A stretch of 62,805 bases of DNA, filler included, from Sphacelaria rigidula (taxonomy: Eukaryota): NCBI GenBank assembly GCA_964200075.2. It is 8 parts of 8 records of this genome, joined end to end, with 100 filler letters (N's around TTAATTAATTAA, not from the genome) between each part and the next. Parts side by side here need not be neighbours in the genome. Positions count along the whole stretch, not along the records: positions 7,865 to 15,627 come from CAXNAA020013528.1; 7 more parts are not named here. One strand, 5' to 3'. Below the pieces are notes generated by a model that saw only the letters and a program-made list of their open reading frames with translations, ran no database searches and had not been told where the DNA came from. A program made the position numbers and the translations under genes. Positions 1 to 62,805 of the stretch are shown here, one piece after another. Position 1 is the first letter of the stretch. Each line of letters starts with the position of its first letter.

Positions 1-40
1 TAGACTACTGACAAGTCAGCGCTGACTTGTCAGTAGTCTA
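1..40. repeat. Perfect 40-bp palindrome at contig start
   Basis: tagactactgacaagtcagc (1-20) is the exact reverse complement of gctgacttgtcagtagtcta (21-40). Confidence 0.95.
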
Positions 41-2299
41 GCTGGTTGTCTCTTAGACCGTCACAAGCTAGACAGCAAGCACGCTTGCAGGCTGCCTCGG
101 CCGGAATCACCACTGAATTCTCAATCGGGGTTCGATTCTTGTTTGGATTACTGAAGAGTGCTCTGTCGTTCGACACAGTTGACAAATGATGCAGCATGTA
201 TCCATTCGTACCTGGGAAACGCTCTGCCCGTCTGTCAGCTTTAGCCTTCCTGGTGGCACATGTTACTACAATTGCCAGCAAAATCGTGATGGCTAGCTTT
301 CCTTTTGGGATATCAGTTGTAATTTCTTCCATGGAAGGCAGTAAACCGCTCAAAGTCGCCGTGCTTCCGAACCAGATTGATGTACTGTAATCTGATTTTT
401 GGCGGTTTTTCATCGGACGGCGGCGGCAAAGGCAAGGGGGGGGGCATCAGGCAACGCGATTCAGCACCAGCACCCGTCTAGCAATAAATGTGCCGTACAG
501 ACATGTGGACACGCGCTCAGTCTCATAGACCCGCTAGCATGCTGTTGACAATATAGCTCAGAGGTGGGGGGTGGAACATTGGCAGCAATAAGGACTGTGC
601 GGTGATTCAAGCTGGTCAGCACGCGCGTGCTGGCATGTGAGATTGCATCCGGTTGTGCTTGTTTATCACAACCTGGGGCGAATAGCCAGCGGCTTCGGAC
701 AACACAGCATCCGAGCATGTGAGAGGCACGCACCTTCGTGTCCCTTGGCGGAGATTCTTGACTCTCGTCCGATAGCTCCGGCAGCATCATTCACGTACTC
801 TCCAACTGTACGGAATGCAGCCCTGACCAACACAAAAGCAGAAAGCATTTCAAGTCTGATCATTGTTATCATGGTCCAACTGACAATATCAACGCGGTCA
901 TTTGCTGTTCACTCTTGCTGCACCGGCAAACACGCTCAAACCAGTTTCGGCGGCGATGGTTATTCTTGTTTATAACAGGGCGTGCTGTGGCAAGGAAGTG
1001 CTGGGACGCGAAATGTTCAGCTCGCACGCTGTCCCGCTTGCCGAGCAAGTCATTTGCTTTTGAATGTTTTACGACGTCGATATACCTTAACACGGTGTAT
1101 GGGCACTCTGACGTGTTCGCGCGGTTGTCGGCTGGGTTATGGGAGTCCTGCCCTCCTAAACTATGACTCGTGTTTGATCCAGAACAACGAAACCAAACCA
1201 ACGCAGTTTGTGCTGCTACAGCTCTCACTGTTCAGTACGATAGGGGTGGCGAAACTACAATATTCCGCTGCTGCCGGCAGTTCTTGACTTCATGCGGCTA
1301 TCCACCACTGCGCGATACAGACGGTACACATGCGGCAGCGGACGCAATCAGTCATCGCCTTTTTACACGCCATGCGATACAGACGGCACTGCACTGCTGT
1401 ACGTTCGTGGGTAGACACCCATACCGCCGAGACTGCGCTGTATCTTCACGTACATGCTCCTGCAAAAGATGGTTGCTGTACGTGTGATGAACAGCAAGAG
1501 CCAAAATGGAGTGGGCTCTACAGACCCCCCGACAAAACATCGAATCTACCCTATACTCGAAATTATTACACAGAGGGCCAGGTGTGACATCAGCACTGGA
1601 GTGAGCAGCGCCGCCGAAAGGCCGGTGGAGTTGAGGGTGCGTGAAAGCTTACACCCTCTGAGAGTGATCCGAGAGGGCGACCAGCTCATGCAATCAACAA
1701 ACGCTTTTCGTGCCCTTATCCCAGCCGTCACAGCTTTCAGGCTGTTTTCTTGTATACGATATCGTTTGGGATGAGGAATGGAGCCGTGTGGTTCGTCTGG
1801 GCGGGCGCGGTTAGCGGAGCGGGCAAGGCGTTGTGCTGCTGAGTTCCGATCAGAAGTGTATGATGCGGTAGACAGCGACTTATCTGTATTCAACGCGGTA
1901 GCCATACTGATGTGCTGTCTGTCTGCTTCAGAGGTATAGCGTAGTGCTCGCTCGAAAACTACTTGTTGCGACGTACCATGTATACTGATGGGTTCGTCAT
2001 GAAAAGACAGCATCCTATATCACAAGTAGCAGACAATCAGAGGCGACAGCTTTCATGGACGGGGGCAGCTCCAACCCAGCTGGGATGCGTCCGTCCACAC
2101 CCACGACAGTCGTGAGCAAGCTCAACCACTTCATAGCTCCGATACAACAAATGCCTCTCGTCACCCGATACCCTCTCCACAGATCAGATACTACTGCATT
2201 ACCTCATCAAAAGCCGTGTATGGCTCGTTGGTGTGATTGTCCGGCGTATTGTGGACTTACCGCATGGCCCCCTCAACCGTGATGATCATGGAGAGACAC

Positions 2300-2900
2300 A
2301 GAATGAAGCTTATCCCTCCAGCTGGTACTCTGGCAGTATGCTTGCTCTTCACCTTGTTATCACCCACCTGTTGTGCCCAGGCTGCAATATATCCCAAAAC
2401 AAGAGAGTAGAGTTGGGAGAAGTGATCGAGTATGCTTTGTGGTGGCAAGGCGGTTCTCCCAACAGCAAACAACGCGATTCCCAGAGCCCAAAATTGAATA
2501 TTGTGAACGCGATCTTTGTCGGTTACGTTTCGGTCGCATTTTCATGGTCGGTTTGACAAGTCTCTACAGCTTACGAAGGACCAGAGATGTGGCCGTAGTA
2601 TACCGGGATATCAAAGTCAGGCTTTCCAGTATCAAATCTTACAGGATGTGAGGTAAATACTGCTTGTCCACCACCGGATAGTTGTGATGTATGGTGCGGA
2701 GCGACGGTAGAGCAAGTACGGCAAAGTACGAAGAGGGTGGGGTTTGATATATAGTGTCACGTATTTTACCACCCCCTGACAGTATGCGTGGGTGGTTGAT
2801 GATTTTTGTGGGAGTCAATGACCTGGGAAAATACTGTAATCCTAGGATCCTTGCTGAAGAGTTGCTGATGAACTCTATGGTGGAACTTAAAAAGAGCCCC
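2300..2900 (-). pseudogene. Highly degenerate Ty3/gypsy-like reverse transcriptase remnant
   Basis: Minus-strand fragments in different frames, in gypsy RT order: GGGKIR, VVDKQYLPHI*DLILESL, then KIAFTIFNFGLWESRCLLLG (cf. KTAFxTPxGLYEFxVMPFG). Many stops and frameshifts; boundaries approximate. Confidence 0.45.
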
Positions 2901-3270
2901 GACTTCATTCTATGAGCCATAGCGTGTAAACTGATGATGGATACATTTTAAAGCCGGAAGATAAGCAAATGCGGGAAATAGCTGTATGTTTCCAAAAGTC
3001 ATCTTCCATTCCGGTCCTCAGAGCCAACATGGTTGTGGCACCCTATATTACGTTCGTAGTTGTACTGCCAGCGCACATACAATTAGAGCTTTCCACCAGC
3101 TATCATTGAGCCTGGCGCACGCGCGTATGAACTCAAGAATGATGCGATATTAGCTTGTCGTGGTTTCGTCTGTAGGTGTCACGTCAGGCCTTGAGGGCTT
3201 CTATCGTGGTTGCAAGATAGATTTTTTTATACTAGTAACGACCACAGCTGTTCCTATATTTGGAGCTGGG

Positions 3271-3814
3271 CTACGAGCTGGGCCAGACAACAGTAGGTAT
3301 GAATCTCGCTCAGCCGACGCACGGCGCGATATCAGGAGTTGGACGCTGAAATTTTGACGGCAACTTTTAATGATCGAAAGCCAGGAGATCACGTGAGCAG
3401 CAAAGGAAAAAAGAAGAAAAAAAGTTACGGGCATTTGAAATTTCAGCAGAAACAAGATCATGTCATGAGTCTAGGTAAAATGTCTACCTGAAATTCCAGC
3501 TCAAGACTCGTCGAATCGGGCCGTGTGTTCAACATTTTCCGTGACGCTGCTGCACCACTATAAATCAAGTGATGCGAGACTCAAATTATGGAGATCATGA
3601 GTTCGAATCCCGACATATTTTTTTTTCCCGTACGTCGTTAAGGTTATACATTATGCAGTACATTTTTTTCTTCATTCAACGGCGGTGTCGTGTGTTACAC
3701 GGTTGGTCTACACTACTTCATAGTGACATGCTTACATCGGGGTCATTCGGGAAACTGCGAAAGCTGTCGTGTGAGCAACTTTTAGCCGCGCTCTCAAGCT
3801 GGCCCAGCTCGTAG
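3271..3814. mobile_element. Non-autonomous TIR element (MITE), TIR CTACGAGCTGGGCCAG
   Basis: ggctacgagctgggccag at 3269-3286 is the exact reverse complement of 3799-3816. The same terminus recurs at 5269-5284 and 54505-54518. Confidence 0.75.
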
Positions 3815-4066
3815 CCTACAAACGGATTTATGCTCACAGCCATATCTCACCGACAGAGACGAATTTGGTGATGAGCCACATATCTGATTCATCATCAAAT
3901 ACATGAAGGGGAAGATGGCCATCTGCGCAAAAGCCTGGGCCATTTTTTTCTCGTTGAATAAACAATAAACATCGTGTCGGATATGGGGTCTAGACTATAA
4001 CGTCTGCAATACACCGAGCGATATGTACAGCGATTGATGGTTTTTGGCGTAAACATTCAAACACTC

Positions 4067-4135
4067 CAAGGGTCGGACAAATAATGATTCGTCTGAAAAT
4101 TACTTGGTTTTAGAATGATGAGTCGACTCGTGACG
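4067..4135 (+). repeat. Dispersed repeat, also at 62734-62802; both copies end at an assembly break
   Basis: caagggtcggacaaataatgattcgtctg...gatgagtcgactcgtgacg is nearly identical at both sites. One copy runs into the 10-N gap, the other into the window end. Confidence 0.85.
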
Positions 4136-4145
4136 NNNNNNNNNN

Positions 4146-5284
4146 ATTTCAGCGTTGCAACCCAGGTACACGCACCCTAGACACGTGGAATGGCGCAAAG
4201 GCTGCGTGGATACCCCTTGGACCAGCGATCGACTTTTTTCTTCCTTTTGGGCAATCAGGCTGAAGAAATCGTGAATTTGGTGGTTTTGAGTCGTGGTGAT
4301 TTGTCTTAATAACCGTGAAACACTCCCTCGAGCACGGAAAAACGATCGATACCCTCACCTCCAGATAGAACAAAACTGAACACTTCTTTTTTGTCGTGAG
4401 TTGAGGTTCTCATGGAAGTTTGGTCCTCTCGACACCATGACGCCCTTGACCCCTGAAACAAAAGTCAATCAACATGTCCCATTTTATTTCACTTTCTTTT
4501 ATCATGCCCGTGCGATTCTCCACACAAGAAGTCCAATCACAAATTATGACACTGTTTTCGTGAGTTTGAAAGTAGAGGATACGGTTGAGATTGAAAAGTG
4601 GCCAATGAGTGAATGAATCGTTTCAGTTCCAAAATGCTCCTCCGCGAGGCCCGGTATGATTTCTGTAGTATTGAGTGGTGCTACGGTGGGGGTGCACAGT
4701 ATTTTCTGAGGTTAGAATTCTTACAGTACGAGCCCTTTATCTCATCCAAAACACGACTTATGAAAATATATGAGCGTATGCCCGGATTATTTTTATGCCA
4801 ATGTGCTGGGGATATCCCGAATGAATTTGCAAACGGGGGTGTCCTAATCCATATCCTTGTGCATCTAGAATCGTTAGGAGCCCCCGAACCAGACAAGATT
4901 TCGCGCAAAATGTGCACCCCTACCGTAGCATTCTCTCTGGAGATTATCGGGGTGTAATCCTAAACAAAGTGCACTGGGACGTGATCTTTGATTTGTCGCA
5001 CTTTGAACCTCTCCCTTTCCTCGGGACCAGTCAGTGGTCTTTAGGGATCATCCCATCTCTGCCTGGTGAGATGTTTTTCATTGCTTCCGGACGCTTTAGT
5101 AGTGAAATCTTCTGGATCTTGTTTTTGTCCTCAACTCGTGAAATGTCTCAACGTGCCGAAGTATTTCTTTATTCAGAATGCCCTGCTCATGCTTCATACC
5201 AAATTTCAAAGTCCAAATCTCAAAATTGAGGCGAGAATGGGCCTGCAGCCTATAGATCCGCTCCTAGGCTGGCCCAGCTCGTAG
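4146..5284. mobile_element. Partial TIR element of the CTACGAGCTGGGCC family (right end visible)
   Basis: Terminus ctggcccagctcgtag at 5269-5284. The subterminal sequence resembles 54505-54890 in reverse. Left end not seen (N gap), so the left boundary is a guess. Confidence 0.45.
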
Positions 5285-6427
5285 GTCCTGTACTGTGTAG
5301 GGAGCGTCGTTGGACATGGAAGATGAAAAGGCAAAATGGACACTAGAGACAAAATGGTAAGTATGACTGTTGCGCGGCGTATGCGTTTGGTGGCGAACCC
5401 ACGCTCCCCTCAACCTATTCGTGCTTGGTTCACATTCGTTTTTGATACCATCACTCATGGTCGGTTGCTCTTGAACGTAAGTCAGCTTTTACCACGTTGT
5501 CTGTGTGCCAAATTTACCCTCCTGGAACAAACCATATTACTATTATTGCCTGTTTTTCATCCTTCAGACAAAGCACAGCAGGCACGGTACGCCCAAATGC
5601 ACTGTGCATGGGCTTTTCTTTTCTTCCAGGAGATACAGTAATCAAGTTGAGTACACCGTGATCTGGTCCCACATTGTTCTTAGCGTGGTGCCAGGAAAGG
5701 TATACCTTATTATCATGCTTGGCCACGCTTCACGGCACAGTAGTGTTTGCAACGACTTTATACACCACTTGCAAACTACAATACAACAGTGGCGTCCTCT
5801 TTCATTACCCAGGGAGGGTAGTATATAGACGACCAACACATGTTAGACACGTCGACAGAAGCAAGAAAATGTGGCCAAAAAGGTGACGGTAAAAAAAAAG
5901 GTACGGTATGAACAAGGGACTCCTTGCTTTACGAAGTTAACTGGGGGTACAGGATAGCTCGACGGAATACCTGAAAATTTGCAGCTGCGCTTAGCACCAT
6001 CGTATCCCGCTTGTTTTCTTGAATATTGTTCACACCTACAGTATATGTATGACGAGGACGTGAGGCTGCTGCGTATCCTCGACGAAGGCGACGGGGGGAA
6101 TCGGGTCACCTCCACGTATATTATTTTCGCTGCGAAGAACACTTGCTGAAACTACTGTTGCCATCATTTACCCTGAAGCGGGAAAAAGATAAGACAAGGA
6201 GGTTCATGATACCTTGTTCCGGTCACTGCCCTGCTCCTGCGGAACGGGATTGACGGTACATTGTCATCGCACACCATGTACCTTTCCGATTGCAGTGACA
6301 TTTTGCCGCCCAACTCGGCAAGAAACGTGGATGGAATATCGATCCCAATAACACGACAAGAGCTGAACGTCGATTATGATAATCGTACCTTCTCAAGAAA
6401 ACAAGCTCACTTGCTGGACGGAGGGGA

Positions 6428-7297
6428 TGCTCATACACAATAGTGTGAACAGCATCATTCATTGGGAGTCGAGTGACACCGGGAACGTTAACGTTTTTTT
6501 TCCAATCGCGACCTGAACGCAGTCTTTTTCACACACGCGTGCCCGAACACTGACAAACACTGCTGCATGAAGTTGGGGCTCTACAGCGAGCCCACCATCA
6601 CCAATGCTCTTGTACCAATGTTGTCATATTTGGCAAGGTACGTATATTTTGGTGCATGCGTAGCTCTGCTTCATTCAACTGTCTTCTACCGCCTCGCCGA
6701 CTGTAATTACAAACGTACTCGTTATACGACGACTTATACAACAGCATGCACTTGCCCGACTACACATTCAAAACCGCCGCCTTGCCGAACCGATTGTAGC
6801 TACTGTTATAGTACCACGGTACACACTACGCATTATATGCCAATCTTCTCAACGATTTTCCGCGCCATCAGTCGACTTGCACGTTGATGTGCCGACAATC
6901 GACTACGCTCCGGTGATATATCACGTGTGCCTCGCATGTGAAACGTGAACAAACGAGAAACGAAAAATAAGCCGGCCACTATCATTACGCCTTGCTGATT
7001 TTTCAGACTTGAGCCGCAAACAACTGGTCACCAGCGGCAACATCACTACAAAGCCGTGTGCAAACACACACGCACACACTTCATGGTTGTACCTGTACGA
7101 CCACACAAACAAATTCTGGACAAAAAAAAACAACTAAACTTCACACACGCCTACACACGCCCTTCTCCGAACAAAGCCATGCACTGGACTGCTTCAAGAT
7201 GGGTCAGGTTTCCATGCTGGCTCGCACACAGACAACATTGTACTCCACTTCACTGTCCTACTTGACCGGGGCATCCGGCCCTGTCCCCGTCATGACA
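6428..7297 (+). mobile_element. Possible solo or 3' LTR
   Basis: A purine tract (ggacggagggga) immediately precedes TG(c)TCAT at 6428, and the segment ends ATGACA at 7297. No second copy is available to confirm. Confidence 0.3.
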
Positions 7298-7764
7298 GCG
7301 GAACTTCTCCACCTTTGCCCTCGCCCCAGACTACGTCAGCCGCGGCGGGGGTCCTGTTCACCGCGGTAGCACAGCTTCAGGGTCAATGGATGCCCCCTCT
7401 AGGGTGCGCCATCAGTCGTGACATCCAAAGAAACAAGACAAAGGCAACGCCAACAGAATGGGAGCTTCTTCCTTACCCCGACACATATCTACAAGTTGTG
7501 GGGTCGTGGGCGGGCGAATACCAAGCAAGGCACCCGAGCACTGCCGTCAAAAGAGCCTTTTGGCACCACCGTACTACCACCTATCGTCTGCCGGTTCCAT
7601 TTGTCTGCGGTCTCCCAATACAGCCAGTCCTTCACCCAGTTACCGTAATTGTGCGAGTCATCGCACATCCCCTGGACCGAATTTGAAAGCTCGATTACTC
7701 CATGACGAAGAGGGTGCCAATACCAAACGACGCGTTTTCGGGCAGCTATCGACGAGATCTTTCC

Positions 7765-7864
7765 NNNNNNNNNNNNNNNNNNNNNNNNNNNNNNNNNNNN
7801 NNNNNNNNTTAATTAATTAANNNNNNNNNNNNNNNNNNNNNNNNNNNNNNNNNNNNNNNNNNNN
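7765..7864. other. Artificial contig spacer
   Basis: 44N-TTAATTAATTAA-44N. Confidence 0.99.
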
Positions 7865-7908
7865 GTGTCGGGGTGCGGGGGGGGGGGGGGGGGGGGGGGT
7901 GGGGGGTG

Positions 7909-7942
<34 letters not shown>

Positions 7943-7949
7943 GGTGAGG

Positions 7950-10900
7950 ATAGAGGATAGTGGGTCACCGTGTATGAGATGCCCCTGTGATGGAGGGTAT
8001 GCATAACTATGTCTGGGCCGACGTTAGAGTTGACTCGACCGTTGCAAATGGTTCAATACTTTCTCATCGAGGGGTGTGGGAGTTTGACCTTACTGTTCCA
8101 GAGCGAGGGATATGAATTTAGATTGAAATACCTCACGTACCCGTGCTAGACTTCAATTTTTCTCTCAAGGTTGCGGCCGGCAATGACCATCCACCACTGG
8201 TTCATCTGTCGGGAGGATGAGCAACCATGATTGACTGGAAGGAATTGGTTTTCCGTCGGGATCGGAGCATGAATACAATCCTAGCTGCTTGCTTCTCGTC
8301 GCCTCCCAGCTCGTTGGAGTTTGACTCACCCGAAAACGAGTTCGCAAATGCTGTGCTCGCCCCTGGCTCCATGCCCTACAACAGCCCCGTCAACATGAGC
8401 CTGCTTCACCAATCGAAAGGCCACTTGAGCGAAGAGCTACTTCGAGAAACGGCCAACGCTACGAGTGTTGGTATGGAGCTTGACGGCAAGCTGGAGCAAT
8501 ACAATAGGTATTCGCTGGCTGAGGACTTACTGCGGCCGATCCCGCGAAAGACAGCTACTCGTGCAGCTGAGAGACTTCAACGCGTGTATGTTGATCTGCG
8601 TGGATCTAGGGGTGTACAGAGCCCAGGATTGATTCGGTGTGATTTCTCGCGAAATATTTTGGTTGTACTTTGCACGCCTGAAACCAGGCACATCAGAAAA
8701 TCTCGAGCAGTTCCTCATATATGTACGAGCAGATGGTATTCCTCGATTCAAGAGTGTGTGCGGAGCGACTTCGGTGAGGAGTTCGTGGGGGTGTTCAGTG
8801 ACCTATGCAGGGAACATTGCATCAAGCACGAGTTCACTCCTGCAAATAGTCCCAAATACATGAGGGTAGCAGAGCGCGGGTTTGCGATTACAGAGGCAGC
8901 GGAAATGACGGCCAGAATAGATGCTAGCCATTTGTGCGACGTTGACATTCAGGAGCGACTGTGGGCTTCAACTATGAATGTTGCGGTCGACACCCTGAAA
9001 CGACCTGTAACAGCTGCAAACCATGGCATGAAGCCCCCAAATGAGTGGTTATACAGTGGGGGTGCACAACGTTTTTCCGAGGCTCTGTACTTTAGGAGCC
9101 TCTCGGCGACAGGCGTCTGGGCCTTATAATAGTGTGTATCCTCAGAAAGCGTTTGGACTAAAAGGTACACCCCTTCCGTAGAATCACTCAAATGGGATGA
9201 TCTACAGGCGAGTCCAGGAAACTCAAGCTGTTTTTTTTCAAAGCCATATAAGAGTCTACGTCGACATCTATGGCCAAGGCACGAGAGTGATGTTACCCCT
9301 TGGCTTCGCCCAAAGTTATCTCCGTGATTCGATGCGAGTACTGACTAAGGGTTGTTACATGATCACAACACTCAGTGTAACATGGCGCCGACTTTCTGTA
9401 TCCATGCAGTAAGAAGTTTCTCCTCCCGCTGGAAGGGATGGGTGCTTCGCTGGGTACAAGTGGAGAGGTCAACTCTGACGATCTGGGTTTCAGTGCTCGT
9501 GACCCATGCACGTGTGAGGTGGGCGGATACCAGCGAAGAGGATCCCGCCAAAGAACAACCTTCGATACAGCACTTGCCGAATTTACAAGCCGAGAGAACA
9601 GTCAGCCTACATCCCCGATTGAAGCATCTCCGGCTGATGCAGTTTCGAGCGGGGAGGATGAGGAACAGCCGGCATAGCTCGATGACGGCGTAGGTAGTGG
9701 CGCGGCGAACATCAACTCCAGCGAGGTGGGTGATGGATCACCCGTGGGCGAACCGCGTGCGCTTGGGCGTACGCCGCAGCAAACTTGCATTCTAGAGCAG
9801 TGGCAGCAGCAACAACAGGAGGGCGCACTGGCACAGTTGACGGACCTGGCTGAGAACATCAACTTCGCGACTTCATCAGTGAATTTCATGGCCCATACAG
9901 GGGAATATGGCGTGGAAAGGGTGCACGCAACAGACGTAGAGCCGGCACGCAAAACGCGCCGTGAAGTACTCGAATCCGTAAACGGAAGACTCTGGGAAGG
10001 GACCAGACAGCGTCATTTCACTGGGTTACTGGGAAAAGAGACTCTGGAGGGGGTAGATCAGCTCCTGGAGAAGCTCAAGGCTCTTGATACGAAGTGGCTG
10101 AATAGTTGAAAGATACGTCAGGATGACTTTTTGCCCAAGCCCAAGACTAGGTTTGTGTGTTTGGGAAACCTGCAGCAGCCTGGTATTGATTCCTACCATA
10201 CCTTCGCCCCGTCCCGGTAAAGTTAAAATGGAAGTGGGGAGAAGAGGAGCTACCGATCGTAGACCAATATGCATACCTTGGTGTAGAGATTTCAAGAAAC
10301 TGTTCGTGAGATGCACACATAAACAAATTAATAGAAAAGGGTAAGGTACAGATAGGAAGGATGAACGTAGTCCTCAGAAACCCGCATCTAGACACCAGGG
10401 TGAACAGATGTATCCTGATGAACGCGATCGTACCAAAGCTGGAATATGCAGAAGAAGTATGTAAGGAGAACGTGAAATTGGTGAAGAAGTTGGAAACAGT
10501 ACAGATGGCAGCTAAGAAGATACGTGGATGTTCGAAAACAAGGAGTGATACGGTATTGAGAGCAGAGTTGGGAATGTACTCACTTAAAACAGAGACATGA
10601 GGAAATTGAGATGGCAATAGAGCGTACAGAACATGCAGAGAAAGAGACTGCCAGCTACAGATGATAAGGCTGTATGGAAGAAAAGTACGAAAGGGCATGC
10701 TGTAAGGTGGGATAGAGAAGTCGAGAAAGTATGGAAGGAGATAGGAGGAAACCAAGACGAAAAACTGTCCATCGGTGAAGGCGCGGGGTACAAGACAAAA
10801 GTAAGGAACATTATGTAAATAAGGGGAAAATGAGCGCTAAGATGCAAGGTAAACGAGAAAGAACACCTGAAGATATACGGGGGGCTGAGAGAGGGGATCG

Positions 10901-11760
10901 GGATGAAAACATATCTGCATGGCCCCATGGACGCGGCGAAACAAATTGAAACTGCGATTTCGGGTGGGGGACCTGGACCTGCCAGAAAGAAGAAAGAGAT
11001 ATACCAGTCGTCGAAAGGAGGAGGAAGCGGATGCACAGAACTGCCCCTGTACCAAGGGAATAGAGAGCAGAAGCCATATGGTGGCAGAATGTGAACTGGA
11101 CAATGAGGAGCGGGACCTGCTAGAGGGGGGTGTGCGGGACGTGAACGAAGGTGGCATGGAAACGTTTGACGCATTAGACAGAAGGAAGAAAACAATGGCT
11201 ATACTATGAGATAGATGGTGGCCATAGACGGCGAAACAGGACGGGGATATAAGATATGTAAAAGGTTATACGTAACGTATGGAAAAAACGCAATGAGCCC
11301 CGGAATGTTGGTGTCTCTAGGAGGAGTAGGAACGGTGCTCCGTCTCTAAAGGGATGCGTGGTCAATGGTCAAACGACTAAGGCAAGCAACAAATGAGTAC
11401 GCCCCGTCCCCCCCCTATCTCCATCTTGCCTCACGCCAAGAGTACTCCCTATGCATGCGTGCCAAAACTACCTTGGGGCGTATCCACTTGGACGTAAAAC
11501 ATGCGTTCAGTTCAGGCACCTCCAGAGGAGATCTACCTGTGCTCAGCGGAAAGCTGGGATGGTTTTTCCGAAGGATACTGATCCAGGCTACAAGCTTCGA
11601 AATACAGAGTACCAACCAAAGCTTATTGTGAACGCCAGCGGAGTACACTGTGGTCCAGCTGATACGTGGAAAGCACCTCAATGCCCTGTTTCCGTTGAAG
11701 ATACACTTTGCTAATTCATCAGCCGATTTCACGCAATCTGGGAGTTTTCAGACCTTCTTG
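7950..11760 (+). mobile_element. pol: Degenerate Ty1/copia pol (protease, GAG-pre-integrase, rve integrase, RT), interrupted by a LINE
   Basis: VANGS..IEGCGSL..HVPVLDFN (protease region); LLHQSKGHLSE (GAG-pre-integrase); RVYVDL, SDFGEEF, CREHCIKHEFTPANSP..VAER (rve; ORF 8227-9129); KALDTKW..KPKTRFV..QQPGIDSYHTFAPS (RT start). After the LINE, HLDVKHAF and PEEIYL resume. Integrase before RT is the copia order. Confidence 0.9.
10216..11399 (+). mobile_element. 5'-truncated LINE (RT C-terminus + CCHC finger) inserted in the copia RT
   Basis: WKWGEEELPIVDQYAYLGVEIS, PKLEYAEEV, LETVQM, LRAELG, KLRFRVG, CPC..ESRSHMVAEC. Flanked by the direct repeat cgccccgtccc at 10205-10215 and 11400-11410. Confidence 0.9.
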
Positions 11761-12019
11761 TTTGAAGCGAACGTTCACGAAACATGAGGCATGGCATTCC
11801 CAAAACATGATCAGGAGACGCGTTGACACGGAGACCAGTGAACCATGACCCTGGATTTCGGGGCGGCACTCGTACTAATTTTCTGTGTTCGACCGCATGG
11901 TGCTCCACCGAAACACGTGTATTTGTTTCTCAGTCGTTAGAGCTGTATGTGCTAAGTAGTACGCACCCGGCATATCAAGTTTCAGAATATTCGCTGTCGA
12001 TCCCGATACGTGAGAGACC

Positions 12020-12295
12020 ATTTTCTCTGCAAAAAATGGACATTTTCTACATTCTCCTGATAAAAAATACAGGGTCTTCCATAGGCTAGCAATGCAGCGT
12101 TGTCGGTGCTGCGATCGAGAGAAACGGACACCAAGTTCCAGAACAATCATTGTCGATTCCAATGCGTAGTGGACAATTTTCTTTTGCAGAAACATGGGGC
12201 ATTTTTCTCTATTCCTCTAACCTAAAATACAGAGTATTCCATAGACTAGCGGCACAATGCAGCACTGTCGGTGCAGCGACCGAGAGAAACGGATT
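12020..12295 (+). repeat. Diverged tandem duplication, period ~160 bp
   Basis: aaaatacag..ttccatag.ctagc..aatgcagc..tgtcggtgc.gcga.cgagagaaacgg occurs at about 12063-12128 and 12223-12292. Confidence 0.8.
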
Positions 12296-12779
12296 CCCCC
12301 TAAAACGCTGAAGCCACGAGTCAGTACACGACTCAGAATATTGAAAAGCATGGTAACGAACCTCTCTGCCACGGCTCCAGCCTCGAAAAACGTGGTCGTC
12401 GTGTGCCTTTCGTGGTGTGGTTCTCATCAAGTCACGCGCTCCCGGGTTCTTTTCTTCAACCCAAGGGTCAGCGTTTTTTCCCGTGATATTTATCCCAACT
12501 TCTCGACTCTTGAAGCACCTTCCACAACGCCGAAGTGCTCGACCAATCGACGTGGACCACGCGCACCTCGTGGCCCGCGGCGTTTTGCGAATATATTGGG
12601 GGGACTCAGTGTAGGCCCTGGGCTTCTGGGATAAGGACGAGGCGAAAATACGCCGCATGGCACCTGACCGGCACATATCCCATGTTTCCGCGTCACTGAC
12701 AGGGACCCTTGTCGCGAACGACAACTCGATGAAGCGTCTGACTCTTGTGTGCGACAAAAACTTAACCAAACGAAAAATG

Positions 12780-13029
12780 ACTAATGCCGAAATAACCCCC
12801 CCCGAAAAACAATTGCACCGGAGACCGTCCGACAAACCGGCTGCGATCCCACTATTGGGCTCGTTTGCATCAATTCCGCCCACATGAAAGGCGTGTAGCA
12901 GTCCCAAATCAGCTTTAGCGCCCAAATGAGTCGCGTCGTGCAGCACGAAACCAGTTCTAACGGCATTAATGACCATCGCCTCCGTGCACATTTTTGGCCG
13001 GTTCGGGGGGGGGCTATCTCGGCAGCAGT
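12780..13029. mobile_element. 250-bp MITE, copy 1
   Basis: TIRs actaatgccgaaataacccccc / gggggggctatctcggcagcagt. Flanks aaaatg / gaaatg. Second copy at 46408-46655. Confidence 0.85.
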
Positions 13030-13072
13030 GAAATGTATCGAGGTTTCGCGGAGTCATAGATCATTGGTTATA

Positions 13073-14034
13073 CGCGAACTGTTATGGTATTTGGAGGGAC
13101 TGGCCTCGACAAGATACAGTAACCTCTTGGGCATGCATGACTCGGATTGAAAGCAACGTTTGGATATGAATCTTTGATCGGGCCGGCGATGGACGCGAGT
13201 TTCTTGGAAATATCTAGATTGATGTTCCGAATTGGGTAAAACGGTTGATGAGGGATTCAAGTTGCATGGTTGATTGGGTCTGTCGGCATACTGTATGTTA
13301 GGTGCACAACGGGCAGTATTACCGGAATGTTCCTTGGACGGGGATTGGCGGTACAATACACGTGGTATTAACTGTTACAGACGGACTGCTGGATGGATGG
13401 ATGGGCCAGCAACGTCTCTGTTTATGTACCTGCCGTTGGCTTGCCATCCTTGTCTCATGACTATGTGTGAACGTAATTCTTACCGTAGGGTTGTATCGAG
13501 GAACCCAACGCCCTCATGTCACTCGTCTTGGTCACCTGGACAGAATCAGCGTGGTCTGCCCTTGCTCCGAGTTCCATTTGAATCCTACTGGTGGGCCGTA
13601 GTTGTGGGGACTATTAGCTCTTGGTTCGTAATTGTATAATGCAAATGGATATCTCATTTTTGTGAACGCCTTGAAATAAATTGCTCAACAGCGGCTGGAA
13701 TTGGGGTGGACTATTCACTACGCAGCTTTGGCTGCAGCAGATGCACACACGGCTCGAGCCTCTGTTGGTGAGAACTTACAGGACGAGGGTGTAGTGTGGC
13801 TTCCTTCTCGGAGGGTATTGCACACCTAATTACACCGGAAATGGGGTTCAGCCGGGATCAATCCGTTGTACACGATTCGGAACATCAATCTAAATTTTTC
13901 CAAGAAAATCGCATCCATCACGGGCCCAATCAAAGATTTATATCCAAATGTTGCTTTTGATCCGAGTCATGTACGCCCAAGAGGTTATTGTGCCTCATCG
14001 AGGCCAGTCCCCCCATAAACCATAACAATTACAG
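13073..14034. mobile_element. Non-autonomous element with ~170-bp imperfect TIRs
   Basis: 13077-13248 aligns in reverse complement with 13858-14030. TA on both flanks (Tc1/mariner-like, tentative). Confidence 0.75.
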
Positions 14035-14562
14035 TACAGTGGACATGGACCGAACATGTAAATAAAATTCACTTTGGAATGAGAAATTTACGAAACGATT
14101 ATTGCTTTAAACGTGTTTTGCTCCGACCCGCTATATCTTAATTAGTACCGCATTCTAATCGTGACGACTTCGCCCTGAACATAGCGGAGACCCTCCCCTG
14201 AACACACAATAATGCGCTAAGTCCCCCTGTAGCTTCCCTTGGGTGAACGATGCCATCGGGGTTGTCGGTAAGAAGCCATCACTTGCGCATGGCAGCATCA
14301 TGCCACAGCTGCGCTCAACTACGCTTGCGAACCCGTTTTACACCTCTTCGATGTTGCTGACCACGTAATGGTCGCTAAGTAACACGAAGATATCTGAAGG
14401 ACCTTCCCACGACTTATGCTTTCGTCGCCTGTGCAGTACCGCAGGCATGCCGTAGATGTAGGGGCAATCGTTCCAAGAAACGTCTATGCCCTCGTGCTGG
14501 GAAGGGGGTGATGGTTGTGAATTTCTCAAAGGTTTTACGGCGATAGTTGTAAGCCTCTCGAG

Positions 14563-15537
14563 TCATCGCTCGGCCAGAGCTGCACGGCACATCCCACAAG
14601 CCTCCACGGCTACAGCCACGAGCATCCCACAAGTGGTCGCCACGAGAACGCACGCGAAGACGTCCTGACTGAACGAGTTCTCTCCATCCGTGTCCACTTT
14701 CATCAGTAACGCCACGAACATGCTGACCATCACGACAGCGTGACCTATGCCGGCCAGCCATGCATCCCAACGGTTGGCGTACGGGTTCAGCACACTTAAA
14801 ACGGCAAAAAAGAACAACGACATGAGAAAGGTCATCACCACCTGTCCGGCCGTGTTTGGAAATATGAAAACGACGACGCCCGACAGCATCACGCGCCTCA
14901 AACATTCCACCACCTCAAAGTAGAACGCTTGCGGTCGATACGGTCTCCACAGCACTCTCGCAAAGTCGATGTTGTCGGTGACGGTGATAACAGCAGCGGC
15001 TTCTCCTCCAGTTCCCGGGTTTCCTTCGGCGCTCGACAATAGCGCGGCCCGCTCCCGATACAGAACGAGGGAATAGCAGAACGGGATACCCAACGGATAC
15101 ACAAGACACATGATCGCTGCGTACGCCCGGAACACGCTGTGTCTTGCGCTATCGCAGTCTATCCTGTGGTCGGCCCTCAGAAAAGATCTCGTGGATCCCC
15201 TCAGATCTCCCGTTTGCACAACGTCGCATGCAAACGTCTGAAATGTTGTGGCGGATACATTTGCGTAGATGAGGAGGGACGCCCAAAATATTATGGACGC
15301 GTGCGCGCGCTTGACTCTGGCTCGCTCTGCTCGATCGCCGACGGAGACTCGATGTTTGGCAGCGAAGTACGATGCCAGCACTAAGATCAAGAGCAACAAA
15401 GGGCCGATCGTAGAGACGAGAAGCCTGTCGTAGAAATCGGTATCGATCAAGCATCCGGCTGACAGGATCCACCCCAGATTCAAATTCAGCACTTGGCACT
15501 TGTCGAGGAAGGACTCCCTGGAGAAGAACGGGGCCAT
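14563..15537 (-). CDS. C-terminal multi-pass membrane domain of a large stramenopile-type membrane protein (5' part missing at the contig end)
   Basis: 324-codon ORF with several hydrophobic helices and family-like motifs DFYDRLLVSTIGPL, FQTFAC, FLRADHRIDC, YPLGIP, LWRPYRPQAFYFEVVECLRR, LNPY. The true start is not visible. Confidence 0.85.
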   Translation of the reverse strand: MAPFFSRESFLDKCQVLNLNLGWILSAGCLIDTDFYDRLLVSTIGPLLLLILVLASYFAAKHRVSVGDRAERARVKRAHASIIFWASLLIYANVSATTFQTFACDVVQTGDLRGSTRSFLRADHRIDCDSARHSVFRAYAAIMCLVYPLGIPFCYSLVLYRERAALLSSAEGNPGTGGEAAAVITVTDNIDFARVLWRPYRPQAFYFEVVECLRRVMLSGVVVFIFPNTAGQVVMTFLMSLFFFAVLSVLNPYANRWDAWLAGIGHAVVMVSMFVALLMKVDTDGENSFSQDVFACVLVATTCGMLVAVAVEACGMCRAALAER

Positions 15538-15627
15538 AAAGGCGGAGGGGGAGGGGGGAGGGGGGGGGGGGGGGCGGGGGTACTTGTTCGTTTCCTGTGG
15601 GGGTGTGCCGTTTACTTCGCCCCCCCC

Positions 15628-15727
15628 NNNNNNNNNNNNNNNNNNNNNNNNNNNNNNNNNNNNNNNNNNNNTTAATTAATTAANNNNNNNNNNNNNNNNN
15701 NNNNNNNNNNNNNNNNNNNNNNNNNNN
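15628..15727. other. Artificial contig spacer
   Basis: 44N-TTAATTAATTAA-44N. Confidence 0.99.
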
Positions 15728-16039
15728 ACGAATGCAATAAAAGAATCGAAAATCAAATCGGACACCGTTACGGGCTCGTATAAACATAACGGACTTATGG
15801 GACAGAGGAAGTAGCAGTCGCAACTGTTCTGAAATACATTGCCTGCAGACAGGTATCATCTCGACCACTTGATTCTAGAGTACAGATCTTCTTGGGCCGT
15901 TTTGTCATCTGAAGCTCTGAGAAGCCAGTGTCTCGTCTTCACTAGATTCATAGTATTCTTTTTCGCTGATACCTCTTCGCGTGCATTTCGCTGGGCAGTA
16001 GGGTACATTTTGTTCCTGCTTGGGTTTCGAAAGCGTTTG

Positions 16040-17420
16040 ATTCCTGCAATGTGTTCTGCGTGGCCTCAGGGCTGTCTTCTGCATGGCATTAGGGCTCGCG
16101 TTGCGATTGCTTTTCCTGTCGCCACACGTTGGGGGACTGTTCGACCGTGTGGCGTACCGCCATGAAAATCGAATCGGCATCATCTGTACTTCGCAATCAT
16201 AAGACGCGAGATCAATCATGCAACCGCTCTCCATCGAATACAGTCTTTCTCTGGAGGCAGGACTAGAACACCTCGAGCGTGTTTTGATGTGTGAATCGAT
16301 CCCCGTGCTGTCTCGACAGAGCTGTCGGGGCACGGTTCCAACTGCCTTTTTTTAATCGTTCCAGTTTTTGAACCGGCATCGGGTTTTGATCTGACACGCA
16401 CACACTTTCGGTTGAAATTAGAATCGAAACGGCATTTTCATTTGAATCGGCATCATCACCACCGTGGGGAGCTCCGTTGTACTGCAGCTGCTGCAGCTGC
16501 TGCTCCTCCTCTACCGCACCTGCAATTGTGTTACAATGAGCCCCGCCGCATGCAACCGTTTCTGCGCATTTCGCCGGACATTAGGGTGCCTTCTGCTTCT
16601 GCTTGGGTTTGGAGTACATTTGCTTTCTGCAGTGTGTTTGTTCTGCATGGCCTTAGGGCTGTCTTCTGCACGGCGTTAGGGCTACATGTGTGAGACGATC
16701 GTCGTGCCATCTCGACAGAGCTAACACTATATTCGTGAGATTCAGAGTGTAACATCGGATTCAGAGTAAAACCCGAAACAATTGAATTTCCCGTCGGTTT
16801 TGACATCGCCACAGTTCGAGGAGTAATGCGCCCAGCTGGTGAAGCGGTGGCTTCAATGAAACCTGCACGATCAATTTGACATATCACTTGATCGCAACGA
16901 CGTAGTCAGTCCATTGCAACCTTTGTTTCAGGAAAAAACGATTAGTGCCTGAAACAGTTTCAGTTCCGGAATGCCCCCCCAGGCGTAAAAATGCTTTGTG
17001 CGGTATCTCACCAACCAGACCGCCGAATTCCCCGAATGGGATACTGTACGGTAGCTGTATGCACAGAACGTGTGCTCAAGCAGAAACAAATGGCTGTAAG
17101 GAACGCTAGAGCATCCACTCTGAATCCGATATTACGCTCTGAATCTTACGAATATGTTGTTAGCTGTCGTGGCACGGTTCCAACTACATTTTTTTAAGCG
17201 TTCCAGTTATCCAACCGGCACCGGGTTTTGATATGGCACGCACTTTCTTTCTCTAGAAATTGTCATCGAGTTGGCATAATTTCCATTTCAATCGGCATCA
17301 ATGCCACCGTGGTGAGCCTCGTCGTACTGCCGCTGAAACTGTCGCCGCTCCTCCACCACACATGCGATTATTTTTACGATGAGGTCCGCCGTATGCAACG
17401 GTTCCTACTACTTCAAAGCT
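16040..17420 (+). repeat. Two tandem diverged copies of a repeat unit; partial third copy at ~18980-19200
   Basis: Shared blocks: agggctgtcttctgca (16068, 16655); gcacggttccaact..aaccggca.cgggttttgat (16330, 17172); ccgccg.atgcaac (16543, 17386). A similar block is at about 19134. Confidence 0.8.
16723..17161. mobile_element. 439-bp TIR insertion with AGCT target-site duplication
   Basis: ~45-bp TIRs aacactatattcgtgagattcagagtgtaacatcggattcagagt / actctgaatccgatattacgctctgaatcttacgaatatgttgtt. AGCT at 16719-16722 and 17162-17165. The paralogous empty site has one AGCT (16320-16323). Confidence 0.85.
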
Positions 17421-20296
17421 GAGTCCGGTTTTTGCGAATTGGGATAATGATTCATGATCCCGAGCCGACAAGGGAGGCCGTAAAGAAGCCAGCAGAAACT
17501 GATTTTCCCCAGCAATAAGCCGAGTTGAAGGACATATTCCGTTGGTCTGCTCATTCTGGCCTTTTCTTTTGCATCGTTTGGTCTACTGAAAAGCTCAACT
17601 CTTGGCCGCGAGGGTAGGTCACCTGCTGACTCGACATTACAATTCACTTGAAAAAAGTATACGTGATCCAGATGGACTACCCGCACCGCGGTCGAAGGGA
17701 CAACGAGCGTCGCTTCGGAACTGTTTTACAGGCCGACAGCCCCGAGACATTCGGGGTTTCCAGTGGGTGGGTGGGGGGCAACTGTTGGCAAAGCAGCCGA
17801 AAAGCTTACCAAGTCAACCATGTGTGCTCGAAAGTTTCCCGCGGAAGATTCTAAGCCAGAAACGAGGCCCGATAGGCGCGGAATGATCATTCTGACCAAT
17901 CATGGGCGTCAGAATGAGCACGTAGTTCCCCTACAGGTGGGCTACAGGTGGACTACTTCGCTGTCCAGCCGTATTTCTCATTTCGGTCATGATGATTCCA
18001 CCGTAGATAAATGAGGACTAACACGAGTAACGTGTTCTTTGTTCTCCTCGTGGTCTGTACCGCCTGTCTAGCGCCTCATGTGTTGCCAGCATAGGAGTCT
18101 GTCTTTCTCCGATAGTCCACCCCCCGAAAGTGGTTGGTTTGGGGAGGAAACATCCACAGGTAAATTCAAATGAAAAACGTCGAGGACAATGAGCAACTGG
18201 TAATTCCACACGCTTGGGTTCGTTTCCGCCAATACCGCCCATACGAAGCGCTTCATGCAGCCTGAAACCAAACAGCAGGTGCCGTATGGCTATTTTCTTG
18301 GTGACAGGTTTTGGGTTGGTTCCGGAGGGGGTCTATCGTAGAAAGATTCAATAGCTTCACACTGTCTGTTGTGTTGTAGTGGAACACTAAGCGGAGGAAT
18401 CAGCAGCATGCAGCAAATTGTGTTCAGTGGAAAGCGATGGCACGCTTACTATTTCTTGCCGTTGTGACCAGCGGAGAAATACCGCACACATACTGACGCT
18501 GCACGCTGTAGAGTGCACGGTCAGGGAGTCTCCACAACCATTTTCTATACGTATAGATGCTCGGCATACTCATGACTATGAAAAAAAGTGTTGTGTGTAC
18601 GTACTCGTAGCGAGAAAAACTGTTCTGAATCCCAAATGTGGCCTAATATAGTCCAACCCAGTCCATCTGCGGGGGGGGATCGCTTTCTAAGGGTTAAGCG
18701 TGAACGGTTTGCGGAAAATACGGACTTCGGTCATTTTTTTCGGCAATCTTCGTGGGCACATGTCACCCCCCCCCCCCTCCCCCCTCCATACTCAGTCATC
18801 TCCGCCAGTCATCTTCATGGCTTCGAGGAATATCTTTGCCGCCACTCTCCCGAGAACCACGAGAAAACCCGCCAGTTATACCCACGGCCAGGTAATCGGG
18901 CACTGTGTTAGCGAAGGGTGTGACAACGCGAACGTCTCGTGTTGCTGTCCAACCTTTAGAGGGTGCGTGCGTCAACTACAATATGGCACGCACTTTCTTT
19001 CCGTTGGAGTTATACTCGAGTTTGCCTCATTTCCATTTGGGATCATCATCACTGTGCTTAGTTCCGTCGTACTGCTGCTGCTGCACTACTGCTGCTCCTC
19101 TGCCGCACATAATTTTGTTTTTCACGGTAAGGTCCGCCGCACGCAAGGGTTTCTACTATTTCAAATTCAAGTCCGGTTTTTACGACTTGTCATAATTTTT
19201 CACGATGCCGAGCCGATTACGTGTTTCGTTTCTGATATACACCATATATAGTGAATGTTCATCCCCCGTGTGCTGCTGCCGCAGCTGCTGTTATGTTGCG
19301 AGTATTGCGCGATGTCTGTGATGTGGGTTTAGAATATTCGGTTAACCATTGTGGTCACGGGTTTGCTGTGTAGTAGTACTGGGCTCATGACTGGGAACGG
19401 TGGTGTGCGTCCGTCACGAGTCTTTCGTGTGTTGCCGGGGGTTTTGGTGGTGGAATAACATTGGGCTCATGGTTGTAGACGGTGGCGTGCGTCTGTGACA
19501 GTCGATGGTGCTGTCTTGACAGGTGTTACTGACGAGAGGAACACTGAGTTCATAGCACGAGTGTCGCCGGGTGTATGTTCGTCGACGGTGGACGGTGTTT
19601 GTTTGCTATCCGTTGCTGTGGGTGGAAAACGTGAACGATTGTCTCCGTGAGTATTCATCAACGCGGAAGGGTGTTCTGTTACCCTTTCCTGTAGGTGGAG
19701 CCATCAAACATTCATGAACCTTTTCTCCACCCCCTATTCCTGAGACAACGTGTGCCACAATACGCACACGGCGGGAATACTGCACTTCACACTATAACCC
19801 GTGCCGTCACACAACGCCCACAACAATGTCCGGTTCTCATATATCTCGACGCGCTGTCAAATCGCAGCTAAGTTTTTTGCAAAACCCATTCGCGTCAGGT
19901 TCGTCTTCCACCCTCAGTGCAACCACATGCCGCTCGCCGCGTTTGGTCGCTTGTCGAAACGTGACGCTCACAAGGAGACACCATCCAGGTACAACGTACA
20001 TCTATTTTGTGTGCCAAAAATATATAAGCATTCACGTGATATCAATAATGGGTGAGGTAGTTGGCATACAGCCCGTCACAGTACTGGGCGAGAAGGTGGG
20101 ACTATGTCGGTCGACTGCCTGCCGCGCAACCTCGTGCTCTGTTGTCATACCACGGGCGCTACTCTGTTCTCCCGGTCGTCAGTGTGTTGCTTCGAAGGAC
20201 ACAACCTTCTACAGCAGAAAAATGTAAAGCTCAGGAATATGGGGCGAGGAGTTACACAAACGCCGAATCGATCGCCCTGCACGACTGCAGAATCAT

Positions 20297-20537
20297 GCTA
20301 CGACAGGGGGGGGAGGGGGGTGTTTGATTCCACGAAAAATTGGGCTCATAGGTACGTCAAACGACCAAACACCATCGCGGTACGCTTGTATTTGGGTAAA
20401 AGCGGCATCAAGCAGTGTAAATGAGCGTTATTTATCGGGAGCAAGCGCGTTCGAACAACTGTTGCTGCTTTAAACGATGATCCTAGTATGAACTTCGTGG
20501 AAGAAAACGGTCCAAAATACCTCCCCTCTATCGTAAC
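20297..20537. mobile_element. ~240-bp MITE with G-rich TIRs, copy 1
   Basis: Ends gctacgacaggggg / cccctctatcgtaac. The body aligns in reverse with 23026-23260. Confidence 0.75.
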
Positions 20538-21727
20538 TTGACTCTGCACACACACACACGCACGCACACAATGTCTCGTCGTGTAAGACTCCTGCACGCA
20601 CTCCGCAATACGAATAGATAGAAAGCAGAAAGTTATGAAATAGCAGTAGTAACCAAACATTAGAGCTGTGACCGCCAGGGTGTGCCATCGGTGTCTTTCG
20701 CATCTTCCGAGTGAAACATGATGCCCACCCAATAGATGACACACCCTAACGACCGAACGGGTTATATCCCTGAGAGTTGGGGCGGACAATATTCCCCGGT
20801 TCATTGAACGTTCATATTCACAGCAGCCGATGTCAATTGAATGCTGTACTGGATTATTTTTGTTCAGTAGTAGTACTCACATGGTTAACTTGCAGTTTGA
20901 AATTTTCATTTTCTTCTTCACCCATATTGACTAAAAATGATGTCACTTTTTGATGTGTTCCACCACTTACTCTTGCATGGTAATGTGACTGCCAATTGTT
21001 ACACGACAATGTTGACATGTTGACAACAATGTTTATGTTGACAATCATGGTGGTGAATGATATTCGTCATATCACTGTCGATGAAGTTTGTCGAAGTTCG
21101 TGTGATACCTGCTGCAGCAAAGTGAGGTCATTCGCCGGACCTTCCCCCTCCGAAGCACGAAACACGGCGAACGTTCTCCGTTGTATCTCCAGGCCGATAT
21201 GCAGGTCCCACGGGAAAGTTGGACTTGCAGCCGAGCTCGAACCTGGGATCTCCGGGACGCTGCGATGTGCCTATACAGATAAAGAACGATGTAGGTGCAT
21301 CGCGTGGTGCATCACACAGCAGTCGCAGCATGTTCTCTACGAGGGGTTGTACTAACCTCCCGCTACATCGCATCGGGTATTGATTGATCGACCCGTACAA
21401 AGCGAACGCTAGGATCGCAAGCGGTGTGCGTCAGCAGGTTGACTTGTGGAGATCAAAACAGCGGACGCACGAAGCATCCCATACCTTTTTTTGGTCGTAT
21501 TTCTGGGGCCATGGCTCCGAAAACATCGACTTGATCCCACGGCTCAAGATCGTGTCCACACGTGCTACAGTGAATGTGGACATTACACTAATTTTACACC
21601 CTAGCTAGGCAACAATATAGTATGTTTCCAACACAATTTTGGGTATATATATATATTGGAATCCGCCAAGATATCGTCACCGCAATATACATCGAACGCA
21701 TTTTGCGCGGGGCAATTTTTTAATGAC

Positions 21728-22070
21728 GGATTGATTGTAGCACTTCGACTGATCCCCCAGGAGTCATAATCCAGCGGTGGTCATTATCCACAATAACGTA
21801 GACGTAACCGAAATGAAACAAAACGGAAACACTCGCTGAAGAAAAAGTGAAGGGAACAGGAAGGAAGAACAGACAGAAGAGACTGAGAAAAAAACACAAG
21901 AGGGAAAAAAAAGAAAATCAGAGGAAAACAAAATCAGGGGGAAAACAAAAACAGAGGAAAAAAAACGAAAGGGAAACAAAGAGGAAAATCAGAACAAAAA
22001 AGCATGCAAGGACAAGGAAGAGATAGAAATCGTCGACCTCTGCCACATGGCTTCGGTGCGAAAGCTCTTC
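21728..22070 (-). mobile_element. 3' end remnant related to the RTE-like LINE at 52480-53195
   Basis: gattgattgtagcacttcgactgatcccccagg resembles gattgactgtcgcactttcaactgacccctcagg (~52495), and ctgccacatggcttcggtg resembles ctgccgcatggcttcggtg (~52661). Confidence 0.55.
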
Positions 22071-23025
22071 CAACAATTGCCCGGTAATTATGTTTTGGTG
22101 TAGCCGGACTGCAAAATATAGCGCCCGGCCAATGTAATTTGAACCGCATACTCAACACCATGTTGTCCGACCAAAAATGCATTCGGTCACGCAGGCAACA
22201 GCATATTGCCTGACCAATATATATATATATATATATATATCGGGTCGGGCGGGCAAAAACAGTAAATGAATGTATTGAGTCACGCAGGCAGTATCATAAT
22301 GCCTGACGAATATTTACCGGGCGGGGAGAGCGAAAACATACATATTATCCGTCCCATGTGTGCTGGTGACGCACCCATGGCAGTGCAAAAGCCGTGGGTG
22401 TCTCTGGAAGTGGCGATACTCTACGCCTATCTCCACAGATTATCGGGCAAACTGCCGTATGTTGGCAAGCACAAAATTATTGCACACGGATTATTGTTCA
22501 GCGGTCAATATCGAAACCTTGGAGCCAAGCGAATCTGAAAAGCAGGGTAGGCTCCTCTCTGTGGGGTGATGCATTGTATCCGAGATGTGTGTTGGCGAGT
22601 TTCCCTGTTTGGGGATCAAAAAGTGGGTCAAACGTCCCAAAAGTGAACAATCCGTGGGCCAAAAACCTGTGTTATGGCCTAAGCTTCAAATATTTGGGCT
22701 CCTACAAAAAAGAGACCCAGAAACAGAAAAAAGTGCAACTCCTACCGTTGCAGTGCTCGAGAACGAGCGATGGAATTGCGGAAATGCGATCGTCTAGGCC
22801 CACGCCATTCATATTTGGGTGGGTGCACTTGCGCGCGGAAAGGTTCTAAATTTGTATTTCTAGTATCGCAGCGAGGATGGCGTGCGGGAACCATCGGCAC
22901 AAAAATCACTAGAAAGTCGAAGGCTCGTGATGTGCCGCTTGCCATCGGAACGCGTATCCGATATTTGAGCGAACGTCCTGGCACGTCAGACACTCATCAA
23001 GGTAGACGCTTGACATTAGAGTAAT

Positions 23026-23260
23026 GCTACGGCAGGGGGGGGGGGGGTACTTTGGGCCACTTCTTCTACGAAATTCTACTTGCAATCGTCGTTGACAACA
23101 ACAACGGTTGTTCGAACGCGCTTGCTTCCGATAGATAACGCTCATTCATATTGCTTGACACCGCGTTTACTTAAATACAAGCGCACCGCGAGTGTGTTGA
23201 GTCGCCTGAAACACCTGGGAGCCCAGTTTTTTGCGGAATCGGACACCCCCCCCTTATCAC
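23026..23260. mobile_element. ~240-bp MITE, copy 2 (inverted), right TIR cut by a LINE
   Basis: Reverse-complement similarity to 20297-20537. Ends ccccccccttatcac, after which LINE sequence begins. Confidence 0.7.
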
Positions 23261-23490
23261 ACATAAACAAAGGAATAGAAAAGGGTAAGGCACAGATAGG
23301 CAGGTTGGACGTGGTCCTCAGAGACTCGCACCTAGACACTAGGATTAAGAGGTATGTCCTGATGAACGTGATCGTACCAAAGCTAAAATATGCAGGGGAA
23401 GTATGGGAGAGGGACGCGAAGTTGGTGGAGAGGTTGGAAACAGTACAGATGGCAGCAGCTAAGAAGATACTTGGATGCTCGAAAACGACG
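23258..23490 (+). mobile_element. 5'-truncated LINE fragment, same family as 10216-11399, running off the contig
   Basis: HINKGIEKGKAQIGRLDVVLRDSHLDTRIKRYVLMNVIVPKLKYAGEVW..LETVQMAAAKKILGCSKTT matches the 10314-10540 region. Confidence 0.9.
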
Positions 23491-23590
23491 NNNNNNNNNN
23501 NNNNNNNNNNNNNNNNNNNNNNNNNNNNNNNNNNTTAATTAATTAANNNNNNNNNNNNNNNNNNNNNNNNNNNNNNNNNNNNNNNNNNNN
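23491..23590. other. Artificial contig spacer
   Basis: 44N-TTAATTAATTAA-44N. Confidence 0.99.
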
Positions 23591-24130
23591 TTGCTCTACT
23601 CGCTGAGACCGTTCCAGAGCACCTTTGTGTTTTCCGTAGGTCACAGTTTTGTTCTTGGCCAAAAATTCATTTTCAATAACAAACGGTCAAGTTATCAAAA
23701 ACAGGGGAGAAACTGCCATTTTTTTTTATAACTTAACCTTGACTCAACCGTGTGTTATTGAAAATGCAAGTTTGGTCAAAGACAAAGAAGAAGCATACAG
23801 GGGAGAACAATTGATACGTATTGTTGCACTCGTACTGAAAATTATATGCAATGAGGCAGCGTCCAGCACGCACATCCCTACTGCAATGCATCGCCCTACG
23901 GTGTTTGCGCAGGCAAAAAGTAAACCCACCGCCAACGGTGGAACCAAGAACCCACCCCCACCTGTTATTATGATCGATCCCGCGTCTTTTTTTAAAATTC
24001 GGGAGCCCACGTTTTTTCAATCTGCGACGGTTATATACGAGCAATTCGAGAGCCAAGTTTTTGAATTTGAGAGCGCCACTTGTACAAACCCGCCCGCCCG
24101 CGCATAGACGAGCACGTGTGATGCTCAGCA

Positions 24131-24524
24131 GGCAGGTGAACAGCACGCACATAGTTGACATAAACACAGCTACACACATAGAGAACATGCTCAGCGGGCA
24201 GGGTATACTTGTAACATTAACCTTGTTTGGTTTTGAAAACGTCGATCCTGAGGTGTTTCGAACTACGATGCGGACCTCTAAGCACGCGGCCTTCTCACGC
24301 ATCACACTTGCAACCTTGCACTACTGTACTACCTGTGCTTGCAGAGTACAGCCTGTACTCAAACATGCAGTAGTACATGATTCCAAGTACACCCTGCCCG
24401 CTGAGCATGTTCTCTGTGCGTGTAGCTGTGTTCATGTGAACTATGTGCGTGCTGTTCACCTGCCATGTCCGAGTACAGGCTGTACTCTGCAAGCACAGAG
24501 AGTATAGTGCAAGTTTGCACGTGT
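24131..24524. repeat. Two interlocked inverted-repeat pairs (A-B-A'-B')
   Basis: A 24131-24211 pairs with A' 24384-24464. B core 24333-24360 pairs with B' 24471-24498 (perfect 28 bp). Confidence 0.9.
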
Positions 24525-24589
24525 AATGCGTGAGAGGAAAACGGTCAAGCAATAAAAAAACGGGGGAAAATTCCGATGCAGGTGAATAG

Positions 24590-25461
24590 CGATCGCCCAC
24601 CCCAACACGAAGCTCAGCCGGTGGACCCTGCTACAAAGTTAGATGCTCAAGTTTTCGCAAACAAGAAGAAACCCCAAAAGTGTGGTGGTGTCGGTTCAGG
24701 CACACGTTTCACTGCAGTGACGTTGGTGTGTGGCGGCCACGACTGCTGCAGTTCGTGTTCTTGTCTTGGCGCAGGCGTGTTGAGCTTTTTCGATTTTCGT
24801 GTACGTGCACTGGCCATCATGGGGGTTGGCAAATCCACCATTTTCGAGTTGACTGCCTGTACATACTGCAGAGGGTATGTAAAGTATTCAATTTGAACCA
24901 ACTCGTATCCTTTGCCAAGTGCTATATTTCGCTGGCAATCAATCCCTCATTCTAGTTGTTTTCTCTGCGGTCTGCCATGTGCTGAGCTGGTCTAACCCTA
25001 CCGGCCAACAAAGAAAGGACAGCTTCGCGATTCATGAACGAGTATCCTTTATCCCCGAGTGGCGGAGGGCGAGTTCGTGAATTACAAGGTGCTGGTTTGT
25101 GAAAAACGTTCCAGCGCAGAAGTCGCCTGGCGTGACCTGCCGTCGAACTGCAGACTTTCTCTTTCATTCTGACAAATATTCCTCTTGTAAACAGCCACTG
25201 AAAATGATACCAGCAGCGAAGCAGATTTGAACCCACGAGCAGTTTTGCACCGCCTCTACTGTCCATGAGCGCGTATGCAACTCGATCGCCCACCCCAACA
25301 CGCAGCATAGTCGGTGGACCCTGCCACTAAAGTAGATGCCCAAGTTTTCGCAAACAAGAAGAAACGCCAAAAGTGTGGTGGTGCCGGTTCAGGCACACGT
25401 TTACCTGCAGTAACGTTGATGTGTGGCGGCCATGACTGCTGCAGTTCGTGTTCTTGTCTTG
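24590..25461 (+). repeat. ~180-bp direct repeat pair
   Basis: 24590-24768 and 25283-25461 (cgatcgcccacccca...gttcgtgttcttgtcttg) are highly similar. Confidence 0.9.
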
Positions 25462-26291
25462 TAATGTTCGCAATGACAGTAAACGTGGGGTGGCACCTCG
25501 AGGGCGTGTGCTTCCGTAGTAGTACAGCAGCAGCAGCTGGATACCGGTAATTTTGCAACAGGAGAAAGCAGCTGATGTATACTGTATACAATCCGTGTTC
25601 AGGTTCTAAAAATACTGCAGAATTGCTGTGTTGTGTGCAGTGTAGTACTCTGTACTCCATATAATGGGATCACGTTTTGGGCATTTCTTCGAAAAGTTCT
25701 GCTTGTTTTTTGGGAAGTTCTGCTTGGTTCTGAAATATATATTCTGAAAACAACGAGACAGTTTTCTGTCACAGAAATCCAATGCCGAATCTGAAATGGC
25801 CTGAGACAACAACCAATCTGAAAATTGGAACGATGGGTCACCCCTTGATCAATCGGTTCTCAGAAGCTGATCCCAGCCCGCAGCGCAAATTCGTGCCACT
25901 TCATGTACGTGAACCTTTCGATATCTCTTGAGCAGGTGCCATCTCCAGTTGCATACGTTTTCTTTTTTGAGTTCTCAGACGAAATATGCCGTAGATGCTA
26001 AATTAAATACGTGACTGTTAGGGATAGTATGCTCCAGCTTGCGATCTGCAATTCAAATTTCACAATCTTACGCCGGGGCAAACTTTATGCTTTTCAAAAG
26101 TCTTTTGAACGCTTCCGTGGCAAGCGGTGAATGACGGCAAGAATTCCGATTTCGCAAGGACGATCCGCACGTGCTGTGCATGCAGCAGTGAACCAGACAG
26201 CATTGCTCAGGCGGAAGGAGCAGACGAGTGAACGTTTAATGTGTCTGACAACGCAGCATCGAGCAGCTATGGTCTCCTGCATCATGCGGAG

Positions 26292-27011
26292 AATCCCTGT
26301 GGAGGTTGATCCCAAAGTTTGGCCATCGGGAGATGCTGGGTATCCCTTCCATATTCCGAAATAAGATTACATCTGCGTTCATTATTGAACGACTTACGAG
26401 CTGACCGGTTTTCGGGGATCCTGAGACGACCCAGCCCCAGGTTCTAATTCTTGGGTGTTTTACTCTTTTGAAGCAAACACAATCGTTTCCGTGAACAAAT
26501 GAAAGGATTGAAAAAACTAATCTACCGCTGCATTGTGCTTGAGCCGGAAAACTATGTTTTTTTGGACTCGTGGCGGTCGATGGCACCCCCTGATGAACAA
26601 GATACCTACTCCGTATCACCCAGACAACACCAACTCATGATTGAGTTCTGAGTACGACCTGTTTCTTTCCTCAACATCTATCGACGCTAGGACTTTTAAG
26701 TGCCAAGGACGGATACTACACGAGAAAAATCAGAAGAGTACCAAAAACGAATATTGCCCAACCGAATTCTACATAGCACATGCTGGGGTAAACCAATTCT
26801 GATAACTTTTGTGGACGATTTTATCGACCCTTACTTGCCCTAGAGCCGAAAAAAATGTGTTTTCGGCCGAAAACAATTAATAACACCCCTCATCAGTTCA
26901 GCTCGTAAGTCGTTCAATATTGAACGCAGATATGATTTTGTTTGGAGTTATGGAGCGGATGCCAAGTATCTCCTGACTCCCGAACTTGGGGATCAACCGT
27001 CCACTGGGATG
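26292..27011. mobile_element. Non-autonomous element with ~110-bp TIRs
   Basis: 26292-26404 aligns in reverse with 26898-27011 (e.g. atctgcgttcattattgaacgacttacgagctga / tcagctcgtaagtcgttcaatattgaacgcagat). Confidence 0.8.
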
Positions 27012-27029
27012 AGCGGTGGCACGCGAATG

Positions 27030-27420
27030 AACTAATTGAAGATCGCCATCCAAAGCCCGCCTTGGCGCCACTGGCTTATGTTTTTCTGTGACGTTCCATT
27101 TCGCCAGCAGGCCTGCATGCAGACGCCAAAAAAGTCAGGGCGATTTCTGATTAACCGATGCCCACCATCCTTTTTCAACTCCGCTCGCTGTTGGGTGGAC
27201 TCTTCTACTATCGCAAGATGTTGCCAAATTTGTTCAAAACGATCCACTCCCTTACAGCGTTACTGAAAAAAGGTGCAGCTTAAGCTTCACTCCGAGGACG
27301 GGATGGACAGTGTCGATGGGGGATTGGTAAAAACGCTTACCGAATAAACGGCACTCTGTTATCTAGATTGGGATGCTGTACAAGACTGCTTTTCCCTCTA
27401 TCAATTGCACACGGATACCT
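27030..27420 (+). pseudogene. pol: Ty3/gypsy RT-RNase H junction remnant
   Basis: SPAGLHADAKKVRAISD*PMPTILFQLRSLLGGLFYYRKMLPNLFKTIHSLTALLKKGA, followed by LCYLDWDAVQD..YQLHTD. Confidence 0.8.
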
Positions 27421-28048
27421 GAATCGTGAAGTTCCCCCTCCTGATTACGGCACCCCTCGTGACCGCCTAGAGCTAGCCACCTGCTCCCACCGAAGGGATG
27501 CACACGTCCGACTGGAAGTATATATATATGATGTTGACTTTGCCACCCTACTTTTACTCTTTTTTTCAGTATACCCCAACAAAATCAACACTCCCGACAT
27601 GAAACCGCTGAATACCAATCCCCACTGTGCTGAACTATGGCAACTTTCGTACGGTGCAACGAATCCCATTCAAAATAGCCCCTGCACAAGTGAGTTTCAA
27701 TCTGCTCCGTCGTGACGGCATGCCACCAGAGCCAACTCTGTCACATCGTTCAACGTTCAACTCTCTGGAATCATGAATCTCTCTGAAACATCACACCTTG
27801 CTTAGTATTGCATGTTTCTAGCGAGACCATGCCCCTCGCGGTTCCATCATATTCCCGTATCAACACCACGAGAGACCCATACGTACTGCCCATTCGGCTT
27901 CGAGACAACAGCAAGGCTACGAACTGAGTTTCACGCGTTTGGTCTCGGCCAAGTTAAACACCACACGCTCGCAGCCAACAGCTGAAGGGGGCGTGATGCA
28001 ACTCCACGGGCCACGTATCGTCGGCCCAATCGAGAAAAACTCGAAGCT

Positions 28049-28372
28049 CTATGCCGAGGATAACCGTTTGATCTTTAGTTGATACGCACTATCTTTCGTC
28101 GTTTTGATCCACACCCAGCCGCCGCTCCCGTTCTCCACTCGAGTCATGCTATCCCGCCAGCTTTTCCCCACAGAAGGTTGACTGCAACACATCATTCCGC
28201 AGCTGCCGGACGGTCCTTCCACTTCTCGCATGAAGCTACATAAAGCTTCATACGCTTTGCCCTGTCGATGTCGGATATTTGCCCGAGATGGCGATGAGCT
28301 GGCGGTCGAGCTTGGGGCAACATCACCCTGATCCGAGAGGGGATCCTTCATATCCTCCAGCACGCGCAACAC
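28049..28372 (-). CDS. Probable terminal exon of a ROCO (LRR-Roc-COR)-like gene
   Basis: ctacag acceptor (AG at 28374-28373), then VLRVLEDMKD..QGKAYEALCSFM..WRDSMTRVENGSGGWVWIK..stop. This resembles brown-algal ROCO C-termini as recalled; no Roc or LRR domain lies on this contig. Confidence 0.55.
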   Translation of the reverse strand: MLRVLEDMKDPLSDQGDVAPSSTASSSPSRANIRHRQGKAYEALCSFMREVEGPSGSCGMMCCSQPSVGKSWRDSMTRVENGSGGWVWIKTTKDSAYQLKIKRLSSA

Positions 28373-30229
28373 CTGTAGCGTACAGTTACGAAATCTTCTG
28401 TGAGGACCACTTGAATTTTGGGTTGGACCCATTGCGAGGTTTGCTTCTCCACAATTGCAGCGAAATCGGGTGCAAGATTTCATCTGCGCCTATTTCAGTA
28501 GACCTTGAGTATGAACTGATAAAGAGCGTTGCATATTTGGCGAGAAACGAACCGTGTAAACTGGTTCTGGTTTGGGGTGTCTCGACACTACATCAATCAC
28601 CGAGAGGCGGATATTTTGGCCGAAGGTAAACCCCTGTCCGTATATTCGTTCCACGCATCAGTCATATTGCTGCGCTGAGAGAGACGATTAGGGATTATGT
28701 TGATGGCCGTTCAGAGATGGGCGGAAGGCATACCTCTCAACAGTGAAGATTAAGAGGAGAGAACACCGCGCATAGTTCTCAATAGCATCAAATATCATAG
28801 AACCCTGGTACAGCAATTCATGACGTCTCGGCGATTCGACCTCGAGATTTCGCTGCAGATACACGTGCAATATCACCATACGGTATCCACATGCAAACAC
28901 ATGATAGCATTAACACTTCGCGCACATGAGGATACATAGACGTATCTAGGTTCATCATAATAGGGTCATGAACAGTCCCTGGAATATCTAATCGCTTATA
29001 GCTGTGCCTACAGCATCCCAAGTGCCGGCACGCCTTCTTATACAGGCGTTGCAACTAAACGAGAGGTGCTTCACTAAAGACTCATCTAGATGTGGCACTG
29101 TTAAACGTAATGGCCTTACAAGGCCATACTATTCTAGGACATCACGACGATGTAGTAGCACCGTGGGTAGGTGAGTGCTTCCTGGGTACCTTCAGTACAC
29201 CACGAGAGTACGAGGTCCTGCCATAGTAGCGCCTTGATATCCTCATGAAGGTGCCGCGGCACTAACAAGGTAAATGGCGGCGGATTCATCTTGCCATGAT
29301 AATTCCATTTTATGAGAGTGTGATAGTGCTTTCATAGCACCTGCACGTGCCTTTCCGTCCCTAGTTGTGACTTGGCAGTAACGTTACACATTCAGGACAC
29401 TACCATAGTACACGACTGCCATGGTATTCCAGTATACTATCATGATGTCATAATTGATGCCACCGAAAATCGTGGGCACTGTGCGAGCAAGGTCTCCCCC
29501 GATAAGCACACGCGGTCTTGCATATTCCCTCGGGTTGCTCGGAAAGTTCGATTAGAGCCAATCAGGTCTTTCTCGGTAAGTTCCCTGCTGGTTCATAGTC
29601 AATGGAAGCGGGTCCATTTCACAGGAGTCGGGGGACGGAGGGTGTTTCGAAGAAACCGTAGCCCGCAAACAGCCTCTTCGACACGTTACCTGAGGTAGCT
29701 TAGAGACCTCGGAGTATCTCAATGTCGATATCCAGCGGAATGACGCATGGTCGACAACGGTCAGCCCCCCGAGGATTCATGTGCAGATGTGCGTCGTTGT
29801 ACATTGCACCCATGACCTTCGTTTGGCCGGGCAACAGCTACAACTACCTGCTGCGGGACTGCTCGGCGGTGTACATGGATGTTCTACCTGGAGTACCAGA
29901 GTAGATATTTCTTCTGAAACATCCTCATACACACGCAGCAACACATCATCCCTCAGCATGTTTCCGGGAACGTTATTTTCGAGCCAATGTCACGTCACCT
30001 CGGATCACAAATCTTTTTTGTCACTGGAGTATCACCGCACTCAGAGAGGCGCAGCCCACCGGGCTGCCACCTTCGCTGACTTTCGATTGAAGTCCGCTTC
30101 TACCGCTACACACAAGGATGGACGAACAGCCTCGTCCTGGTGGCTAACCTACGTGGCTCACGAAATTATCTCCCTGCGCCTCGGGGTGGTCGCGTCACCA
30201 TCATGGTTATATACCACCATAAAATGCAC

Positions 30230-30331
30230 CTCCTCAGATGTTGAGCTAGCCATGGCCGAGAGGAGGTCGTCAAGCGGAAGATCCACATGCGAGATCATCC
30301 CCACACCCACGCGCAGAATCCGCAGAGTCGC
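30230..30331 (-). CDS. Probable internal exon of the same ROCO-like gene
   Basis: cacag|ATLRILRVGVGMISHVDLPLDDLLSAMASSTSEE|gtgcat; 102 nt, phase 0 at both ends, compatible with the terminal exon. Confidence 0.5.
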
Positions 30332-31353
30332 CTGTGCGGAGGGGAGTCAGCGGGTGTAAACACGGGTTACTTCTCATGTGGTGTCGAGTACACCAGCAAA
30401 CCATCAACTCTCACCAACGACCACAGAATCGTCTGCGTCGATTGAGTGCCGGAATCGCGGTTTAATGGCTCATGTACCGGTGAGACGTGCAACTCGAAAA
30501 CCAAGAGACGACCTTCCATTTTCATTACGAACGCTCATAAAATACACCAGTCTGGATGGGTAGAGGCAAAAGAACCCCACCCCATAGAATCAGGGACTAA
30601 CACTGTTGAGCTTGAACAATAAGTGCCCACGAGTGCTCAAAGCTCAGCTTACGGTAATCCTTTCAGACAAAACAAGTACAGTATTAAGGATATCAAGTTG
30701 GCGTGCCCGCGAGCCACCATATTTTCGCACGGGTACACACGGGCCATTGGCACCGCAACCCGGGAATACCCTGTGCACGCAGGGGACGCACAACAACTAC
30801 TGGAGCCACGCCTTCCCCCCACCCCACCACTTCGAACTTTCAGCTTCAGGACCATTTTTTAGCATCCGCCTTTCAAAAGTGCAAACAAGGTAGATACAGT
30901 AGGTACATGCAAATTGCCAACAAGAGCTATTTTTCATACCACGGTAGATCGGGTAGGCACTGACGTTTCGAGCACGTCGCGCCCAGCACATCTTGCTCAC
31001 CAGCGCGACAGTGGTGGCACGATCTATCGCCATTACACATTCAGTGCACTCCCGATCCCACGACCTAAAGGCAACACAATTGGTTCGGCCGTATGATTCG
31101 CGCTGCCTACAGTCTGACTGTCCAACACGTATTTGAACGCTTATTGAGCACAATGCCGCTGTAGGCACTGAAAAGCATAAGTGAACACGACGAAGAAGAT
31201 GATCTTGAGGTGCGGGAGTATTGGTGCAGCACTTTCATGGTGACGGCAAGGCATACTGACGCCGTCGCGCTAGTGGTATGTTCGAATGATTCAGATACCT
31301 GGAAAGGCTGGATCTCCGTAGAACCGGGGTCGGGGTGACGTACGAGTACCGAC

Positions 31354-31453
31354 NNNNNNNNNNNNNNNNNNNNNNNNNNNNNNNNNNNNNNNNNNNNTTA
31401 ATTAATTAANNNNNNNNNNNNNNNNNNNNNNNNNNNNNNNNNNNNNNNNNNNN
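31354..31453. other. Artificial contig spacer
   Basis: 44N-TTAATTAATTAA-44N. Confidence 0.99.
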
Positions 31454-32565
31454 GTACCAAAAATATGGTGCTCTGGAGCACGTGGTTTTCGTGAACGTCC
31501 CTTAGAGGGAAATATAAACGGCGGAGGGACATATGAGCATCATTCTTCTGGCGGAGGGACCGACTATGGCCTGCCTCTAAGGCATTTGTTGCGACTCCGG
31601 AAGACATGGCCGTGCAGTATCCTCCAGCGTGTATATTTACACTTGTGCACTTGTGCCCTAACTGCTTCCAGGGCACCTTTGGGGCCATCACGCCAGAAAA
31701 AATATATGTATCACCCGCCGTTCACAGATTGGATTGCAAACCCGACAACACTTATTCCCCAGCTATAATACCACCACAATAACCCTGCAGCAAAGAGCAC
31801 GAGTTGGGCACAGGGATATAGATACACACTGCAGTAGCTGAGCATGATGTACGTCTTGTTGGTGGAAATTTGAACTTGAGCAGCGGGGTATGGTGCGGGC
31901 AACAACTGGCGGTTTACTGCATATACACACCCATGGACAGTGCAGGCAGACAAAGCTGCGCACACTGTTCATGTCCTTTTCACGTACATTGTGAGCAGAA
32001 AACATACATATAGTCCTGCGCTGTCTGCACTATACTTTGTCCGCTTCCCTTTCACGTCCTACTGACTGCAGCGACGAGCACGCTGCAAGAACGGACATCG
32101 TGATGTACACTCAATAGCCGACGGTATATAACACCCCCATGCACCCAAAGTTATAGGCATCCACTTTGTTTAGCCATACGTGGCGCATATGCCGCGCTAA
32201 CTCTGCAGTATATTGCACAGCACGTATACAAGCACGATATGGTACTGTCCTACACGCTATTGTACTGTTCAGTACAGCATCGAACCATGCTTATTGTTGT
32301 GACGGTCATATCGCCATCAACGTACAGGATAAACCGCGATCATAATGTTTCGCGTGTTCACTCGAAAAAATGCTTCACTTTGGTGTTCGAATGGTGGACA
32401 CGGGACTACGGGGTTTTCGAGCTTGTATGTTTAAATATATGAGGTTCATGCAGGATATTCATCATAACCACAAGCTAAAGCTACATACCATGGCTGTGTG
32501 TACATACACTCGCAATCGGTGTATGGGATTCGAAACCAGTCGAGGCTGATGAAGACTTCGATCCG

Positions 32566-32610
32566 ACTATGCAGTACTGCTTACATTATTGATTGGTCAC
32601 CATGTCGTGG
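32566..32610 (+). repeat. Short dispersed repeat, second copy at 39075-39120
   Basis: actatgcagtact.cttacatt...gattggtcaccat at both sites. Confidence 0.7.
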
Positions 32611-34619
32611 TCGAGTCTCAGGGTGGCGTATCAAGCTCGTGGGACATAGGCTGGGGGTCGTGTAACACCAGCGGCCAGCATAGCCGTTACTGCAGCACAT
32701 AACGGTGTTGCACCAGAGACTCACCAGAGTTCGGTTCAAACAGCACTGCATGCATCAGGCAAAACACAGGCTCACGTTCACGTGCAGAAGAGGTGCTCTT
32801 GACTTGCTTGCGAGCAAGATGTCTCCAAGTGTGGCTGATAGCTGTTCTTGTTAGATTCGCTTGGTTGCTAAACACGAGTGACCAGCCTGGGGGGATACGG
32901 CAAAACCAGATTGGAATATAAGCTGACTAACGTAAGCCTGGAATACGACCTATCGCCCATATCAAGCCCATCGAGAACGCCTTCTATATAAGCGACAGAT
33001 ATCCGCCGTCACATTCCCCTCTCTTGCTTTGGGTACGCTGTAATGCAAAGTAGGGGATGTCACTTCATTTCATACCGAACAAGATCCACTCAAATACATG
33101 CCATCAGCCTTATATCGACAAGAAAACCTCGGATCTTCAAGGCTAGCGATGACGACGGGAAAAACTCATAATGAAATGAAAAGATGGGCCAAACCTGGTA
33201 TTCAGGGAAAATGCCTCATCATTTGGGGAAAAAATCTCTCCCGCCCTTTCGGATCATAGCGAGTGCTTTCGCATGTGCTATGTCGTCCCCGGATCCCAGT
33301 TACACTGGAAACAGAAACCACTGAGAATAGTCAAAAACTACCCACAGGTGGTAACGACGCTTAGACACCCGTGATCGATTAGATCGATCCTGGGTAGTGT
33401 GGGACTCGCAAAAAGCTGACCCACTGAGACCGCCCCAAGAAAGCGCTTACTGGCTGATGGGAGTGCGTAGGCTTTCTCTCATCGACCAGTAGCAACTGAC
33501 CTACTGGACACCGGGGGACTCCTACATATTAGATCAACAGTTCCGTCATGGTACACTGTCCAAGCAGGTACTCGGTGCCCACCCTATTTGTACAATGCTT
33601 ACTCCACGATATGAATTGCTCTACTCGAAAGGGGTGGGGCACCCTAAAATCGAATCAACGTTCTGCGAGGGCGAAGAAACGTGATGAACAAACCGGGTAC
33701 ATGAAACAAAGGGTGGGATCAGGTCTGACAAAACCAAGAAATCAATAATCTCCGTGGAATGCAAGACCGGGAAAATAAAAACGAAGAGCGGAGCAAGATC
33801 AACTCCGCGAAAAGGTGGAGAGGAAAAGAGAAACCGAAAAATGTGCTGGAGGAAACCAGGCCCACAACAAAGGAGAAGGGGAGAAAGGAAACTGGAACAT
33901 GAAAGAAAACTAGAAAGGACCCACCACGTCCGTAATACGAAAAAAACAACTCAGGGAACATGAAAACAGTCAAAAACGTAGGACTGACACGAGAAAAAGG
34001 ATGAGGTCCTACGAAACCAAGAGAAACCAAAACGGAACAGGGAAAAGGAACAAATGGAATCCAGACTAGAAAACCGTACAGAGAAAACAAAAATGAGGAC
34101 CTAAGGAGGAAGTTCTGATCCGAGAAAACGAGGCGAACAAATCGAGAAGGCGGTCCCCTCCTCCAAAGTCAAGATCAAACGTTATAAGGTGAGAAAATAC
34201 AGCTGGGAACGATACGAGGTACACAACCGAGCTCATAATCAATGGGAAAACACGAGTGAAAACAGACCCGAAGAGAGTAGAAAGAAGTAAATACTGAACA
34301 GCTGTTCCAATGATAAAAAGAAAACAGTACTGGACTACTGCTCATTACTATATAAAAAATACAAATACAAATACAAAGCGCTGCTCGCTTCTGCAATGCA
34401 CCACTAAACGGTCTCCTGCTTTCCTTCGTATAATAATAATGTTTTTCTCTGCTTCGCTCGCTCAATGCTATCGGTTCGCTCGTCTGGGTCACTTGCTTGA
34501 GCTCCTCACTTGAAGACTCCACGCAGTGTTCGTCGTCTCATCACTCTTCCAAAGCGTTCACCGTCGTCGAACACTTGTCCTTTTTGCTGAGCTCCGTCAA
34601 CATCCTCTCGACATACGAA

Positions 34620-34790
34620 ACCTATGAGGAAACAAAAGTTCACAATATCACTGCGCGACAGAGGGACATGGCGTGCTCGGGCGAGATGGCATACTTGATG
34701 CCTTGGCTGGGTGATGCAGATGCCAAAGGGCGTGGAACCCGTCCACTCGGGAAGCATCAGGCTTTCCAGGACTCCGCTTCCTGGTAGCTT
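34620..34790 (+). pseudogene. Possible decayed chromodomain (chromovirus-type gypsy tail)
   Basis: EETKVHNITARQR..GEMAYLMPWLG, then a frameshifted AWNP (cf. YEVExI..YLVKWxG..TWEP). Confidence 0.3.
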
Positions 34791-36010
34791 CTCTGACATT
34801 GCTCCATCCTGGGCCTTTGCTCGCTATTTCCAACTTGTTTGTTTTTCTGGATTTAGACTCGCGATGGTGTTTCAGGGTGAGGAGGTGGGGTGTGGGGTTT
34901 CAAAGGGTGGCGTCGCCTCGAAGTCTGGTGTTCAACCAAACTAGGCGGACCCGTCAGCGATTGAATACCTCAGATGGGGAAGGTAACGGTATGTGGTTCG
35001 ACCTATGGCGGACTATCTTGCGCGTACGTATTTTGTGTCCTTGCCTCACCACCTCCAGACCGCGTGCCGTCATCTATCCTTACCAACTTTCCATGTACCG
35101 TGTACTAGTGCTGCAATTTCCTGCCGTTGCCATCCCGACATTGAGATCTCACCTTCCGGATCCATCACCAGTCTTACCTCGCATAGGTGCTATTCGCGTT
35201 GTTATGCAAAAGGGTCCACTTGTATACTCGGTTCCGCTTCTTGTGGTATTAGTGAAGATCAGCTTAGATATATGCGTGGTTTTGCGTTGGCACGGCAACT
35301 CGGGGAGGGGAGCAGTGTGTCAAGCAATGTGCGCTTGGTTCAAGGAGCCAATGAGACATGTTCACCCCACATGACTTGCAAAGCTTTGACAACGTATCCA
35401 GTAGCTATCCTCGTGGTCTCACGAATGCGTCCTTACCTGTGGGAGATCTGACGCGTCGGAAAGAAATGCCTTCTTTCAGTCACCTGCCCAAATGGGTGAC
35501 TACCTCCACGCTACACGCTTCGCCGCTGTTCCGCGAATCTTTTGAGGGGCACCGCAAGTCAGGCACATTCTGCAGGGGCACTGACTACCCCGTTGACTTG
35601 TTTTGATGGCTGTGGAAAATCAACTGGGGATCGAGAAGCGAGGTCAAGTGCCTGCAGATGTATGTGTATGTGAGCGCAACATTACCTCAATTGTTGGCAA
35701 GTTGAACACCTCGTCCCATGAGTCTACCGCACGCCCCTACCTGATGGTCGTTTGGCGCCTGCTTGACCTCTTGGGCCTCCTACAACGGCATGGCAGCACA
35801 TCTTTCCTGAGATCTTTCGTACTTGTTGACGAAAGGGAGCGGTCACGCATCGTGGAAAGGGAGGCGCCTACTGCTAAATTTTCGAGTGCTCATCATTATT
35901 TTAGAACCGCCGGCAGCTCCTCAGCATCGACTCCCAGGTATCGCTTTTATTTCGTACTCAGATCACCTCTCACCTGCCGTTTCGGCCGTCGTTTCCCCCT
36001 CAGGTTCAAT

Positions 36011-36493
36011 AATTATGTGGGGATTTCAGAAACAGTAGAAGGATTGCAGAAACAGATAGACAAGGCGCAATAATACACTAGGCAATGGAGAGGGCCAGCG
36101 AACAGCGAATGAGAGTGACAGCGAGTGTGAAACTATGCGCGATACTCGTCTGTAACGAGGATGAGAAGAATCCACTGGGGTTCAGGTGGAAGTGGGGAGT
36201 AGGGGAACTGTCGACTCGAGACCATATACATACCTTGGCGTAGAGATCTAAAAAAACGTGCTATAGGGAGAAATGCGGGACGTGAACGAAGGAGGCATAA
36301 AATCGTCTGATGTATTAGATACGTAGAAGGTTTTTGCACAGAGTATGGGATAAGCGTCATGAGCTATGGAAGAAGCGTAGTGCCAGCCGGAATGTTGAAC
36401 GTGTCTCTATCACGAGTAGGAGCGGTGCTCCGTCTCGGAAGGGATGCGTGGTCAATGGTCAAACGACCAAGGCAAGCAACAAGTGGGTACGCC
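36011..36493 (+). mobile_element. Internally deleted LINE copy, same family as 10216-11399
   Basis: YVGISETVEGLQKQIDKA..WKWG..YTYLGVEI, then a jump at ~36255 to 3'-terminal sequence ending gcaagcaacaagtgggtacgcc. Flanks ccccctcaggttcaat (35995-36010) / ccccctcagattcgat (36494-36509). Confidence 0.9.
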
Positions 36494-37956
36494 CCCCCTC
36501 AGATTCGATTGCACCTGTTCTCCCAAAGGGTCTCCTTGCTGGCGATCAGACTGGATGCGTTGGTCAGGGTCTACAGAGCACGATCATTCGCCATTGTGTC
36601 CAGTTCGAGGTCTGTCGGATGAAGTAGGCGTGTCCCCGCCTGCGGAGAGCACTTCGCCTATCTTCGTTCCTTCGCTAACTGTGCGGAATGACCAGTACTC
36701 ACACCTGTTACGGAACCTTGATCGGTGCTCTTCGGGCGGTCTTGGGTCTACCACGTGGAGAGCTACGTGACTCTACTCGACAAAAAAGGTGGCGTTGATG
36801 TGCTGCGAATGGAGTACAGTACTCAAGGGGGTACTTGTAGCTCACCGTTGTTGATGGCCAGAACCTGCTTCGGGTCCGTGGAGAACAGCCCAGCGTCCAG
36901 AGCCCAGCAGGACGCCCGCCAGCTCCCGTTTCTCCGATTCACCCACCTGTTAACCTTACGCTACAACCTTCCCGATATATGTTTACACCATCTTCTTAGA
37001 TGTCTAGCAAACCGCCACTGGCTACGATTGATGGAGGCGCTGTCGATGCCCTATCTCACCCGTTATCCCGAGTTGGCTTTCGGTGCGCTTAGTGGTCATC
37101 CCTGGAGTTTGCCCTCGCAGGTTTCTCAAGACAAATGTACCTGGGGTGTACTTTCGTGCGTCAGGCAATGGCTCTAGCAAAACATTTGCAAAAACAACAC
37201 CATGGATGGGCGGGGCTGTACGCTTGCAACATGAACGTAGCAAAAACACACGGCGAAGATGGCTGTAGAGTAAAATTGCCACGGGGAGTAGAGAATAAAA
37301 CTGGAATTGTAGAAAGAGAGGAGACAAACGGCGGAAAATCAAGAGGTAACATACGGCAGATAGGGGGGCAAAAAGGGGAAGAAAAAAAAACGATTGAGTC
37401 GGTGAAAGAAGAAAATGACAATAATCGTGCACCGTGGGCTATGACTGCTAAATGCAGACGATGAGGGAAAGGGATCACTAGTATAACACAGTTGATAGCG
37501 ACAGAGAAAAAATTCAACAGCAAACAAATACCAGCGGGAGAGGATATGAACGTGGTATAATATGAACCAACGACCATGGGATGACTCGCGGCATTGCCCA
37601 GGCACATTCAGGGCGACAGAAGCGGGCTAAATCGAACAGCAAAAGCGGCAGGGGCGGATGGGGGGTGTAGTATTAGTGCGCGCTCTACCGATGTTCGTAT
37701 GCGATTCCGAAACTTCAAAAATAAATAAAGACACATAAGTAGATAAAAGTAGAATGGAATAGACTAAAACAAAATAGAATAAAATATGGATCAATTGTGA
37801 AGGGAGGAATCAAACGCAACGCTACAGTAGAAGCAGGGTGAACAAAACATAATGGTCAAGGCGTGAGCCCCACATACAATAACTTTTACAATCGATGTGT
37901 CTACTGCTGCCGATCAACGGCACTGGTTGCCCCTGATTTCCCGGCGTGAAGCAACC

Positions 37957-38082
37957 CATGTTATGACGGTCCTCTGAAGTGTAGTGATGGTCTCATGTAG
38001 GGTAGTGATGGTCCCATGTAGTGATGGTCCCATGAACTGTAGTGATGGTCCCATGCAGTTTAGTGATGATCCAATGTAGTGG
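37957..38082 (+). repeat. Minisatellite, ~16-21-bp unit with core TGTAGTGATGGTCCCA
   Basis: About six imperfect tandem copies. Confidence 0.9.
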
Positions 38083-39216
38083 AGGCACAATGACAATGCG
38101 GTGGCGACATGTTGTGGCGTGGAGCGGAAGCGAATCCATACGACTTGACCCGCGCAATGACTTTTCACAATGCCGCACATCAGTCAATCATACTAGGGGC
38201 CATTCGTCATTTGCCGGGCGTTGAACATGTTTCGCCGCCAGGATGACTACAGCATAGAAGCCCCGTATGTTGGTCAGAAATTCATTCGGACTCACAAAGA
38301 ACGATCGCACAACTGCTCGAGCAGTCCTGTTAGGTACGAAGTTGCACAGTGCAAACACGCTGCCACAGCACACAGTACAGTGCAAACACCATGCGATCAC
38401 GTACCTGGCTAATATGGTGCAAACAACATGCTAACACGTACCTCGCCAACATGGTGGGTACCTGGGCACCAGATCTAACAGGAGCTGTTTTCTGTTACAG
38501 TACACACCTGAATGATGAACGTGGGTTACCGTCTCGCAATCCCTCCAGGTGCACCGCCCCAACAACCGCCGCCCATGTGTACTTTGCGCACGCATGTTCG
38601 CCGGTTTCAGTCTCGGGACACTTCTCTCTCCAGGAGTGGATCAACAGCACTTGCCTCCTGCCTACGGAGCACTTCGTACACAGCGTGCCCGCTGTGGGTA
38701 CTGTATGGGACACATTGATCGAACGTGCGGTAATGTAAGAACCCGACCTGGACTTTTTGAATTTTGAATTTTAAATTGTGAAAAAACAATCCTCGTACGC
38801 GGCAGCAGGCGCACGTTAAATGATGAATCACAGGACGTACCTGTGCTGTCGTGTCAGCACGGAAGGTGGCAAGCATGCGCTGCAGCCAGGTGTCCCGGCT
38901 CCGTTCTGCCCAGCTGATGGTCTCTTCGAGTAACCAACAGGGATGTAAGATTCTGGCACCTAAACACGTGATCGTTGCTCAGACGACCCCACGCTGAACA
39001 GAAAGCACGATTGATGCACCACTGTACACCGTATGCAAACACAACGCGAAACAGTGCAGCTCTACAGCGATGCAACTATGCAGTACTACTTACATTCTCG
39101 ATTGGTCACCATTTCGGGGTCTGATCACGAGGTGATACTGGTTTCACTCTCGAAGAACATGCTAGGCCAGGGGTGACACGAGGTCAGAGGCTGGCTATTG
39201 TAAACAATTGCAGTCG

Positions 39217-39316
39217 NNNNNNNNNNNNNNNNNNNNNNNNNNNNNNNNNNNNNNNNNNNNTTAATTAATTAANNNNNNNNNNNNNNNNNNNNNNNNNNNN
39301 NNNNNNNNNNNNNNNN
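39217..39316. other. Artificial contig spacer
   Basis: 44N-TTAATTAATTAA-44N. Confidence 0.99.
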
Positions 39317-39455
39317 CTACGCTGAATACCGTCCACCCTACTTTTCGATTCTGGGGTCATATAGATGTTCCCTACGAAGGAGTGGGGAATGGGAGTGGTG
39401 CATTGACCCGAGACATATTCAGGCGGCAATATATGTATATATATAAATATATATA

Positions 39456-39851
39456 CAAGCCGTACGGGACCCGGGGCTGCGCCCCGGTCCCGTCCGTTTT
39501 TTTCGAGGGTCTTGATCTTCTTGCCTTGCCAAGCCCTCGTGAGAATAGATCCTCTCTCGAAATGTTCATGCCCGCCGGAAACATTGCAGGACCACCGCGA
39601 ACGCATGTGTACCCCAGCACAAAGTAAAGTACGAATCCGCTAACCGAACCCCTAGCATCGGCATTGGCCCGAACAGTCATTTCTCGGGGCGGGTGCGGAG
39701 TAACCTGCACACTAAAATCAGCATTGAATCTCGTGGACGCCTCGTTACAAAGTATACTTAACGCTCTTGCGTTCGAAATATTCTATATATAAACTAAATG
39801 CGCCTTGGGTGTTGGGTTTATTCAATCGTCAATAGTATTTATATATATAGA
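39456..39851 (-). mobile_element. Putative non-autonomous Helitron
   Basis: Minus strand starts A|TCTATATATAT and ends with a GC-rich hairpin (39465-39492) followed by CTTG|T (canonical CTRR). No TSD. Confidence 0.45.
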
Positions 39852-40189
39852 TATATATACTACGTGTGTGTGTGGCAGCCAATATATTACTCGACGAATA
39901 TACGATAGCGCCTTGCCGCACCAACATTTGACCTGGCCAGTATATGTTGAGGTGGCGCGTTTCGTGATATATTGTTTGGTCGATATGTACTTCATGTGAC
40001 GAGCCGTGACATATTGATGACACAATATATGCTAACCTGTCTCTCGTGTCATCATATTGATTTTTCAATACATGACCAACCGACGCCTCGACATATTGAA
40101 CGGGCGATATACACTACATCCTGTACTGTCCAGGGTGTGAACATTTTCCAGATAGTTTTGAGGTCATAACATGTTTTCTCCAGAACAGA

Positions 40190-40643
40190 GCTGAACAGCC
40201 GATCATCAAAATTTAAATGGAGCTTTTTTTTGAGGATGAGAACCCGGAGGGTTATAGTCCTCGTATCCACACCAAACGTTCGAAATATGGTTTCATTGCT
40301 TGACCTGCTGACAGCTATGACAACTGCTACACGCCCCACAAATCTGGATTTCGAAAACCGACATGTTGGGGCCCTAGATGAAAAAACAAGTTTGGGGGAA
40401 TTTAGGTGATCCGATCGAATCGCCGAAAATTCCCCGAAATGGGGTCTTCACGTAGGATACCAACATTTCGGTCTTCGAAATCCGAATTTGTATTATGTGT
40501 AGCACTGATCAATAGCTAGCGGTAGGTGAAGGAATGGAAGCATGTTTCGAATATTTGGTGTGGATACCAAAATTTTAATCCTCCGCTTTCTTATCTCCAA
40601 TGAAAAGCTCCATCCTCAATTTCGATAATCGGCTGTTTTCAGC
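40190..40643. mobile_element. Foldback (whole-length palindromic) element 1
   Basis: The left half pairs imperfectly with the right half around ~40412. Termini gctgaacagccgat / atcggctgttttcagc. Confidence 0.85.
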
Positions 40644-40720
40644 AAGAACGATGTCTACAATGCTGGATCATCTTTTTTGCACTGCCTAGAATGCTCGCAC
40701 CTGTAGTATAGGACTATGAA

Positions 40721-41160
40721 CACGGGATCTTACAAATTGGAGATGACTTTTTTCTTGGGGATGAGAAACCCGGGGAACTAAAAAATTCGTATCCACACCA
40801 AATCTTCGAACTGTGGTTCCATTTCTTCACCTACTGATAGCTGTTGACAACTGCTACACGCCATAGAAATTTGAATTTCGATCACCGAAATGTAGGGGCC
40901 CTAGATGAAAAATCAATTTCGGAACCATTTTGGCGTCCGTTCGGACCCCCGGAATTTCCCAAAACTGGTTTTTCACCTAGGACCCCAAAAATTCGGTGAT
41001 CGACATCCAGATTTCTATGGCGTGTAGCAGTTGTCAATCGCTATCAGTAGGAAAACAAATGGAATCATAGTTCGAATATTTTATGTGGATACGAAAATTT
41101 TATTTCTCCGGGTTTCTCATCCACAATAAAAGACCCATCTCCAATTTGTAAGATTCCGTG
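40721..41160. mobile_element. Foldback element 2, related to element 1
   Basis: Termini cacgggatcttacaaattggagatg / catctccaatttgtaagattccgtg. Shares tcgtatccacaccaaa, tgacaactgctacacgcc and ggggccctagatgaaaaa with element 1. Confidence 0.9.
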
Positions 41161-42378
41161 TTTATGATGTACCCACCGAAAAGGTTCGAACTGTACTGTA
41201 CTGAACGTGCTTCTGCCCCTCACCTATCCCGCGCCCCCCTGTACTTGATGCGCTTCCCTGGTAGAACACTTGAAAGTGGCACTTAAGTGGCAGGCCAGTA
41301 TGTTGACATCATGCGCATCGTGTAGACACAACACGAGCAGTACCAGAACCCCTCTGAAGAACATATAAATAATGAATACCTACTTGCAGGTCAAGTGGGA
41401 ACTGAAACGGTGTAGTGCTGTGTTTCGGGACGATAACTGATCGTCTTGAGCTTGAGTTTCTGGAAACAAATACGCGCATGCGTTCGAGAAAAATGAAATA
41501 CGTACTACCTGACGCGATGTTATCGGGCGTGTGTTGAGACCCGCAGATGTTCATTACTTACGCATGTGCACATATCAAGTGAAACGCGAATATTCAAATA
41601 ACTGGCTTTCAGAAGATCACGTGAAGCGCCGTTGAGAAAACAGGGTACCCCTGTTCTATTTCCGACAATTGAACATGAACGATCAGAACATATCAGTGGT
41701 TCGAAAAAGTTGTCAAGTACCTGCGAATTTAGGATGGATTTCCCAAATGTGTACTGGTGTTCTGTGGATATAAGATAACTTCCAACTTCGTTGTTCGGTA
41801 GTCCAAAAGTTAAAAGCAACGTGCTCAAGCGCTCGCAGGAGTGATGCAAACCCGGGTATATGACTTGACGTGCCTCATCCTGCTACGTGTCCTTTTCACG
41901 GCCAAGCACAATTTGGAAATGAAATTTGGGCTGATAAGTTTCCAGCAGCACATGTACTCCACGTATGTACTTTATCGGCCCTATAGCTGCTTCCGATACA
42001 CACCACGGTAATGTAGAGGGCGTCCTCGTACGCCTAGAATCCCCGGGCAGTGGGGTTTGTATACGTCAGTGCATATCAAGCATTGTCTTGGTGAATGCAG
42101 GTGTCTCGTGCTGTTCCGAGTGATGCGCAGTAAATGCGATTTGATTGTTTTCAGCCACAAACTTCACACGCTGCCAAATGATGCTCAGGAACCGCTTTTC
42201 GGTGTCTCGGCGATCGTGCTGTCGGCAAAGGTTGGTTCTCGGAGGAGGACGATGCGAAGAGGAAGCTGGCGGCCGACGTGACGAGGAGATATTTCGACCA
42301 AGGGGCTGCAGCAAGCGGTGATCGTACGGTGAAAAGGGCTACGGAGCGGAGTTCTGCTCCGAGCACGCCAGGGCGGAA

Positions 42379-44766
42379 ATGGTCAACGTGAGGAACAAGA
42401 GGTGCGGCGACGAGGGCTGTCTCAATTATCCATCGTATGCTGTAGCGGGGAGCAAGAAAGCGGAGTTCTGCTCCGGGCACGCCAGGGCGGGAATGGTGAA
42501 TGTGATGAATAAGAGGTGCGGCAAGGAGGGCTGTGTCAAGCTTTCATCGCATGGTGTAGCGGGAAGCAAGAAGGCAGAGTTCTGCTCCAAGCACGCCAGG
42601 GCGGGAATGGTAAATGTGGTGAAAAAGAGGTGCGGCGAAGAGGGCTGTCTCAAGTACCCATCGTGTGGTGTAGCGGGAGGCAAGAAAGCAGAGTTCTGCT
42701 CCAAGCACGCCATGGCGGGAATGGTAAATGTGGTGAACAAGAGGTGCGGCGAGGAGGGTTGTGTCAAGTATCCATCGCATGGTGTAGCGGGAAGCAAAAC
42801 AGCGGAGTTCTGCTCCAAGCACGCCAGGGCGGGAATGGTCAACGTGAAGGACAAAAGGTGCGGCGGAGAGGGCTGTGTCAAGTATCCATTGTATGGTGTA
42901 GCGCGAAGCAAGAAGACAGAGTTCTGCTGCGAGCACGCCAGGGCGGGAATGGTAAATGTAGTGAACAAGAGGTGCGGCGAGGAGGGCTGTGTCAAGTATC
43001 CATCGTATGGTGTAGCGGGAAGCAAGAAGAGACAGTTCTGCTCCAAGCACGCCAGGGCGGGAATGGTAAATGTGGTGAACAAGACGTGCGGCGAGGAGGA
43101 CTGTGTCAAGTATCCATCGCATGGTGTAGCGGGAAGCAAGAAGAGACAGTTCTGCTCCAAGCACGCCAGAGCGGGAATGGTCAACGTGAGGAGCAAAAGG
43201 TGCGGCGAGGAAGGCTGTCTCGAGTATCCATCGCATGGTGTAGCGGGAAGCAAGAAAGCGGAGTTCTGCTCCGAGCACGCCCGGGCGGGAGTGGTGAATG
43301 TGAGAGACGAGAGTTGCGGCGAGGAGGGCTGCATTAAATATCCTTCGTATGGTGTAGCGGGGAGCAAGAAAGCGGAGTTCTGCTCCGAGCACGCCAGTGC
43401 GGGAATGGTCAACGTGAGGAGCAAGAGGTGCGGCGACGAGGGCTGTCTCAAGTTTCCATCGCATGGTGTAGCGGGGAGTAAGAAAGCGGAGTTCTGCTCC
43501 AAGCACGCCAGTGCGGGAATGGTCAACGTGAGGGACAAGAGGTGCGGCGAGGAGGGCTGTGTCAAGTATCCATCGTATGGTGTAGCGGGGAGCAAGAAAG
43601 CGGAGTTCTGCTCCAAGCATGCTGGGGCGGGAATGGTGAATGTGGTGAACAAGAGGTGCGGCGAGGAGGGCTGTGTCAAGTATCCATCGTATGGTGTAGC
43701 GGGGAGCAAGAAAGCGGAGTTCTGCTTCAAGCACGCCAGGGCGGGAATGGTGAATGTGGTGAACAAGAGGTGCGGCGAGGAGGGTTGTGTCAAGTATCCA
43801 TCGTATGGTGTAGCGGGGAGCAAGAAAGCGGAGGTCTGCTCGAAGCACGCCATGGCGGGAATGGTCAATGTTGTCAGCAGGAGGAGGGGCGACGAGAACT
43901 GTCTCAAGCTTCCATCGTATGATGTGGCGGGAAGCAAGAAGAGGGAGGATTTCTCCGACAATGCCGGGGCCGGCATGGTGGATGTAAAGAGGAGGCGCTA
44001 TCACGAGTCGTGCCTCAAGCATTCGTCATATGTTGTGGCGGAGAGCAAGGAGGCGGAGTTCTGCTCCGAGCATGCCAGGACGGGAACTGTGGGCATAAAA
44101 CATGTCGAGTCCGGCAAGAAAGGATCCTTCGAGCCATGTACTTCAAAGGGGCACAACCGTGAGGAGGCACAGTGTTGCCAACAGCATACTTCTGCACACA
44201 ACATAGCTACAGTGCACAGCGCCGCACAACTCAACCCTATAGTGGCCATCTCCAGCCGTAGCACGATGGAGGCTGGTGGAGGATTCGTTGCTGATGTACG
44301 TGCAATAAAACGCAAACGCGACGAGTGCCCGGGCTCTGGTTCATGTGCTGTTGTTGGCACTCATCGTTGTGTGTACGCCGGTCACAGGCGGGGTGTTACA
44401 ACGCCACAGTTGCTCTCAGCACAGAAACCCTCGGGGGCTGATGGTACGGTGTGTTCAGAGGTAAAGGCAGGATCAGGAATAAAGGTGGAGCCGGCCGTCC
44501 CTTTTCCAGCGCACTGCAGCACCTGGGTAAGAAAGTGTGGGAAACATGCTTCCTGTTCAAGTGGTTCGAGCAGCGTCGGTGTGGGTAATAGCTCCAGTAG
44601 CAGGAATAGTGGTGTGGGTGCGGGATGGCTACATGGTTCGTCGGCGATGATGTCTGGGTGTCTCAGCGCGTTTGATGCTGTGCAAGCTGAAGAGGCCGTG
44701 ATGAATTCGAACGTGAAGTTGGAGCCAGGAGTGTCTAGTCTCCCCCCTTGGGGGTCGGATAGGTAA
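42379..44766 (+). CDS. EsV-1-7 domain (Cys/His repeat) protein, intronless, 795 aa
   Basis: 13 intact 38-aa (114-bp) repeats MVNVxxKRCGxEGCxKYPSxGVAGSKKAEFCSKHARAG with C-x4-C-x16-C-x2-H spacing, then 2-3 degenerate repeats and a low-complexity tail. The family is known from Ectocarpus (IMMEDIATE UPRIGHT) and the phaeovirus EsV-1. Confidence 0.9.
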   Translation: MVNVRNKRCGDEGCLNYPSYAVAGSKKAEFCSGHARAGMVNVMNKRCGKEGCVKLSSHGVAGSKKAEFCSKHARAGMVNVVKKRCGEEGCLKYPSCGVAGGKKAEFCSKHAMAGMVNVVNKRCGEEGCVKYPSHGVAGSKTAEFCSKHARAGMVNVKDKRCGGEGCVKYPLYGVARSKKTEFCCEHARAGMVNVVNKRCGEEGCVKYPSYGVAGSKKRQFCSKHARAGMVNVVNKTCGEEDCVKYPSHGVAGSKKRQFCSKHARAGMVNVRSKRCGEEGCLEYPSHGVAGSKKAEFCSEHARAGVVNVRDESCGEEGCIKYPSYGVAGSKKAEFCSEHASAGMVNVRSKRCGDEGCLKFPSHGVAGSKKAEFCSKHASAGMVNVRDKRCGEEGCVKYPSYGVAGSKKAEFCSKHAGAGMVNVVNKRCGEEGCVKYPSYGVAGSKKAEFCFKHARAGMVNVVNKRCGEEGCVKYPSYGVAGSKKAEVCSKHAMAGMVNVVSRRRGDENCLKLPSYDVAGSKKREDFSDNAGAGMVDVKRRRYHESCLKHSSYVVAESKEAEFCSEHARTGTVGIKHVESGKKGSFEPCTSKGHNREEAQCCQQHTSAHNIATVHSAAQLNPIVAISSRSTMEAGGGFVADVRAIKRKRDECPGSGSCAVVGTHRCVYAGHRRGVTTPQLLSAQKPSGADGTVCSEVKAGSGIKVEPAVPFPAHCSTWVRKCGKHASCSSGSSSVGVGNSSSSRNSGVGAGWLHGSSAMMSGCLSAFDAVQAEEAVMNSNVKLEPGVSSLPPWGSDR

Positions 44767-45735
44767 TCGATAATGCCACCCATAATGAGTTTGGCGTTTA
44801 AATTCTTTGCGGTGTACGGGCGTGTGCTAGCGTGAACTATTGGCACTTTTATCCGAGGAACGACTGGTATGAGGTATTTTTGTTGTTGATTAAGAAGGGA
44901 GACACGAAGATCGAGGGTGGTCCTGTACTGCGTCACATTTTTTTCTCTGATGCCCGCCTTAGTACCTCAACACAGTAGCACATAGTAATCGTTGAATATG
45001 TGGAGACCACATATGTATGAGCGTAATGAACATCAAAAGGCACGTGTAAGCCGGAGAAACAGTAGTATCAGGAACGGGGTCCGCCAGTGACATCCATGAA
45101 CGAACTCGAAACGTTCGAACCTGTGAAACTGGATCTTTGTCAACCTAGGCAACGGGATCTCTGGTATAGAGGTCAGTTTACCACTTGGGATGGTGAAGAA
45201 AGTTCTGAGGAAGATTTTGGTTCGGTGCAGGTGAGGATGGCCCAAAATCGTTCATTTCGCACATGAGCATGATGTATGGAACCATACCCCGGATCTGTCC
45301 ATCACCTCTGTGCGTGACAGTCTCGCACGAATTGCGCCACTTCCCAGCAGGAGCGAGCACACACAGCCAGGACACAGGATCCACACACGCACACCCAAGC
45401 ACACACATTCACATACACACACAAGGACACTGCGTGGCATTGCTGCTGCTGTTGCATCTACTGAGTTGGTACAGCTACGAGTTGGGAGGGGAACACCTTG
45501 GCTCTGTCTCAATGTGTACCCTGTCGAGAGTAGCGAGGTTGCGCAGTCCACCTCCAGCTGCTGCAGTTGCTGTGAGGGTGACTGAGCGCCGAGGTCAGAG
45601 GGACACGGTCAGATACGGCTCAAGTGCCTCTGTGAATTCTGCATCATACTACAGCAAAAGTGTGGGCCTACACCCAAGAATGATCGGTCATTGGTAGCAG
45701 CGATGGCGTGTAGGTACGCCAATTCCATTCTGTAA

Positions 45736-46146
45736 CAGACAAACCTATGAAATTAGGTTGTACGATGAAATAAGGTTTAAGCCTAAAACAGTGACTTCCC
45801 CACACTTTTAGCGATGGTTCCCGATGACTTCTTTGCCGGCCTAATGCCCCTCGATCGCGTAGGAACTTTTTCAGTGTAGTTTACCGACTCTGTGAGCTTA
45901 CAGCGCCGACAGAAATCGTCGTTTCCCCTTTTATCACCCCTTCTAAGAATTCAGGAAAATGGCAGTTTCGGTTAGCGCTGTAAGCTAACAGAGTCGGTAA
46001 AAATGCGCTGAAAAAATATCTACGCAATCGAGGGCCGTTAGGCCGACAGAGAAGTCATTGGGCACCATCGCTGTAAGTGTGGGGAAATCACTGTTTCGGG
46101 CTTGAACCTCATTTCATCGTACAACCTCATTTTATAGAATTATCTG
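45736..46146. mobile_element. Foldback MITE, CAG..CTG termini, approximate 8-bp TSD (hAT/P-like)
   Basis: ~190-bp arms in inverted orientation. Flanks ttctgtaa / gtctgtag (6/8). A related end occurs at 47180-47235. Confidence 0.85.
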
Positions 46147-46407
46147 GTCTGTAGTGACGGGAATCATACCGTTCTGGCGGGAAATAAACGCAGCGGTAGC
46201 GGTAACTCCGTCCTCCGTCGAGGAGGCGGGGCTGTTGTCGAGGAACCGGACCGAATGGCTCCGACATCTCAACACCCGGGCGACAGCGCCCATCCTCCGG
46301 CGGGACGTTCTGCACAATACGACTCTGCGCCTTCTACCAGACCACCCTATTGCTTACAATTGGATTTTGTTGTTGTGAACCGACACGGGTCTCTTGGGGC
46401 ACTTCAG

Positions 46408-46655
46408 ACTAATGCCGAGATAGCACCCCCACGAAAAATGCACCGGATACCGTCCGACAAACCGGCTGCGATTTCACTTTTGCGCTCGTTTGCAGCAATT
46501 TCTCCCACATGAGAGGCGTGTAGCAGTCCGAATTCAGTTAATACGCCCAAATGAGTCGCGTCGTGCAGCACGAAACCAACTCTAACGGCATTTATGATCA
46601 TCGCCTCCGTGCACTTTTTTGGCCAGTGCGGGGGGGGGGCTATCTCGGCAGCAGT
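46408..46655. mobile_element. 250-bp MITE, copy 2
   Basis: Collinear with 12780-13029. Flanks cttcag / cttcac. Confidence 0.85.
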
Positions 46656-46884
46656 CTTCACGCGGGACGACCGCATCGCAGGATGGGGCAAAACGCCGAG
46701 CCAGACATACCGCGTCTTACAGCGTAGGGGGATCGGGGCCGGGGGCACGGAGGGGGTGCTAGTCGATCAGACGGTTTGGTCGGCGGAGGTGGTGTCAGGA
46801 ACGGTCGCGATAGGAACGGCGGCAAGGGGGGGGGGAGGCGACGGAGAGTCATGCTTATGCGCAAGGAGCAAGGTGCTGCACCGC

Positions 46885-46926
46885 GGCGTACTTATTCGTT
46901 GCTTGCCTTAGTCGTTCGGCCATTGA
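46885..46926 (-). mobile_element. Very short 3'-end fragment of the C-tailed LINE
   Basis: Reverse complement reads caatggccgaacgactaaggcaagcaacgaataagtacgcc. A noisier copy with a long C-run lies at 46996-47046. Confidence 0.7.
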
Positions 46927-47079
46927 GACGGGAGCGGGAGTGGGCACGGGAACAGGGGCGGTGGCGACTGGAAAAGAGGAATAGGCAGAGACGTTGGGGG
47001 GGGGGGGGGGGGGACTTATTTTTTGGTTGCCTTGGTTATTTAACCAAAAAAAAAACATCCCTTTGGGGCGGGGGCACAG

Positions 47080-47179
47080 NNNNNNNNNNNNNNNNNNNNN
47101 NNNNNNNNNNNNNNNNNNNNNNNTTAATTAATTAANNNNNNNNNNNNNNNNNNNNNNNNNNNNNNNNNNNNNNNNNNNN
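47080..47179. other. Artificial contig spacer
   Basis: 44N-TTAATTAATTAA-44N. Confidence 0.99.
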
Positions 47180-48321
47180 TGTGGGGAAAGCACTGTTTTA
47201 GGCTTGAACCTCATCTCAAAGTTAAACCTCAATTCGCACAATTTGTTGTTAAACGTTGTTCTGAGCCCCGCTAAGGTTGCTACATTTGACTTCTATGACT
47301 CGACCGTACTCGCCTACTCTCTATCGATTCCATCTCTCCACAAATCCAGACCCTCTACTTATGTTGTGTTCCCTTGATAAATCCGGTATTGTTATTTTCG
47401 CGCACCACGCGCGAGTTCGTGTGTTCTTTTGACCACCACACACACCCCCAGCCCCCCGCCATGTCACTGCCTTGTCTTGCTTTTATTTCCCTCATCTACC
47501 GTAGTTAGTCAGACCATTATAATCAATCCTGCGCGATTGTGGGAGATGGTAAACGTGTTCGTTCCGTTTTCATGACGACGTGCGTTTGCGTCGTTGATAA
47601 ATCCTCTACAGGAGTCGGTAGTTTCTGACACCTGTAACATCCCTTGTCAGGTGATGACGAGGCATGACACACGACACTCCCTGTGAAGAATCCATATCCA
47701 TCCCGGTCTTCGAAGTCAGCGCCTCTTCGTGGTATTGCTTGCTACGTTTGTCGCTCGCTCATGCCTTACTCTGCCAGATAGATCGAGACCAAGGACGCGC
47801 TGGCGAACTGACCGATATCAGGAAGAAAAGTGTACCGACAGAGCCATGTACCAAAGATCGAGTTGTTTTTGAGACTTGAGGTGTGGGAAACAAAACCTGC
47901 TTTAATTGGGGAGATGAAACTTTTTGAAAATGGGCACAGGTCACGAACGAGACTGAAAAGTATTATTGTATGTTGCTACATGAACGTCGCGCGGTTGTCG
48001 CTGGGCGTCACCACTTTGGTGGCACTTTGTGATATTGCTACGTTCAAGGTTCTTAGAAACAGCAATTGCTTTGACGCAAGTCACACGCCGCTTTTACTTT
48101 CCCCCTGGATATCTCTGCGACGTCCGCCATACTTTCTCGAACTTGATCCACCGCCTCAGCGGGACCAATGGCTACACATGGACAGTTACAGCAGCCGTTA
48201 AGCCTGACATCCAACATGAACTTTTGCCCACACTGATTGGAATTTCCCCCAACCATCGACCGATGCAGTGATGCAGGCCATACCACCGCCTTGACTGGCT
48301 GGTTGAAAGCCGCCCCGGCAG

Positions 48322-49983
48322 TCACCGGCCGTAACGATCCAGGCCAGGCAATTCCGGCATGGGTTGGTTGAAGCTATTCCCGAACTTCAACTGCTGTAAT
48401 GAACTTGGCCACTCTACCCCTTCTATGCGTTGGTTAAACTTTCTTCCGAACACCAGCTGCTGCAGTGAGGCAGGCCACACGGTCCCCGCAATAGGCTGGT
48501 CAAAGTCTCCTCCCAATGCCAAGTGTTGCAATGACGTAGGCCACACAATCCCTTGAAGCTTCTGGTTGAATCCCGGCCCGAACTCCAGGTTTCGTAGAGA
48601 GTCAGGCCACACTATCCCCACGATGGGCTGGTTGAAAACACCTCTAAAGGTCAGCTGCTGCAGCGAAGCAGGCCACAACACCCTCTGAATCGGCTGGTTG
48701 AAATTCCATCGAAATGTTAAGTGCTGTAGAGAGGTAGGCCAAGTCACCCCTTCAATCGGCTGGTTGAATTTACGCCCGAACGTCAAGTGCTGAAGTGAGC
48801 GAGGCCATGTCACTCCCTCAACTGGCCTGTCGAAGTGTTCTCCGAATGTCAACTGCTCCAGCGAGCCAGGCCATTCTACCCCCTCGATGGGGTGATTAAA
48901 GTTGTCTCCAAACTTCAATCGACGCAACGAGCCAGACCATGCCACATCAACAATCGGCTTGTTAAATGCGCCCCCGAATGTCAACTGCTGCAACGAAGCA
49001 GGCCACACCACCCCAACAATAGACTGATTGAATGCTGTCCCGAGTACCAACTGCTCCAGAGAGCCAGGCCACTCCGCCCTTTCAATGCGCTGATTAAACC
49101 TGTACCCAAGCGTTAACAGCCGAAGGGAAGTGGCCCATACGACTCCCTCAACGGGGTGGTCAAATTCGCGTCCGAACGTCAACTGATTCAGCGAAGTAGG
49201 CCACTGCACCGCCTCAATCGGCTGATTGAAGTTGCTCCCGAACGATAATTGCTGCAGCGAATCAGGCCATGTGACCCCTTCGATAGACTGGTTGAAACTG
49301 CACCCGAACACCAACTGCTGTAGCGAGTCAGGCCACTGTACCTCCTTTATCGGATGGTTGAAGTCGCTGCCGAACGTTAATTCCCGCAGCGAACCGGGCC
49401 ACTTTACAGTTTCAATGGGTTGGTCGAAACTCCACCCGAACGTCAACTGTTGTAAAGAGGCAGGCCATAACATTCCCGCAAGAGGCTGGTTGAAAGTGCC
49501 CCCGAATTTCAACTGCTGTAACAGGGCCGGCCATATCACTCCGTCAATGGGCTGGTTGAAACAATCTTCATCTTCGAACATGCTTTGGTCGACGAAGGTA
49601 ACCTTCCTCACCCCCTGCGGCCACACCACGTACCCCAGGCTACGTTTGAACCCGCGCGTGAGCTGCACGTACTTCACATTCGCCAGCAAATCGTGTTCGC
49701 GAGACATGAACTCGGCATCAGCTCCTTCTCCCCACCTCAGCCCGCGTGCTCGTAGCAAAGGTACGCGGGTTGGACTCAGATCAAATCCCTGCCCAGAGTA
49801 ATTAGTACTCAGCGTTGACGGCGGTATTTTCGCAGGGGTCAACCACAGTTGTCGAGGAGTGCTCTGTCCGACGTCCACGCGCAAGGTACTGAAGCTCCGA
49901 CAAGCCCGGCAGAACTGAAGCGAGACGAGCTGCAGGTTCTTCGTCGATACGAAGTATCCCCGATTAAAATATGCCTCGTTCAA
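48322..49983 (-). CDS. FNIP-repeat (22-aa LRR-like) protein; start uncertain, last repeats frameshifted
   Basis: 18 in-frame 22-aa repeats FNQPIxGVxWPxSLQQLTFGxx. A frameshift at ~48359 puts two more repeats in the frame of ORF 48053-48325. The listed start is TTG, and the frame stays open back to ~50049. Confidence 0.88.
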   Translation of the reverse strand: MNEAYFNRGYFVSTKNLQLVSLQFCRACRSFSTLRVDVGQSTPRQLWLTPAKIPPSTLSTNYSGQGFDLSPTRVPLLRARGLRWGEGADAEFMSREHDLLANVKYVQLTRGFKRSLGYVVWPQGVRKVTFVDQSMFEDEDCFNQPIDGVIWPALLQQLKFGGTFNQPLAGMLWPASLQQLTFGWSFDQPIETVKWPGSLRELTFGSDFNHPIKEVQWPDSLQQLVFGCSFNQSIEGVTWPDSLQQLSFGSNFNQPIEAVQWPTSLNQLTFGREFDHPVEGVVWATSLRLLTLGYRFNQRIERAEWPGSLEQLVLGTAFNQSIVGVVWPASLQQLTFGGAFNKPIVDVAWSGSLRRLKFGDNFNHPIEGVEWPGSLEQLTFGEHFDRPVEGVTWPRSLQHLTFGRKFNQPIEGVTWPTSLQHLTFRWNFNQPIQRVLWPASLQQLTFRGVFNQPIVGIVWPDSLRNLEFGPGFNQKLQGIVWPTSLQHLALGGDFDQPIAGTVWPASLQQLVFGRKFNQRIEGVEWPSSLQQLKFGNSFNQPMPELPGLDRYGR

Positions 49984-50491
49984 AACGACGGTAACTGCGT
50001 CGAGACATCGGCTGCCGTCTGCAACAAGGGCAAAGGGGTGAGCACTGGGTCAAGCGCGCAGCTGTGGCAGATACACCTTCTACCTGAGCCCCCTAGCAAC
50101 ACAGCGGTACGGTGGGTAGAAGGCCTCACTCGCTCCACTGTACGACTCAGGGCCGCAACGAACACATAAGAAAGGAAGCATCTGACATCGCTGGACCGAT
50201 ATATTATCTCAGTCTTTGGCAAGGCACTGCATGGTACGCAACCAGGTAGTGCAACAGGGGCGTGCCTTTCACAGCAGCTGCAGGTAACCAAGTGCTGGGA
50301 GTAACGTAGCAATCAAGCACTTGTGGCGCACTCCTCTCACCTTCAATTGTACTCACGCCTCCCTCTGAGACATCAGCTACCACCATACAACATTTGTCGG
50401 CACCCATTATTCTGCAAGCGTAGAGAGCGACAAAAAGAAAACGTTTGTACGCGTAAATCGATGGATTCAGGTGCAGCGCAGACTCTCTTAA

Positions 50492-51545
50492 CCCTTTTAG
50501 GACCGACCCCGCCCACGAACACAGGGTTGACCCTGTGTTAGTGAAAGAATAAAAAATAAGTCAGAGAGCGACCTGCCCAATCACGGCAAGGGTGAAATTT
50601 ATCGGCCAGGCCCGAACGACCAGCGCGGGGATTGTTGGCAAGTGTGATGCTACTGTGAAGATCGTGTAAGTGCCCTATCCCTGGCCCGGATAAGTCTTCC
50701 CAGGTTTCCAAATGCAGGGTAGTCGCAGCTTGGTTGTATGGTATTACTTGCATTCAGTACAGCGTTCCCGAGATTTTCCGGGGGGGGGGGCAGTCGCAAT
50801 TCGTTACAAAAACGTAGTAATTACACTGACACAGGGTGGAACGGAAAAAAACGGGAAGGAGTGTACATGCCACAATGTGGCCATTCCCACGAAGCACTAA
50901 AACCAGGTGGGCCGTGGGAAGACAAAAGGAGCTACCGTCATGAACTCTGCTTATCCCTCTACCGATAACTTGCAGAACACTGTGAACATGTATGTAGTGG
51001 ACGGGGATGAAGAAGCTGTGTACAGGCAGCTGATCTCCGTCGCTGAGAACTACCCAGAACGTGCAAGAGAATATGCAGCGGTAGCTGCTGCTGCAGTCGG
51101 AGAGGCGCACTGAACTGAACTGCACTGCACCGTACCGTACTGTATGTATGTGCGCCGCAACGCCCATGCCCTTCGGAGCGAATTTGTCGCATGCAAGAAG
51201 GAGGGAAATGGCGGCCCACCCCGACCACAAAGGGCTGTGTGGCAAGATGATGGGGACAATAATATTATCCAAAGCCACAAGTAGCGGGCGGCCCGCCGGT
51301 CGCCGCATCCTGTTGAAAGCTCTCTACCGCGATCCATACTGCTTGCTACATCAGATGTAAATCACCTAATGCGCACCCCACCCGAATTACATTAGTTTGG
51401 ATGAACCTTTCGGTCTTCCTCCTAAGCCTGCATGCGGCGGTTACATACGTGGATTTTCACATGGAGCCACTGCCTCATGCAGACGCCAGGCACGTCATTC
51501 CTAACCAGCCTCATTGGTCGTTCTGGAGGCCCGGTCCCAGAAGGG
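50492..51545. mobile_element. Non-autonomous piggyBac-type element
   Basis: TTAA|cccttttaggaccg ... cggtcccagaaggg|TTAA (TTAA at 50488-50491 and 51546-51549; TIR 12/14). No transposase ORF. Confidence 0.85.
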
Positions 51546-51633
51546 TTAAGTGTACCGTCCGCCACACCGGAGGGCAATGTCAAGCAGCCACTGTTTTCTT
51601 GTGCAAAGTACAAATTTATGAAATGAAATATAC

Positions 51634-52059
51634 CAGGGATATAGACGTTACACACGTGACACAATTGAAAAAAACGGGAAAAACAAAACTTCGGGCCATT
51701 TAACGCTACGTAAGGTTTGATTTTTTGGACAGGACAAAAGTAACGTAATGTGGTGTAACGTGTGGACGTCGAAGTAGTGTCTCTTGGGAGTTTCCAGATG
51801 TAAAAAAAAAAGGCTGTTTTCGTGAATTTGTAGCGTGACACGTGACACGTTACAAATTCACGAGAACAAGCAGAGTTTCCGTCATATTTGGAAATTAAAA
51901 CGCTATGTTGGGGTTCGTGCGAATGACCACACGTTACATCACGTTATGTTACATTTGTCCCATCGAAAGAATCACGCCTTACGTAGCGTTGGCTGGCCCA
52001 AAGTTACGTTTTTTCGAATGTGTCACGTAAAAGCGTCACATGTAACGTGTATACTCCTG
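51634..52059. mobile_element. Foldback hAT-like MITE
   Basis: Imperfect palindrome centred at ~51841. CAGG..CCTG termini. Flanks aaatatac / aaataaac (7/8). Confidence 0.85.
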
Positions 52060-52128
52060 AAATAAACATCAGTCTATCTTCACCAAACCGCTGGATATTC
52101 TAGTAGCTACTTTTAAATGACGAAGTCA

Positions 52129-53442
52129 CAATGGCAGGCCGTCTAGACCATACCCGATACTTGGTATTTTGAACAGTCATACTCTTAGTATCCAAACGTT
52201 TGTGGTAGAGTGTTGCAATCGTACCCAATCTACCCAAAAATTGAGTAGAGTATTAGAGATCGTCCCAATTTCCCCATTTCGTCGGTCGAGTATTGAGGTC
52301 ATGCCCAATTGATACTCCATATATATCCAGGTGTTGCTGAGAGTGCTTACCCAAATTTGGGTAGAGTATTTGAGGTCGTAACCGATCTACCCAAAAATTC
52401 AGAAGAGTATAAAAGGCGTACGCAAATTACCCAAACTTTGGGTAGAGTATTGAGGTCATACTCAAGTGAATGTCTTAATTGATTGATTTGATTTGATTGA
52501 CTGTCGCACTTTCAACTGACCCCTCAGGGATGTAGCCATGGTCACATCATAGACGTACCCAAGGCAAGACAGAACTAAAGCACTCGCGGAAGAAAGCTAA
52601 GAATCGGAAAAGGTGAAGCAGAGCAATAGAGTAGACTTCGAAAAACAAAAATGCTGGCGTCTGCCGCATGGCTTCGGTGGAAAACGTCTTGCGCAGAATC
52701 ACACTCATTCCCAGTCGTAGAAAACAAAAGGCCTTGGACAAGATTGCGGCTCATCCACTACGACCGCACTAAATGGGATATGAATCCTCTCACCCATGGA
52801 CAAACACAATGAAGCGAGGCACTACTCTGCTCTGCCATACACCGGCAGGAAAGAGCACACACACATATGTAGAGAAAGACAAGGGAGCGAGAGGGTAGAT
52901 AAGGAGAAGACTACGGAAGTGGTGAAGCCGAAATAAATCAGGGCAGCAAAGCAGATACAAACACACCGTGGGGCGCCGCGAACCACGGACCAAGGACACA
53001 ACCAACAACCGATAGGGTCAGACAGGATTCTTCGATTGGCGGCTCTCGACGCACCATCCTCTCGTTTGTGACGGCTGTCCGATTCTCGTTTGTCCGCGCG
53101 TCGTCACGTTTTCTCAAGCTCTTCCGCTCCTTTTCGGCTCCAATGTGCCATTTGCCCATGTTCTTTGCCGCAGTGACCCAATCGTATGCATCGTTAACCT
53201 CTACTCTATACCCAGGTATTGCTGAGAGTGCCTACCCAATATTAGGGTGAAGAGTTGATTCATACCCACTCTAACCGAAAATTGGGAAGAGTATTTGAGG
53301 TGGTACCCAATCTACCAAACATTTGGGTCGAGTATTTGGGACCGTACCCAATTTACCCAAACTTTAGGTAGAGTGAATACCCATGTATTTCACCCGAGTA
53401 CTCAAAAGTATATACAGTACCCCCCCCCCCGACCTGCCCTTG
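52129..53442. mobile_element. TIR element with an internal ~41-bp minisatellite array, copy 1
   Basis: Monomer ctacccaaaatttgggtagagtatttgaggtcgtacccaat. Right end cccgacctgcccttg. Interrupted by an RTE-like LINE. Confidence 0.7.
52480..53195 (-). mobile_element. 5'-truncated RTE-like LINE 3' end with (CAAAT/CAAT)n tail
   Basis: Minus-strand DWVTAAKNMGKWH, then a long pyrimidine-rich UTR and caatcaaatcaaatcaatc. It interrupts the host motif caagtga|tactctata. Confidence 0.6.
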
Positions 53443-53454
53443 AAGTATAATGCT

Positions 53455-54494
53455 CAAGGAGGGGTCGGTGAGCTCATGCAACTGCACGATTTTTTTTTAT
53501 GGCCATCGTTCGCCCACATATCCGAGACAGCCTATGAAATGACGTTACGAAGTCACCGACGGTCAGGCTTGCTCCTCATACCCAAGTGATCCTCTATACC
53601 TGAGTATTGTTGAGATGACTCACCCAATGTTTGGGTAGAGTATTGAAATCGTACCTAGTCTACCCAACATTTGGATAAGAGTATTAGAGCTCGTGCCCAA
53701 CTTACCCAAGTTTTGGGTAGAATGTTGAGGTCATATTCAAGTGATACTCTATACCCAGGTATTGCTGAGAGTGTGTGTTTGTGTGTGCTGTCATGCCATC
53801 TACAGTACTTTGAACGCCTGTGTACACCTTCCGGTATATCTGGGCGCATCAGCTGGGGTCACACAAGAGGAAAGTCAACGCAAGTTCTTTTGTTTCGATT
53901 TAGTGTTCCACCTTCCTTCTGCGGTGCTTGCCTTATTTCTTATCGCGAGAGGGGTTTAGCAGTTCCTTTCCCTCGTCGACCGTGTTATCGAATTTTATGT
54001 ACCCACGACTTAATTGCTCTCCACTGTTGGGTATGGTGTGAAAAAAAATGCCAGATCGTGTGACTGCACCGAAATCCGAATCTACGACACAACTGTCAGC
54101 AGGTTTCGAGGTTACCAACTGAACCACCGGGGCGACCGGCTTCAGAGTGCTTACTCAAGTTTGGGTAGAGTATTTGAGGTCGTACCCGATCTGCCCAAAA
54201 TATGGGTGGAGTATGAAAACCCAATTTGGGGGTAGAGGTTTGAGGGCATGCCCAAGTGATACTCTATACCCATGTATTGCTCAGAGTGATTACCCAATAT
54301 TATGGGTAAAATATTGAGATCATACCCAATCTACCCATTATTTGGGTGGAGTTCTTGAGGTCGTACCCATTCTACCCAAAATTTGGGTAGGGTATTTTAG
54401 GTTGTACCCAATCTACCCAAACGTTAGCTGGAGTAAACGCCCGGGTATATTGCCCGAGTATTCAAAAGCAGAGGAAATACCCGACCCGCCCTTG
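53455..54494. mobile_element. TIR element with an internal ~41-bp minisatellite array, copy 2
   Basis: Ends caaggaggggtcgg / ccgacccgcccttg. Same monomers as copy 1. Interrupted by a SINE. Confidence 0.75.
53771..54140 (-). mobile_element. tRNA-derived SINE, copy 1
   Basis: Minus-strand head gccggtcgccccggtggttcagttggtaac (A box), degenerate B box, (CA)n tail. Flanks ctgagagtg / ttcagagtg. Second copy at 62248-62610. Confidence 0.8.
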
Positions 54495-54891
54495 CAAAGT
54501 TCTGCTACGAGCTGGGCCGGCCTAGAAACGAATTTAAGCTTGAAAATGGATTCAGTGGCTCAGGTTTGAGAGTCGTGCTTCGAAATCTGCAAGGGTGTGT
54601 TTTGTGACGTATGACGGCTGAAATTCGGGTATTTACAGAAGTATCAAAGAGGGGTTTCATAGGTAAACACCCTTCCGAACCGTACCAGATTATTTAGAAA
54701 AAGGTTCGATACCCTGCCGAATCATACCGGAATGTTGAGTACAGATTTCGGTATGGTTTAGGATGCCAACCAAAAATCCCCCAACTCCGGGTATACTCTG
54801 CAGAATACAAGTTTCAAAATTTGGTGTGGAGAAGCAGAAGAGTACGAATACAAACTTATTTCAAGATGTTGAGATTACTTCAAAACGTTAA

Positions 54892-54942
54892 GGAGGGGGG
54901 GGGGGCGTACTCATTTGTTGCTTGCCTTAGTCGTTAGACCAT
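54892..54942 (-). mobile_element. 3' end of the C-tailed LINE at the contig end
   Basis: Reverse complement reads atggtctaacgactaaggcaagcaacaaatgagtacg(c)11tcc. Confidence 0.9.
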
Positions 54943-55042
54943 NNNNNNNNNNNNNNNNNNNNNNNNNNNNNNNNNNNNNNNNNNNNTTAATTAATTAANN
55001 NNNNNNNNNNNNNNNNNNNNNNNNNNNNNNNNNNNNNNNNNN
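54943..55042. other. Artificial contig spacer
   Basis: 44N-TTAATTAATTAA-44N. Confidence 0.99.
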
Positions 55043-55116
55043 TATTAGGTTTTGGGTGGGCAAAGGGTTCGACTTTTCGCTGGGGCTGGGGGTGGGGGGG
55101 GCGTTGTTTGTGATTT

Positions 55117-55153
<37 letters not shown>

Positions 55154-55311
55154 CGCTTTGAATGGGGTTTTCATGCCATCGAAGCCTCTTAGCTCTTTAA
55201 TGTGAGAAGTCACATTTTTTACCACTGTTCATATTTTTGAAGGAAAAACAAGCCAAATACCGTAATATTTCTTGCCTCCGGTGGCGCTCCCGCGAGGCCC
55301 CTCCACCAGCC

Positions 55312-55391
55312 GGGGGGGGAGGGGGTGTACGCATTTGTTGCTTACCTAAGTCATTCGACCATAGACCACGCATCCCTTCGAGACGGAGCAC
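55312..55391 (-). mobile_element. 3'-end fragment of the C-tailed LINE
   Basis: Reverse complement reads gtgctccgtctcgaagggatgcgtggtc..gcaacaaatgcgtacaccccctcccccccc. Confidence 0.85.
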
Positions 55392-58257
55392 TGGTTCTGA
55401 TTCTGACAGGTGTTAGGTTCTGACCCCCCAGAAATAGGCTGAAAAAAATGCTTAATTAAAAAAAGAAGGCTTCCCGAGAAAATAGACTTGGAGAAGAAAC
55501 TTTTCCCATAACCGTCCTTTTTGGGCCCCGAAAATGAATGTGGGATATTGGGGCTCAAGCCTACGGAGCAAAGGCCTAAATCCCGCACCACGTCGACCCT
55601 CACCAACTAAGTTCAATCAAGCAGGCTCTTCTTGCTCCTCGTGCCTTCACACAATCAACGACGGGAATCCGATACTTCGTAGAAAAACTCTAAACTATAT
55701 GCATCTGGCGGGAATCGAAACCCACGTTTACCCGACCAACTGATGTCACGTGTGAAATCCTAACATTCCCGTCACGAATGCTGGCCCAAGTGACACCCAA
55801 CAGACGGCCGTGAGCACGTATGATTGATGACGCGCGACGTGTGCCTCCCCGCGTTTTCAGTCCCGAATCCCCCGCCGACACACACACTCCCCCTCTCAAC
55901 CACAATATAAGCTGGTCCGGCGAAAACCCGGCGTGCTCCGTCCCGGCTTTGTAGGGGCAGACCCCCGACGGGGTTGGCGTCGGTTGGTGATGACGCTGTA
56001 AAACACACCATTCACTGCGTAAGCTAGGCAACCGGGCAACCGATTTTGTTGGGACGCTTGCGTTTTGTTTGCGGCAACCATTATGGTAGTCGAGCTAGAT
56101 CATATTGTGCGGCGCGGGAGGACCTCAACTAATGGGGATGATCGTACTACGTAGTGTTGAAATGGTGAGACACCCATGAGGCAGTGTATAACCCGTGACT
56201 GTCTCTGGGAGTAGCGGTACCAGAAAATAAAGCAATTCATTGTAGGCTGTCATCCAAATGCAAGAAAATAAGTATTCTTCGGGCCGAACAATCTAAGCAG
56301 GGTGCAGCTCACCCTTCATGCGACTCGCCGAACACACCACGGCGCTTCGCGCTTCGCGCTTGGGGATTGAGTGCGAGCCTGGTCCGGCGAAAACCCAGCG
56401 TGTTTCGTCCTGGTTTTGTAGGGACGCGAGGTAAATTGTCATCAGACTACGGCATGCATGATCATGAGCACACCCCCACCCGCCAAATCACAATACTATG
56501 TAGTTTGGGTGTTTTTTCACCCGAAACAAGCGTCGTTCCGGACCCCCTGACCTCGCCGGAGAACAAAAGCCAGTTCAACTGACATCCAACCGGCCACCTG
56601 GCAGCTGATATATTGATCACTAGAGACGAAGAACAACAGTATTCTTTATTTTGTCGTGTGTTGGGGAACAAAGCAGCTCTCAACAATAGTTCTGTAGTAC
56701 AAGACTAGGGTTCGAATCGAAAATATAGAGGGTCAACGTTAACCCTTAGACCGCAAGGGTAGTCCATCTGGATCATGCTTACTTCTTTATCATGCGAAAT
56801 TGATGCCGATTCAACTCATGACCTACTCTCGGAATCTAATAATTCCAACAGTATTTTCTCACACGCAAATCTTATTTTGACTAGTGACTAACCACTGTCA
56901 AGCTGCTGCCCCCTCGATGGTGTGAATATTTCTTCAGTAGCCTCCACGGGTTTTGTACCAAACACCCACAGCGCCGAGTGGGCGTGTTCTGCTTGCTCTG
57001 ATTTGGGGGGATGAATTTTGCAGCAAAGACTGCCTTCGCCAAGCTCTGTGGACGAACAGAAATAGTGCATGCGGCTGAAGTAGAATCCGTGTGATCAAGG
57101 GACACTAGTTTGAACGGAAGTCATCGACCGTGATCGGCTCAAGGTTAGGGAGGCGCTGTTTTGGAGGTTGGACCTTGTCTATCGAGTTACAGCTTCTTTA
57201 TGTGGAACATTTTCTTCTGCGCACATCCGCCTGTGTTTCTCTTGAGTGTAACTTTGTTTTGGCTGTCATTCAATTCTTTTTCCATGAGCGTACCTGTTTT
57301 GTTGTTATGTCGTGTATCTCAGGCGGGGGAGAAGCGAGCGGAGATTGTCGAACGCCTCGGACGACCTGTCAGATGGATGCTGCTACGCCACGCTCATGAA
57401 GGTACCCATGAAGGTATTGTCTAGAGTGCAGTGTACCGTTTTTTTGCGTCTTTGGGAAGGCTCAGTCTTGAGTGCAGTGTTCGCGCGAATATGAACGTGC
57501 CCGCGGTAAAACAATCGCACGTACAGTACAGTATAGTTTTTCAACGTACCCTGATAGCATCATGTACGGTACCTGTGCTTACTTGCGTCACGTCCCTCAT
57601 AAAGCTATCGTTCAGAGCGCTGCACAGCATAGTGCGATAAGGCCTAGAGCGTCGCTCTTTACATTGCTGAGCGTGTGCTATGGAAGTATCCTGTAGCTTA
57701 ATGTACACTTTCGAATCATGTGCTGTATATGTGCTGTATATTACGGTACAATAGATTCTAGATCGTACTCCTTCGAGGTTGCTCCGTGTCCCTCATGAAG
57801 GTTTAGTCTGAAGTGTTGTATGTCGTTTCGGTCTTGCTCAAGTGTGGCGGGCATCATATTCAGCCTAGTAGTTTTACCATGGCAATCCAATTCACTGCCC
57901 ATTGTACATGAACCGCATGTATCCGATACATGTGGCTTATATGTTACAGCTAGAAAACTCCGCATATAACGGAGTTTATGACCGGTAGGGTCCGTCGTTC
58001 ATCGCCGAATAACGCCCGGAGGCGACAATATCTCGACCATACTTGGTAACGCAAGCAGACCCATAGTTCACCAGAGTATGTAACATATTACCCACTATAG
58101 CCCCGGAAGTGCGTAGGTGCTCCGTTCTCAAGACTTGATAACCCGGCATTTGTGTACATCGTGGTGTACGGTACTCCTGAGTGATGCGGTGCGGCTGTTC
58201 GAACGCCCCCTCGCCTTTGTCGTCACAACACCCGGGCGCTATAATGTAGAGGAGTGT

Positions 58258-58295
<38 letters not shown>

Positions 58296-58899
58296 CTTTG
58301 TCTTTTTCGCGGAGGGGGTGGGGCTCATGAGCNNNNNNNNNNTTTTGGCGCCCCCGTGCCGTCTCTCCCCAGTCTACCTCGACTCACCAGTGAGTGGCGG
58401 TTATGGCCGCACCCATCCCCCCCCCCCCCACCCCCGCCCTTTTTTTGCCGTGATGGCTTGGTTACCGTAGAGGACAGTGCATACGATCCCCGGGTGATAC
58501 GAGAAGCCGAAAATCTATTACCGGGGGGTGGTGTTTAGGACGGTGGTGGTGAGTGACGCACTCCGATACAGTACCGTAGGACTGGTATGGTGGCAACAAG
58601 AGCTGGAGCGCATCACCCGGGGGCGTTGGGATGGCGGGTGGTATGCCACGTACAGGTCTTGAACACCCTCTTCTTCAGAATGTGTTCGGAGACGGGTGTC
58701 CAGTGAGTTGTGAGTATCTAATGCATACCTTCCCCCCTCTCCTGTCTATGTACCTCAACCGCTGTATTGGTGTTATTAGTATTATTGGTACTGATGGAAT
58801 TATCAATTTTTGCTCCTATTTTTGCTCTTGTTCTTCTTCATCTTCAGTCTCAGTAGAAGTAGTATAGTAGGTGTATTTAGCAATAGTACTATTTCATCG

Positions 58900-60400
58900 C
58901 ATTCGGTTACTGCCTTGTGCCTCAACTTGTTCTCCAAAAAATGTACATCCAAAAAAGACCATGTTGGCGGTTCGGTGCCTAATTTTGCCAGACAAAGGCG
59001 TCAGGTGAATTATGCCCCATCGAAAAGACGTGCTGTACTCTCTGAGAAGGTTCCAGTGCACGCTTCCGATCTCCTGTGCGGCGATTGACGTTCGACCCGT
59101 CTAGCTATTTCTCATACGAACCAAGAAATAGGGATGTTTTCTCCGGTTTTCTTCCAGTGTCTCGGGAGCGCTGTCATGATATTTTGGCTTGTATAAGGAA
59201 CTACCCATGTGGCTAAGGTGAAGCTGCGCTTACGAGAAATCAGAAACGCGAGCTGACATCCTCTGCAGCAAGTCGCCCCGAGACGCCACAATCCATCTCG
59301 CCTCTTTTCGCTCAAAATTCGGCGCCGGGCCGCCAAGATGATATCTTCTAGATGCTGTTTTTTGATACCTGTATATTATCTCCAGGAGGTGTCCTCAAAA
59401 CCACATAGCCAGAATTGTCTGGAAACCTGCAGGTGTATCTAACAGCTTTCGCGGATAATTCTCATGGTTTACTTCCCGTTATTACGACGTGTGCAGGAGT
59501 TACGTGACCACTCTTTGGAGCGGGAGTATCGCCCCGTGCTGGATCTCAACTATTTGTTATTCTCACGTTTCCTCCTTCATGACTGCAACACGAACAGGAA
59601 GTTTATCACCATTTCCAGCAACCGGAGCACTGGGAAGAGGAAGACGAGTCAAGGAGGTCTTTTCGACGGATGCGCAGCGTCATATCGGGGGCATGATCGC
59701 TTGGCGTCGCGCTGCTCATTTTGACTGAGCCACACTCACCCGTGAAGCTCCCGTGTACAACGTAAAAGCACTCATTGCCCAGGTGTGGTAGTTTTACACT
59801 CATGGAGACAGATTCAGCCGTGAAGTCGTCATGACACATTTTTTCGCGTGCTGTCCTCGTTTCGTCGAGGGCAGGGCACGTAGTCGACCTTGACCACAGG
59901 GAGGTTTTGTCCTCTTGGATGTTCGATCGTTAGAAGAGAACATGCGATTGATACACGAGCAAGTAACTCAAACACGAACTTTCGAACGAGCTGTCGAGTG
60001 AGAACGCTGCAAGGTATATTATCAGGAATCAAAATCTGACCGGTGAATCATGTCTGGCGTCAATAGGCACAATTTCCTTGAAAGGGGCACGTTATGGTGT
60101 ATTCCGGGAAATAGGCACCTTCAACACACATGGAGTAAGTGCACGGTGGATATGCCTCGGTATACGCGTAAAAGCAGTGACACACAAGAGATATCATTGC
60201 GGTGCTGTCCGCTGGGTCGCCAAAAATACTTGCATCCCTGTGTGAGCCTTACATCAACAACCGTATTCTGTGCGCGGGGGCTGCGTTTCAGGGAAGAGTT
60301 TTCCAGATGCGACTTGGCAAAAACTAGCTCTCCTCGAGAGGAGACGGCGGCACAGTCGGTTGGCTTCCGCGAGTGCTGATCCAACGCTCGACGACGAAGG
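58900..60400 (-). pseudogene. Possible heavily decayed gypsy integrase / C-terminal region
   Basis: Scattered fragments (LLTIEHPRGQNL, AARR..KRGEM, YFLVRM) reminiscent of algal gypsy pol tails. No intact catalytic motif. Confidence 0.3.
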
Positions 60401-61570
60401 TTACCAGGCATATGTAAGCGGGGGAGGGATTGGATAGGTTGATCTCTGAGACTCTAGGTCCGTCAAGAGGAAGCGGACGGGGTCGGGGTTTGACAAGGAA
60501 GGAGAGGAAGGAAAGAAATATTGTCGAAGGCGCACTTCTTTCCCATACCAGCGATTCTGTCGACCCTTGACATATGCCTACGATGGCTGCGGTCCTAGCT
60601 CGCGCGAAGCCGCCGCCAAAACGCCCATGGTTGGAACATACTCATGCCTTTCGTCAGTAACGCTCGGTCCAGGCTGAACCTACAACCCAAATCCCAAAAC
60701 GAAAACAGACTGACCGCACAATTTGTTTTTCGAAACAGAAAAACCCAAACGTCCAGTGCCGTCGCGAACTATACTATTGCAAAGTGATATCAATACGTCA
60801 CTCAGGTGACGATCCGTGAGAACAGTTGGGCAGAGTTATAATCCCCACGACTCCACAGTGGGAGTGAAATATACCCAATGTGAATTTTGGTGGTGGACGA
60901 GTGTCGACGACACCCACGGCACTGCCTTGTGTGGTAATGTTTGACTGCATGGCAGGAAACGTGGAAGCTATGAAAAGAGTAGGGTATTCCTCGCGGACTT
61001 GCGCCTTCGTCGTAGTAGCAAGATCGAAATGCGATGGTCTGCTCGAAAGTGCTGGTAATGCACGTAATGCCCCGCCGCGTTGACTTTCGCGTCCCAAGAT
61101 GTGTCAAATCGTGAGTGTTACGTTGTGTCACATACGGTGCACGTATGACGGCACGTTGTACACCACCCCCTACATACAGTAGCACCCTTGAGAGATGAAG
61201 TTTCTCCCCCGTTCCCCCCAAAAAGTCACCCACGAGTAGGTACATACATCAGGAATACTTGAAGCGTGTTCAATCTGCTTCAAGTAGATCGCTCCCTGTC
61301 GATCGTCATCTCCCAGAGACCGGGTTTTGGTTGCTGGGTTTAACTGCAATTGGTACTCGAAGCGTTATGGTCGGTTTCATGCTTGAGTCACTCACTTGTG
61401 CATCAATGTCATGTACCTTGTCAATGAGGCAAATCAAAATGGTACCGTGGCTACACTCTCAGTGTCCAGAGGGACCTGGGGCGAGCCTTGGCTGTGGTCT
61501 GTATCAAGTCGGGGTGGATGGTGCTCCTTCTCTTGGCCCAGATGACATTTTCAAGAGCAATACGGTATAA

Positions 61571-62205
61571 CCCTCATGATCAGTTCACACAGACATACTT
61601 CCTCTGTCTCACAAGTCTGTGCAGTTATGTTTATATGAGCCCTTAACGATGTCCGATTTGATTTTCGATTTTTTGGCCGCATTCGTTGGAGTTGTTTGAG
61701 GTAAAAGCAGTACTCTTTCTGCAACATGGGTGCTTGACTCGTGCAGACTCGCGACCGAGAAAAAGTGAGTCGGTCAAAATTTGGGCATTTTTCGCTTTTT
61801 TTTCCGAGTGAAGCACAGCAGACCCGGAAATCGCAGAGAATGGTGAAAATAATGTGAAAACCGCAAAACGACCACTGATTTGGATATCTCCGTGACGTTA
61901 ACCTACGCACGCCCCATCTGACAATTTTTCAGCATGTGAACGCTAGTGCTCGACGTAAAAACGTCCAAAATCGGTCAACATGGGTGTATTAGTGGACCAA
62001 AAAGGGCCAAAATGGGGTATAGTTTGACCTAAAATTAGTGTTGAAAACAAGTTTTTTTTCTCCTTTTTGTTTTTAGTCAGATTCGTCTGCGCGTTATCTC
62101 TAACGAAGCAATTATAGGATGATCGTCAGCGTTGAAATACCCAAACAATCAAACGTCCATAATTGCACAGACTTATGAGACAGAGGAAGTATGTGTTCAT
62201 CCGGG
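61571..62205. mobile_element. Non-autonomous TIR element
   Basis: acatacttcctctgtctcacaagtctgtgcagttatg (~61593) is the near-exact reverse complement of cataattgcacagacttatgagacagaggaagtatgt (~62158). CCC..GGG outer ends. Confidence 0.7.
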
Positions 62206-62247
62206 TTTCTTCAGGTGCCATCCCCCCTTTCTGCGTTATTGCCGTTA

Positions 62248-62610
62248 TGTGTGTGTTGTCGTCCCATTTATTCTCGACGCCGGTCTACACCTTTCGGTAT
62301 ATGTGGGCGCATCAGCCGGGGTCACACGAGAGGGAGGCCAACACAGGAGCTTTTTCTTTTTCTTTTGTGTCAGTATTCCAGCTTCCTTCTGCGGTGCTTG
62401 CCTTATTTTTATCGCGAGAGGGGTTCAGTGGTCCCTTTCCCTCGTCGACCGTGAAGTCAAACTTTTTGTGCACTCACGACATGGTCACTCTCCACTGTTG
62501 GGCATGGTTTGAGAAAAAATCCAAGACCTGTGACTGCACTAAGATTCAAACCCACGACCCAACCATGAGAAAGATTTTGAGGTTACCAACTGAACCACCG
62601 GGACGACCGG
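62248..62610 (-). mobile_element. tRNA-derived SINE, copy 2
   Basis: Collinear with 53771-54140 over its whole length. Confidence 0.8.
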
Positions 62611-62805
62611 AAGTATATACGTTAGCAGCTGGAAAAAACTGTTATGCGGTGAAACTCGGGCAAGATGAACGAGTTTTTCTCTGAAAATTTACACAGCATC
62701 ATAATTTCATCCCAGGATTATGTTTAAAACATTCAAGGGTCGGACAAATAATGATTCGTCTGGAAATGACTTGGTTTTAGTATGATGAGTCGACTCGTGA
62801 CGAAT

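Follow-up and report, generated by a model that had tools for sequence, protein, structure and literature searches.

The window analysed here, a stretch of 62,805 nucleotides from Sphacelaria rigidula, contains a LINE copy (copy A) inserted into a degenerate host element, together with further copies of the same family (Table 1). Copy A corresponded to ORF2 residues ~964-1360 of intact relatives (tblastn with P0004) and had protein homologues at E=6e-83, while its read-through translation contained 13 in-frame stops and at least one frameshift. The 11-bp direct repeat that a sequence-only reading had placed around this copy was confirmed as exact, and CGCCCCGTCCC was the sole 11-mer of the 3' flank of copy A also present upstream. 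The C-rich site was likewise found to overlap the element's CGCCCC end as claimed, the first six bases of the TSD coinciding with CG(C)n; these 6 nt occur both in the target and at the 3' end of the family.

Both Pfam matches in the host element were below threshold, namely rve at 8221-9126 (E=0.11, 13.2 bits vs a Pfam cut-off of 32.6) and RVT_2 at 10068-10211 (E=0.093, 12.8 bits vs a cut-off of 31.6), the latter spanning profile positions 11-57 and stopping one residue short of the insertion point of copy A. No Pfam match was obtained on the right flank of copy A, no relatives of the integrase-like frame at 8221-9126 were found, and no paralogous empty site of the host element was present in the window. 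Codon phase was equal on both flanks, a codon beginning at base 11 of the TSD at both 10215 and 11410, so that in-silico excision of copy A yields ...YHTFAPSPPYLHL... The earlier suggestion that removal of the LINE restores a copia RT frame was upheld for the continuous codon phase, whereas the copia identity of the flanks is weakly supported. None of the 25 window frames searched with Pfam had a LINE domain, and an Rfam search of the window returned no families. In frames elsewhere in the window, Pfam recognised EsV-1-7 and FNIP repeats only.

Table 1 Position of the LINE copies, their TSDs and the host element in the window.
Feature	Position	Strand	Evidence or remark
Degenerate host element: integrase-like frame, then copia-type RT start	8221..10204	+	Weak Pfam matches, order IN then RT
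Left TSD CGCCCCGTCCC of copy A	10205..10215	+	Exact 11-mer, again at 11400-11410
LINE copy A, 5'-truncated and degenerate	10216..11399	+	tblastn with P0004, read-through translation
~65-nt conserved 3' module (TGCTCCGTCTC...GAGTACG)	11336..11401	+	Identity bins, alignment
Motif GCAAGCAACAAATGAGTACG match (copy A)	11382-11401	+	
Right TSD CGCCCCGTCCC of copy A	11400..11410	+	First 6 bases CGCCCC = family's own CG(C)n end
Remainder of target's pre-existing C-run	11411..11415	+	Direct reading; outside TSD, keeps host frame
LINE copy cut by piece end, 5' junction 23257/23258	23246..23490	+	blastn, 84% over 229 nt
Left TSD CCCCCTCAG of copy B	35995..36003	+	9-mer, again at 36494-36502
LINE copy B, 5'-truncated at ORF2 residue ~917, internal deletion	36004..36493	+	tblastn, blastn, sequence
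Motif GCAAGCAACAAATGAGTACG match (copy B)	36472-36491	+	
Right TSD CCCCCTCAG of copy B	36494..36502	+	9-mer repeat
Copy C, short 3' unit without C-run after ACG	46887..46926	-	Motif search, blastn, alignment
Motif GCAAGCAACAAATGAGTACG match (copy C)	46887-46906	-	
Copy F, diverged 3' unit then C18, cut by piece end	46996..47079	-	blastn
Copy D, 3' unit with C11 tail, cut by piece end	54895..54942	-	Motif search, sequence
Motif GCAAGCAACAAATGAGTACG match (copy D)	54906-54925	-	
Copy E, 3' unit with tail CCCCCTCCCCCCCC	55312..55391	-	blastn, alignment
Motif GCAAGCAACAAATGAGTACG match (copy E)	55326-55345	-	

Intact relatives, further copies and the 3' module

Intact relatives of copy A were 1328-1382 aa long and carried an apurinic-type endonuclease and a reverse transcriptase in one frame, in agreement with the earlier assignment to a LINE family. 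The outside contig L005 contained a 1382-aa stop-free frame at 116-4261(-), within which the order was EN then RT (Pfam RVT_1, 6.7e-32; Exo_endo_phos, 8.1e-11; Exo_endo_phos_2, 1.4e-07), and the element spanned at least 5.15 kb of this contig, its 5' end not being reached. Precomputed Pfam domains of the homologues P0003 and P0004 were likewise Exo_endo_phos and RVT_1. The family ORF has a C-terminal Cys/His motif, CPCG...H...C, and P0005 from Ectocarpus sp. CCAP 1310/34 has the same C-terminal ~500 residues. Intact relatives end in ...TKASNK and a stop, and all four homologues P0002-P0005 terminate in ASNK, which bears out the ORF stop proposed ~5 nt before the tail. With the stop codon placed 5 nt ahead of CG(C)n, the family has almost no 3' UTR. 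The family thus combines an RT and an AP-type EN with shared 3' ends, TSDs and variable 5' truncation (5' ends at ORF2 residues ~964, ~917, ~995 and ~1251), and is a non-LTR retrotransposon.

Further 3' ends were sought with the motif GCAAGCAACAAATGAGTACG, allowing up to three mismatches in the window and in 100 shuffles as control; five matches were obtained in the window and none in the shuffles. With blastn, a sixth, diverged 3' end was recovered at 46997-47077(-), as well as a 5' portion at 23258-23486(+). The latter has C8 and TTAT directly upstream of its 23257/23258 junction, which may be a C-led TSD, although a weak tblastn extension upstream makes the position of the junction uncertain. 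Copy B ends in ...GGGTACG plus CC, followed by its TSD. Copy E matches only the last ~80 nt of the LINE and differs upstream, and may for this reason be a non-autonomous partner.

The 3' module at the end of copy A comprises the last ~20 codons, the TGA stop (11394-11396) and five further bases. It matched L005 at 63 of 65 bases, compared to 70-80% identity in the three upstream bins, and in three of five copies the last 65 nt were 95-97% identical to L005 vs 70-90% in the three upstream bins. L008 showed no such extra conservation of its last 65 nt (59/65 vs 61/65). The predicted fold of the 3' 105 nt was not better than that of shuffles (z=-0.54), so that a structured recognition element is unsupported by energy.

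Copy number was very high in run X1 (DNA), where 36149 contigs matched and contigs started or stopped at the boundary of the 3' module. Unit-only copies were common, hundreds of run X1 contigs leaving the LINE sequence at the 5' edge of the unit, with loose ends at 171-173 in 81+69+94 contigs and with joints that return 74-81 nt. The biggest loose-end groups past the C-run were G-rich on the opposite strand (419+107+106 contigs), indicating that the C-run is often longer than 13. Tandem forms of the unit plus (C)n were present in at least one DNA run. RNA contigs from runs X17 and X20 covered the 3' unit and continued into G-rich or unrelated sequence. Poly-T/A was absent beyond the C-run among the loose ends listed, although contigs cannot show RNA ends. 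The 3' motif had no matches in viral contigs, and G001 held one copy of it only.

C-runs at 3' ends and target sites, and the catalogued family

The family ended in ...AAATGAGTACG plus a C-run at 10 of 11 ends, 5/6 in the window and 5/5 in outside contigs (L001, L002, L003, L005 and L008). This supports the C-rich, poly(A)-free 3' end described earlier from four window ends, adding one further end and one exception. ACG was followed by CCCCGTCCCCCCCC in copy A, C7 in copy B, C11 in copy D and C18 in copy F, while in copy E CCCCCTCCCCCCCC followed ACA. The single exception among the 11 ends was copy C at 46886(-), with just CC and then GCGG. An A-run was not found at any of the 11 aligned window and outside ends, so the poly(A) tail and A-led TSD typical of L1-like elements do not describe this family. 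A marginal match to the 3' unit before a C-run at 12796 was rejected, as that C-run is part of a TIR in a MITE-like repeat.

The earlier claim that the family inserts at C-tracts also found support in the TSDs. A C-run led both complete TSDs (CGCCCCGTCCC and CCCCCTCAG; 11 and 9 bp), each of which was preceded by TT, and at least C4 was present within 12 nt upstream at three of four 5' junctions vs a background of ~3% (CCCC occurs in 2.6-3.5% of 12-nt windows of the window sequence). The L008 5' junction (348/349) had no C-run and no recognisable TSD.

These properties had been catalogued before. In Ectocarpus, RTEX-1_Ec32 is listed as "single EN-RT ORF; (C)n 3'" with a 'C-rich' TSD, and RTEX-2_Ec32 as having a single EN-RT ORF, '(C)n termini/TSD' and a 'C-rich' TSD, with full lengths of 5.5-5.9 kb (PMC12477816, Supplementary Material 3; Genome Biol 2025;26:320). 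The same entries describe non-autonomous partners, RTEX-N1/N2, with the 3' 60-100 bp in common, which 'can be present in tandem', and RTE-1/2 elements with (CAA)n ends (PMC12477816). The main text of that source is silent on the tail, gives no mechanism and has no occurrence of 'C-rich'. Going by these catalogue descriptions, the family is of the kind catalogued as RTE-X: like RTEX-1/2_Ec32 it has a single EN-RT ORF, a (C)n 3' end, C-rich TSDs and high abundance, and unlike these the window copies are old and broken. Copy E and the run X1 contigs at the unit edge may represent partners of the RTEX-N1/N2 kind, no complete partner having been delimited. A literature search on the mechanism of poly(C)-tailed LINEs or on RTE-X tails returned nothing beyond the Ectocarpus supplement, although 'poly(C)' is unsearchable and reports may be missed. 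Copy A appears to be a genuine but unremarkable member of a catalogued family. Its presumed novelty was not sustained: little is added as a discovery, because the curators of the Ectocarpus library had already recorded the (C)n end and C-rich TSDs of RTEX-1/2_Ec32 and their partners (PMC12477816).

A proposed model of priming on a templated C-run

Positions 10216-11399 hold an inactive copy, truncated at its 5' end, of a non-LTR family of brown algae, and we consider it likely that this family is of RTE-X-like type and primes on a templated C-tail. In the proposed mechanism, the element's protein would bind the conserved ~65-nt 3' module of its own RNA, which is common to non-autonomous partners, and the endonuclease would nick the bottom strand at 5'-(G)n^AA-3', corresponding to TT^C(n) on the top strand, as in both empty sites. 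The freed G-run would then anneal to the templated C-run of the RNA and prime reverse transcription, with a second nick 9-12 bp downstream. The C-run would be copied from the donor locus, its length shifting by slippage and with the annealing point, and special RNA tailing would not be required. Priming of the C-run by a nicked G-run fits the junctions, and the CGCCCC overlap at copy A is what pairing of the nicked G-run strand with the C-tail would produce. Support for the TT^C(n) nick site comes from n=2, as two complete TSDs are readable. In RTE-, CR1- and UnaL2-type LINEs, a genomically templated simple-repeat tail is copied from an internal initiation site.

An unlikely alternative places the whole C-run in the target: the element would end in ...GAGTA(CG) with no tail of its own, its endonuclease would be specific for existing C/G homopolymer tracts, as microsatellite-specific R1-clade LINEs are for their repeats, and all C after the element would be target DNA. 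Copy A is compatible with this, as all bases after GAGTA are explained by CGCCCCGTCCC and the C-run of the target extends further, and copy A alone shows no tail because every C after GAGTA is assignable to the target. Moreover, the window abounds in C/G runs of at least 7 nt, and just 5 of the 26 come after a LINE unit, so that C-tracts also exist independently, e.g. as MITE TIRs. However, the 3' junction of copy B has ACG plus CC beyond its 5' repeat, which suggests that part of the C-run arrives with the element, and C-runs downstream of the unit extend to 13-18 nt, exceeding 13 in run X1. As donor transcripts contain the downstream C-run, a target-derived run and a templated tail would be distinguishable only if cleavage of the RNA falls precisely at ACG; in the catalogue entries, '(C)n 3'' belongs to the consensus (PMC12477816).

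Less probable still is tailing after transcription, by which the RNA would be cut after ...GAGUACG and extended with oligo(C) by a host or element nucleotidyl transferase. Such a tail would be a true poly(A) analogue, as the sequence-only reading had proposed. The tail is variable in length (7 to >18) and the stop codon lies merely 5 nt before it, which would suit this explanation, but nothing in the data requires it, templating and slippage account for the variable simple-repeat tails of other LINEs, and the interrupted tails (CCCCGTCCCCCCCC, CCTCCCCCCC and C9TC9) look more like target or inherited DNA than like newly made homopolymer. The 'unusual 3' processing' invoked earlier is equally unnecessary, since RTE-type LINEs usually have short 3' UTRs that finish in a simple repeat. 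That the homopolymers are poly-G sequencing or assembly errors is hardly credible: long G/C runs do adjoin piece ends at 7877-7941, 15560-15627 and 55094-55150, but the runs after the unit sit between the element end and unique flank, are always C on the sense strand, form part of exact TSDs and recur in at least five other assemblies of different sources.

Related systems and implications

The family resembles several known systems in part. With LINEs of the RTE clade, on which Malik and Eickbush reportedly wrote in 1998, it shares a single ORF with apurinic-type endonuclease and RT, a minimal 3' UTR with a simple repeat at its end, and a putative role as the source of SINE-like partners with a common 3' end; it differs in the C homopolymer repeat, the longer ORF (~1360 aa) and the C-terminal Cys/His motif. 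As in L1, the TSD starts with the base of the tail, target and tail share microhomology, 5' truncation is frequent and TSD length varies. L1 nicks at TTTT/AA, and on the same strand both empty sites here read TT^C... compared to TT^AAAA for L1. The base is C rather than A (0/11 A-runs), there is a single ORF, the clade is another one, and the tail probably comes from the template, not from polyadenylation.

The eel pair UnaL2/UnaSINE1, said to be a stringent LINE/SINE pair according to Kajikawa and Okada in 2002, has a comparable conserved ~60-nt 3' module, found in the LINE as well as in its short partners; a short, slippage-prone terminal repeat comes next and is needed there for initiation. 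Unlike in that pair, a stem-loop is unsupported here, the module is coding sequence and the repeat is a mononucleotide. The R1-clade elements Waldo, Mino, Kibi, Koshi and Dong likewise insert into simple repeats corresponding to their own 3' ends, but these belong to another clade, and the targets here are short C-runs scattered through ordinary DNA, e.g. inside a putative copia RT, and not only long microsatellite arrays.

The existing record is a one-line entry in a supplementary table, while G-run/C-tail priming, the TT^C(n) nick and the coding 3' module are proposals; with thousands of copies and intact members, the family makes this priming logic easy to test. The family also accounts for part of the C/G tracts that break brown-algal assemblies, tracts that could pass for poly-G sequencing artefacts. 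It is conceivable, although we lean against it, that the process feeds itself, with cuts at (G)n^AA, insertions that leave C-tracts and later copies landing in earlier tails. If so, it would be the source of the tandem arrays of the 65-nt unit plus (C)n, would seed many of the long C/G homopolymers of brown-algal genomes, and would represent a mononucleotide, non-A counterpart of L1 poly(A)/oligo-T priming.

Runs of C at the 3' ends of the LINE

A 20-nt end motif of the LINE matched the window five times at three or fewer mismatches, compared to no match in 100 shuffles, and blastn with the whole of copy A detected an additional, diverged 3' end as well as a 5' portion of the element (see table). 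A C-run was present at five of these six ends, the bases following ...GTACG being CCCCGTCCCCCCCC, C7, C11, CCCCCTCCCCCCCC and C18. All five copies outside the window also carried one in the alignment of ends A1 (L001, C8; L002, C10; L003, CCTCCCCCCC; L005, C13; L008, C9TC9). Overall, 10 of the 11 ends had a C-run and none of the 11 (six in the window, five outside) had an A-run; the background frequency of CCCC was 2.6-3.5% of 12-nt windows of the window sequence. We thus confirmed and extended the observation, made in the sequence-only reading, that this LINE ends in C-rich sequence lacking poly(A). Identical 3' ends were found in contigs from marine metagenomes and in bacterial bins contaminated by algal contigs. 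Together with the EsV-1-7 and FNIP-repeat frames (see table) and the Ectocarpus origin of the nearest named relative of the LINE, they make a brown alga, or something closely related, the most likely source of the window. A poly-G artefact was rejected, as the runs are always C on the LINE sense strand and lie between the element and unique flanks.

The window has 26 C/G runs of at least 7 nt (longest C36); the LINE 3' unit precedes just 5 of them, and a MITE-like repeat of about 250 bp accounts for another 3. The two copies of this repeat are 88% alike. Inside its TIRs (ACT..TGCCGAGATAG) come a C-run and a G-run, so not all homopolymer tracts of the window derive from the LINE: some are part of a DNA transposon. 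A 12-13-nt motif, TAATGCTACGRCA, adjoins a G-run at two sites with otherwise unalike surroundings; on the opposite strand a C-run leads into a constant sequence, possibly the 5' terminus of a further element with a C-TSD.

Features of the window, whose 62.8 kb comprise eight pieces of ~7.76 kb each (side-by-side pieces are not necessarily genomic neighbours; piece ends truncate the copies and features that reach them)
Feature	Position (strand)	Detail
Copy A	10216-11399	TSD CGCCCCGTCCC, exact 11-mer, 10205-10215 and 11400-11410
Copy B	36004-36493	TSD CCCCCTCAG, 35995-36003 and 36494-36502
LINE 5' portion	23258-23486	5' junction 23257/23258, C8+TTAT directly upstream; 3' end beyond piece
Copy C, 3' end	46887(-)	exception: just CC then GCGG after ...GTACG
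Copy D, 3' end	54895(-)
Copy E, 3' end	55312(-)
Copy F, diverged 3' end	46996(-)	blastn match 46997-47077(-)
MITE-like repeat	12779-13029; 46407-46655
TAATGCTACGRCA beside G-run	20293-20313; 23022-23047
C/G runs (examples)	7877-7941; 15560-15574; 55118-55150; 58259-58294
EsV-1-7 frame	42322-44763(+)	814-aa open frame, at least 16 cysteine-rich repeats (Pfam 6.6e-218); 114-bp tandem array, 14-15 copies
FNIP-repeat frame	48325-50049(-)	575-aa open frame (5.6e-82), period 66 bp
Palindromic units	52183-54440	~40 bp, TACCCAAA.TTTGGGTAGAGTA..., clustered in short tandem arrays
Linkers (100 bases: 44 N, 12-base spacer, 44 N)	7765-7864; 15628-15727; 23491-23590; 31354-31453; 39217-39316; 47080-47179; 54943-55042

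Coding sequence and catalogued relatives

The read-through of copy A, with its 13 stops set to X, matched four proteins (P0002-P0005; each E <= 1e-77), the nearest named relative being from Ectocarpus sp. CCAP 1310/34. Exo_endo_phos and RVT_1 domains were present in P0003 (1328 aa) and P0004 (1360 aa), and copy A spans residues ~964-1360 of the ORF. All four homologues end in ASNK, with the last ~20 residues near-identical, which confirms that the ORF truly stops at the ASNK* proposed earlier, its TGA being 5 nt short of CG(C)n. The 5259-bp contig of L005 holds an uninterrupted 1382-aa frame, 88% identical to P0004, and no 5' junction was found in the >1 kb of sequence upstream of it. L005 (contig 43 of G001) and L008, intact or partial copies, lie in contigs filed as bacterial metagenome-assembled genomes, which are evidently misbinned algal DNA. 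P0005, a 1927-aa gene model of the same Ectocarpus strain, is a chimera of a gypsy-type polyprotein with PF08719 and the last ~500 LINE ORF residues, probably a LINE insertion fused into a single gene model; its PF08719 is presumably the NADAR domain reported in Gypsy Pol by PMC12477816.

The novelty suggested for a C-tailed LINE was refuted by an existing catalogue entry. Supplementary Material 3 of the 2025 study of Ectocarpus transposons (PMC12477816) describes RTEX-1_Ec32 (5867/5511 bp) as 'single EN-RT ORF; (C)n 3'' with a 'C-rich' TSD and RTEX-2_Ec32 (5582 bp) by '(C)n termini/TSD', and the source also lists the non-autonomous partners RTEX-N1/N2, whose 3' 60-100 bp are shared, whose TSD is C-rich and which 'can be present in tandem'. 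According to its main text, no families are more abundant than RTE-X (16,418 copies, RTEX-N1 >6000 of these); that text does not discuss the C-tail, with 0 occurrences of 'C-rich'. The catalogue entry, as described, agrees with every feature of the LINE here, and we borrow the name RTE-X on that description. Literature searches for poly(C)-tailed LINEs, or RTE-X tails elsewhere, yielded nothing.

A conserved 65-nt 3' module

Compared to L005, the diverged copies winA (copy A), L002 and L003 were 95-97% identical over the last 65 nt and 70-90% in their three upstream bins; L001 was near-identical along its whole length and L008 displayed no such contrast. Short-unit copies in the window are C, E and F. 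In the DNA run X1, 36149 contigs matched L005:1-700. Most prominent among the loose ends past the 13-nt run were 419+107+106 contigs in which the opposite strand continues in G, and 81+69+94 more contigs depart from the LINE precisely where the 65-nt unit has its 5' edge, also into G-runs. Among the joints listed, some go back 74-81 nt (6, 2, 3 and 3 contigs), which indicates tandem [unit+(C)n] arrays. The fold of the unit, taken as the 3' 105 nt, was no better than shuffles (z=-0.54).

Insertion junctions and a proposed priming mechanism

We confirmed the direct repeat bracketing copy A and the restoration of the interrupted frame by its removal: codon phase is equal at both repeats, and excision gives ...KTRFVCLGNLQQPGIDSYHTFAPS|PPYLHL.... 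The insertion probably sits in a decayed copia-type element, judging by weak, sub-threshold Pfam matches on the left (rve, E=0.11; RVT_2, E=0.093) in the order integrase to RT, the latter covering profile positions 11-57 and ending one residue short of the insertion; a Pfam search of the right flank gave no match, and a search for relatives of the integrase-like frame found none. Copy B starts at ORF2 residue ~917, and the empty site of both copies reads TT|C.... Both complete TSDs are C-led, and a C-run lies within 12 nt at three of four 5' junctions. At 23257/23258 the C8+TTAT may be a C-led TSD, as the 3' end of this copy is off the piece and the tblastn alignment continues weakly beyond the junction; L008, truncated at 348/349, showed neither C-run nor TSD at its 5' junction.

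Target-primed reverse transcription would account for these junctions if the nicked bottom strand, ending in a G-run, paired with the RNA's C-run; the target of copy A and the end of the element have 6 nt (CGCCCC) in common. As a hypothesis, this mechanistic part of the sequence-only reading is reasonable. An alternative explanation, by which all C after the element belongs to the target, differs little from it, because the downstream run is in any case part of donor transcripts; the 3' junction of copy B (ACG-CC-CCCCCTCAG), by which at least CG+CC arrived with the element, is mildly against it. Post-transcriptional addition of oligo(C) to the RNA is a remote possibility with nothing to support it. 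Priming of a C-tailed RNA on a G-run would not require the unusual 3' processing once proposed, as templated tails suffice: in RTE-, CR1- and UnaL2-type LINEs, the donor locus templates the simple-repeat tail and reverse transcription starts internally beside a recognised 3' module.
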